Shown piece after piece: positions 1-64,000 of a DNA stretch of 64,000 nt. The notes under the pieces are model-generated. The model searched no databases. It was not told the origin of the DNA and saw nothing but the letters and a program-made list of their open reading frames with translations. Position 1 is the stretch's first letter; every line of letters starts with the position of its first letter. The stretch spans positions 24,120,001 to 24,184,000 of the forward strand of contig NC_087245.1 in assembly GCF_037042905.1 (NCBI RefSeq), written 5' to 3'. The DNA is from Lytechinus pictus (lineage: Eukaryota). Both the position numbers and the translations under genes were made by a program.

Positions 1-211
1 TAACTCTGGATATTTAGCAATTAGACCTATTTATAGAAAAACATAACGTTAATGTTTTGACCCCTTCCCCCCCAAAAAAGGAAAAACAATTATAAACTAA
101 GTTATATACATCCCCCTTTTCTCATTTCGCTTTTTATTTTCTCTATTCCCTCCTTATTTTTTTTTGGGGGGAGGGACCTTTTCGGGGGGCACCGCCCCTA
201 GCTACGCGCCT
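1..211. mobile_element. right end of hAT-like non-autonomous element (same family as 40346-41629 and 57637-59042)
   Basis: Ends CCCCTAGCTACGCGCCT like the other copies. Confidence 0.55.
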
Positions 212-555
212 ACCAGATGAAGAGGCGAGCGAGCAAAACCTTTGTCACTTTTATTACAAATATCAATTTTGCAATAGATTTTGACATAACATTCGGAATT
301 ATTCTCGCATGCATTTTTCTTTCCTTTTGCTTTTTTATGGCCTTTTATTTCTCTTCCCTTTCTCTTTCTGTCTTTCTTTCTTTCTTTCTTTTCCTTCCTT
401 CATTCCTTTTCTCTTATCCCGTTTTTTTTTTGGTGAAATCCACTGGACCGGGGATCAAGGGCCAGCCTGCATGCCCCCGGCGGTTTACGCCTCTGCCGTG
501 GATGTAAGCTATATATACGCATGATCTTAATCTTCATTATGATTCAAACTATATA

Positions 556-823
556 GAGGCGCATCCAAGATTTTCCAAATTAAGTAGGGGGGGGGGCGGG
601 GTGAATTTTCTCAAGTAAAATTTGACAACTCCCAAAAAAGGTTCTTACTAAAAAAAAAAAACGGTCATTGTCTCGCGTAAAGTTTGACAAGTTAAAAAAA
701 AAATGGTCACTCAAAATGAAAGTCATTTTGTCCGTGTAATATTCGGCAAGCCCCCCCCCCCACAAAAATAAGAAAAGGGAAAGTCATTTTGTCCACGTGA
801 TATTTGGCAACCCCCCCCCCCCC

Positions 824-854
<31 letters not shown>

Positions 855-1249
855 TTTTAACTATAGCAATGATCGAAGGTCATTTTGTCTCGCGTAAAAT
901 TTGACAATTTTTTTATAAAGTTGTCACTAAAAAAGAAGGTCACTTTTTCCACCGTTATATTTGGCAAGCCCCCACCCCCATAAAAATTTTGTCCCTAAAA
1001 GTGATGTATAGAAAGTCATATTGTTAATTTGTTCCCAGTAAAATTTGACAAGCAAAAAAAAGGCAAAAAAGAGAAAAGAATATGAACGAAATATCCCCAT
1101 TACAAATAATGCTGTGATTCTCATAAGGGAGGGGGGGGGGGCACATAACTAGTATTAACAAAATATTTAATTCCAAAATGTTTACTATAAATCTCAAAAG
1201 GGGGAACGGGCAGAAATGCTCACCCCAACCCCCCCCCCCCCCGCCACTG
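556..1249. mobile_element. non-autonomous DNA element with internal ~60-bp repeats
   Basis: AGAGGCGCATCCA... to ...CCGCCACTG termini; recurrent AGGTCATTTTGTC..AAATTTGACAA units. Confidence 0.5.
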
Positions 1250-1379
1250 ATTCCAATCAATAATGACTTTTCTCTGCAATACTGATGCTTTGAAATCAAG
1301 ATACTGAAGATTGATACGCTTAACATAAATTATGAACGTCTGACAAAAAGATAACCAACCGATCACCTGACCGATCAGC

Positions 1380-1466
1380 TGACCAGTACGCGTATCACTT
1401 CGGAGTTGATCACTCGTCGCAGCTGTGTGGAACGCTCACCGAAAATCAACAAAAAGGGCCTGAAAT
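1380..1466 (+). promoter_or_regulatory. putative first (5'UTR) exon / promoter region of POLR1E
   Basis: CpG-enriched non-repeat stretch ending in a consensus donor aaat|GTAAGT at 1466/1467; 5' boundary approximate. Confidence 0.4.
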
Positions 1467-1675
1467 GTAAGTTTAACAATAATCAATTTTAATTTCAACT
1501 ATTTTTACAACTAAATAAAGGTTTGCCGTCCGAATGAAAGGTATATCGGATAACTCTAACTTGTATTAAGGTGTACATTTACCAAAGTCTTGGGTTGGAA
1601 ATCAGAACAGCATTGTCCAACCCATAATTTGGGTAATGTCGCCTATGAGGTCCATACATGTTAATGTTTGGACCT

Positions 1676-1875
1676 CATTGGTACTAGGAGTGGTCCACTG
1701 GCAAAGCCTTGGAATTGGGCTTGGCCAAGGGCAAGGCTGCGGCCGAGTCAGTGGAAAAGGGTTTGGCCACTTACACTGGTGCGAGGTTAACTAGCCAGGC
1801 GGCTTCTAGAGAGTAAAATTAAAAATCATTTACTAACGTAAGGTTACTCTCATACGAACACTCCTAGTACCAATG
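1676..1875. mobile_element. MITE, 17-bp TIR
   Basis: CATTGGTACTAGGAGTG (1676) / CACTCCTAGTACCAATG (to 1875) perfect inverted repeats. Confidence 0.7.
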
Positions 1876-1935
1876 TACTTCCCCAACGTTACGCGACGCT
1901 CGCGTCCTCGCGTCGCGTAACGTTGGGGAAGTACA

Positions 1936-4190
1936 ATAAGAAACAAGATGGCGGCGTAAACATTGGGCAAGTCTCTTCCGTCTTTTCACAATATTTTTTA
2001 ATTTTTTTGATGAATTCTTGTTTTAAAAATAACAAGAGCGTAGAAATGTCGGAAATGAAGTTTTATCCCATGTAGGGCCTACATGATTTAGAGCTAGATC
2101 TTTTAGAAGGAAAGTAGAAATCTCGGGGGTGAAAGTTTCAGGTTTTGGCTTCCTTTGTGTGGGTCTATGAGATAGAACTTAGAAGGCCTGGCTTCGTATG
2201 AGAGTAACCTTACGTTAGTAAATGATTTTTACTCTCTAGAAGCCGCCTGGCTAAGGTTAACCTCACATTCTATGTAATCGGCAAACATCGCGTCGCTTCA
2301 GTACCGTGGCGTTGGTGTATCAACTACTACTACTAGTATTCAACCCGTTTGGAGAGTTTCCTCAAAATATATATTAGAAATATAGAATTTACCTGAATTT
2401 CAGACCCATCTTATTTCCAAGAGCAAATGCTGGTTATTCTTTTTCCGTTATTTTTTTCATCAACCCGTCGACATGAAAGATGGCCCTGTCTTTCAATCTG
2501 CCCTTGTCCCATCCGACTATGGACTAGACCAATTGAGATGAGACCAAACAGGGAATTAATCAAAGCCAGAGACTTACATAAATCTAGATCTAATTTAGCA
2601 ATCTAAACCATTTTGAAATTAGCTATCTATCATCACTAGGTCTAGGTTGAATACTAGTGCATTTCAGTGCAAAAGGTCATCGCCGCATAATTCAATCCTC
2701 CGCGCATACAGTCGACAGATTGATAAAGAAAATACCGACAACAGATTACACTGGAAATAACAAAGGTATGAAATTAAGATAAATTCCCTTTCTAAATATT
2801 TGGGGGAATTTGTCCAAATCTTTGAATTATGCCGGGTTGAATACTAGTGCCCGTACGGTACAAATTTGCCGAAACTCCTCGGATCGATCGGCCTCGCTAC
2901 TCACCGGGCCGGGTCTAGGGCTCTTTCCGGCAAGTAGCCATAGAATGATCTAAGTTTCTAACTTTTAATTGTTTTTTGTAGTCTTCTTTTTTTTCTCGAA
3001 ATTTATAAATCAAAATCATACAAAACAGAGCAAATTCGCTTACCTTGGCCTGGAAAGTGACTTTGCCTGTCTCTTCTACGGAAATAAAACTAAGTCTGAA
3101 ATAAAAGGAAGCCTGATGGTGGTGCTAATAATTTTTGCAACCTTACAAGTTACAGTACATGTAGTTCAGGTCCTTTAAGATTATTGGCGATGATAACACT
3201 TTCTTGCAAATAATTCAAAATGATGACAAATTTTTTTTTTTAAAGAAAAAGTCTACGTACCTTGAACGAAACCAGTACAAGCTTTATTCGTTCGTTTGTA
3301 AATAAACGGTCCACCAAAGTCTATACAATGATAGATTGGACATTTCACGGACTTTGCGTAATGCTTTCCGTCGATTTGCGTGCAAAATAGTTAAGGTGCC
3401 TAGTCTTTTCCCTGTAGTGCCTTTGATATGAATATAAATCGTTTATTTGGAAAAGAATGTTAAAAGAAGTCACCAAAGGGACTTTGTATCGATCGCTGAG
3501 TGAAATCATGAAATGGAATAATTTCATTAGATTCTAGATTTCGTCAAAGTAGACCATCTATAAATAATTCGTGCAATCACATGGAAGTGTTTCATCTGGA
3601 TTCCAGGGATTTCCAAAGGAGTGGAAGGATCAGCTCAGAGAGGGAGAGTTGCATGCGTCGTGCCTTGATTTTCCTGTGAGCGGCGGCATGTAATGAACCC
3701 TTGAGTGGGGCTTTGCAATAATCAAGAATCGCTGGGTTGTAATAGATATTCTATTCAAAAAAATAAAACAAATAGGGCCGAATTCAAACAAAAGTTTCAG
3801 GCAGCCAAGTTTCCACTTAATGCACCTCGTATCAACATGATAAAAAATAATGAAGACTAGCCAGGAGGCTCCTAGAGAGTACAAATCATTCACTAACGTG
3901 TGCTTAATCTCCATGGATCCAGGGATTGTGCCCGTATCATGTCGGTCACTGCGTGTACTGCGGTCAAAATTGAAATTTTTGCCCCCAAGATTTCTACTTT
4001 CCATGTAAAAGATCTAGCCCTAAAATCATGTAAATGGGCTAGAACTTCATTCCCGACATTTAGAGGTCTATAATTTGGATTTCATTTTTAACAAATATTC
4101 ATTAAAAAACAAACGAGAAATATTATTAGAAGACAGGTAAGACAGGGGAAGAAGACTTGCCGATGTTTACGTGGCCATCTTGTTCTCTTT
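1936..4190. mobile_element. non-autonomous DNA element with long (~300 bp) imperfect TIRs
   Basis: 1940-2260 is the approximate reverse complement of 3855-4185 (AACAAGATGGCGGCGTAAACATTGGGCAAGTCT vs AGACTTGCCGATGTTTACGTGGCCATCTTGTT, etc.). Confidence 0.65.
2332..2848. mobile_element. nested MITE, 16-bp TIR
   Basis: ACTAGTATTCAACCCG / CGGGTTGAATACTAGT; extra internal copy of the right end near 2645. Confidence 0.65.
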
Positions 4191-4799
4191 GTTAGTAGCT
4201 TAGCTACAAGATGCATATAGAGGGTGGCAGACGCCATGCTTTTTTGATAAGTTGTCTTTCACTAAAGTTATACAAAATTGAGATTTGCTTAAATTAGGAT
4301 AAAAAGCCTGTGATGTTCTGAAAATGATTATAATGCTAATTATCACTGTCTTTTTTTTTAGAATCAGTGCTCTTCAAATTGGGTAAGAGGTAATTGTACT
4401 GTCTAATTAGTACTGGTCATTATTTTATTTCAATGTTATTCGATTATCGCCAACAAAAGTCTGAAAATTCATTAAACACTTTCATTATGAGCTGTAGTCA
4501 GTTCCTTGGAAGCAGAGAAATGAAGGTAACTCTCTCAATGTTGATTGTCCATGAAAAGCAGGTATTTGGGTACCGACTTACAAAGTTCTGAGTTGGTTAA
4601 AAGCATTACAGAGCAGCATTTTGGTCAATTTATAGTGATTAAGGTTTCACAAGCGACAGTATTTTATTCAAATTGTGTTATCGCGATATGTCAACATAAT
4701 CATGAAGCCATTAACAAATATTCAAATATTTTTTTTTATTTTGATAAAATTGAGGTATACCTTATAAAAATAAATGTTTTTTAACTTTTATCTTCTTAG

Positions 4800-4921
4800 C
4801 CAAATTCTCCCATGGAAGGCTGCAGAGAAATTCAGATGGTACATGGAAGAAGAGTCCGTCTTTCACCCTTCTAAGGAGCTCAGACAAGGATGACAAGAGG
4901 AAAAATCTCAGGAGGATATTG
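4800..4921 (+). CDS. POLR1E: POLR1E coding exon (AKFSHGRL...RRIL)
   Basis: ttag| acceptor, |gtcagt donor, open frame matching the A49 N-terminal dimerisation region. Confidence 0.9.
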
Positions 4922-7900
4922 GTCAGTCATAAATGCACTTGCCCTCTTTTCTGTAGATTTTGTAGTCATTGAATTTTATTGGTTAATCATTTTATTATGT
5001 CTTAAACTTTCTTTTATTGCTTCTTTGTCTTCATTGTTTGTTTTCTGGTGAGGTAATACCAAATGATATTTATGCTTTTGGTATGAAGATGGAAGAAAAG
5101 AAGATCCTTGATTGAGATCACATAAACAACAAGGATTTTTTTAGCATTGAGCTTTCTTCGAAACTTTTTAACCAACCTCTTGCATCATTGCTGAGTGCAG
5201 ATGCAATTTTATTTTAGCAGCAACAGTATTAGTTTTCTCATCTCCCTCACCCTCTAGAATTTACCCTGTGTAACCAAGGACAGCTGCTCTAGGATATTTT
5301 GATAATGGTTGGTGGGGCAGGGATAGAGAGAACTACAGGTGATATGTTTTGTAATAAAAAACAGAGAATTATATAGTTATGCGACCAAGTTTACTTTCAT
5401 CAGTGCTCTTGTATGTCCCATTTTCTCCAATCTCTGTTGGTTCTTTTTTAAATCTAGACATTGCTAACACTAATGTTTGTAGGACTTCAATAATCTCTGA
5501 AGCTGTAATGATACCTCTAAAATGTCAAGTTGGGTGGAATCATCAGATTAGGGATGCTGAGCAATTGGTGAGTGACAGTAGCTGGCCTTTTTCTTGACGG
5601 TCTTCCACGTTGCCATTGATTCATTTTTTGCTCGGTTTAGGTGTTCTGCCTGCACCTTGTCAATGGCCGGCCAACTCTGTGTCAGAAAAATTGTCCAAGT
5701 GAACATGGGCCATCGTTAACAATGGAAAAACAGTGTCTTCTCTCAAGGAGTATGTCCTTGGGAAATATAATTTTAACATAAGTTTGAATTTTATTTTCTT
5801 ATTAGAACTTCTTTTGCTTTTTTTAAACCTGTAGGTAGCAGAAGCTGACTCCATGCAGTATGTTGGCCAAAATTATGGTGACCAAGCATCCAAAGCCAAC
5901 TCAATGTGCAAGTAAGTATTCATACCATGTGATACAGCATCAGGTCCAGTTGGGTAAAAGTATCAGATAGTTGTTGCTTTTTTGCTCATCTCTTCTATCT
6001 GTAGCAGCAGAACATGATAATGTTTAAAGAGTACTCAATTTCACCATCAAGTGTAGTAATGTTATTGAGAAGAGGAAAACAAGTAAGAATAGTATGAAAA
6101 TACATGAAGCCATCACATTAGGCAGGGACAGATTATGAATGGATGGAAAAGTTGGCAACAAAGTATTTGAAATCAAGGTCAATTCACTCAATTGTCACCA
6201 TATCATTGTCGGTCTAGATTAAGAAATGTCTTTTTTAAATCAGGAAATCTAGGAGAGCAGTAAAGCAAAACACTGGAGATTGCCAACACAGATATGCGCA
6301 TGATGTACCTTGTCTTATTAATGCTTTGAAAAAGATTCCTAATTTGTACGGTGTACCATGTTTACATTGCTTATTACTCAGGATATATACATTTTTAATT
6401 GGAATAATTTGGCAAATATTTTTGGGTTTTTCAAGCACTTGAGCGGTCATTTTGTTTGATTCTCTTCAAGCTCATTTCAAGATAGTTACCTCAACTGGCC
6501 ACTTTTTATTTTCAGATACTTGGTCGGAGTATTGGACAAGAAGACTGGAAAGATGAAAATCTTCAACTCTCAACTACTAGAGCTGCATCCATGGCTTGGA
6601 AAGAAAGAGATCAAAGAAGAACAAAATAAGAAAATCAATGACTTTTCATTGGCTGAAAAGGTAGTCAACCTGGACCTAGCTCACACAAAGAAATAGCACT
6701 TGTGTCAAATAACCTTATAGACTCCAAATAATTCAGTTCTATTCTGTGAATTCTATTAATTTGTTTTGTCTTGTCTTGATGATATTATGACTTTACAAAA
6801 TGCCATCATCCGTATTTTGCAGATGAGCTTTTGATTGGCAAGTAGTCAAATAATAAATTGTCATTGTGAGGAATCAATATTTTCTTTGATGAACGAGAAA
6901 TAATTACATTATATTCTAATAATATGCCAATAGTGCACAAATTGTAAATTAGTGCAACATTGGCTGTTTATAGTGTAGTACTTTTGGTATCCCTTGATGA
7001 AAACCATCCAATTTAGTTATCATTACATGTATCTTTTATAATCGTTAATCATTACCCTTGCAATATGGCATGATAATGCACAGCTAGCATCGACATGCGC
7101 CGATAGGTTAATTTGACAGTTTCCGGCCCATGGTGCAATGTGCTATGAAGTCATACTTTTTTATGCAACACTAAGACCCCTTGTAGTGACAAAAATTCAA
7201 AAATATTCAATGACTTCGAATGAGATACCAGAAATATTCCACGAGTTGCGGCCTAATATTGCACAAAATCAGAAAATTCGAAAAGATTTGGTATGTACCA
7301 AACTCCTCTTCAAATTTACTTCACAGAAAGACAGACTGACTGAAGCCTTTGGAAGTTCCAAGAAACAGAGGGCTATGGAATCACGTCTGAAGAACAAGGT
7401 TGGAACAGAAGCCTTAGAGACCTCTGCAGCCAAGGCAGTCACCCATGCTGTTGATACACCTGCTCTTCCACAAGGTAAATCTACTACCCTTTAAACCATT
7501 TAGAATCTGGAGGAAAGAATCAGAGTTTTTAGCATTCAGAGTTCTTTTTCATAGATTATTCCTGTTTGGGGGATACCTTCACTGGGTACTTCTATGGGAA
7601 TTGCCATTTCTTTTTCATTTTTAGCAAATTTCCATATTTCAATTTGAAAAGTTGGGAGACCTGCCCTTGGGGTTTCTATCCTCCAGTTTCTATCCAGCAC
7701 AGTTTATATTAAGTTTCATGCATAGTTTGCAGAAATTTTCCAGCAGTGCAACTGGAAACTTTTGACCAAGAGAAGCAATGTTGTATCAACTCCTCTTTGG
7801 GATATCAAGAATCTCTCCATTAAAATAAACCCAACTCTTACTTGAGCCAGGTGATCATTGCATGATAAGCATCTGAGAGTGAAATTATGAGAAAAGTTGT

Positions 7901-10900
7901 TAAAGGTTATTATTATTTATTTGACCTAAAATGTGCTTGATGCAAAATACCAAGATATAACTTTCACATTGAATATAATGTTGTTTTTTTTACTAAAGTA
8001 ACATTGCAAGATTCTGATTTTGTTTGGGAGCATGTTACCTTCTCATATTGCACTGAAAATGAATAGTGCACACACATGAAAAAGGGAAAATGTAAAAAAA
8101 ACTTGAGTGACATAAAGCATAATGACCCCAATTCTCTTTATCAAGTTCCTTGGACTGCTTCATGTGGTTAAGTTTTTTTGCTACTACTTCTTATTTTGCT
8201 TGTTGTCTTCTTGCTTCCTAGACTCTGACATCGACACAAGTCTGCTGCCACCGTGTGACAGATCTGCGAAGAGGCCACAAGATGTGTACAAGCTCGAAGA
8301 CAGTATCCTTTTGAAATAACAGAACATAATTTCTATCGGCCATGAGATTGTCTGGTTGAATTGGATAACAATCCTACCGTACTTAAAATTATTATGCTAC
8401 TGGAAATGACGTCAAAGTGATTTTGTCTCTGAGGGATGAAGTCCTGAAGTAAAATGGCCACATTTTTACCAATACGCATTTGAGAATGAATCGGACCATT
8501 GCCTAAAGAAAAGGCAGTAGATTTTCACACCTTCCTCCTAAAAAATCTACAACTGTCACCACTGCATCTAAACCTTTATCTTCTTCTCTGATCCCTTTTT
8601 ACAAGCGCTTCCTTTTCTTTACTTTTCCCCTGCCACTCTTCCTTCTCTTCTCTTTCCCATTCTCATATATATTCTGTTTTTAATTCACTGCTACATGCTC
8701 CACCACCTCCTTGTAATGGTACTGAAAGAAAAACACAAGTAAGATTTGTCAGTGCCATAGAAAGAAAGTTGCATGTTCATGTATAGTTTGATTTCTTCCT
8801 TGACATATTTTACAGTCATATCGGCAAGACACAGGAAATCACTCCAATCACAAGCAGAGGAGCTGTTAACTGGTGCTAAATCGCAGCTAGATGAATGGAA
8901 AAATACTAAGAAGTAAGGATTTATAAACACCTAAAATACCTCGGCCTTGCTGGTTTCATGGATAACACAACATTTCCTCTGGCAACATTTGTTCCAGTCT
9001 AATATCTCAGAGGGCATTGGGTTTTGAGTTAGGATTGTAATGGAGTTTTTGGTTCAGAACATTGTAAATATAAGGATAAGTGTTTATATACATGTACATG
9101 TAGTTCTGAAGGTTAGCTTTTATGTTAGACTTAATGTGCAAATTTTCCATCGAAGCAATTGTCGCCGGAGCAAATTTAATGACAATTGCTCTACTATGAA
9201 TTCCACACATTAATTATAAGACTAACTTCAACCCTTGATACAAGACTTCACCCTACTCTAAACCTAACATAAAACTCTATTGTAGCACCAACCCTACTTA
9301 GACAAAATAAAGCCTGGAGCAGTTGTCGCAAGAGCAAATGTTGTGTCACCGCTTAGTCAGGGTTAAGCAATTACCAATTTGTTGTATTGCCAAGTCGATG
9401 ATGCCCATTTTGCACCATCCCCACTTGGTCTAACATCATTGACACAAACTGATAATTTCCAAGTATTCACTAAGGCAATATTCAGAAGAGTAAGTCAATG
9501 AGTTGGCATTTAGTCCATAGGATCATTAGACAATTGTGCAGTTCACTTTGATTTATATTGGACCATGTCACAGTTGGATTCATTTCAATAATACCATATT
9601 GATATCAGAACAAATGGGTTGACCAATTGGGGTATTAGATGATATGTGTCAGAAAAAGATGAGACAGATCAGTTTAAACTTAGACTGACATTGATCTCAA
9701 TGTGTATAATATAGAGATAGGAATTCTAATCAAGCTAAAGTGCTTGATTGATTTTGATCTATCGCAAGCCTTTATAAGAAAAGGTCCAAGTGTTAAAACA
9801 AAACAGTAGGACACCAACACAACCAACTTTCTACATCCATGAAGTAATGTTATATATCAGAAAGATAAAGTTACAAATGCTTCTACAGCAAACGGTTTCC
9901 CTTTTTCCTTTTCTCTGTACAGGTATCCCCAGTATGTATTGGATCATGTACCTGCTCTATTGCATGAAGCTGATCACGAAAGAAGCATTACTCGGGCAAC
10001 CAAACTACTCTTCCTAACCTTCCTCATGAAGCTGCATGCTACCAAACCAAAAGAATTGAGTAAGTTTCTTGTTCTTAAGCTAATACATCAAAATTAGTCG
10101 TACTTAGTGTCAGGCTTGAGTCATGTCAAGCACTGATACCTAGCAAATGAATGATTCTGAAACTGACTAGATACATGTATAGTGTTAGATTGTCCAACAT
10201 CAATACAATTATACATTTCAAGATAATTTGATCATTCGCTCAATCAGAATATGGGTCCAAAATGGTCCAGATAGGTGTATTTAGTTTTCAAATTCATTTG
10301 AAAAATCGTCATGAATCTTTTTTGCATCTAGCGTTGGTTATGCCTTCAAGAATATAATAGTTGATGTTATCAATCGGAAAACGAACGTGCAATGCTTTGT
10401 GTTGCGGGGCCTAGGACTCCCCTGTCCATACCTGCCAACCATTCCGATTTTGGCGGAATTATACCGATTTTTCGACCTCTATTCCGAATTCCAAATTTTA
10501 AAACCAAAATTCCGATTTTTGGGTTAATCAATATAGTGTTGAAATTATTGAAACGGCTGTATAATGCGACTAACGCATGCACCGCTGTAAGATGCAACTA
10601 ACGCATGCACCGCTGTAAGATGCGACTAACACATAAACGACTGGAGCGCACGGCTACGCAAATGCGCTAGCTACACGATATACACAGAGAGCGACTTTAA
10701 ACGGCGCGCGAACACTGCTAAGTTCAAGTGCGCAGTTCCATTGCAAATACATGTGAAAATTAACGAGCGTACACGCAAATGCCGCACTTAGGGCCAGGGC
10801 GCTACATTTTGAGGTGTTGTCGTTAGCGTTTACTTCCGGAAAAAAAATGGCGGCTGACATCGGCTAGCGAAAGAGCTAGTTTTTAGTGAGGACATGTTTT

Positions 10901-13900
10901 CATAATCCACGAACATCGGAAAATCCGTGAAAAAGTCACCTTTTTAGACCCCTTGTTTCCTACATACGATGTTAAGAATCACTGATGGTGATATTTTTTA
11001 CGGGAAACATGGTGATTTAGGTAAGAAAATTTTACTTTTTATTTGAGGTTTTTGCCCATGTCGCCGGATGATTTTGTAGTGTGGGAGTGAGTTAGTGATG
11101 TAGCGTACATGTCTAGAGTGCGTTGGTGATTACAGTGGTATATTGCTGAGTCTGCTGATGATGATGAACGGCTGAAGGTCGCATGAACACCGGCCGCGTA
11201 CCGACTTAATTGCTCTTAAGTTAGATCTATCCCTACGCAATTTTAACATTGATCTGTACTTTATTTTTTGAATAATTGTCAATTTTTTGAGGAAGAAAGA
11301 TTATCAACTTTCGATCTCGGGTTGAGCCTTCGGAGCCGAACGCCAAATCTACTTTAATTGCTTCGCTTGCCTAAAGTCCCGGCGCCCGCCCAGTGGCTGC
11401 GCCTCAGCCTCCCCGTCTTACCGGGGCACTGCAAATGCAGTGGTAGGTGCGGGTCGGGCGCATGCAGCCGTTAGTTTCGGCTCCGTTTTTGTCATGGTTG
11501 AATATCTGCTTTCTTCTACCAACAAGCACTTATCCAATGTAGGTTATGATATAACCTTGTCCTCAGTCAGTAACCCCTGTGTGGTGAAATAACATGAATA
11601 AGACAATGTCAATGTTTGGCTTATTTTCTCTTGATGCATGAAATGATAGATTTTTTGGCTTGTCAGTTTTTAATACAGTAGGGATAACTTAAATCTAAAT
11701 TCATCATAAAAAATATGCCTTGGCCCATAACTCAATTGAAATCTTGAAATTATTTTTTGTTTAATTAAAAAGAGAATCTATGGAGATGAAGATCTGCATC
11801 AATCTCATCCAGCAATAGAGGGCCTCACAAAAAAATGCTCAAAATCAAAGTTTTTAGAGAGCTCTGATGAACAAGAAAAATTATCCCTAAGTCTATATAG
11901 ATTTAAATGAAAACAAATCACACCTGAATGAAACTGGGTGTTTTTTGTCACAGAGGTGATATTTTAAAGACCTTTTTTTATTTTTAATTGATAAATGAAG
12001 GTAAACTCTACATGTAGGTCATCCTCTGGTGTGGTAATGAGGGTAAATTTGCTTTAAAAAGTGTAGGGAAATGCTACTTTTACATGCTGAAAATGCAAAG
12101 AGTCCCTACCGTTGGAGCGGGCCGGACACCCGCTCGGCGCCCTCGGAACTTTGATACTGATTTTTTATTATCAAAGGTTGGCAGGTATGCCTGTATCTAG
12201 TCCACTTGTCAATCAAAACTTTCTTTTTGTGTGAATTTTTACAAATCAAACTTTGACTAAAAATTGTTATGTTTTTCCTCATTTTACAGAGACATGTCTA
12301 AAGACTGCCCCCCCTGGCATCAGAACCCATCTATATGATACCTTCACACAAGTGACCCCAACCCCAGATGGCCAAAGTGAAAAACAGTGAGTAGTCAAAG
12401 GAATATTCTGATTGTCAATAGGAGAGAAAGAGATAGTGAAAGAGAAGAAATAGTGATCAAAAGTTACTGGAGGATGATTGGAATGGCATTCAGATAGTTT
12501 CAATGAATTGCATTTTTATATTTACAGGCCTGTATTTTGAACATGGGGTTTTCACTGAAACCATGGCGATTGATTTCAAATGAGATGACTTTATTAGTAT
12601 CAGAGATTGTGATTGGCTTATCATTGATTAATATTGATGTATGAGTGTGTTTCTCGGAGGAGCATCAAATCTGAAAGTCATGATTACGCCAAGATTCATT
12701 GCTATAAACTGTATTTTTTCTTTCCATTCAGGCTTCTCTCTAAAAGCTGCAAGGACAAGCTCTTATCTTATATCCTGGTGTTGGCCCAGCTTATTGATAC
12801 CTTCCACACAGACATTACATCACTCACCAAAGACCTCAACGTCCCTGTCAAAAGGTCAGTGTCCTTTGTCCTCCTGTCTTTCACGACTATGGGGAGGGTG
12901 TGTCTCATTGTGTTTTACATAATAGTACAGTCTTCTTTAACTCTTTTTCTTGTGTCATGAAACTCAGAATCGATGGATGATGTTTAAATGTTATGTGGCC
13001 AGCCATAACTTGATGACATGAATTCATTGATTTCAGAAAAGTGAAACAGATCTGCCGAGTGTAAGATTAGAGCATGAATAAGACCAGTACCATATGAGTA
13101 GACAATATTCTTCTTGGTATGATGTGCCCACTTTGGTTGGCAGAAGCGAGTTAGTGTTTGTGGCGGTAGTCAATCGTAGTATGAAAAGGTTAACCCTAAA
13201 AAGGACTGGGGGCATGATGCGCCCCCCCCCCTGATCTCGGCCTCCATTCGTGCAATCGCGCCGAAATTTGGCACGCACATTCTTTACCACATAAACTACA
13301 AGCTAGTATTAAACGAAATTATTAAACAAAAATAATTATTTTTTTAATTATTATGAATAAAATATGCAAATTTATTTCACTTCAAAGTTTTTTCTTTTTT
13401 TGCAGATGTCATCTTTGTAATCTAATTTAAAGGTTTCCACAAAGAAAAATTGCGAAAGCCAATTTTTTCCTTATGTTTTTAGAATTTCTTATGTATTTCT
13501 TTGTGTTTTGATGTTTTGTTTTCCATTGATTTTTTCAATGGAAATTATTACAGACCATTTAACAACTAAATTAAACCCCAACTTAATTAAGCAGACCAAT
13601 TAGAATGAAAAATAATCACCCTTATATGAATTTCATCTCCCATAGACTTTGTACACAAAGTATAAAAATGAGCCATTTTCGGGATGACATTGCCTCATAA
13701 AAAGTCACGTGACGTCGCGATGGTATACCCGTATGTCGCAAATTTGGTCTCAAAAGTTGCGCGAGACTTCAAAGAAAAAATTCATAAAATTTTGCGGTGC
13801 TATCTTTTGCGTTTCGGAAATATCGCGTGAAGCGTTGAGGGGGGCCATCATGGCCCCCCAGTCCTATTAGGGTTAAGCATTATCATTGCATACATGTAGG

Positions 13901-14409
13901 CTAAAGTAGAAATGTGTAGATGACCATAACAGTTTTTGTGTGTATCTCAATTATGTTATACAGCACCAATGAGCTGAATAATCCTGATGAATATGCTTTG
14001 TCAGTGTTCCTACTGATGATGTTGTTATTTTAAAGAAATATAACTACAAAAACTACAAATAGAAGTTAAGAGATAAACAGAAGGAAAACATTTCCTGCTT
14101 TTACTCCAGATAAAATCAACAAATGTGATTCATTAACCTTTGCTTGTCATCTTGTTCAGGCTGCTGGCACATGCCCGATTCATTGGCTGTAAGACATCTT
14201 CTCAAACAATAACACCCTCTAAACCCAAGAAGAGGAGGAAGAAGAGGAAAGACCCCGATGACAGTGATGATGATGATGATGACAAGGATTTTCTACAAGA
14301 GAATTCTGCCGACAAGGAATCCTTCAAGGTTGTATACATTGAACTGAGCACGCCCATCAAGTCTACATCAAGCTTTGTAGAGAAACCAGGTTTTGGAAAG
14401 AAAAGATGA
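4800..14409 (+). CDS. POLR1E: DNA-directed RNA polymerase I subunit RPA49/PAF53 (spliced gene; N-terminal start exon not resolved)
   Basis: GT-AG exons 4800-4921, 5835-5911, 6516-6660, 7327-7474, 8222-8302, 8816-8912, 9923-10059, 12290-12386, 12732-12854, 14160-14409 join in phase into ~425 codons ending in TGA. Peptides KFSHGRLQ, RRILVAEADSMQYVGQNYG, YLVGVLDKKTGKM, LTEAFGSSKKQRAMESR, LLPPCDRSAKRPQDVYKLEDII and KDKLLSYILVLA parallel vertebrate POLR1E (QFSNGKLQ, RILAAETDRLSYVGNNFG, IEAFGTTKQKRAL, LPPC..PEDVYKFEDLL). Confidence 0.95.
5835..5911 (+). CDS. POLR1E: POLR1E coding exon (VAEADSMQYVGQNYG...SMCK)
   Basis: ctgtag| ... |gtaagt, in phase with neighbours. Confidence 0.92.
6516..6660 (+). 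CDS. POLR1E: POLR1E coding exon (YLVGVLDKKTGKMKIF...LAEK)
   Basis: tttcag| ... |gtagtc, in phase. Confidence 0.92.
7327..7474 (+). CDS. POLR1E: POLR1E coding exon (KDRLTEAFGSSKKQRAM...ALPQ)
   Basis: tcacag| ... |gtaaat; conserved A49 linker motif EAFGxxK. Confidence 0.93.
8222..8302 (+). CDS. POLR1E: POLR1E coding exon (DSDIDTSLLPPC...VYKLED)
   Basis: tcctag| ... |GTATCCTTT (U12-type donor). Confidence 0.92.
8303..8815 (+). other. U12-type (minor spliceosome) GT-AG intron
   Basis: 5' site GTATCCTTTT; branch-site consensus TTCCTTGAC at 8796-8804, branch A 12 nt before the 3' end; flanking exons join in frame (ED|II). Confidence 0.88.
8816..8912 (+). CDS. POLR1E: POLR1E coding exon (IISARHRKSLQ...NTKK)
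   Basis: ttacag| ... |gtaagg, in phase. Confidence 0.9.
8960..9350. mobile_element. degenerate MITE
   Basis: GGATAACACAACATTTCCTCT / AGAGCAAATGTTGTGTCACC imperfect TIRs with internal GGAGCAAAT repeats. Confidence 0.5.
9923..10059 (+). CDS. POLR1E: POLR1E coding exon (YPQYVLDH...KPKEL)
   Basis: gtacag| ... |gtaagt, in phase. Confidence 0.9.
10427..12189. mobile_element. non-autonomous hAT-like DNA transposon in POLR1E intron
   Basis: 14-bp perfect TIR CATACCTGCCAACC / GGTTGGCAGGTATG; flanks CCTGTC / CCTGTA (5-6 bp TSD); subterminal TTCCGA repeats. Confidence 0.8.
12290..12386 (+). CDS. POLR1E: POLR1E coding exon (KTCLKTAPPGIRTHLYDTFT...EK)
   Basis: ttacag| ... |gtgagt, in phase. Confidence 0.88.
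12732..12854 (+). CDS. POLR1E: POLR1E coding exon (LLSKSCKDKLLSYILVLA...PVKR)
   Basis: attcag| ... |gtcagt; tandem winged-helix region. Confidence 0.92.
13194..13872. mobile_element. piggyBac-like MITE
   Basis: TTAA TSD on both sides; CCCTAA..GGACTGGGGG / CCCCCAGTCCTATTAGGG TIRs. Confidence 0.85.
14160..14409 (+). CDS. POLR1E: POLR1E last coding exon (LLAHARFIGC...GFGKKR*)
   Basis: gttcag| acceptor, TGA stop at 14407-14409. Confidence 0.92.
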
Positions 14410-16964
14410 TCGTTGTCTTTAGTCTCTCAGAATCTTGACCAAGTTATGTTTTTTCCACATTTTTTTATTCTTATGAACCCTTTGTCGGGGTATTAAAGTG
14501 CCCTACCCTTTTAATAACCAATTCAATGAAAAGTTCATTCTTTGTCAGAATTTGATTATCTTGGGAAATGTATCATACTCATTGAAAACTCATTCAGCAC
14601 AAGAATAGGCACCCATTGTTTGTTAAGTCATGAGTCACTTTACAACCAGAATTGGTAACGGAAACTACAAAGATGACAATAAAAATACAAGGTATATTAG
14701 TAAAGTTTGTTTACAACTCCCACGCAAGTTTTATACAGATGCTACTGTGTACACGGTCATGGGATTCAGTACACATGCACTGACTTGACCGGGCATGTAC
14801 ACTTACACACGTTAGTTTGTGTATATCTGTATTTCACATTGCATGATTGTACAAAGTTCCCAACGTGCCTGTGACAATTGAATCCCCAGTAAGAAAGGTA
14901 TAGACATCAACATGTTTGATTTTTTTGTCCATTTGTTTTAAATTAAAATTTATTGAAATTAAATTTTTAGTCAACAGGGCGCAATAATAGAGAGCAAAAC
15001 TTCAGTTGCTCCCTCGTTGAATTTTTATTGTGAGGTAATTTAAGGAACCCATTTAAATCAGTAAATCATTTTTTTTTTCAGGAAATGTCAATAAAAAATA
15101 TGAAACATTACTCCAACTTGGGGTAGATTTGAGGTGGCAGTCTTTTATCATAATTACATAGTGTATTATTACCTTTGCAATTATAATATAATTTTGTCCA
15201 AGCCCTCAGCTGTCAGTCCTTAGGTCCCGCTGAAACTAGTAATGTGCTTTTAGTGATGCATGAACAGAAGAAGTCCACTTCACCATGTGTTACTTTATAC
15301 AGATGTAAGGGCATAGGTATACATGTATTAGAGTTTTTTTCAAAATGAAGGAAGTTCTTCATACATGTTTGTCACGATTTTGTGGAACTCAGTTTCTTTT
15401 TTAAGAACTGAGAAGAGAGTCAAAATAAAAGATTTTACATTTGATATGAAAGTTGATCATTCATTGTTTCTTAATTGCAAACCTTAAAAAAATTGCTTCT
15501 CATTCATAAAGACAATAAAACTGTTTTGATATCCAAGAATGGATTAGTCCAACAGTGGCATTTTATGTGCAAAGAGTGTGCCAGAGTGCTCATACAAAGA
15601 ATCAAAAGCTTATACATGTACACAAAGTCCTACACCATCTGCTGGCAAATGACACTATTACTGTCACTTTCGTTGACCTTCCCTCTTATTTTTCCAGCCA
15701 ATTCATCCGTCTCGAACGTAAAATCTTCCCTTCCGAATCTTGAATGAAATTTTTGTTTTGAATTTACATAGTGAAATGTTTCCCAAGAAGTTATGTGGTC
15801 ATTATTTTGGAATGTTATTTAATCTTTTCTTCATACAAACTTTTACACTTGATGCTTTTTCAAAATTAGTTTTGGACATTCTTTAACTTAACACAATTAC
15901 CAGAGCATAGTGTGACATTCTTAAAGTTCATTAAAATCCAACATTTGTTTGGATAATTCTTCTCTTAAGTGCATATAAATTTATTAACTGTATTCAAAGC
16001 ATACTACATTCAACTTTCAAATCACATTTTAAAACTTCTTTCCAATTATTTATTTTTTCCAAACTCATTTCATATATAATTAACGTTTATCTATTACTTT
16101 AATTTGATTATATATACAAAATTATAAAAAAAAGATGGAATAATACAAAATGTTTTTTCTATTAAAAATTCATAAATGAGTGATTACATTTTTTTATTGG
16201 CAACAGTTATTTGATATGATGCCATTTATGCCTGAAATAATGTCAGCAATGAATTTTGTTGAAAAAGAGGAATGAAAAGATAACAAAAGAAAGAAACATG
16301 TAGGAACTTAAAAAAAACAATGAAATACATGTACATTAGAAATCAATTTTGTTACTGGATTATTTTTTTTCATTTACAATTTTTAGGATTGCCATCAAGA
16401 ATATTATAACCAAAAAAAGCATTCTAGGAGCTTTATTTATTTACTGAATTAGAACAAATAGTATGATTTTATAAATAAGTCAACATAATTAATTGATAAA
16501 AAATAAGAAAGATGAATGAAGTGAAATCTGTGGCTGAGATCTAAAGGGAGGGGGGCATAAATAAGGGCCAGAGTGACAATAATCAAAATCCCTTTGGACT
16601 ATTATGGTTGAGCCAATCATATGCAAGGGTTTGGCTATCATCGGAATTTGGTACCATCAATGGCCCAATACCTAGGAGCAAGTGTTGTCCATTACCCAGT
16701 GTCACTAGCGCACTTGAGTTATGGGGCAGGGGCAGAGTCTACCCCCCCCCCCAGACCTACAAATCCAAAGAGGAAACTTGTAAAGAATGAGCAAAAATAA
16801 AGTGTGTCTATACGTTGACAGTGAATTTAATATCTTCTCATAATAAGTGCATATATATTTACTTCCTGTACATATACTATATATAAATATTAAAATACAA
16901 CAATGCGTACAACATTTGGCATGCAAGAAACATGTTTTATTTCCTTCCAAACCCTTTTCTTGTA

Positions 16965-17530
16965 TAATATTGTATATTATCACCCGTATCAGACATCTGA
17001 GCTGGTCATTTACAAAACCGTATTTCCCTGTATTGTATTATTATCAGGAAGGGATAGGTATATTGTTTGTATTTTCCTCGGTCTCAATGCGCGTATTGAC
17101 TCTGCATGCAGAGACGACGCAAAATATACCTTTGTATTTTCCCTGGTCTCACATCCGGGCCTTTGAGGATGCGAATGAAGTGATACGCTTCATAATGTTC
17201 CGCGCACCAACGATCTACGTCATAATAAAGACAACGCTGGATCTGGGCGCTTGCAAGTACGTCATAATGGTAAAGTGCAGAGCCTAGACACTGATATTAT
17301 CATGACACAACAGAACTCTATTCTTAAAAGATATCACTGTTATCATGATTTTTGCTCTAGATATCTGATTTGGATGATAATAAAAATATTGACTGCCCTT
17401 CTTTCGGGGAACATCAAATATATTGCCCTTAAAAGACCCATATTGCCCTCGTCTAAAGACTCGGGCCAATATGATTCTTTTGCTGGCAATATATTTGATG
17501 TTCCCCTCAAGACCAGTCAATATTATATAA
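16965..17530. mobile_element. MITE-like element with internal fold-back (17386-17524)
   Basis: ATATTGACTG..GGGGAACATCAAATATATTGCC vs GGCAATATATTTGATGTTCCCC..CAGTCAATAT; outer bounds approximate. Confidence 0.5.
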
Positions 17531-18924
17531 ATATTAGATTAGATTACACACGATATTTTCTTCATAAAAGATAGAATTAGAAAGAGCTAGTAGTTTTTAT
17601 ATATACCTAATTCTAGTCAATAAATTAATCTTTCAATACAAATTTCAATAGCAGATCATTGTGCCTTTTTGGTGAAGCTTCATAAAGTACAGTTTTTGGA
17701 AACTCGTCCCAAGCCAGCATCAGTTGTTAGACCCCCACCCTCCACCCTTCTCTGTAATTTTCTTGTTTAAAACCAATTTAGTCTCCCTGCATCAAGGCAC
17801 CCTATATGGTTTGTTCCTCACCATTAATTGGCATGATATCATTCCGCTCCCAATATCATTAAAAATCTTTGGACACTACGTCAAAACTCACCTATGTTTT
17901 TACTCACACAAACTTCAACTCGTTACAAAAATACATAGAATAAAAAAAGTAGTGCATAGTACATGTAAATAAAAAGTACAGAAAGACACAAAACTGAATA
18001 TAAAAAATATTTGAGGTTGTTATGGGAATTTTTTTTCAAAATGATAAATCATGAATTTTTAAATACTCATAAGAAATGTGTATCCAGTTGCCACAAATAC
18101 AGCCCATTCAACCAAAGATTAGGATACATACAAGTTTATGACTGACCATTTTAACCCAATCCCTACTATAACCCTGTCTATAGCTTATAGGAATTACAGA
18201 ATTCAGTAGGTGACAGGTTAAATGATCTCAAGAGGTTTGGAATACATGTGATTGGAGTTCAGGCAGTTATACATGTACAACCAAAATGGTACAGATCTTT
18301 GTATAAGTTTTGGTAAATGAAAAATTCATTCATTTCCAAAATTTGAATACAGGTAATAATGGAAGTTATAGTATATCATGAAGCTATTGCCATCTTAAGG
18401 CTTAGACATTAAACATATATTTATGTATAAATATATATAGATATGGATGAAAATAATGAAAATGTAAAATATTTTTTAAAGGCTGATCTCTGATATTTAA
18501 TGAAAATTTACAAAAACGTTACCGAGAGAAGGCACCAAATCTGATCCATCATCAAAATTCATCTTTTCACAAAGTATCAGCCATCAAAATGTACACTTTT
18601 TATCGTTTTAAGTAAGACAGGAATATTATATTGAGAGTTAAATAGGATACACACTCTTGAACTCCAACCACAGCTTAAGACAACTACTAAACGAAATAGT
18701 GACTGTGACTGGTCAAATAACAATAGACCTGTGCTTTGTACTTTGAATGTAACTAGAATCACCTTTGGCAAGAAACTAACACCAAGTAAATGAAACGATA
18801 ATATAGGCCTACATCAAACGAAGGCAGCGTGTTAGTGTAAACGTATACAAAAGAACATGATGATAATAAAAGGTGTTTTTTTATAGCATCATCTATCTGG
18901 ACTGTTCTATTCCAATACGCACTA

Positions 18925-20649
18925 CAGTGCGTCCCAAAAAAAACTATACACTTTTGAAATGGCTGCCAAATAAAAAATATATCACTTTGGGGGAAAACAC
19001 TTACATCCATGGAAGCCAATAAAGTCAACTTTAAAATGACACCAAAAAGTTGGAAAACTTTCCATGCTTGAGCGAGCACTGCCCACTAAAACAAAGGGTA
19101 TGGAAATTAGGGTGGGCAGGAATTGGCCTTCCAATTTCTTTCAGTTTTTGAGATGCGAGTCCCTTGGAACTTGCAAAGTTGAGGATGTTTTGATAAATCA
19201 ATGATCAAGCATTATCAATTTAGGTTTTTAGAGCAAATTTTAAGAATTATTAAATTGAAATTTAATGTATGAGTGAACATGAAATACAATTTTTCACTTT
19301 TTAAGTGGATCTCAGCAATGTGTTCATGGAAGTCAGAATAGGGATAGGACTTAGGTGGGGGAAGTAGGTTGACGGGATATGGGTCAACAGAACACTTAAC
19401 CCCCCCCCCCTCTCTCTCTCTACCCCTTTCACCCCTCCTGAGAGACTAGCCTTTGCTAGGGTGAGCAGGAATTAGCCTTAATTCCATTTTTTTTTAGGTG
19501 AGTCCTTTGGAACTTGCAAAGTTAAGGGTGTTATGCTAAATTACTGATAAATGGCATAAATGGAGATCCGTTTTGGTTTCTTAAATTGAAATGTAATGCA
19601 TGAGTAAACAGGAATTGTAATTTTAGTGTAGCATTTTTGGTTTATTATGTGGATCTTAGCAAGTGTGCTTGTGAGAGTCAGAGTAATGTGATGGTACCTG
19701 TTACATGCAAGGGGATGAGATAGGGTAAGACTGGGTTAAAGGGGTATTCTTCTTTGTGTTCTCTTACAAATTACATGTCATGTACTCACCCCGCCCTCCA
19801 TCCCTTTCTTTCTCTTGGTAGGTATTTAAAACTTAAAATGCCAAGTGACTGATGGTTGATGGGTCTTTCTTTTCCATTTAATGATTTATTAAGAACTTGA
19901 CTAATTATGATAATTTATGAAATCATTTATTGAAAAAGCTGAATGTTTGATTGATAATTTATTGAAAAAGGTGAATATTTGATTGATGACATTGATTGAG
20001 TTTATTTACTAACAGATTGTTGATTGAATGATTGATAGATAAAAGTTGATGATCTAATTTTCAGAATTTATTATCAAATTGACAGTCCGCTTTGCACTTA
20101 ATGCGTACATGTAATAGCAATCAGTCTCAATCTCAACAGGAGGGGGGCTAAACGTTCTGTAGTGTTGACCCTTTTCCCATCAGCTTACTTCACACACTGA
20201 AGTCATTTCTTACCCCTATTCTCCTGACTCCAATGAACACACTGCTGAGACCCACATTGTAAGTTAAAATGCTTCACTAAAGATTGCAATTCATGCTCAC
20301 TCATGCATGGAATTTCAATTTGATAATTCATGAAATTTGCTCTAACAATTTAAATTGATAATGAATGACCATCAATTCATCAGAACACCCTCAAGTTTGC
20401 AAGTTCCAAGGGACTCGCCTCTCAAAAACTGAAAGAAACCGAAAGGCTAATTCCTGCCCACCCTAATTTTCATACCCTTTGTTTAAGCGGGTAGTGCTCA
20501 CTCAAGCATGAATAGTTTTCCAACATTTTGGTGTCATTTGAAAGATGACTTTATCGGCTTTCCATATGTATAAGTCTTTCCCCCCAAAGTGATATACTTT
20601 TTATTTGGCAGCCATTTCAAAAGTGTATAGTTTTTTTTGGGACGCACTG
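18925..20649. mobile_element. Tc1/mariner-like non-autonomous element with ~400-bp TIRs
   Basis: TA|CAGTGCGTCCCAAAAAAAACTATACACTTTTGAAATGGCTGCC ... GGCAGCCATTTCAAAAGTGTATAGTTTTTTTTGGGACGCACTG|TA. Confidence 0.9.
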
Positions 20650-20679
20650 TATATCAATACGATTATAGCATGTCATGCT

Positions 20680-20852
20680 GCCCCCAGTGCTCAGTGCATT
20701 TCAGGAATTAAACCTGCCTGGTATCCACTCACCTCACCTGGGTTAAGTGCAGCACAATGTGGATAAAGGAAAGTGCGCCATGGCTGGGGTTCGAACCCAT
20801 GACCCTCTCTTTGGAAGATGAGAGTCAGAACCACCAGCCCATGACACGCCCA
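20680..20852 (-). mobile_element. tRNA-derived SINE (Meta/MESC-like core)
   Basis: Minus strand GGGCGTGTCATGGGCTGGTGG (A-box-like) ... GGTTCGAACCCC (B box), then CACTTAACCCAGGTGAGGTGAGTGGATACC core; related fragment at 63122-63215. Confidence 0.7.
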
Positions 20853-21528
20853 CTCGGATTATGGTTTTACAGATGAATGCTGAAGATGTTTCAATGTGAA
20901 GTTTTAACTTCATTTACAAGATGGTGGGAAAGAATCGAACAATTATCTTTGGAGGCTCCCCTATTTAGAAAATTATACTTCTCATTTTTGTTCTGACCAT
21001 ATCCTTCATCTGTGCCTGGAGAATTTGCTTTATTGCATGAAGACTCCATCAGTTTTCAATAGTTTAATGCACCACTTACTTTTTATTATCGGCCCAAGTA
21101 AAATGAATGGCCTGAGGACAGTCCAAAGCATTCAATGCATTTTAACTTCTTTATGCCTATTATTTTGTACAGCCGCCTCTTTCTTTGACAAGAATATGCA
21201 GTGCGCCCCAGAATGAAATACTAACTGTCATTCTCGGTTGTAATTTCAAGCTATATATTGGCAAGATACTCTCTTTTAACTTCTTCATTGTGATATACCT
21301 ATAGCATTAAGAGCCAAGAGAGATGAGTAAGATGAGTTTCATATTTCAATGTCTATTTCAAGTTGGGCAGCATATAATTGGTAAAACTTGACATGAAAAT
21401 AATTTGATGGCTGTGGTATGTATCTTTGAAACTCTTTTTTTTTCCCCAATAGGAGACACTGTATAATGTTATATACATGTGCATGTATCTAGACACATAC
21501 ATGCAGGCCTAAAATTAAAATGAACCAG

Positions 21529-21685
21529 GGGAGCGTTTCATCAACATTTTTGTCCGACAAGTTGTCAGATCTGACATCTTTCCTTGATTCTGATTGGCTG
21601 AAAGGCACTATTACTATAGTAACTGTCGGATAAAATGGGACTTGTCGGATAAAATGTCCGACAAGTCCTTTCATGAAACACTCCC
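21529..21685. mobile_element. PIF/Harbinger-like MITE just 3' of the MS4A-like stop codon
   Basis: GGGAGCGTTTCAT / ATGAAACACTCCC TIRs, CAG TSD. Confidence 0.8.
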
Positions 21686-21715
21686 CAGGTCCCATCTTCT
21701 CAAGTCACAGTTCAT

Positions 21716-21969
21716 TTACATCTTCATAGGCTGAGCTGGTGGATTAACAGGGTCTATCGCGTGGTAGTGGGGAGGGGGCGAAGGTGCTCCCATGTTGTAA
21801 TTTGGTTGAGGTCCTGGGCCTTGTTGGGGTCCAAGAAATGGTTGGGGTTCAGGGCCTGGTTGGGGTCCTGGTCCTAGTTGAGGTGCTGGTCCTTGGTGGG
21901 GTCCTCCTTGGGCCATGTAAGGATGTGGTTGATTGGCTGGAGGGGGATTGGGATACCCCATCGGTTGCC
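21716..21969 (-). CDS. MS4A-like last exon (GQPMGYPNPPP...PMKM*)
   Basis: taccag| acceptor, Pro/Gln/Gly-rich frame, TAA stop. Confidence 0.85.
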
Positions 21970-24900
21970 CTGGTAAGATCGAGGATAATGATGTCATTAA
22001 TACACTTGGGTTTAAACCTATCCAGCCCAATGGGGGCAAAAACTGCACATGTAATATAAAGCCTCATCCTTATCTTTACATAATTTTGAACAAAAACAAC
22101 TCTCTTACAATCCTCACTGTAACCCTTGAACCTATGCCCTCTGAGATATTAAGACGGGAGCAAATGTTACAGGAGCATATATCGTGTCGCCAGATATCTA
22201 TATTAGGCAGAACATCTACACTTTAACCAGATATTAGCTGAGATTTTCCATATCATGTGGAACCCTTCCTTTGATATTACCCAGCGCCCTTAAAACATAT
22301 TATCCAACCTTTTTTCAGATCATACATGTATGTTATAACAAATATTCACAGTTTAAGGATTATTATTCTATGTCTGGGTTTATTCATCAACAATAACAAT
22401 CACAGCATCATATTGCCAAGATCTTATGATTATTTCCTTTATTTAGCAAAATGTATAGAGCTGTATTTATTAATGAATGACTCTGACACAAAAAAGAGAA
22501 AAATAAGACTAACCAGCTGGTTGAGCATGCGCGGGAACCATCATGACTACCGGTGTAACATTATTTGAATGTTGGTAGACCTAGGTAAAAGGGAAGGAAA
22601 AAATCTCTAGTTATCTTGTCAATGAAATAAAATGTATTGGGGGCGACGTCCCTTCCCCCAAAGAATACTAAAATAGGACAGCAGAAGAATGCGAGAGACG
22701 AGAAAGAGCAATAGGCAGACAGATATACAGAAGGTAATTAGAGAGTAGAGTCGAGAATATGAATATAAAAAAGTATATAGTAACTGCGCTATATAAAGAG
22801 AAGGGGGGGGGGTCGGGGATGATGCAGAAAGAACGAGAGAAATGACAAATGGGTAATAGGTGGGGGTGGGGGTATTGTGATTCATTCATAATATTACATA
22901 TATTTGATATATAAATTTAGAAGATGAACCACAAATACATAGTTATGACTGCTGTGATGTGATATGATCATGAAGTCGAAACAAAATGCATCTGCTTAGA
23001 GACGAGACAAACACAGTATTTAGTCAAACATATCAAGTAAAATAAGCAAGCAAAATGATACTCCTGACAACCGGTACTTTTTTCATTTTCTTATCATACT
23101 GATTTGAACTTACCATGGTACTTGTGTTATTAGTTCGTCCACAACACACTCCAGCACAGCAATAACAAGCTGCAACAATCGCAACAACAAGCTCAACTAA
23201 TCCTGTGAACACAAGGAAAACATCGAAGGCAATTCGGGCTCGCTGAGGAATGAATATATTAGAAAAAAATGGAAAAGGACAATTATTAATTTGGCAATTT
23301 TTGCCTATTGCTTTGTAATAACAAGCCGGCTAAGTGTATGTATAACAAAGGTGAAAAAAATAAATCCCAGCCCAGTTTCGGATTAGTGCTACCATTAGAC
23401 CGCTATGAATGAAAAGAAAATAATATCTAGTAATGGGGCAAGGGGCGACTCCCACCCTCCACATCTCATTCACATATCTTGTTATTTGAAGATAAAAAAT
23501 AACAGTGGGGGAGAGAAATAGTAGTGTTCAAAGAGATGACTTTCCCATGAAAATATATATTATATGTATACCCCTTGATTACTAAAAAAAAAAAAAAGCT
23601 GTAGAACTCGCATATGAGTCATCTTGCTCTCCTAAATTATATCTATGCCCCCCCCCCCCCGTCTATTTCCTCATAAGGCCCTTAAAAATTTGTTTTGTTG
23701 CCCTCATACATGTATGTCCCAAAACGTCAGAAAGTTGGGTCGGTCGTTTTTTTTTTTTTTTATCCTTCACTGCTGCGTTGCACAAAGAAAATGGGATGAT
23801 TATATGCAGTCAAACATATCAAAACGCATAAGTGCTTGTTAAAGCCCTTGAATAGAACTTTGGCAAAATCTTAGCCGAAATCTAACACTGTCTTTCTCAC
23901 AAAAAATAAACATTTCATTTGTAAATTAACTTGGGTCTGCTAAGAAAGAGAATGACCGTTTTTTGCACTCTACAGTCGGTGGAATGAGTGACACAATAAT
24001 TTTGAAGGCCTATTGCTAACAAATAGAAATTAATATCTTATAAAGCGTGGGAATCTAAACTTAAAGGTGAAGTCCACCTCAGAAAAATGTTGATTTGAAT
24101 CAAAAGAGAAAAATCAGACAAGCATAATGCTGAAAATTTCATCAAAATCGGATGTAAAATAAGAAAGTTATGACATTTTAAAGTTTCGCTTATTTTTCAC
24201 AAAATAGTTATGCACAATTTAGTCACATGCAAATGAGAGAATCGATGATGTCCCTCACTCACTATTTCTTTTGTTTTTTATTGTTTGAATCATACAATAT
24301 TTCAATTTTTAAAGATTTGACAATAAAGACCAACTTGACTGAAACATAAAATGTTAAACAATGGTAATTCCACATATTCAGGGTGAAATAAAACTTTGTT
24401 TCACAGGACAACGAAGAGAAAATTAGAATATTTCATATTTCATATAATAAAATACAAAAGAAATTGTGAGTGTGTGATGTCATCAGTTCCCTCATTTGCA
24501 TACCGACCAGGATGTGAATATAACTATTTTGTGAAATTAAGCGAAACTTAAAAATGTCATAACTTTCTTATTTTGCATCCGATTTTGATGAAATTTTCAG
24601 TGTTGTGCTTGTTGGATTTTTCTCTTTTTATTCAAATTCCACTTTAAACTTAATCCCACTTTTACCCGCTTTGCATGCTATTTCTATTTCTTACAAGGAA
24701 GTTGCTTCTACACAAGCAAATTACCAGCAAGTATTGCAAGGTTGCAATGAAAACTTGCAAAATGCCATCTTTCTCTCAAAATGAGGTGAATTCCTGCCAA
24801 CAACCTCAACATTACTATTTTTATCATTATTATTATCATCATCATCAATTATTTTTATTATTTTAACTTTGCCCATTTCACTTTTAAGAATTTTGGTGGT

Positions 24901-27900
24901 GCCATATTAATTGGATAAAGCCTAACAAGGTAAAGTAAGATCAGAATTTCACGATGTTTAGAAATCTAGAATGAAAAGAAAGTAAAATCAGATAAAAATA
25001 ATTACTGGTAATTTATGAAAGAGATCAAGAAACCATACTTCAATTCATGAACGGGATTAAACTTCAGTTAATGAACGAGATAATGGCGATATAACAATAA
25101 TTGATACTTAAGTTCATGAACGGGATAACAATGAATGATATTTCAATTAATGAACGGGAAAACAATAAATAATACTTCAGTTTATGAAATGGTTACAAAA
25201 ACTAATTTATGAACGTGATGACAATGATTAATATTTTAATTTATGAAGAGGAAATAACAATAAAAAATATTATTGCTCTTCAATTTATAAACGGGATATC
25301 AATAAACAATACTTCAATTTATGAACAGGATAGGGAAGATACCTATACCTAAATGTAATATTCTAAATTATTTTGTGCGAACAAATTGAATTTCCATTTG
25401 TACTCGATTGCAATTGGACAATAAAAATATCTGAATCTGAATAACAATAAATTGCACTTAATTTATGAATGTGATAACAATAAGTGATACTTCGATATAT
25501 GAACAGAATTACGTGAACGGAATAAAATAAATCAATTTATGATTGGGATAACAATAACGGATAATAATAAATAATACTTCAATTCACGAACAGGATACAA
25601 TACAGTTAACGAAAATTGAACGAAATAACAATAAGTAATACTTCAATTTATGAACGATATAACAAAGAATAGTCCAGTTTAACAACAGGGTAACAAAAAC
25701 TGACAACATACTTCATTTTACGAAAAGGAAAACCTTCTCACCTGGACATCGTATCCGCAATTCCATATCCCGATGAAGCTACATGTCTGATAGCCACTCA
25801 CTGATGCTGCAGTAATGCCCATGCAAAATACAACGAACCCAACTACGGCAGATATTATAGACATCACCATGTATGCAATGATCTATTGAACAAGATTGAT
25901 CAGATTGAGGAGTCATTCATAATCAATATGAAAATATAAATTATAAAGCGTCTAATATGCCTTAGAACTAGTTCTATCTCGATTTCAATATAATAATAAG
26001 CATTAGGGCTAAGACGGAATTACTACCATTCTCCACTCAAATACTTCGAGCGCCTGACAAGGCACGCAAAAGTCTTTATAGTAGGCCTATAAATAACTAG
26101 GGAGGGATCAAACCCACGACCTCCGTCATTGAGGCGGGTGCTCTACCACTTAGCAACCATGCCCGGTTAGTAAGGAAAATATTGATAATTTGATTAAAAA
26201 TAAATCATAATTACAACAATAATTACATGAATATTCAAAAATGGCCACATTCTATTGCACTACCCTCGTTAATTTATGTATATAGAACTTGTTTAAAAAA
26301 ATATATATATATTTAAGAGGTCCCTGACCGACTTACAAGCTTTGCTTCTAGGTGGACCTCTCATTTCCAGCTACGGGCATTATCATAATAATTAATGTAC
26401 CTTTGTTCGCAATACTGAATAATTTATCCACTCGTGTTCAAAGTGCTCTTTTTTTCTATTCCATCCATTGATTTTTTCCAATGTTTTCTGTGTTAATGAA
26501 ACTTATATCAATTATGTATTTATTTGTTGGAAATTAGAAAAAATAAACCTTAAACTATTACAAATAATAGCAATAAAATACTACCAATATTTCTTACAAA
26601 AAGATAGAATCATCATACTGCTAACAACAGTAATATATATATCATAAAAAACATAAACAACAAATGAACAATACAATGTATAAGTTTATTTGATACTTAC
26701 CATACACGTACTCTTGTTCTTGGAGACTATACCTAGAATTCCAGTTGGAAGGAAAAACTGAAAGAGAGAGAAATATGGGATGAGATCAAGAGAAGGAGCA
26801 GTGATTAAGTGAGGGAGCACGAAATATACAGAGATATTACAGTATTTCAATTCGTCCAAAGTCACTACATCGATTTTTATTCCTTTTTTCAAATAAAAAA
26901 TATATAATTCAATGTTGTTTAAAATACAATCACACACAATCATTCATTTAGTTTTGAGCTTGTTGATTATCATCATTAATTTTTAACATTTGGGAAGATT
27001 TTGATTACATTCTAACAAAGAGTCTTTGAAAATCAATCCTCCCCCCAAAAATAGTAACTAAACAAACAAAAACAAACAGCACCCCAGGGCAGATTTACAG
27101 CCAAATCTTGAAATAAGCATAACTGGAAGATAAATTATATTAAGCACTTTACGTATTCACGAAGAGGATAGGTATATATATCTAAGATAATGCTTGCGCG
27201 AAGTGCGAAAATAAAACCATTTTATATTCCGACCTGAAATTAACTGGATATTTCAAGACCTTTCTGCAACCATGAACAGGATGAGTAACTAATTATATTA
27301 TTGATGCGATATATATGTATATTCTGACATGAAAAGCTGGACAGGTTCAACGTTGAAAGGTGCAGACTAGATGTCACACTGGGAGCACCTTTACGGTGCA
27401 ACTTTGTATCTTTTTGGAAAGGTACAACTTTGCACTTCTCTTGAAGGTGCAAATAAGAACCTTTGGGGTGCAATTCTGCACCTTATATGTGTAAATTTGC
27501 ACCTTTTTTCAGAGAGGTGCAAAGTTGTATCTTTCCAAAAAGGTACTAAGTTGCACCTTAAAGGTGCTCCCAGTTTGACATTTGGTCTGCACCTTCAAAG
27601 GTGCAAAGCTGAACCCATTTTTCTTAGTGTGTACTTACCAACAGTCCAGCCCAAATGCCCGTACCGACAATACTAACAGTGGATCCGAGGAGCAGCTCTA
27701 CAACATTGATCGCGAAAGCAGCTATGGCACAACTCAGCTGAATCCACCCGGTGACGCGGGCACTCTTTGCATTGTATCGTTCTGATCTACCGGTGTTGGG
27801 ACTTTGAAGGACCATCATTGCAGGTTGGTTGGCCACAACCTGGATTGGAGGTTGAGGGCCAGTCTGTTGCAGTGCAACGGAGTTGGGCTGGTATACCACA

Positions 27901-27905
27901 GCCAT
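21716..27905 (-). CDS. MS4A/CD20-like membrane-spanning 4-domain protein with Pro/Gln-rich termini (~304 aa)
   Basis: Minus-strand exons 27905-27639, 26757-26701, 25882-25742, 23242-23114, 22580-22514, 21969-21716 have canonical splice sites and join in phase. Four hydrophobic segments; CD20-family-like motifs GWIQL, GTGIWAGLLFFLPTGILGIVS, SIISAV, LVELVVAIVAACYCC; Cys pair in the second loop; C-terminal PQPG repeats and PPPHY. Confidence 0.88.
22514..22580 (-). CDS. MS4A-like exon (VYQHSNNVTPVVMMVPAHAQPA)
   Basis: acctag| ... |gttagt on minus; phase 0/1 links to last exon. Confidence 0.8.
23114..23242 (-). CDS. MS4A-like exon (RARIAFDVFL...CCAGVCC...STM)
   Basis: cctcag| ... |gtaagt on minus, 129 nt phase 0. 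Confidence 0.87.
24065..24650. mobile_element. Kolobok-like MITE (right end damaged)
   Basis: TTAA|AGGTGAAGTCCAC start; long TIRs; homologous to 34537-35120. Confidence 0.75.
25035..25680. repeat. degenerate ~32-33-bp minisatellite in an MS4A-like intron
   Basis: Recurrent ATACTTCAATTTATGAACGGGATAACAATAA-like units. Confidence 0.75.
25742..25882 (-). CDS. MS4A-like exon (IIAYMVMSIISAVVG...GYDVQ)
   Basis: caatag| ... |gtgaga on minus, 141 nt phase 0. Confidence 0.87.
26020..26167 (-). mobile_element. tRNA-derived SINE fragment
   Basis: Minus strand ACCGGGCATGGTTGCTAAGTGGTAGAGCA...GGTTTGATCCC A/B boxes. Confidence 0.55.
26315..26555 (+). mobile_element. 3' tail of a CR1/L2-group LINE
   Basis: GAGGTCC..TACAAGCTTTGCTT..GGACCTC stem-loop, T-rich tract, AAATAAA then short-repeat tail. 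Confidence 0.45.
26701..26757 (-). CDS. MS4A-like exon (FFLPTGILGIVSKNKSTCM)
   Basis: ctttcag| ... |gtaagt on minus, 57 nt phase 0. Confidence 0.87.
27350..27630. mobile_element. truncated MITE with AAGGTGCA subterminal repeats
   Basis: Many AAGGTGC/GCACCTT motifs, terminus ...TTTTTCTTAGTGT. Confidence 0.6.
27639..27905 (-). CDS. MS4A-like first coding exon (MAVVYQPN...GIWAGLL)
   Basis: aaaATGG start just after an acceptor (exon begins 27916, so a non-coding exon lies upstream); donor GTAAGT. Confidence 0.87.
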
Positions 27906-29647
27906 TTTGTTTTAAGCTGAAAATTAAGAACAAGAAACGTTGAGTCAATTTTAGATAACATATAAGCAAACATAATGATATGAGATATACAAAAACAATT
28001 ATAATTATGGCATCACGCCCTTCACTGCCCTTAAACTTCTTCCAGGAATTCTAGAAATAGATATCCCCCCCCCCCCCGGCGCTAGTTGCACCAGTCACTC
28101 CTAATATGGAAGACTATAAAAAAAAAACTAACATACCAGACATACATAGTCCACATCATTATCGCAGTATTCTGAAGCAAAAAATGGATCACAAAAAATT
28201 AAATAGGAAAGGGATAGGAGATCAAATAATTTTGTCTTCAGATATTACAGGATAAACATTAGAAATAAGCAGAGGCCTCGTATATTATGTATTATATACA
28301 TGTACGTATAACCCCTCAATATACTGTAACTTTTAGGCCTAATCTTCCCCATCCATATATGCCTTACGTTTGTATGCCTATATACAAGGTACTCATTGGG
28401 ACTTTCTGTTAAAGGAAATATTTTGTAAAGCAAAAGGAGGGTAAATGCATAAAATGCATAAAAGTAACCATTATGGTAAATTAGCCATCCATTGGTAACT
28501 TGCATGGCATCCTTGATTTTGATTGGGTGTTGATCATCGTTACCATGATACTGGATGGCAAAGTTACCATAATGGAAAATTTTATGCAACGGGGCCCAGG
28601 TGGCATCCTTATAATTCTGGAAATTCACAAACTAAAATGCTTATCCTGGTCTTTCTTCGGATAGTAGTCTTAAAAACTAACTTGGAAGACCACCCTCACC
28701 CTACAACGCATGGACAGAGTTAAGTAGTGGCTGGGCATTTTTAGGGGAGGGGGAGGGGAAGAGCAAGGGAGGCACGTGGTAAGTGAGGGACGTAATTCAA
28801 AATTGAAAAAAAATGGGAGGGGGCCCTTGAAAGACTTTCATCTCAACAACAACAACCAAGGAATCAATCGGCGTCAAAGAATGGAAGAGCTATAAGCGAC
28901 TTCATTATCTAACCGGCGTCAAAATTAAGGTTAGTGGAATGGTGCAACTGTAATGCTTGCCCCCGATGTCAGATTTTCAGAAGGGATCCAATCTAGCAAC
29001 GGTCTGGGGTGCCATCTTCCCTTGATCCGCCTCTTGCAGACGGAGCAGATGCAAGAGAATTCCCCCTGGCCCTGAGGATGCCTATAAGCTGGGCTGTGGT
29101 TTTAAGGTATGCCATTTAATAAATACAAATCGTAGGCCTACTTGATCGATACCATATAAACTCTTATTGGTGCGCGCGCAACACCCAGAGATCAAGTGGA
29201 TTATGACGTGACAATAACACTAAAAGTGACATTACTCTGAAATCAACAATATTACCACCAGTGTTGATGTGTTGTAAAAAGTCAAACCTTTTGAGGGGGC
29301 AGGAAGGGGATAAACGATCCGGCAGATGGAGCAAAAGTTGTAAAAAGATGCGAGGGAGCGATAAAAATAAAACCCAAAAGTTTTGACCTTTACAAAATAA
29401 TATACCAATACAAAAATTTCATATTTGGATAGATTTTTCAGAAAATAACGTAAGATCTCCCCCCCCCCCCCCCGGCTCACTTTGTTTCCCTTTTTGGCCA
29501 TGAGTTAATCCAAAGACCTCCATTCCCATCTGTACGCCAGTGAAGACAGAACAACAAAAATACGATTTACATACATGCAGAGATACTTGAGAGAGATTTC
29601 ATACCGGCTCCCTACAGTGCACATTGTCAGATTAGGGGATGATCCAG

Positions 29648-29795
29648 GGGAGCGTTTCATGAAAGAACTTCAACATGTTCAAGTCCTGTTTTGTCTGACA
29701 GTTACCATAGTAACAGTGCTTCTCAGCCAATCAAAATTAAGGAAAGCTGTCTGATCTAACAAGTTGTCGTACAAAAGTGTTGATGAAACGCTCCC
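29648..29795. mobile_element. PIF/Harbinger-like MITE (second copy, inverted relative to 21529-21685)
   Basis: GGGAGCGTTTCAT / ATGAAACGCTCCC; CAG/CTG flanks. Confidence 0.75.
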
Positions 29796-29891
29796 CTGAT
29801 TACAGAACTTGAAATGCATGTGATTTTGTACTGCGCATGCAGGTCACGTGAGGTTGATGTTAATGATACGTCACAATCAGAGGCGTCGATC

Positions 29892-30427
29892 CCCGGGGGG
29901 GGGGGGGGCACTCGACCAAAAAAGTGGTAGGGGTGTGCCGCGGGCGAGACAAAAAACGGGGGCCTTGGAGCGGGCTTATTGTAAAAAGGAGGGTCCTCGG
30001 AACGGAAGTCGGAACTACAATTTTGTGAAAACGGGGGTCCTTGGAACGGATCGCCAGCGTGCGAGTACGTGCGTATGTACCCTATGGAACGGGCATGCGT
30101 GCATGATGCATCCAGCGCGGCCTTCGCCGGGTGCGCTAGCGCAGAGACGATGGTCGGACAGCGCTCGGCGGCCGCTTTTCACCAAAATTGCAGCGGATCA
30201 ATGCGACCGGAACGGCGTAACGAAAAATATGCGAAGCTTTGGAGCGGATTTCTTTCTTTTTTTTTTCTCGATAAGAACAAATTGCTATGCCTTGGAGCGG
30301 CTTTCTTTGTTTTTTGTCTCAATAAGACAAAAATGCTATGCCTCGGAACGGAAATTTGAGTGTGAAAATGGGGGTCCCCTCCGCGGCACATACCCACTAT
30401 GCATTATATACTGAGTGCCCCCCCGGG
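29892..30427. mobile_element. non-autonomous DNA transposon with 8-bp TSD
   Basis: CCCGGGGG..GCACTC / GAGTGCCCCCCCGGG TIRs; TSD CGTCGATC at 29884-29891 and 30428-30435. Confidence 0.85.
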
Positions 30428-31984
30428 CGTCGATCCCGTGAGAGGGGCAAATATCGATTGGCCCAGCCCCCCCCCCCCACACCCATTTTGACAACTTCAA
30501 AAATTTGTAATATGCACGCAAATAAATGTTTTAAAAAAACATTGGAATGCACAGTAAACCTGACATAGAAATGTTTTTTAACATAGGTCTACAAAACTGT
30601 AATAGCTCTGGAATTTTTTTTTTTTTTTTTTTTTTGCGTGCTTTGCAAAATACCAATTATTTTACGCGAGAAAGCCCCTATACTAGTCAAAATTTCAAGC
30701 CTCCCCTTCTCATATAAATTCTTGCGAAGCGACACCGAAAAAGGGTATTGTGACATTACAAATCGCAGTAAAATTAGCTGCACATTAATTTTGTTGAAGA
30801 GTTCCTTCTTCACTTTCAGAAACCAGTACAAAAACGTGAAAATCACTTGTTCACCTCCATATATAGAGAGACACACACACGCATCCTCATACACACTCAC
30901 CCGAATACACATATTTTTTTACTCATCCCCCCCCCCCCCCTCCCTTACAAGGTAGTTCATATATAGAGACCTTGCAACATTGTCATGTTTTTCCAATAAC
31001 ATTTTTGTCCATTCCTTCACTCTTATTGGGCGAAAGGCCTTTAACATTATCCACAAAACACTATCGGTAAAAATTTGCCAAGCCGATGTTTGGGAAATAA
31101 GTTTGCTAGTAAGTGGTTGGGCAAATCAAATTGCCCATCAGTTGGTAACTTATCATATTTTACCAAACTATACAATAGCGCAACGGTTGGTTAATTTATC
31201 GTCCAATTCTTAATAAACAACCAACTATAAAACTAATCTTTCTTTAATATAATGGTTAGAAAACATATAATATCCTGCACTCCGTCCCAGAAATTTCTAA
31301 TTAGAAACACTTAATATGAACAAATATTCTGGCACTACTTTATTACAGTTATACTCTTCTTGAAAATATATGATCGATAAGACGATAACTATTTGAAATT
31401 TCATTAATTTACCATGAGCCGGAAGACGAATTCGCAGAAGCTGCAAATGAATATAATTATGCAAAAACAAAATTTTCCAACCAAACTTCCCCAACTTGAC
31501 ATAAGAGATCACCGAGCCTAAATAATAATGACGATCTTTGCGAAATTACCAAACTACAGTATCAGCTGTCCTATATATAAATTTATACCGAAACAATTTC
31601 ATACCATATTTATGTGGTTTGTCTTCACGCTTGGATAATCAGTAGATATTTTTTTGCTGTACAGTAAATCTTTTCAAAATGAATGAATCTTTGTTCATTT
31701 TTCTTCAAATGTTCATCATATTCATTCCATAATATTTATTTCACATTTTTGCACTTAACAACCACTTGTATCACTTGTTCTCTCTTCTACACATTCTCTC
31801 CAATCACTCTATTTAATGACTATTGGCAATTCAATGTATGTTTGCAAGTCTCTAACAATAAAAGAAACAAACGGGAACAGCATTTCAATTAATACAACCA
31901 TTTAATAGGAATAACAGATCAAATAAATATATCATACAAATATATTACAATTATAAGGATTAGTTCATCCTGCTAATACTACAG

Positions 31985-34420
31985 GAGGATAAATTTATCC
32001 TAATTTCAAGGCTACACGAGGATAAGTTTATCCTAATTTCAAGGCTAAACGAGGATAAATTTATCCTAATTTCAAGGCTGCACGAGGATAAATTTATCTT
32101 AATTTCAAGGATACACAAGGATAAATTTATCTTAATTTCAAGGCTTCATGAGGATAAATTTATCCTAATTTCAAAGCTACATGAGGATAAATTTATCTTC
32201 GTTTCAAAGCTACACGAGGATAAATTTATCTTAATTTCAAAGCTTCACGAGGATAAATTTATCCTAATTTCAAGGCTACGCGAGGATAAATTTATCTTAA
32301 TTTCAAAGTTACACGAGGATAAATTTATCTTAATTTCAAGGCTACATGAGGATAAATTTATCTTAATTTCAAAGCTACATGAGGATAAATTTATCTTAAC
32401 TTCAAAGCTTCACGAGGATAAATTTATCCTAATTTCAAGGCTACACGAGGATAAATTTATCTTAATTTCAAGGATACACGAGGATAAATTTATCTTAATT
32501 TCAAGGCTTCATGAGGATAAATTCATCCTAATTTCAAGAATACACGAGGATAAATTTATCCTAATTTCAAAGCTACACGAGGATAAATTTATCTTCGTTT
32601 CAAAGCTACATGAGGATAAATTTATCTTAATTTCAAAGCTTCACGAGGATAAATTTATCCTAATTTCAAGGCTACGCGAGGATAAATTTATCTTAACTTC
32701 AAAGCTACACGAGGATAAATTTATCTTAATTTCAAGGCTACATGAGGATAAATTTATCTTCGTTTCAAAGCTACATGAGGATAAATTTATCCTAATTTCA
32801 AGGCTACACGAGGATAAATTCATCTTAATTTCAAGGCTACACGAGGATAAATTTATCTTAATTTCAAGACTACATGAGGATAAATTTATCTGAATTTCAG
32901 TCTACATGAGGATAAATTTATCCTAACTTCAAGGCAACATGAGGATAAATTTATCTTAATTTCAAGGCTACATGAGGATAAATTTATCTTAATTTCAAAG
33001 CTACACGAGGATAAATTTATCCTAATTTCAAGGCTACACGAGGATAAATTTATCCTAATTTCAAGGCTACATGAGGATAAATTTATCCTAATTTCAAGGC
33101 TACACGAGGATAAATTTATCTTAATTTCAAAGTTACACGAGGATAAATTTATCCTAATTTCATGGCTACACGACGATAAATTAATCTTAATTCAAGGCTT
33201 CATGAGGATAAATTTATCCTAATTTCAAGGCTACACGAGGATAAATTTATCTTAATTTCAGTCTACATGAGGATAAATTTATCCAAACTTCAAGGCAACA
33301 TGAGGATAAATTTATCTTAATTTCAAGGCTTCATGAGGATAAATTTATCTTAATTTGAAAGCTACATGAGGATAAATTTATCTTAATTTCAAAGCTACAC
33401 GAGGATAAATTTATCCTAATTTCAAGGCTACACGAGGATAAATTTATCCTAATTTCAAGGCTACATGAGGATAAATTTATCTTAATTTCAAAGCTACACG
33501 AGGATAAATTTATCCTAATTTCAAGGCTACACGAGGATAAATTTATCCTAATTTCAAGGCTACATGAGGATGAATTTATCCTAATTTCAAGGCTACACGA
33601 GGATAAATTTATCTTAATTTCAAAGTTACACGAGGATAAATTTATCCTAATTTCATGGCTACACGAGGATAAATTAATCTTAATTCAAGGCTTCATGAGG
33701 ATAAATTTATCCTAATTTCAAGGCTACACGAGGATAAATTTATCTTAATTTCAGTCTACATGAGGATAAATTTATCCAAACTTCAAGGCAACATGAGGAT
33801 AAATTTATCTTAATTTCAAGGCTACATGATGATAAATTTATCTTAATTTTAAAGCTACATGAGGATAAATTTATCTTAATTTCAAAGCTACACGAGAATA
33901 AATTAATCCTAATTTCAAGGCTACACGAGGATAAATTTATCCTAATTTCAAGGCTACATGAGGATAAAATTTATCCTAATTACAAGGCTACACGAGGATA
34001 AATTTTTCTTAATTTCAAAGTTACACGAGGATAAATTTATCCTAATTTCATGGCTACACGAGGATAAATTAATCTTAATTCAAGGCTTCATGAGGATAAA
34101 TTTATCCTAATTTCAAGGCTACACGAGGATAAATTTATCCTAATTTCAAGGCTACATGAGGATAAATTTATCTTAATTTTAAAGCTACACGAGGATAAAT
34201 TTATCTTAATTTCAAGGCTACACGAGGATAAATTTATCTTAATTTTAAAGCTACACGAGGATAAATTTATCTTTATTTCAAGGCTACATGAGGATAAATT
34301 TATCCTAATTTCAAAGCTACAAGAGGATAAATTTATCTTAATTTCAAGGCTACACAAGGATAAATTTATCTTAATTTCAAGGCTACACAAGGAAAAAATT
34401 ATCTTAATTTCAAAGCCACA
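31985..34420. repeat. 33-bp tandem satellite, ~74 copies
   Basis: Unit GAGGATAAATTTATCYTAATTTCAARGCTACAY repeated head-to-tail without spacers. Confidence 0.97.
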
Positions 34421-34536
34421 GCAATTACACAATTCACCTTAGAATAATTTAACACTTGGTTATTTCATTGGGTGGCAAATGACATTTATGATTAAATTTG
34501 CATTGGACTTGTAGACAAGAGTAAGTTTTTCATTAA

Positions 34537-35120
34537 AGGTCAAGTCCACCCCAGGAAAATGCTGACTTGAATCAATAGAGAAAAATCAAACTAGCATAGT
34601 GCTGAAAATTTCATCAAAATCAGATGTAAAATAAGAAAGCTATGACATTTAAAGTTTCGCTTATTTTTCACAAAACAGTAATATGCACAACTAGGTGAGT
34701 CAGTCGATGATGTCCATCACTCACTATATCTTTAGTTTTTTATTGTTTGAATTATACAATATTTCATTTTTTTATAGATTTGACAATAAGGACCAACTTG
34801 ACTGAACCATGGAGTATTAAACAATGCTGATTCCACATGTTCAGGGAGGAATTTATCGTTGTACCACTTGACAATGAGAAGAAAATTAGAATATTTCATA
34901 TAATAAAATACAAAAGAAATAGTGAGTGGATGACGTCATGGTCTCCTCATTTGCATACCCGCCAGGATGTGCATATAACTATTTCGTGAAATTAAGTTAA
35001 ACTTTAAAAAGTCATAACTTTTTTATTTTACATCCAATTTTGATGAAATTTTCAGCGTTATGCTTGTTGGATTTTTCTCGTTTTATTCAAATCAACTTTT
35101 TGTAGGGATGAACTTGTCCT
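34537..35120. mobile_element. Kolobok-like MITE
   Basis: TTAA TSD; AGGTCAAGTCCACCCC / GGGATGAACTTGTCCT termini with long TIRs. Confidence 0.85.
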
Positions 35121-35227
35121 TTAACTTGTGGCCTGTGGTGCATGTTCAAAATTATGTAAACAACATGTATGTAACTATGTACCCGGGTTAACAAATATGT
35201 AAAATAATCTGTGACAGCTCTCCTGTC

Positions 35228-35399
35228 CTGGGCGTTGTGGCTTGCGCCTGTAATCCAAGCTGTGGGGAATCAAGTTACAAATTGATGCAGAGGTTCGAGC
35301 CCTGGTCACGTCTTTCGATTGTGATGTTAAAGGTTGGTCCCAGACGTAAATAATCATATCTGATTGATACACGTCTGACAAAACTCAAATACACACACA
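35228..35399 (+). mobile_element. SINE with 7SL/Alu-like head, B box, Deu/Nin-like core and CA tail
   Basis: Perfect TSD TCTCCTGTC at 35219-35227 and 35400-35408; head CTGGGCGTTGTGGCTTGCGCCTGTAATCCAAGCT; GGTTCGAGCCC at 35292-35302; (AC)n tail. Confidence 0.75.
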
Positions 35400-37337
35400 T
35401 CTCCTGTCTTCCAGAGACTTCTCAATGTCCTTCCCAATCCAGTTGTGGTACTTCTGAGTTCTGTAATGACATTTAAGGAGAAAAAAATATTTTAACTCTA
35501 TACAGCAATTAGTTATTGTGTCAAATTTTGAAATGCAAAGGTTTTTCATATTGTAATATGAATGATTTGTACTGATAGTAATCAATTTTATTTACATCAC
35601 ATTCACTGTTAACCTTAAGATGGGCTAGCTTTTGTGGCTACTCCATGGCCAGATGGTTGTATACACGTACCCAACCCTTGCCCCCCCCCCCAAAAAAAAA
35701 AAAAACCTGCAGCTGAACGAGCACAAAATTTCAACAATGGTAATGTGAGATGTATTCTGCAAAGCGATTTTGCTTACTTTTCAAAACTAAGAGAGGCATA
35801 ACATAAGCGATTTTGTGTCTCGCCCACTTATGAAAATAACCAGAAATATCATGATTTGCAAGGGCACGCAACATATATAATTATTATTATAATAATTATT
35901 TATAATCACATATTAAATTTTAGTATTTGTTAAATAATAATTTGTATCTATAAATTGTTCTTCAAAACGGCATTTTGTAACATCACTAATCGCAGGTACG
36001 TAACGAAGCAGTTGATGGGCGAGACCTATTGTATTTGCTTTGTTGACAAACGGATGAGGGATCTACGAGAGATCGGTCTGGTAAGAAACCTTCCATGTTT
36101 CGCCTTTTCATTAACCAATTTTGGAAACTTTCATACCCATTAGATGATTAGGCGTATGAAGGTGTAAACAAAACAAAATCAAAATCATTTACGTGATTTT
36201 TATCTTAAAAGATGGATTTCCTAGGGAAATCCATCTTTGTTTACAAGTGTCTGTCTTCCGGGGGGCTTCCGGGGGGCTGCCCTTCCTGTCATCAGAGGGT
36301 TAAAGCCTCCTGTAGGTTCCAGGATGCTGTAAGCACTAGGAGCATGATTTTTACTTGCACTTCACCAATTTTATTGTAAATAGAATTCCAACAAAATTGT
36401 CTGCACCATCACCTTCTGTCACAGCACATCCCATCCCAGTTTAGCTTGGAAGAGCTGCTTAAGGGATTATTCCTTCAAGGTTCAAGGTTGTCTCTTTAAA
36501 TGGCAGGTGGTTCAAGGCTCCATGATGAAGAAGTATGTCAAAATATAAAAAAATTATCATCATGGAGTCCTCAAGACTATCGACTAGGACCTACATGTAC
36601 ATTAAACTTAGACATTATCTCACTCACTCAGGCACACATTATCATTAAAATTTACAATATCTCACCTCCATCATCTCTTTGTTTCGCCGGACGGAAACGA
36701 CAGGCCTGTTGTACACTTCCCCAGTCCTCTTCGATTGAGCAAGTTGCCCGTTGACTTGAAGAAACAAAGACAAAGTGTGGACTCCGAGTTCTTGTCCCTT
36801 TCGCTCGAACTGCTTGGCTGGCTCTGCTGGGACGGCCGCGCCCGGGCCGGAGCGAGTGACCACAGACAGTGAACAAATACGGCACGACCACTACCGGTAC
36901 CAGCTGAAGAAGATGAAACTCTCGTAGTTTTAACTCGTAATTAAAAATGTCAATAATAACGCGTAAGAGAACTTCAGAAGATAGAAACACTTAAACAGTA
37001 AAACGTGATCCAAAACAAAAACAATGTCGAGAAGAGCTATTTTGGCTTAATCAAGGACAAGGTTATCGAGAGCGGTTTGTAATCAACAGATGTCATGTTG
37101 TGAAAAAACTAGTACCGTATGCGTTCGAGGTCCGTGGCAATGCATGTGCAGCGATGTGCAGCATGCGTGACACATCCCCTATTGTTATAGCGAGAGCAGG
37201 GCTATTATTCTATTGGTCTCGATAAACTTTAATCTCCATTCGATTCCCTGACTCTGCTTTTGTTTTGCAAGTACGCTCCTAGCTAGGGTTACAGCTATTC
37301 TACGAACCGAGACCCTAACATAATTATGTCAAATTAT

Positions 37338-37549
37338 TTCACAACACAACACAACATTATATCAATGATGAATCGTTTGTCATATGATTAGAATGAGCAA
37401 AAAGAGATGTTTTGGGGTACATTTTCAGTGTCCAAAAGGGGAGAGTTGTCCAGTTTTGGACACTGAAAATATACCCCAAAACATCTCTTTTTGCTCATTC
37501 TAATCATATGTCTTGACAAACGATTCATCAATGATATAATGTTGTGAAA
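37338..37549. repeat. fold-back (hairpin) MITE, ~90-bp arms
   Basis: CACAACATTATATCAATGATGAATCGTTTGTCA..TGTCCAAAA mirrored by TTTTGGACA..TGACAAACGATTCATCAATGATATAATGTTGTG. Confidence 0.8.
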
Positions 37550-40345
37550 CCTCTGTACTTGTCCTCTCATAAAGAGAACACCTCACCTTGTGATAGGCTC
37601 TATAAAAGTGAGAATATAAGTGAAATAAGTACTAAAGTAATGAGGGAGTTGTACGTGTGTGACATCACAGATCTTGGTCGCATTGCCAATGAGAGGATCT
37701 ACATGGCATTAGTGATCTCAATATTCAAATGCTCATAACTTTCTTATTATTCATTCAATCTTCCTCAAACTTTCAACAATATGTTTCTTTGATTTTTCTC
37801 TTTTATATGGATTCAGCTGGGTTCAAGGGTTTCATTCTCCTTTAATACATGCATGACGCATCTCATGTTTTGTGGATGATTTGGAATAATCGCTTGTGCT
37901 CGAGTATAAATGCGTCTGTGTATACAGACTATCATGCTATTGTCAATGTGCCCCGAATGTGTGCATGATAGATAGCATATGACCATGAGCATGGAAGATG
38001 AAAAACTGGGCATTATTGACCGTCCTTTAAAAAAAATGGCCGTGGTAAAAAAAGGTTGGTTCAAAAGAGTAAATCCATGGTCTTGTGATGATTAAGGATG
38101 ATATCTATTTCATCTGACATTAACGTTTTATCAATTTTGATTGTTATTAAAACAAACATGTGCCACTATTACTTTAGTCATGCAAATTACATGACATTGT
38201 CTTCCATATTTTTCCTTTATTCCTTACAATCGAATGGATAAAAACCAGGGAGTTGGGAGTGGATGAACTGCTATAAGCTAGCCTATATACTTTAAAATTT
38301 AAATTGTTAACTTGTCCTTCTACATTCAGATCTTTGCATGGGTGTCGATCCCGGGGGAGGGGGTATTATACCCCCCCCCCCCCCGGCCCCCGGCCTTGTA
38401 TATTAAAGCGTAGTACTTGTAGTCTTATAAGGATTGCAACCTCTACTGGCGTGCGTGATGTTGGGCTATAGGATCGACCATGGAAGAAAAGGGGTGAATT
38501 TGATAAATATAGGCCCTATATTTGTTTATGTCAAAACTTGTTACAAAATCAAATTCCGATTAAAACGATGAAAATGTTTGCTCGCTGGCTTCGCCTTCTC
38601 ATTTTTTTCTAAAATAGATTTTGCCTATTATGTTATGTCTGGACCGCGCAAAATGTATGCATCCCCACCCCCCCCCCCCCCATCGAACTAACAAAAAATC
38701 CCTCACAGAGAACAAAAGTTTGGTCTGTCATCCCATTGCCAGAAGCAGTGGGGGGGGGGGTTACTCCCTCCCTAAAAAAAAAGGAATAGGCCGGGCCTAC
38801 CGAAAATGTTTTACTTTGGAAATTGGAAATTGTAACAAAATCAAGGCATTATAATTGTGCACAAAATCCTTCGATTTCATTTAGACAATGCCAGAGCGCC
38901 CCATGGCATGGACCTATCCACGGAGGACTCCCCAGCCTCCCCCCCCCCCCCCGCTTCCGCGGCCCCTGTTGGTAGCTCTTGCATATAGCAGGTCTACTTT
39001 GCGTTATTCAGATGAGACGTGGAGAAATTATATTGCTTGCAAAAAAAACGCTCCTCACAGGTTATTTATCGGCCTAAATCATATTAGAGAAAATTGAAAA
39101 AATATTAGCCAAAATACGGGAAGAGATATAGGCCTACCCTGTGTGGTAGGACACGAATATGTGACGATTCAAATTAACAGTTGCTATCAGCTTACATGTC
39201 ATGCTGTTCAGCATGTTCAGTCAAAATTAACGCCACACATAATTATGGGCTGAGTATTCTTACACGCCCCTTCGCAAAACATTTTTGTTCGTCCTTTCAG
39301 TTCCACAAACTTAACTGAGCGCACATTCTTGTCATCAGACTGTCTTCACCTCAGAAATGAGTATTTCCCCCTAAATAAGGCATTCAATTTTGTGACGCCT
39401 GTTTTGGCACTTAAATCAGTTAATCATCTTTTGGTTGAAAATGCTATAGGCACGGATAGGCCTTGAGGAAGTTCCTTCAAAATGGCCGTGATATTATGAA
39501 GAACTAAAATCAGAGCAGAAAAGATACATCAATACATTGGTTTAGGGGGGCTAAAATTGTGTTTCTCGTGTAACGGGAGACCTCAAAATGCAAAATTTCC
39601 ATTTGAGTATATACTCTAGAAACTAGCGCATGTTATTTTTATTGTTTATTTCAGAAAGAGTGGTCATATTGCAAGTGAGTAATCCATTTAGCATATCAAA
39701 TACTTTTTTGAGAACTTAATGCCGAAAAATACTTTTCAATGTTTCTGATGTAAAAAGTAAATAGTAAATATTTTCAAAGTGTACTTTGAAGTGGACACTT
39801 AATGTTTAAATAGAAACCACAAATAATGCATAAATTAAGTAGAAATTTTAGCAATAACATAAAATAAGATTTAATGAAAGCAATGCATGGTGTGTCACAA
39901 CGTAATATTTGGGGGGTCACCAAATTCATCTACAAAATACAATAATGACCATACTTTTCATTATTTTTTATATTATTGCTAATCATTCTTTCTAAACATA
40001 AAACTATATGTAATGGCTACCAGAAAAAATCTTTAGAAAGGTAATATGCATTCTACACCCAAAAGTCGGTGTTTCCCATGTAAGCCATTTAGGCCGGGGG
40101 ACACCAAACCTTACATGGCATATAGTAACAATATCTTTTGATTGTCATTTTCTCTGAAAATTAATATGGGTTTTTCTGTACCTTTTTCGTATCAATAGAC
40201 AAATCATTTTTTTAGATTGTTCTTTGGGCCTGATAGCGCCATCATAAAATGATGAAAAGTGTCCCTGACTGACACATACACACCCGATCACGAAAAGAAA
40301 ACAAAAATAGGTTAGAAATGAAAATGAAAGTCATGTATTTTATAT

Positions 40346-41629
40346 CAACTGCGTAGACAGGATTTAATTTTGGAGGGGTGGTAAGTGCACGCGAAGCGTG
40401 CCAACACTTACAGAGCGCGCGAAGCGCACTCTCGAAGGAAAGGGTGTAGGGAAGTTCTTGATATCTCATTAATTTAATATGAAAAGAAGACATCTCTTGC
40501 ATCTCTAGTATCCTTATCAACTCGCCCCCACTTGCTGTGATTAAAACAAATGTATTTGAAAGAAATTACGAGCTTCCCCAAATTAATGGGAAAAGATTTT
40601 TAAAACCGTTGAATGATATAATACCGCACGAAGCGCGGAAGCTAAAACGTTTTATAAAATTGAGAACAGAAGTGGCATAAAATGCCTACCTTGGTCGCAT
40701 CATATTTGATGATGAAAACTTTAGCCACAGTAGATGTCTTTAGATCACAAATAGTAGAAGACGGGTATGCAATGAGGAAATATTCCTTTCCGCGAATGGT
40801 TTTGAAGCTCTGAATTGAAACTTTAACCTGCTCTAATTTTGATATTTCTTAGATTATAAATGGATAACGATGAAAAAGGAAGCTCAAAATGTGAAAGGGC
40901 CCAGTGATGCAAGCCAGACTATGAGAGGGACTTTTCATTTCCCTTCCACGTGAAATACGGTAACATCTGTGATTTATTTCGGGAGAATTATTAATTATGA
41001 TTCAGAAAGTTCAGTGATATTCAAAATTTCAAATCAATCGCACAAAACAAGACAGGAGATGGGTGTAACAGCGATACAGAATAAAGTTTCATCGTACATA
41101 TAGCACGGCACGAATTTATAATGCCTCGAGCCCCTTTTGAGCAGATACTTTGCCACAAATTACTCACTGAAAAGTTGGAAGATATCATAATAATTATGGG
41201 AATTAACTCTGGGAGTGGCGGGAGTGTTGACCCGCTCCGAACAGAAGAGCCGAAATTTTGTGTCAATGCAATTTAAAAAAGAATCATCATATTTTTTCTT
41301 AAATTTATGTATACTCTATAATTTATGGCAAGAATATACAATTCCCATAGATGGGAAGGGGAAAAACCGTATCATATAGTTTGGATAGAGCTCGAAAGCA
41401 ATTTTTTTAATGAATTATAAGAGAGAAAACTGAACGTCTCATTTAGGTTTTTATTCTTTTGACAAAAAAAATACCAAAAGAGAAAACATTAGGGCTGTAC
41501 CCATCTTCCCTCTCTTCGCTTTTCCTTTTCCTTTCTTCTTCCCTTTTCCTCTCTTATTCTTTTTAGAGCGTTTTTTTGTTGGGGGGGGGGGGCGACCACC
41601 CCCATCGCTTCCCCCTGGCTACGCGCCTG
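40346..41629. mobile_element. hAT-like non-autonomous element
   Basis: CAACTGCGTAGACAGG ... CCTGGCTACGCGCCTG; imperfect TSD TTTTATAT/TTTTATTA; homologous to 57637-59042. Confidence 0.75.
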
Positions 41630-41809
41630 TTTTATTATGGTGCTCCTCGTTTGAGGTAAATCTTAAACGGAATTCCTAAAACCTTCACCAATATTTTTTT
41701 TCGACTGCTTTTTACAACAAACTTTTCTTCAGGGAGAACTTTCCCTTCTTTTAAAAAGGTATACACTTTCCAACACACACCCGCTCCCATCTATTACGGA
41801 CATGCACAT

Positions 41810-42800
41810 ACACATGTACCTTCTTAAGGGATTTAACATATATTTGGATGTGAATAAGAATTGTTTAGAACTAGGTGAGATAATCGATAGTGATAGAGTA
41901 TTAGAAGAAGAAATAGAAGAAATAAAAAACAAAGTTGAAGATATTTTCAATCGCCAGTTCTTATTGGATTTACGTAATGATCGAGCAAATGATGTTGAAC
42001 AAAATAAATTGATAACTTAAGTTTTTAAACAGAACATACAAACAGAGAAATATCTATTAACTGTTAAAAATCAGAAAATACGGAAAAACATCTGTCGATT
42101 CAGAATAAGTTCCCATAATTTACCCATTGAAACTGGAAGACATAGACGTCCAGATTAAATACCCTCACATTTAAGAACGTGCAATAATTGTAATTCAGGA
42201 AGGGTTGGGGATGAGTATCACACGATAATAGAATGTTATGTACACACAACTGAAAGGGTGGTGTTTTTTGACAAAATAGCTGAAATGTATATACAGTTTA
42301 AGAACCTTAGCGATGAAGACAAATTTATATTCATAATGAAACTTGATAATGAAAATTAACATAATTGATAATTTTTGTAAGTTCTTCAATGCGATTATAA
42401 ATAATAGGGGTGAGTTTTAACATCAAGTACATTTTATTTTCTTTTTAAATTTCATTCAAAATATCTAAAATCCACCAAAGCCACCATTACCAAAGATATA
42501 TCTCTAACGTTATACATTTATTTATTTCCTGATTTGTATTCGATAATAACTTATGTATATTGCATTATGCTACACCTTCTTTATGTTAAATTTCAATTCG
42601 TCATTTCTCTTTGTATATATATAGATGTATATCTTTATAATAATTGGAAATCTATGTATTGATGTATTGCTGGTTTATACGACATACATGTACAGTTATG
42701 AATGTTTTTGTTTATGTTATCATTGTAGGCCTATATATTTTAAAACAAAATATTCATGCCATATGAATGAAGTTTGTTAATAAATTCAAATTCAAAATTC
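41810..42800 (+). mobile_element. 5'-truncated CR1/L2-group (Crack-like) LINE
   Basis: Interrupted ORF2 C-terminus EKYL..RKNICRFRISSHNLPIETGRH..RTCNNCNSGRVGDEYHTIIEC, AT-rich 3'UTR, AATAAA(TTCAAA)n tail. Confidence 0.85.
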
Positions 42801-43205
42801 ATGTACGGAACCGTACATCATGTATATAGGTCCATGATCATACCATGGAGGTAGACCAGTAACATACAAAGAAAAAAATACGAGACACAATACAAGTTAC
42901 GCACCCTCACACACACCATGGACCTATATGTTCAGCACACACACACACTGGACGACGGCGCCCCTGTCCACCCTATAGATACCCTATGCCCACGGCCACA
43001 CGATAGTACGCGTGCAAGAAGCTTGATTTCGCAATCAATCGCACGTGTGTTTTGTTTGTACACAAATCTGACGTTGGGCATCACTGACACTGCACTGCTT
43101 AATAATTGCATCTCGAAATCTAAACTGTTCACTCGTAAATCTAAGTACTTTTCATTCAGCACACATTTGCAATGTGGACTAAATTTAAACGAAGAAGAAT
43201 ATACG

Positions 43206-43438
43206 ATGGCGACGAAGCGCGACATCTTTTCGAAGCTCTCTATTTTACAGAAGAGGAAAATGCTGCAACAAGTGAAGAGGCCACCAGTTTACGGGCCGGA
43301 GTACGGCTTAGCCTTAGGCGGGGACGACTCCCAGGCCAGCCTAGGAGTCGAGTTTTTGCGATTTGACATCAGCTACGGGTTTGAAGATTGCAACAAGCAA
43401 CGACGTTGTTCGAGCAGATCCCGTTGGCGAAGAGAGAG
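43206..43438 (+). other. possible first exon (MATKRDIFSK...) of the downstream transposase-derived gene or an unrelated transcript
   Basis: GC/CpG-rich island with acgATGG start, open frame and strong donor gag|GTAAGG at 43438/43439; in-frame link to later exons not demonstrable. Confidence 0.3.
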
Positions 43439-43814
43439 GTAAGGCGCGCCTATTAAAGGCTAAGCCTACTTAAGTTACTTAACCTAGCCTAAGCCTTAGC
43501 TTAGCCTTTAAAGTTTAAGTTTAAATATAGGCTATATTTTTAGTTTATTTAGTACTACTTTACTGGGGATTACATACATGTACTAGACTAAAGTCTAGAC
43601 CTTTTTAGGCTATCCTCGAGTCTGTCTAGTCTAGGCTACATGCATCATTGTACATGTATGAATTGTAGCATAGAGCAATTGCCTTGGTCTCTGTTAAATT
43701 GGTTGTTCCGCCACCAAAGACTGTTTAGTGTTGGCTCGATCCACCTACCAATTACAGAGAAATTAAAAAAAATATTTAGTAACTCCTTGAGACAGACGGC
43801 ACCCAGCTGTCTAG

Positions 43815-44622
43815 GGGTGCGTTTATCCGCCACTTTTTTACCCTAGAATCATGATCTGAATCATGATTCAAATCATGATTCTGCAGAATCACGATTGCGT
43901 TTAGTCGAAATTGAATATAATCATGATTAGAATCACAAACATGAAACACGAAAAAAGGGGCGTTTGGAAAGACGTTTCTGCAGAATCACGTACGAAAATG
44001 TTCGAATAAACGATATCGTGATTTGAATCATGATTCTATGACCTCACTGTTGTGTCGGGCTACTTTCGGTTTGACTCTTGCCTAGCTCAATGCGCTGTAT
44101 GTACATGAATATGTACTACGCATGCATTTCTTGTCATGTTCAAGCTCTGTGTTGGTCATCGCATCGTCCACTACTGTTCATTTATTGGTCATGTCTTCAA
44201 CTTCAAGTTCTATAGTAAATGAATTAACTGGACAGACAATGATCTCAGTTGTTGAGTATACAGTATCAATACTAAATTGGATCTACGCTGAAATTCACTT
44301 CCGAACACCATCTTGGATAAACTAACAAGATGAATAGAAGCATATGGACCATATATGATAGAAGTAAACAAAATGAGGTATAGACTGAATTCTGGAAGCA
44401 AAAGATTTTTCGAGAGCCGAAACACGTGCGAAAAACTTCCTCTGTCAAACTGCGCACTAGTGATGCGCACTGGATTGGCCCGAATCTGAGGAGAAACGGC
44501 ATTGGAATGAAGGTCGTCTAAACGCTGATTTTTTGATATTGTGATTCATGTTTGTGTTTTGAATCATGATTCAAATCATGATTCAAATCATGATTCTGGC
44601 TTGAGGTCGCATAAACGCAGCC
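43815..44622. mobile_element. PIF/Harbinger-like MITE
   Basis: TAG TSD; GGGTGCGTTTAT / ATAAACGCAGCC TIRs; subterminal AATCATGATTC repeats. Confidence 0.8.
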
Positions 44623-44839
44623 TAGATCTACAATGTAGATGTAGCATGACTAGACCAAAAGATTTCGGTCTCTGTTATGTTGGTTGTTCCGCTGAACTCC
44701 GTTGGCTCCACTCACCAAATACAGAGACCGAAGTTGTAGCTCGATCTGTACAGGGACTCAATGGCCATATGTTTATGTATTAAGTTCAGATCAACCTGGG
44801 AAGTGGGAGTTGCGCGACAGCCGAAGTAAGTCACTGTTT

Positions 44840-45790
44840 TCCCCCCTTTTAAATGCTTGCTGATTTTGTTAAAATTATATCTAAACACAGGAAGCACTTG
44901 TAGTCATTATAACCATGATTAACATACGCATCTCACTATTGCAAGCGCGAAGCGCGAGCTGAAAATTTAGGAAATTCAGACCTGAAGAGGGGCATTCTAA
45001 GGCTTGTTTGTAGGAATGCACTAAGACCATACGTATTTCACTAATCAAATGATGCGAGTGCGAAGCGCGAGCTGAAAATTTTTGATATTCAAATCAGAAA
45101 AAGGGACATCTTAAGGAATATTTTTAAAGAATCCATTAAGAGTATACATATCTTACCATAGTCAACTAATGTGAATGCCAAGCACTTGCTGATTTGGTTA
45201 GAATTACATCTAAACACATGAAGCACTTTTTTAGTCCTTGTAATCATGATTATCACATGCATCTCACTAATCAAATATTGCGAGCGCGAACAGAAAATAA
45301 AGGAAATTCAGACCTGAAGAGGGGCATTCTAAGGCTTGTTTGTAGGAATTCACTAAGACCATATGTATTTCACTAACTAAATGATGCGAGTGCGAAGCGC
45401 GAGCTGAAATTTTTTTATATTCAAACCAGAAAATGGGACATTTTAAGGACTGATTTTAGGAATTCATGAAGAGCAGATATCTCACCAATCCTTTAATGCG
45501 AACGTAAGCACGGACAGGAAATGTTTTATATTAAGACCGTAAAATGGGCCGATCACTTTTAGTAGTCATGAAAAAGAAGAATATGTCACTACATAAAATG
45601 ATAATAGCTCGAAGTGCGAGGAAATGTATTTGTTGTATATTAACTTGTATATTAACTCTCAAATATACTTGAAAACTATAGTATTCCGAAAAAATATTTG
45701 ATCTATTATATCTCGTTAAACAGACAATGCAAGCACCAGGAACAATGAAGACATTAGCCCTGAGCAAATCATGTTTCATAAAGTTATGAA
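44840..45790. mobile_element. internal fragment of a GCGCGAAGCGCGAG-repeat DNA element, with ~333-bp tandem duplication
   Basis: AGGAAATTCAGACCTGAAGAGGGGCATTCTAAGGC recurs at ~44968 and 45301; same motif family as 48763-50283. Confidence 0.6.
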
Positions 45791-45809
45791 AAAAGTGTTT
45801 TTATGCAAA

Positions 45810-46360
45810 AACGTGATTATATGTGTACAAAGTCAATGCAAATTGACATACATAAATGTATGATTATTTTTACTTTGGTTGGTTAAGATAGATTTATTTT
45901 ATGTTGTTTATGTTCGCAAAAGGATTTCCGACAAAGTCCATCGAAAAAAAACAATAAAAACAAAGGTTTGAAAAAACAAAGAAATACATAAGAATAAAAA
46001 AAACAATAAGATACATAATAAATTGATTATTTTTCTTCAATTTTGTTTAGATTATTGGTAGAAATGTAAAAAATTAGAATTCTACTAGCTTTATAAATTG
46101 AGTTAAAGGCAAGAACATACACAAAAACGCCTAATTAGGGCAAACTTCATACGTTTATTTGCATAATTAATTAATTAATTTAAAAAGTGTAAGCAATTTA
46201 GAAAAATTTTTCTATTCGGTCTTGTAGTTTACATCCGGCTCTAAGCACATGCAAATTTTTGCGGCAATTGCGCAATCAACCGCCGAGATCTGAGGGGGGA
46301 GGTCAAATTGACCCCCCCCCCCAGTATATGTTGGTCTGAAATAGCCCAGTTAAGATAAGG
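45810..46360. mobile_element. piggyBac-like MITE, one end lost
   Basis: Reverse-oriented homolog of 13194-13872 ending ..GATAAGG|TTAA. Confidence 0.65.
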
Positions 46361-46818
46361 TTAAGGGTATTTATCTCACTGATTTTAACACAGATAAAAT
46401 ATTTTATTTTATCTGAGATGAAATGGATCTCAGAATACCACCCCCGACCCCCCCCCAAAGTAGTGAATCTTATATGGTGACATTTATTGAATTCACTCAA
46501 TCTGAGTACACTGTACACTTGCAATGTAGATTTTGCAAACATTGCATTGGAAATTTCATTATTACTAAGTTGCCATAATTTTTGTTGTATATTGCTTAAT
46601 AACATGGATAGAATTATTAATAGTAATGTTCACTTAGGAATGCACCATTCAAAGAAAAATATCAAAAGAGTTCTTTTTTATATAGGTACTTTGAAATAGT
46701 TCTTCATGCAAAAAAAAATAACATAGAGGCCACCCACAATATTGACAAATAAAATTAATTGCTGGCTTTTATTTATTCTGATGTATTACTTTGCTTTTGC
46801 ATTGATTACTTTTCCTTG

Positions 46819-48113
46819 TTTTTAGCTTATTTCGCGGCGTTGCATCCGTCGTCTTTCGTCCGTCCACAATTCCAAAATGCTTTGTCATTTCAAGTCCGAT
46901 TTCAATTCTGTTTGCTTTATATGATAGCACAGGTGGGGGATTCAAAACTTCTACACAGAATTTTGAAACTCATTAAATATGCTAATTCATGCGCATTTTT
47001 TCAAAATTCACAAAAAATGCTTCTTTATTTATTGACAGATTTTGATTTTTTGCTTCCACCTGGTAGAGCTTTATGAAGTTCACCAAACTTCTACGCAGAA
47101 TTTTGAAATTTTGACTAAAACATTTTTTATGCTAATTGAAGCGAAATTTTTTAATGCATATTTTTCAAAATTCACATAAAATGCTTCTTTATTTGTTGAC
47201 TGATTTGATTATTTTTTCTTCCATCTGGTTGAGCTGCATGAGGTTCACAAACTTCAACAAATAATTTTGACTAGAAAATTACTTAAATGCTAATTTATGC
47301 AAAATTTATTCATAATCACAAATAAATGCTTTATTAGTTGGTCAATTTTGATTTTTTTTTCCCTCCATCTGGTGGAGCTACATGAGGGTCACCAAACTTC
47401 CCCACAGAATTTTAAAATGTTGACTAGAAAATTATGCTAATTTGTGATATTTATGCGAAATTTATCAATAAATCACAAAAAATGCTTATTTCTCCTTCAT
47501 TTGTCAAAATTTGTTTGCTTTATATGTTATACCGAGGTTGTTTTACCTGACTGCTAAGAAAGCACGAATGCCTGTGAGCAAGCAACCAGGGGACCAACGG
47601 CTTAAGGTCCTCTCCGAGGGACCTGGTAATGAGGATAAATGCCTTACCAAAGGGCACTAGCGCACCACTTGGGAATCGAACCCGAGTCACCGGAATCCGA
47701 AACCCCCGCTCTACCGACTGAGCTATCGCGCCTCCAGGTGGGGGATACAAAATTAGAAATCATTAAATATGCTGCATGTATTTCATGCATATTTTTCAAA
47801 ACTCACAATAAATGCTTCTTATTTATTTGTTAACCGATTTTGATTTTTTTTGTTCCATCTGAGAGCTACATGGGGTTCACCAAGGTTTTACACAGAATTA
47901 AGAAATTTTGACTAGAAGATTATTTATGCTTATACAATTTTTTTTTCATAAATCACAAAAAAGCTTCTCTCATTTATTCATCAATTTCAATTCTGTTTCC
48001 TCAATTTATGTCACCAATATAATTCACTACATTGTCAACTGGGCTGAAATTAAAAATTGTGTTCAATTTCTTTGCGAGTTGCCGGATGAGCTCCACATCA
48101 TTGATGTGCTAGT
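46819..48113 (+). mobile_element. Helentron-associated (HINE/DINE-1-like) element with internal ~170-bp repeats
   Basis: TTTTTAGCT 5' end, (CGTC)n microsatellite, tandem subrepeats, 3' GATGAGCT sub-TIR plus CACATCATTGATGTG hairpin and CTAGT. Confidence 0.6.
47520..47735 (-). mobile_element. tRNA-derived SINE (V-domain-like core), well preserved
   Basis: Minus GGAGGCGCGATAGCTCAGTCGGTAGAGC..GGTTCGATTCCC, then GTGCCCTTTGGTAAGGCATTT..GGACCTTAAGCCGTTGGTCCC. Confidence 0.85.
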
Positions 48114-48762
48114 ATTGTATTAATTTACCTTTTTAAAGTCAATGGTTAAGCCCACCAGTAGCTGAAGTAACCTTATTTTATGATTTGGCCCGATAACTTG
48201 TAATGTAACTACATGTACTACTACTTCTAGCATCATTAGTGTATGAAAAGTAGGAATGGAAATATTTCTTTTTTTTTTAAAGTGAATAGTCTTGTGTATC
48301 ATGTGAAAGAAACTCAGATTCATTAAGTTGTATGTGGTATTAAAGAATGACCATGTGCCATCCATTGACCACCCATTAACAAAATGGATGTACCAAACAA
48401 ACCCATATTGATGTTCTGAAAGTATTATTTAGACTGAGATATTTTGTCTCTAAATTATTTTGGAATTTGTTCTTCCTAAGATGCAAAACAAGAGTATTTT
48501 CCTAATTTTGAATTCCAGTAAATTTAAAACTTAAAACCTTTCATTGATACTTCTCTGCAATCAAGACAGGAAGTGCCTAATTACTGTGTCAAAGTTGCTC
48601 TAGGCTGATTTGAACGAGTTCTAATCCTCTTTTTGTTACCTTGTACAATAGTGTGAGGGTAAGCTTGCTTCAATAGACTTGCCAAATTTAATCCCTCTTT
48701 TGTCAAAAGTAAACATCTGTGGGAGTCAAAGTTCTTCTCTTGGTAATGAGGGTTATAACATC

Positions 48763-50283
48763 CAGTGGCGTAGCTAGGATTTTTTCCTGGGGGGCACTGG
48801 GGGGTCCTTGCTTTTTCAGGGGGGGGGGACATTTTTTTCTGTGTGTGTGTATATACTATGTCACAAGGGCAGATCCGAATGGGGGTGGAGCCCGAAATTA
48901 TCTTCACCTATATTTTCCCCGATCAGTCACTTCTATAAAACAACCTAAAATATGAAATAATCTCATAAGCTCTATATAAAAAAGTGCGAGCGCGAAGCGC
49001 GAGCGATTTTTTTTATCTTTCATTTATTTTGTCCTGAAAATTGAACATTCTGGGCACAGTTTAATCCTGAACAAGATGTGTATGTAACTAGATAATTACT
49101 GCAAACGCAAAGCACGAGCAGAAACTTGTAATGAATGTTCTAGCATGATCGGAAACAGACCTGTTAAGGACTGTTTACAGCTACCCACGAATACGGTACA
49201 TATATCAATAATGGGAGCGTGAAGCGGGAGCTAAAACTTCATTTCGACCTAAATAATTGACATTCTAAGCACTTTTTGTAATCATAAATGGGATAGGTGC
49301 ATGTATGTAACTAAACAATTTGGAAGAAAATTAAGATTTTAGACCTAAAAGCGGGACACTCTATTCATATTTTGTAAATTATGAATAGGATATGGTTAAT
49401 TGGGTATCATTGATAATTATTGATATTCTGATCTGAAACTGGATAAGCATATTTTAAATAAAGAACATTCAGGCTATCTCAATAAACATGCATGCGCATA
49501 TTTTAGATTTAGACCTAGAATCTTGGCATTCTGAATACATTTTTATAATCATGAAGATCAATAATGCAAGCGCGAGCTGAAAACATTTGATATTATGATC
49601 TGAAGAGGGTTAATTTAAAAAACTATTTCAAGTACTGTGTAGGAAAATTGTGAAGTGGATGTGGATCACACTTTATAATGAAAGATTTGTTTATCTAACA
49701 TGCGTAATGACAACGTGGAAGTTTTTGTTTTTAAGGCTTGACAACTAGAAATAAAAAAATAGGCCTACGTTTTGACAGTCACATCTGAAAATTGATATTT
49801 TGAGAACTTTATGGAATACATGAAGACAAGGAACTTGGCAATCAAATAATGCGACCACGCAGCGTGAGCTTAAAATGTTGATAATTATGTAGACCATATT
49901 AACAGACATTTTACAGAGTGCATTAAATGAAAAAAAAACAATGAAAGCTCGATGTCCGAGATGAAATATGTTTTGTATATTGACTTCAAAACTTGACATT
50001 TTAAGCTCCATATCAGCCTATTGAGCAAGATATGAATCTCATCGAACAGGAAATTTGAGCGTGAAGCGCTAGCGAAAATTTTATTTAGTAACATGAAAGA
50101 TTTTTTGTTTTGCAAGTCTCACTCGTCTTCCTCCTCTTCTTTTTTCCTTCTGTCTTTCCCCTTCTCTTTTCTTTCTTTTTTTTTTTGCTCCGCCAATTTT
50201 TTCAGGGGGGGCAGCCGGGGGGGGGGGGGCACGTGCCCCTCCTGGCCCCCCCCCCCCCCCCCCCCCCCCGTAGCATACTCATG
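48763..50283. mobile_element. hAT-like non-autonomous element with GCGCGAAGCGCGAG repeats
   Basis: CAGTGGCGTAGCTAGG left end, degenerate poly-C..GTAGCATACTCATG right end. Confidence 0.65.
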
Positions 50284-51429
50284 CATGAATTATATATCAT
50301 TATGAAGCTAAGATTCCCCTATTTCTGTTGGCATATTCAACTGAAAATTAATTTCTGGTGACTTCTGTGGGGTTTGTAGCAATGTCAAAATCAATATTTC
50401 CCCAAATATTACCATTTCACTAAGCTACATAAATTTAAAGAGACTTTAAGGATATTACTTAATTTCATACACTTATTTGTATGATTGAGTTACATTTCTC
50501 CATTTTATAGCACCTTCCAGAATTCCAGGGGTACTGCCTATGGAGAATAATAAATGAATCACCCCAAGGCAAATCTAGCACCTCTGCTTCCCAGGGCCAT
50601 GGCATCACCTACATTTTTGTTGTTCAGTAGAAAAAATGCTCTTTGAGAGGTTTGAAGGCAAGCGGATTAAGATCAGTGCAAATACAAATGGAAATCTATC
50701 CTGAAAGTGTTTAAGGCAAGTTTTTAGAATGCTTAGTTAATAGGTTACCAAAACCTTGTTGATATCATGGATCTCTGAATGAATGATTAAGCCCACCAAA
50801 CCATACAGTAGATCTGAAACTTAGGCAATAATTTTGTTAGACTTCTTGCAACAGTTCTGAGATCTACTGAAGTATTAATAAGTCATTTTAATTTGTTGTT
50901 TATCTATTCAAGATCAACCCTCCCGAGGAAGAAAACGTCTGATGGTTTATTTTGTTGACAGAGAGACAGAGTCTGACTCCTCTCATTGCTCTGAAGCTGT
51001 ATCACGTACCTGTAGAAGGAACTTCAGCAAAAGTAAGCTATTTTTAAGTTAAAATTTTACATAATGATCATTTTATGTTACATTTTGCACTTTGTTTTAC
51101 CTGTACAAACCACAATGTAACTTGTAAGGTAATGATGATAATAGCAGGGCCCGCTGGGAGATCAGGTTTTGGAACTGCATGAGTGGCTACCCTAGTTATT
51201 TAATGAGCTACTATGGGCTAAGGAACGAATGAGAGCATTTGTCGTTTGATAAATCAATTGGAATCTTAATTTGTAACTGTCAATCTAGATCTAACTGATT
51301 AGACTGACAAGAGTAATCTTGATTTGGTAGTCATTGCATTTTCATATGTCTGTTGTCACAACATTTGGGAAATTAATTTGAAACTATTTCCATGTCATAA
51401 TATCACAATTAAAGGTCATTTCAGGTTAA

Positions 51430-53732
51430 CTCGCATTAAACGGGGGGGGGGGGGGAGGCTGGGAGGGGGTCCCCAACAAATTTTTTCACTATGCAGCTGC
51501 GCGAATATTTTTTTTTTCCGCGCTGCTCCCTGACTTTTTACTTTTAAATATTGCACATCTTTTGAAACCAAATTTGTGATGCCTGGGTATGCGGTTGAGA
51601 AATAACACAACATTTTTTAAAGCACATGTACATGTACATGTAAGACCTGCAATTGCTCCAAAATGTGATTCTGTATACAATGCAAACTCTGTTTCTCAAC
51701 CAAAAATCATAAATGTATACACATTTTATTTTTGTTTATGTTTTGTGCTATTATTGATTGCGAAAGGGTCAGGGTTGGCCGATTTAAATCACGTTGATTT
51801 AAATCATGATTTAAATCACTTCCATTGAAACGTGTTCAAATGATTGAAATTTTTTTTATTTGTGGCTAATTTATTTTTAATCAAAATTGAAAGATTTTAT
51901 CAACTTTATATCATCAAAACATGAATAAATACTTCATATCTACTCTCCAAACAATTGAAATCATGTCATTAAAAATCAGGATAATATTGCATTATAGCCT
52001 ATAAAGTGGTGAACACTCGCCCCCTACTCCACTTGCACTATGATTTTAAAAAATAATTGATTTGAAATAACTGACATTGAAACATGTACAAATGATTGAC
52101 ATGTGGCAGTAATATTTTTTTTTACTCAAAACAGAAAGATTTTATCAACGTTATATCATCGAAACAAAATCCTTCATATCTACTCAAAACAATTGAAATC
52201 ATATGTTTAAGACAGGTTGATCTTGCAATGTAGCCTATCTCGGTTAACACTTTATACGCAGCTGTACACCCACAGCAATAATGGTACTCCAGAACAAAAA
52301 AAATATGTTTAAAAAAGGGAATTCAAAGAGTAAAAACTGAATTTATACTATTATAGGCCTGAATTTAGCCAAGGCCTGTTCATACTTTCTGTACAATTGT
52401 GCTCATTCAGCAGGTACACTGAGAAAGGTTCAATAATGCACAGATAATTGAGTGCAATAATACACAAAATCTGCATTGTCCCTGGTTTTATCCCATTAGT
52501 ATAACATTTTATTACATGTATTTAAAGCTGTAGAACCAGGTGTTCTTATTCCTAGCAAAACTGCTAAGAACTGCCAAATTAATATTTCAGGTTTATTTTA
52601 CTAGAAACCTCCCACTTCCCCGATTGTACGAAAAGAAATAATTGAAATAAACTTGCAACTTTTTCCCAGTAAGTCACAGCTTTGCAAACAATGCTTTGAA
52701 CAGTAAAAAAGTTCAAATTGTGGCTCAAATAACAAAGGATGTTTAACAAATAAAAAAAATTGTAGTTTTCTTTAACACATTATTTTCTGTTCTTGGCATG
52801 AAAATCGAGAATGTTTCTCTTTGAAGAATGTGAGTTTCTGAGTCATGGAATTCTTCCAAAGAAACTGATCCTCGTTTCATGTTTGAATAGGAATACGGTA
52901 CTAACTTTGCTGTACCAAGACCCAAACCATTCAGTAGGAGCTGAATACCTTATACGAGAGGATGCAGAAAACAGCCTCGTCATCATGACTTTCAATACGG
53001 TACTCAATATAAATTCTATTTTGACTGGAGTTTATTATCATGAAATAGAATAGAACTTAATAATAATTTTAGTTTCAAAATGTATGATTTTGACTCTGAC
53101 TTCAGTGTAAGGGTTATATTTTTGGTGTTTCCACTCTGTTTGAGAAATTTTTGTAAAAAAAAAAAAAAATCAAATAAATCTGATTTAGATAAAAAAATCT
53201 GATTTAAATAAAATAAATCTGATTTTTTTAATCTAAAAAAAATTCTTAAAAAATCGCCAACCCTGGAAACAAATTCCAACAAATTTCATGTAAAATAATA
53301 ATGATGATTTGAATAAAACAAAGACATACATACACTATATAAAAAAATAAAAGGCATACAAATTAATTATGTTTTGGCATTTTTTTTGGGGGGGGATATT
53401 TGTTAGAAATGAAGAATTTGATATTTTCACCAAAAATTAATATTACACTATTTACATACTGTACATAAAGTGAGAGTTAACTAAAAGGCAAAAACCTTAA
53501 AGATTTACGGAAAATTTCATACTTATTTGCACAATTAATTACTAGTAATAAAATAAAAAAATCAAAATTTAAAAAAAGCTTAACTATACAACTGTCTTGT
53601 GGTTTACATATGGCTCAAGGTGCATGCAAATTTCTGTGGTGATCTTGCAATCAGCGGCCAAGATCTGAAGGGGGGGGGGGTCATTCGACCCCCCAGTAAT
53701 TCATGGTCTGAAATAACCTAGTTAAATTAGGC
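51430..53732. mobile_element. piggyBac-like MITE split by a nested element
   Basis: TTAA at both ends; 51430-51769 and 53266-53732 are the two halves of the 13194-type family in reverse orientation. Confidence 0.65.
51770..53265. mobile_element. hAT-like non-autonomous element
   Basis: CAGGGTTGGCCGATTT / AAATCGCCAACCCTG TIRs, GATTTAAATC subterminal repeats. Confidence 0.8.
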
Positions 53733-53739
53733 TTAAGAG

Positions 53740-53920
53740 ATTTTTGTCTCACCTGCATAGCAGAGTGAGACTATAGGTGCCGCTTTTTCCGACGTCGGCG
53801 TCAACACCAAATCTTAACCGAAGGTTAAGTTTTTGAAATGACAGCATAACTTAAAAAGTATATGGACCTAGTTCATGAAACTTGGCCAAAAGGTGAATCA
53901 AGTATTACTGAACATCCTGG
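53740..53920 (+). mobile_element. 5' fragment of a HINE/DINE-like element
   Basis: TTTTTGTCTCACCTGCATAGCAGAGTGAGACTATAGG hairpin start, CGTCGGCGTC, ATGAAACTTGG. Confidence 0.55.
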
Positions 53921-55517
53921 TACATTCATGCCCTGATGTTTTTGTTTTTGCTGACTTTACAGAGCGAAATGCAGCCTGTCTGGAATTAGCGGCAATACTG
54001 AGGATGAAATGCTGCAGAAGTTATTGTCTTCATAAGATATCAAGAATAGATGCAAGCAAGGCCCGCAGAAGATTTCAGAACAATACTCTAGCAGATCAGA
54101 GGCTATGGATTTTGCAGTACCTTATTGAACATCACAACTTTGTAAACATGGGTGGAGACTCATCCTTGGGATTACTAGGACCCGCTTATGGAAGATGGAG
54201 TCAGGATTAGCAGGTAAATGGTTCAAGAGGTACATGTATCCTTTAACATGACTAGTACCATTCTTGTAAAATTAAATCATGATACGTACTTTAAACTTTC
54301 TTTTTTTTTCACTTAATTTATTTATAAGGGATTATAGTTTTACATGTTGTCTCTTAGGATCTGGTTCTGCTATAATCATTGGTGCAGGAGCTAAACCCAG
54401 CAAGCTTATAAAGGACAATTCTTTGGTTCACTTGATAGACACAGATGTCTTTTCCCAAACATTACAATTATTCAAGCACAAATTCCATGTGAAAATGGGT
54501 CTCTGTGCTTATTTAGGAGATGGGGAAGGGGAGTCTGCTTGTTTTAATCTCAAACAAGTCTTTAACATATTGTTATATGTGCATGCTGGAGAGAAAGATA
54601 CATGTAATGAAGAGGAGTGCTGATATGATAAGACAACTGCAGGATGCTTGATTGTAGGGATAGAGTAAAGAAACTCAAAATCCTCCTTACAATGAAAGGT
54701 GCGTTAATATCAAATTTTTTCGACGAATACTGGTCTAAAAAATGGACTTAAAAGCATTAAAATTGGACATATATAAGACGTTGGATATCAAAATTTAGTA
54801 CACCCAAAATTTCACCAGCAGAAATGTGGTTGTCACCTTTCTCTTTACTCAGTCTTTCCATTGCTTGGCTTGGAATTTAGAACGTAGATAATTCACCCAA
54901 ATAGAATTTCAAAGGGTAAAAAATTACCAAGTACATGTACAAGGGGTACCAAGTTCAAATATTTGGAGGCAGGATATGATTTAAGGATCAAAGGTAATCA
55001 GAATTAATTGATAACATTTTAAAGTGATCACAATTTTAAAGCGATAGCAATTGTTGTACATGTGACCAGTGTAAATTAAGCTCAGGGAATAATATGAAAA
55101 TTTTCTATTGATAATAATATTGTAGAAGATACATGTTTATAGTTTCTTTTGCTTTAAATGTACCACCTCGGTATTCATTTAACCTCCAGAAGGATTGGTG
55201 ACATCTCGTCCATCAAATCAACATCATAAAGGACTTTTTTGTCTGTGATGACGTCAATGGTGTGGCTTAGTGAATTTGTCGATAAGTTTGAAGAGAAACT
55301 GCCAACCAACAACAAAATCCATCTTCCATCATGCCTTACACGTGGAAATGTGTATTGGATTATGAAGGAGGAAGTAGAAGAGCAAGGAGGTTCTGTTTGT
55401 AGTCAGCAATACTTCTTCCGCAAATGGAGACAGGAAATGTCTCATGTTACCATTCCAAAGGTAGGTGATTCTCATGAGTATTTGCACTGTATATTTACAA
55501 AACTATTATACCTTTAA

Positions 55518-56185
55518 CCATAAAAAAAACTGGGCTATTTTGATACCTTAGAAGACTGGGGCAGGGCTGATTCAGCCCCTCCCCCCATATGATCTTGGCC
55601 ATTGATCGCGATGAAAATCTGCACTCGCATTTCACATGGCATAATCTACAAAATGGTAAAATCAATTTTCAAAAATATTACATTGCTAATTAATTATGCC
55701 AATGTATTATGCTAATTTATGCATTAAAAAAAACCTTTCCTCTATCTGAATAAGGCCCTTTTGCTAAAAATAATTCAATATCGCAATTATTATTTTTATA
55801 TATATCATTATTTCTAGAATTCTGATTGATTTCTTTGTTTTATATTGATTTTTTTTATGGAAATCATTGTTACTCTGACCATAGACAACATGATATTTAT
55901 TATGTTTAATCAGTGAAAGGAGAAAAGGTAATACATTTATGAACTTGGGCTAAAAACAATATTTGCATCGGATTTGAACAAAAATTCATGTTTTGGGGCA
56001 ATTTGGGGTCTGTATGCACTAACAAAATATTGGGTAATTTTGGAACCATGTATTCAGGGGTCGCAAGTTTATTCTCAAAAGTTGTGTGAGACTTTAAAAT
56101 GAAAATTTAGTCAATGGCGCAGTCAGACAATTTCGCACGGCAGATATATCACAAAAAATGTTGAGGGGAAATCTGAATCATAGGG
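55518..56185. mobile_element. piggyBac-like MITE
   Basis: TTAA|CCAT ... TAGGG|TTAA, homologous to 13194-13872. Confidence 0.75.
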
Positions 56186-57636
56186 TTAATTATAAAACCA
56201 GAGATTTTGCATTTTATTGAAAAATTTGAAATAACTTCCTATTTCTATCACATTTCATGAAGCTGTTTTGAAACCAAGTAGATTTGATATACTTGACTAT
56301 GTATTCCCCAACATAAACACAGGTCTTTAGGTGATCTACAATAATATAGCATACTTTGCTGGCTTTAGCAGTGCAGCTGCTACAATGGTATAGCACCCAA
56401 CTATGATGATGTTAACTACTATTCCTTGAAAAATTTAGAAAATAAACATTGTGTAATTCTCTCTTTATTTGTTTATTCCAGGTGAACCGGTTTTCGAAAT
56501 GCGACATATGCACCAAACTGAAATCTTGCCTAGAGAAGACAACTGGCAGAGAAGAGAGACAAACTTTACTGCAAGAAAGAGAGTCACACCTTTTCCAGCA
56601 AAAGTAAGTTTCAATGAAATATTTGATAGTGTATATGTACATGCCTCTCCTTTGACACAGAGACCGTCGCCGCTAATCCTTTTATAAACAGAGCGCTGGC
56701 AGCTGACACCCATCAAGCCGGTCGTAAAACTCGCTCTCACTGATGGACAGCGGAAATCAATTGTACGCTGCTCCTACCCATTGCGATGTTGTTCGTTCAC
56801 TTTATCAAAAGCAACGCACAGCAGCGAACGTTAGCGCTATGAAAATGATAGCAGAAACAAGAAAACAGGCGTGCATAAACGTATATTTTTTACGTACATC
56901 GCTAACAACCGGAAATGAAATGCATTGACATCACCTTGCAGATCCGTATATCTACGGCAAAAAAGCAGTTGAAATTCGACGAAAAAATCTGCGGAAAAAC
57001 GTTAAAATTTCATCTTTTTCGGACAGTATTGATGTCGATAGAAGCGCTTACCTTCAGACAGAAGTTGATTTTCATTTGGGCATAAAATTCCACAGGATTG
57101 ATGAAATTTAACGGGATTTTTTTTGATGGACAGACGACAATCGCACATTATAGACAGCCTAAAATAATGTACTGAAAAACCGGATATGAATTGCGCATTG
57201 CATTCTAGGTAATGTAGGGACTTTCCCTATTGGCAATCGGGGCTACAACATGACCGTCTTTGGTCGAAAGAGGGCCAGTGATCAATCGGTGACGATCATT
57301 GGGCGAAAGGAGCTTGTGTAAACAATCGCCCCGGGCGGTCGTCGTAAAAACCGCGTAAAGAGAAAGTTAAGGGTTAGACAGCAATTTTGACAGCTGGAAA
57401 CAGGTGGTGGTCATAAAATGCACTCGTTGAATGTCCATTCGTAATAGGTCCATGCTTGAGGCAATTTAAATTCACATTTCAGTGGTACGCGAGAGTTGCA
57501 GGGATAAGAACACTCAACACCACATGTAATCCTGGATGTCCATCATGTAATCTAACAGAATGTATTCTAGAATTTGCAATTACTTCCTATTTCTATCAGA
57601 AATTTCATGAAGCTTTTTTATTTTACTAAGTAGAGA

Positions 57637-59042
57637 CAACCGCGTAGCCAGGATTTCATTTTGGAGGGGGCGGTAAATGCACGCGAAGCGTGCCAACACT
57701 TACAGAGCGCGCGAAGCACGCTCCCTAGGGGGTGGGTGCAGGGAGGGGGAGTTTCCCCCTCCCGTGCGAAGCTTTCGGTGTTTCTTAAATTAAAATGAAA
57801 AGGAGCCGTCTCTCTTGTCTCTAGTACCTATATCAGCTCCAATTAAGTTGACTATATTTTGATTTTGAACCTTGTTTTTAAAAGTGACTGTGAACGCACA
57901 AAAAGGGATAAATGGAGGAAATTACAATAATATTTACCCAGCGCGAAGCGCGAAAGCTAAAGCGTTTTATCAAGTTTTTTCTAAAGAAAAGGGTCCCGAG
58001 ATAAGGGTATTCCCTAAGTTATACTGAATGCTTCCCTTGGAAAGATCAGATATGATTACAAACAATTTAGCGGCAGTGCATATCTTTAACTCGCAAAACA
58101 AGAAGGGTATATGCCGGGAGGAGAGCAATAAAACTCTGAAATTTCAAAGGGCGGAAGTTTCATCAAATGCAGATATCTCTACCCCATCGGCTCTAATTCA
58201 ATCGATTTTCTAAGATTATTGAACTTCATTACAAGGAAAATAGTGCGCAAAAAGTTGAAACTTCTGTGATTTATTGAAATTATGTAAAAAAGGATGATGT
58301 ATAATTTATTTGATTTATCCTGAATCGCTTAATTTTGAATGATAAAGAAACTTAAGTGTCATTCAAAATTTCAAACTGAGGGCGCAAAACAGGACAGGAG
58401 ATGAATGTGCAGGGAAATTTTAATAGAATTTGATTTTAAAAATATAGTACTTTTTTTATTAAATACAAATTTTATACCTTCCTCTTTTAAAATTAGGAAC
58501 CTGTTTGCCCCCAAATTATGGTTGTTTAGTAATGAGCTGAAAAGCAGGAGAAGTTGCCTATATATGGAGGTGACGGCAGAAATTTATATAAAGATTTTAC
58601 CCGCCCGGAGTCGACCCGACCAGAAGTTGCGCGATCAATTTGAAAAAAAAAGATAACTTCATATACTTCGGCCTAACCTTACTCCTTTTCCATGCCCTAA
58701 TGTATACATTTAACTTTAACTTGCAAGAAACACATAGCTGAGGTCGAAAAACAGGGTTAGAGAAAGGGTTAGGGAAACAAAGGAGAACTGCAATATTGTA
58801 ATTTAACTGCGTGCAGCGCGGAAACAAAATTCATAATATATAAATTTAGAGCAAGAGTGAAGAAGTTTCTCTTCTGAGAAAAAAATAAAGAATAAAAAGA
58901 AAAACCCACAAAGCTACCTTTCTTCCCTTTCCTCCCTTCGCTTTTCCTTTTCTCCTCTCTTTTTTCTCTTTTTTTTTCTTTTTGGGGACGTTTGGGGGGG
59001 GGGCAGGGGGGGGGGCGACCGCCCCCCCTAGCTACGCGCCTG
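57637..59042. mobile_element. hAT-like non-autonomous element
   Basis: CAACCGCGTAGCCAGG / CCTAGCTACGCGCCTG; perfect 8-bp TSD AGTAGAGA. Confidence 0.88.
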
Positions 59043-59844
59043 AGTAGAGAATGATTATCTTCTTTTCTAATTTCGAAAACAAATACAGTTTGGAAGCAAC
59101 ATTGCATAGAGAATCATGTGATCTATGTATTAGTATTGTGCAGGATAAACGGAAAAAAGTCATACGGTCACAGTGAAAGCAACTTTCCTTTCTTTCCAGT
59201 CATTGTTTTAGCTAGAAAATTGGTACTGTAAACAGCGAAGGGTATATTAACAGGCAAAGAGTAATTAGCCAAAAATTGATATTAAATTTTTTTTTCTGAT
59301 GTCTGTTTTTTAATTTATTGTGTTTTCAACTTTTTGTTTTGCATTTTCGATGGACATCATCTGCAACTTTATTCAGAATATAAAGAAAATATTATCACTT
59401 GATTTTAATCAGTAAATGTAGAAATGGTGATATATTTATGAATTTGGCATTACATCACAATTTGCATTGGATCTGTAGAGGAAATCTTGTTTTGGAGCAG
59501 TTTTGGGCCTGATGCACACTTTACAAATGTGTACTGACTGAGGGGTCGCAAATTTGGTTTAAAAAGTTTTGTGAGACTTGAAAGAAAGTCTTAGAATGAG
59601 TCAGCACCAGCTTTATATGTTACAGATATGATGTAAAATTGTCTGGGAAAGTCCCCCCCCCCTTTTAGGATTAAGTTTTGCATTTTCAATACACAAAAAG
59701 TGTACATTCTTATTCCATGAATTTTAGAAAAACAAATAGTTATCAAGTATCACTGAAAATATGACATGAATTTCAGGACAATATTTTTCTCAATATTGGG
59801 CTATTCTTTTACAATGTTCCATTTAATTATGTTTATTATCTTAA

Positions 59845-61291
59845 CCCTATTTCGCCTGGGCTAATTTAGAATGGCATAGCCCGGGGAGACGTACCTGTTG
59901 TTTTTTCTTTCCCCTTCAAACCTCGGATGTTCATTCCGCTTGATCGCGACAAAAATTTGCATGCACACACCCAAGACGTAATATCCACAATTCGATTGTC
60001 AATTGTACTAAACTTAATTCAAATTTATGTTTAATCAATTAAATATGTTACCGTAATTTATACATTAAATCATAAGTTGGCTGTGAATCTTTAAAAATAC
60101 CCCCAAAACTGCTAGATTTTGATCTGGGCAGTCTAGACAGGATTGTTATGAAATGTTTTAAAAATGGCAATTTTTAAAACTTATGTTTTTCATTGTTTTT
60201 TGTTGGAAATCATCGGCAAATTTTTTCAGTCATAACTAACATGAATTCTATTGCTTTTAATCAGTAAAAATAAAAATCATGATACATTTATGAATTTTAG
60301 CTGCATGCAGAATTTGCATTTGATTTGTACATGAAATCACATTTTAAAGCAAATTTTGTTCTTACATGCACTTAATGTTTACGTAACATCGGAATTTGGT
60401 CTTAAAAGTTGCATGAGGCTTAACCCTCAATCTCCCGGGGTATTTTGATTCTTGTCATTCCGGGGGGGGGGGGGGGGGGGGGGGGGGCCATTATGGCCCC
60501 CCCTTAAAACTCAGCCTTGGATTGCGCGATCACAACAAAAATTTGCATGATGGTAGAGAATGACGTAATCTACGCAGTTGCATTGGTAAATTTCACTGAA
60601 TTCATATATTTTTATTTTATATGAATTAATTATGCTAATTTATTCATGAAATCATACTTTTTGCTCTGATTCACTAAATAAAGCTCCTAGAATGCTATTT
60701 TTTGGTGAAAATATTCTTTATAGCATTCCTAACAATTGTGAATGAAAAAAATTCAGGTACAAAGACCGATTTCTTATGTATTTTATTGTTTTTTAAATTT
60801 CTTATGTATTTCTTTGTTTTTTTACTTTTTGTTTTTTATTGTTTTTTCGATGGAAATCGTTCCAAACTTAATTAAGTTTAATCATTAAAGTAGAAATAAT
60901 GATACATTTATGAATTTTGGCCAAATACACAATTTGCATTGGATTTGTACATGAAATCACGTTTATAAATGAGCAATTTTGGGTCTGACATGCACTTACA
61001 TAATGTTGCATAATGTCGTAACCGCGTACCCGGGCGTCACAAATTTGGTCTCAAAATTTGCGCGAGACTTGAAAGTAAAAAGTCAGTGAGCGGCGAGGTA
61101 AAAAAATTTCGCGCAGCAGATATATCGCAAAAATTGTCGAGGGGGGGGCCATAATGGCCCCCCCCCCCTGGGAGAATTAGGGTTAATAAAGGAAATAAGT
61201 CATGAAACATGTCAGCACAATATTTTCTTGTTAAAGATTTATCATGAAAGATGTTGAGAGGGCAAAAACAGCCCCCCCTGGCTGGTTAGGG
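59845..61291. mobile_element. piggyBac-like MITE (outer copy)
   Basis: TTAA|CCCT ... TAGGG|TTAA, interrupted by 60424-61182. Confidence 0.75.
60424..61182. mobile_element. piggyBac-like MITE (younger, nested copy)
   Basis: TTAA TSD; CCCTCAATCTCCC / GGGAGAATTAGGG. Confidence 0.85.
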
Positions 61292-63836
61292 TTAAGCTCT
61301 GAACAGATATTTAATTTATCATTTCGCAGAACAATGTGTATCCCGGGAAAGTGTTTTAAAATAATCTACCATAATTTCATTTTTTATATTCTTTTTCTTA
61401 TCATTTTCAATGCAGGTAAAGGTAGGATTTTTAATGAAGGGCCACGCACACGAGGACATTGACTAGCTATTCACCCGGGTTTCAACATTCATAACACGGC
61501 AAAACATACCAACACTTTCATCTCTGCTTCATCATATCCCACTCTCTTATCGAAAACCAAATACCACATCGGAAAGACTCAACGCAGTCTACAATGTGAG
61601 AGACTGGCTCAAACCTTGCCTGAACAAGATGTCACTGCACAGCTTTCCACATCAATTTAGAATCACAAAACACAATGGAAAAGCTGTGAACATTACACAC
61701 CAAGAAGTGGAGCAACAGCAGTGAATGGCAGGCTACAACTGGATGGGATAACATCATCACACATCACCCTCCAGGCCAACCATCCATTGTCCCTAAAGTA
61801 CATGATGCTATTACACTTACCAACCTCCAACGGGATATGCCAAAGTATGCCCCCTACTTTAGTATTGAAGAAAGACAGGAATGGGAGAATCTGCTAGCTA
61901 GCATGGAGGAAGGTGGTAAGTACAGTAGATCATCTTCATGTCTTTGTATTGGCTTTGTTTGTAAGAGGGAGGGCAAGGTTGCTGAAATGGCCGATACATT
62001 TTTTAATTTGATGTGGCTTCCATTATGAACTTCAATAGTCCTAGGTATATGAGGAAGTAATTTTCCGCATTAATTTTGTTGACAGGTGTTGCAAAAGCTT
62101 TTTAAAAAGTATTGGACAAAATTTACAAAGAAGAAGAATTTCCTGTGGAAATAATAAAAAGTTTGTCACTCAATACTGGCATCTCCTTTATACGTACACC
62201 CTTAAAATTAAAAGTATTAAAAGAATGAAAGCATTTATTTATTCACATGTCTAAACAGGTTCATAGGATCAGAGATATAATGACTGTTTTGCATCTTAGT
62301 CCTGTTGTATGAAAATAGTAATTATTATATCCTACATAGATTAAATCCTGTATGCTGATTGGTTTAAATAGCATCATGTGACCAAACATATTCTCATTAT
62401 TTTGCGGTGATGTCGAAAATGAAAGCCCACGGAAGAAAATGTGCTATTCCGTTATCACTGACGTCACTCGCAAGCACTAATACGCGCACTGAGCGCGTAG
62501 CGAAGCACTTCAGGAAAAGCAGGTCAGTCACTGAGTCAGCGGGGCTGGTTTGGTTCAGATTTTAAAAAAAGGATGTACAAGAACTAGATTATCAAGATCT
62601 ATTGCTCTAACTTATTAAAGTAGGATATAAAACAAATATATCAGGCCATTATTTGGAAAACTATGGAGGGAATTATTCATCCTCGGTTGTACTGGCAAAA
62701 TCATTATTTTTCCCTCAGGGCTTCGCCCCTCGGGGAAAAATAGTAATGCCAGTCCAACCTCGTATGAATAATTCCCGCTATACTCACTCAAAGCCTGGTA
62801 TATTTTTATACTATAATAAGGTATAATTAATATCAATAGGGGATAATGGTTGGAACTTCCAATCATTTATGCAAGCACTTATAGTTTGAAATTTGGGTCG
62901 GATTTATCTTACCACTTGTGCATATACTTCTTTTCATTCTATTGGGGATTTTTTTAAGGAATAGAAGACTCTGGTAAATGGCCACTGGTGGATATATTGA
63001 TGGATAAAGAGTCTCAGAATACACCACAAAGACATCTTGATCCAACTTCGGAATTCTCAAATGATGAACAGCAACCTATTCAAGCGGTAAGTAAATGTGT
63101 AAAAGTAGCCAAATTAATCCTGCCAGTACCCGCTTTCCTCACTTGGGTTGATTGCAGCACAATGTGGTTCAATTTCTTGCTGAAGAAAGTTAACCCATAG
63201 CTGGGATTCCAAACACTCAGAATTAATCACTTGTGCCCCATAATATGTTCATGTGCACTGAAACACTGTTAACTTGTATTGCCTTTGTAATAGATATTTA
63301 GATTTTTCTCATTGCAATATTTCAGGTCCATCTAAGGTACTAAGCAGAAAAGGCCTCAACAGCTAGTATTAAAACTGGGAGATATGGTTGCAGTCTACTT
63401 AGAAGAGTTCAGTAATGAGTGGCCGCGAGTGAGCAAAGTGTTGGAAATGACTTGAGACAGTGTGAAGCTGCATTGGTACTCAGGATCAGAAACGTCCATG
63501 TGGATATCACCTACCACATCAGTTCAAGGACAGAAGGGTCAGCCGTACACAGGAGAAGTCTCTCTTCAAGAAGTCTCTCTTCAAGAAGTCATTTCTTTCC
63601 CCTACAGTCTCACTAAAACAAACAAATTACCATAGGATATCCAGTGTCACTTGAAGGAAAAACGTGAAGAATACTTTGCATATTAGGTCTGTATGAACAT
63701 ACACTGTATTCATACCAATTTGGAATGAGTTTGTTTGTCCAGGACTCAAAAGCTGTATGTGTATATGGAAGCCACTTGAATTATGTATTTTTGTGATATT
63801 ACAATGTACCTATATGTTTCCACATTGGATATGGTG

Positions 63837-64000
63837 CCCGGGGGGGCCACTTACATTGACGAGTGGATACCATGCGCGACCAAAAAATATGTAAAAAGGA
63901 TGTCTTATTCAAGATTGGGCACGTTACGTACGTAACAAGGGTGTCAAAAACACAAAAATAATGGAAAAAGGGTATCTATTTCGCTAGGAAAGTTACGTGT
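63837..64000. mobile_element. left end of a CCCGGGGG-terminated DNA element, runs off window
   Basis: CCCGGGGGGGCCACTT terminus similar to 29892. Confidence 0.55.

Follow-up and report, generated by a model that had tools for sequence, protein, structure and literature searches.

The window analysed here, a 64,000-nt stretch of the Lytechinus pictus genome, carries at positions 35228-35399 a 172-nt insert that ends in (AC)n and lies between two copies of TCTCCTGTC (Table 1). A preliminary description of this DNA had given these coordinates, the 9-bp direct repeat, the (AC)n end and the B box GGTTCGAGCCC at 35292-35302, all of which are correct, and had read the repeat as a duplication of the retrotransposition type. 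A genome search with the right flank of the insert returned 16 matches at 15 loci, and in 14 of these the SINE or its 3′ part was found at the same junction. At L240 the site is empty and the 9-mer is present once (8 of 9 positions identical), so that the direct repeat is a true target-site duplication.

Ten other top matches have the flanks of the window copy in common with it. This shared sequence begins sharply at window position 31661 in all six loci examined, reaches at least 44852, and contains a 33-bp minisatellite (31953-34420) and an inverted-repeat insert (34533-35124). No Pfam domains were detected in the six ORFs of the repeat that were tested, and tblastn with LINE proteins gave no match to it. 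The 14 filled loci, the single empty one and the shared flanks together indicate that the SINE inserted once into this 13-kb repeat, made its duplication there and was then multiplied passively with the repeat. The window copy does have its own target duplication, but most of its look-alike sites were reached inside the larger repeat. As for the host, which had been taken for an invertebrate, the best matches of a window exon of an RNA polymerase I subunit gene (Pfam A49) are three sea urchins, at 61-88% identity, among 53 candidates.

Table 1. Features of the SINE copy and its surroundings in the window.
Feature	Position	Strand	Basis or remark
Large unclassified dispersed repeat carrying the window SINE copy	31661..44852		Shared flanks, sharp common left end
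5′ target-site duplication TCTCCTGTC	35219..35227	+	9-mer present once in empty site L240
7SL-derived head, 5′ Alu domain (7SL nt 1-47)	35228..35275	+	Alignment to host 7SL, Rfam SRP
Pol III A box GGCGTTGTGG	35231..35240	+	Identical to host 7SL genes; function inferred
UGU U-turn motif between helices 3 and 4	35249..35251	+	Invariant in 14-row alignment
Linker and T-arm/acceptor-like segment with B box (35292-35302)	35276..35312	+	Not from 7SL RNA
Short body motif like the start of the Deu domain	35309..35341	+	By-eye comparison
3′ stem-loop, CAGACGT/ACGTCTG with inner AATCA/TGATT stem	35341..35377	+	Predicted -13 kcal/mol
(CA)n tail	35391..35399	+	About 2-13 units over 64 copies
3′ target-site duplication TCTCCTGTC	35400..35408	+	Same 9-mer as 35219-35227

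The head of the SINE matches host 7SL RNA

The overlap of the SINE with 7SL amounts to 47 nt at 87-89% identity, copy L048 agreeing with 7SL gene L031 in 41 of 47 columns and with L037 in 42 of 47. Within the first 30 nt, 29-30 are equal to host 7SL, and the window copy matches it at 27 of the first 28 aligned nt. Local alignment of the head with 7SL scored 67-68, compared with 17 ± 3 for shuffled sequences, none of which (0/300) reached the score. With the Rfam SRP model, L048 gave 32.3 bits (E 4.4e-7) over model positions 1-44 of 299; this cmscan match covers both hairpins and the closing helix and ends at position 44. The window copy is a worn member of the family, its head missing the +1 A and having a private G>T change in loop 3, a short helix-4 loop and a 3-nt insertion near its end. 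It scored weakly in a 131-nt scan (17.9 bits, E 0.004), and owing to this wear gave no SRP match in an 801-nt scan or in a scan of the whole window at the gathering score. Over the genome, the SRP model found seven full 7SL genes at 272-283 bits and 18 weak matches, and all 13 of the latter that were retrieved are SINE copies. The Rfam tRNA model matched neither the window copy nor L048 nor a divergent variant (see below) up to E 10, and comparison of the head with four tRNA-like types gave scores of 10-16, within those of shuffles. Both the host alignment and the Rfam scores thus agree with the earlier reading of the head as SRP Alu domain and not tRNA.

The UGU motif is a contact of SRP9/14 in SRP, and its bases are each 98-100% conserved among 52 full-length copies of the SINE. 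The preliminary description had also pointed to a GGCTT/AAGCT complementarity between the two loops. This rests on a T particular to the lineage of the window copy and does not hold for the family, 96% of the 52 full-length copies and all seven 7SL genes having G at that position. By inspection, the conserved loop pairing is GUGGC with GCUAC, which is intact in 7SL and in the oldest loop type and weakened in the remaining types.

The 7SL-derived part extends 30 nt beyond the A box, as far as the closing helix of the 5′ domain (the position of the 7SL A box being taken from the accessible part of PMC7245038). This closing helix is ACC/GGU in six of the 7SL genes and ACU/AGU in gene L037 and the SINE, a two-sided change that keeps the pairing. 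Because L037 and the SINE have it in common, this gene or its lineage appears to be the likeliest donor of the head. In the rest of the SINE, the 7SL 3′ strand included, no match to 7SL was found. "Alu-like", the term used in the preliminary description, therefore suits the first 47 nt but not an element without the 3′ Alu strand, a 7SL-derived B box or poly(A). Its proposal of an independent origin fares better: since the head is nearly identical to the 7SL genes of the host, and body and tail are unrelated to 7SL, the origin of the SINE is, as far as sequence comparison can tell, independent of Alu.

Linker, B box, body and tail

Compared with the body of the 7SL gene, the linker scored within shuffles (18-45 of 300). 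The B box fits the consensus and lies inside a T-arm-like segment that is followed by an acceptor-like strand, so that A and B boxes are both present as sequence motifs. The body motif that comes next agrees with the hagfish SINE2-7B_EBu (accessible supplement of PMC7245038) at 21 of 25 positions, a resemblance to the Deu domain that concerns about 25 nt and one Deu-SINE, compared by eye. The 3′ stem-loop appears in all four of the full-length SINE folds and is likely to be the recognition signal for a LINE. All 64 copies of a sample chosen by tail motif end in a (CA)n tail, with no poly(A).

When ARAGORN was run at a relaxed score, the first 90 nt of some copies formed a poor cloverleaf; at the default score it made no tRNA call, and a tRNA head was absent from all 64 tail-anchored copies. 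The body of the SINE looks like that of a tRNA-SINE, to go by its motifs. A search for the parent tRNA-SINE with two looser body patterns gave 2 and 0 matches and identified no parent. A tRNA-SINE at window 47660-47731 has a look-alike motif, but its alignment was not significant (112/500 shuffles) and it was rejected as a relative.

For the B box, two sources were compared. The linker of the divergent variant aligns with a tRNA-Lys gene from the anticodon loop to the T loop (22/32, 3/500 shuffles; a comparison made with Lys-type genes only). It also aligns with the flank 3′ of 7SL gene L032 (20/25, 1/500 shuffles), as does the main linker (16/20, 3/300 shuffles). The motif GGTTCGAGTC is present 19-43 nt past the end of six of the seven 7SL genes, none of which has a consensus B box inside it, and this makes a source in the 7SL flank conceivable. 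A wider form of the downstream motif, a pattern drawn post hoc from these flanks, occurs nine times in 812 Mb, six of them behind 7SL genes. Three of these six genes are tandem duplicates, the flanks of the 7SL genes are otherwise mostly unalignable, and the other three places have no adjoining Rfam RNA. A downstream B box is found in yeast U6. Our literature search, mostly by title and the opening of the abstract, found no report of a B box downstream of 7SL genes. The acceptor-like strand and the Deu-like motif lead us to favour a tRNA-SINE as the probable source of the B box over the 7SL flank.

Size, age and variants of the family

Whole-genome counts refer to a search space of 812 Mb in 368 contigs. 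A DNA search with the SINE gave 1,511 first-look candidates; 40 of these were scored, and 45 of the resulting 46 matches are near full length (89-100%). Exact patterns matched at 998 places for a head 18-mer, 850 for a tail 27-mer and 1,181 for a tail 18-mer, and a body 38-mer with up to three mismatches at 1,474, with 0 matches for all reversed-pattern controls. We therefore put the family at about 1,500 copies as a lower bound. With this number, and with members flanked by duplications, the expected multi-copy SINE is confirmed.

To avoid selecting on the head, copies were sampled by tail motif (49 of the 50 tail matches on contig C1 and the first 14 on C2), which gave 64 copies at 63 loci. 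The SINE is 165-185 nt long; 52 of the 64 copies are full length and 12 are 5′-truncated, six of the latter breaking at one point just past the B-box segment. The copies have a median identity of 98.2% with the consensus, a value biased upward because the copies were chosen by exact tail match. With two duplicated loci left out, 13 of 62 copies have flanking duplications of at least 6 nt, where crossed flanks predict 2.3, and six have duplications of at least 9 nt (0.1 expected); about four in five copies are without a duplication of 6 nt or more. The junction of head and body is identical in all 52 full-length copies, bar internal deletions in a few. By the helix-4 loop, these copies fall into subfamilies of 17, 9, 21 and 5, and a B-box 7-mer is duplicated in 27 of them. 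Some copies of the SINE are arranged in tandem arrays.

The element is thus short, interspersed and present in at least 100 copies, with target duplications, a variable simple-repeat tail and 5′ truncation, as SINEs are. Judged by the similarity of its copies the family is young, and it is probably still mobile. Five runs guessed to be RNA contain SINE sequence as contigs, from which neither starts nor the polymerase can be read.

A search for the 7SL-type loop gave 12 places, namely the seven 7SL genes, one main-family copy, two fragments and the divergent variant (L276/L278, a single insertion that has been duplicated). In this variant 29 of the 30 head bases are retained and helix 4 is perfect; the single head change turns a G-U pair into A-U. 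Variant and main family have the same bases at head nt 15-30, a stretch not covered by the A box, whereas their linkers differ (31 of 47 columns alike by hand count). A much older copy (L288) has the same linker and a decayed 7SL-like head (0/200 and 0/300 shuffles), so that the family predates its recent burst.

RNA folding and SRP9/14

Folded alone, the first 50 nt form the 5′ Alu domain in all four copies modelled. In the full-length RNA the pairing probability of helix 3 is 0.03-0.13, versus 0.98-1.0 in 7SL, and forcing the Alu domain costs 3.1-6.7 kcal/mol in the four copies and 0 in 7SL; the folding models have no pseudoknot or protein term, and partial 7SL transcripts lose the helix too in the same model. 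Bases just past the head are predicted to be able to pair with the UGUAA motif. In most young copies the helix-4 loop, the pairing partner of loop 3, has changed or become shorter, and it is short in 21 of 52. The head is not less mutated than the remainder, with non-CpG mutation among young copies at 1.25% in the head and 0.7-1.9% elsewhere. An SRP14 exon was found in the genome. Taking models and sequence together, we lean slightly towards the view that the SINE uses SRP9/14.

A candidate partner LINE

Among 90 LINE loci, the best terminal match of the SINE tail was 30 of 41 nt, at the very end of one family. None of 2,000 shuffles equalled it in the terminal window, but in a whole-locus scan (mean 25, SD 3.9, n 180) an unrelated antisense stretch of another family gave an equal score. 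The candidate family comprises about 30 copies at 99-100% protein identity, with frames of 1,008 codons and an RVT_1 domain, and its relatives of about 1,000 aa have endonuclease and RT; we infer that it belongs to the CR1/L2 group. The 3′ regions of RVT_1 loci (70 of 150) and of relatives of the candidate (20 of 150) contained no near-identical SINE tail, and the tail pattern with foreign upstream sequence had one match, a truncated SINE. The preliminary description had called for a LINE sharing the 3′ end of the SINE. What the comparison gave is the match of 30 of 41 nt to one family; the score is not unique and the 3′ end of that LINE is without the SINE hairpin.

Discussion

We consider it fairly probable that, as the best explanation overall, the 5′ domain of 7SL RNA (nt 1-47) took the place of the front part of a pre-existing SINE of tRNA type and that the SRP9/14 route is part of its propagation. 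The steps of this explanation differ in strength. The head almost certainly comes from host 7SL, ending exactly at the helix that closes the 5′ domain. The A box of 7SL, together with the borrowed B box some 55-60 nt after it, very probably acts as an internal Pol III promoter, so that each new copy could itself be transcribed. Target-primed reverse transcription would then be carried out by a LINE recognising the 3′ hairpin and the (CA)n end, for which the young APE+RT family of the CR1/L2 group is the best, if still tentative, candidate. By analogy with Alu, the head may fold first, bind SRP9/14, reach ribosomes and there meet newly made LINE ORF2 protein, a course of events that we find slightly more credible than not.

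Whether SRP9/14 is involved separates this explanation from one with the same 7SL origin, on which the head would supply only an A box and a stable 5′ end and the LINE would pick the RNA by its 3′ hairpin, without SRP9/14. The disfavoured Alu domain in full-length folding fits such a role, as do the drift of loop 4 in the most numerous subfamilies, the missing extra conservation of the head in young copies and the lack of poly(A) for an Alu-type hand-over to ORF2. It is harder to reconcile with a 7SL part that runs on for 30 nt after the A box and ends where the 5′ domain naturally does, with nt 15-30 that are the same in variant and main family when the linker is not, and with changes at paired sites that preserve the pairs; we regard it as rather unlikely. 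Another alternative concerns the B box, which could stem from the motif downstream of the 7SL genes through a deletion joining the 5′ domain to that motif, with body and tail added later. The presence of GGTTCGAGTC behind six of the seven genes, none with an internal consensus B box, speaks for this origin, together with the wider motif (six of its nine occurrences there, though the pattern is post hoc) and the alignment of the L032 flank with both linkers. Most of that alignment score, however, is the B box itself, and the tRNA-Lys gene does nearly as well. The acceptor-like strand and Deu-like motif follow directly, as in tRNA-SINEs, and L037, the gene most similar to the SINE head, lacks the downstream motif in the vicinity of its end, so that we hold a B box from the 7SL flank to be unlikely. 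In all other steps this origin of the B box is compatible with the explanation that we prefer.

Two further readings would deny either the 7SL head or the family. An ordinary tRNA-derived SINE2 with a merely 7SL-like head could account for the poor cloverleaf of ARAGORN at relaxed score and for the T-arm-like and acceptor-like 3′ half of the first 90 nt, and known sea urchin SINEs are all listed as tRNA-derived in the accessible parts of the sources cited below. Yet ARAGORN at default score and the Rfam tRNA model up to E 10 found no tRNA, the head scores 10-16 against the four tRNA-like types and 67-68 against 7SL, and 29-30 of its first 30 nt equal host 7SL, which makes a SINE2 of this kind hardly credible. 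A tRNA origin of nt 1-47 is refuted unless a tRNA nearly identical to them exists, four tRNA-like types having been compared. Scarcely more probable is that nothing here propagates itself and that the copies are independent chimeric 7SL retrocopies, passive duplications or contamination with vertebrate Alu. The spread of the window copy and 13 others inside a larger repeat and the tandem arrays agree with passive duplication. Against this reading, copies whose flanks are unrelated have one and the same junction and share subfamily variants, some 1,500 copies lie on many contigs, and the 7SL-type loop motif occurs at only 12 places, seven of them genes. Of the sampled words, 82-94% are present in 14 runs that come from five studies of one organism (the best of these runs may be the assembly source). 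Sea urchin or echinoderm metagenome runs held fewer than five sampled words and are not used as evidence.

Comparison with known systems

According to the accessible part of PMC13023118 (February 2026), known 7SL SINEs are exceptional and confined to supraprimates, hagfish and shrew moles and result from the same central deletion; that part of the paper mentions no invertebrate, urchin or echinoderm case. The groups listed in the preliminary description agree with this, except that the shrew-mole Urop was missing. We found no report of an invertebrate 7SL-derived SINE in the literature searched, mostly by title and the opening of the abstract. Sea urchin SINEs are listed as tRNA-derived or CORE-type in the accessible parts of PMC3747384, PMC4758252 and PMC3531059, and the urchin SINE may be catalogued under SINE2 or an unknown label.

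Within this framework we put forward, tentatively, that the element represents a fourth independent origin of a 7SL SINE and the first in an invertebrate, in which a bare 5′ Alu domain would be kept for SRP9/14, the B box would come from outside, possibly from the motif just downstream of sea urchin 7SL genes, and a LINE of the CR1/L2 group would read the 3′ hairpin. If this is true, piracy of SRP9/14 would be a strategy of general use, independent of both poly(A) and L1.

The closest counterpart is SINE1-1_EBu of the hagfish Eptatretus burgeri, called the first SINE1 outside Euarchontoglires in the accessible part of Kojima 2020 (PMC7245038), on which our comparison draws. Both are young and combine a 7SL head with the rear part of an older tRNA-SINE lineage; they have a similar copy number (2,363 in hagfish), a simple-repeat tail in place of poly(A) and a partner other than L1. 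In the hagfish element, 96 nt from the 7SL 5′ part are retained along with its own B box and the 3′ Alu strand, parts of the tail come from RTE and the duplications measure about 17 bp. In the urchin SINE, 7SL contributes only 47 nt and the B box is borrowed; the element has a Deu-like motif, ends in (CA)n, and its duplications are short or absent.

Alu, FLAM, B1 and Tu of Euarchontoglires and Urop of shrew moles resemble the urchin SINE in having a 5′ Alu-domain head from host 7SL and a similar spacing of A and B boxes. They differ in arising by a central deletion of about 183 nt that keeps both ends of 7SL, and in their poly(A) and use of L1 (PMC13023118, accessible part). The urchin SINE, by contrast, is monomeric, lives in an invertebrate host and has no 3′ 7SL strand. 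The pair of Alu-domain strands by which Alu, B1, Urop and Ebu1-1 are recognised is not found in it, nor is a B box inherited from 7SL nt 76-86, nor the poly(A) tail and L1 partner of Alu, B1 and Urop. The nearest precedent for a hybrid head is a tree-shrew unit of possibly dual 7SL and tRNA origin, mentioned in the same part of PMC13023118.

The 7SL piece itself corresponds to the minimal 5′ Alu domain of SA46/AY46, which is about 46 nt long and likewise stands at the 5′ end of the RNA (Moldovan 2025, PMC12199147, accessible part). SA46 was assayed with human L1 ORF2p as a construct that relies on an external promoter and carries poly(A); the 46-nt domain binds SRP9/14 and retained about 86% of Alu activity in HeLa cells. 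The authors suggest that such a minimal domain failed in evolution for lack of a B box, that is, of an internal promoter. The urchin SINE differs in that it has a B box, acquired from elsewhere, and offers a natural test of the idea that the 46-nt domain is enough for a single jump but cannot spread without one.

From the other side, the Deu-domain SINEs and the sea urchin tRNA-SINEs (SURF1, SINE2-3_SP and others), whose partners are listed as CR1/L2 LINEs, resemble our element in that the B box is T-arm-like and precedes a sequence similar to the first part of the Deu domain (PMC3747384, PMC4758252, accessible parts). Going by these descriptions, the heads of these SINEs are listed as tRNA-derived, which sets them apart from a 7SL SINE with about 30 nt of Deu-like sequence. 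The tRNA-derived 5′ head that defines SINE2 is absent, although the segment with the B box may be the 3′ half of a tRNA, and the features of SINE1, a 5′ head from 7SL and a uniform structure distinct from 7SL retrocopies, are present. SINEBase, in the accessible text of PMC3531059, asks for a minimum of 60% identity with tRNA, 5S or 7SL across 60 nt or more; here the overlap with 7SL is closer in identity but shorter, at 47 nt. On the evidence of its sequence, then, its head makes the urchin element a SINE1, though one outside the Alu type. Its different build, in an invertebrate, means that the central deletion is not the sole route to a 7SL SINE, and the loop subfamilies, the older variant and a candidate LINE with intact frames allow the benefit of SRP9/14 to be tested in a system without poly(A) or L1.

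SINE copies and 7SL genes

In the tandem 7SL gene cluster on contig C10, three genes each have a same-strand SINE copy ending about 35 nt upstream. One of the genes is preceded by two SINE copies, and a further, inverted copy lies 1.4 kb upstream. The copies in front of the genes probably go back to a single insertion that was duplicated together with the gene.

Six of the seven host 7SL genes (L031-L036) share a conserved motif 19-43 nt past the gene end, in which GGTGT comes after a B-box-like sequence, and these genes have no consensus B box internally. The motif occurs only nine times genome-wide, six of them downstream of 7SL genes, and it may act as an external promoter element. The variant gene L037, unlike L031-L036, lacks the downstream motif. 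Its helix-4 region is longer by one base, and it has in common with the SINE an ACU/AGU closing pair; L277 is a fragment with the same loop type as L037.

Among the 12 truncated SINE copies, half (L057, L058, L060, L061, L068, and L069) start within 4 nt of one another, directly 3' of the acceptor-like strand. This clustering could reflect either a stop of reverse transcription at a hairpin or a cut of the tRNA 3'-processing type. The SINE dimers L039-L044 have flanks in common and are carried within another repeat. The divergent variant (L276/L278) and the ancient variant (L288) have a longer linker, and both lie inside or next to other repeats.

Other repeats and genomic features

The carrier repeat that holds the window SINE copy has a sharp left end and variable right ends, and we found no recognisable coding sequence in it (window 31661-44852). 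Its minisatellite contains long open frames on both strands with RLHEDKFILIS-like repeats, which are probably non-coding. The MITE-like element of the carrier, which is 84% identical to the related element elsewhere in the window, is absent from the empty-site locus L240.

Features of the window and of the host genome (G000; C, contig; L, locus)
Feature	Location	Strand	Remarks
SINE/7SL gene cluster	G000:C10:7911762-7920824		L083, L084, L031, L035, L036
Variant 7SL gene L037	G000:C12:4895279-4895577	minus	
Head-to-tail SINE arrays and dimers	G000:C18:3952126-3953037; C2:17634227-17634670; L039-L044		
Dispersed carrier repeat	window 31661-44852		at least 13 kb, ~15 loci
33-bp minisatellite	window 31953-34420		within carrier
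Inverted-repeat (MITE-like) element, ~590 nt	window 34533-35124		within carrier
Related inverted-repeat (MITE-like) element, ~590 nt	window 24058-24645		
RNA polymerase I subunit RPA49 gene exons	window 7117-7494 and 12628-12960		
tRNA-Arg call (ARAGORN)	window 47660-47731	minus	
Tandem cluster of tRNA-Lys-type genes	G000:C4:9700711-9735957		~40 genes

A young LINE family (L143, L144, L149, and L262) comprises about 30 copies that end in (AAATC)n and are 99-100% identical at the protein level, and several further LINE families also retain long intact frames. Finally, the tRNA-Arg call in the window is the head of a tRNA-SINE, which we take to resemble the sea urchin element SURF1.
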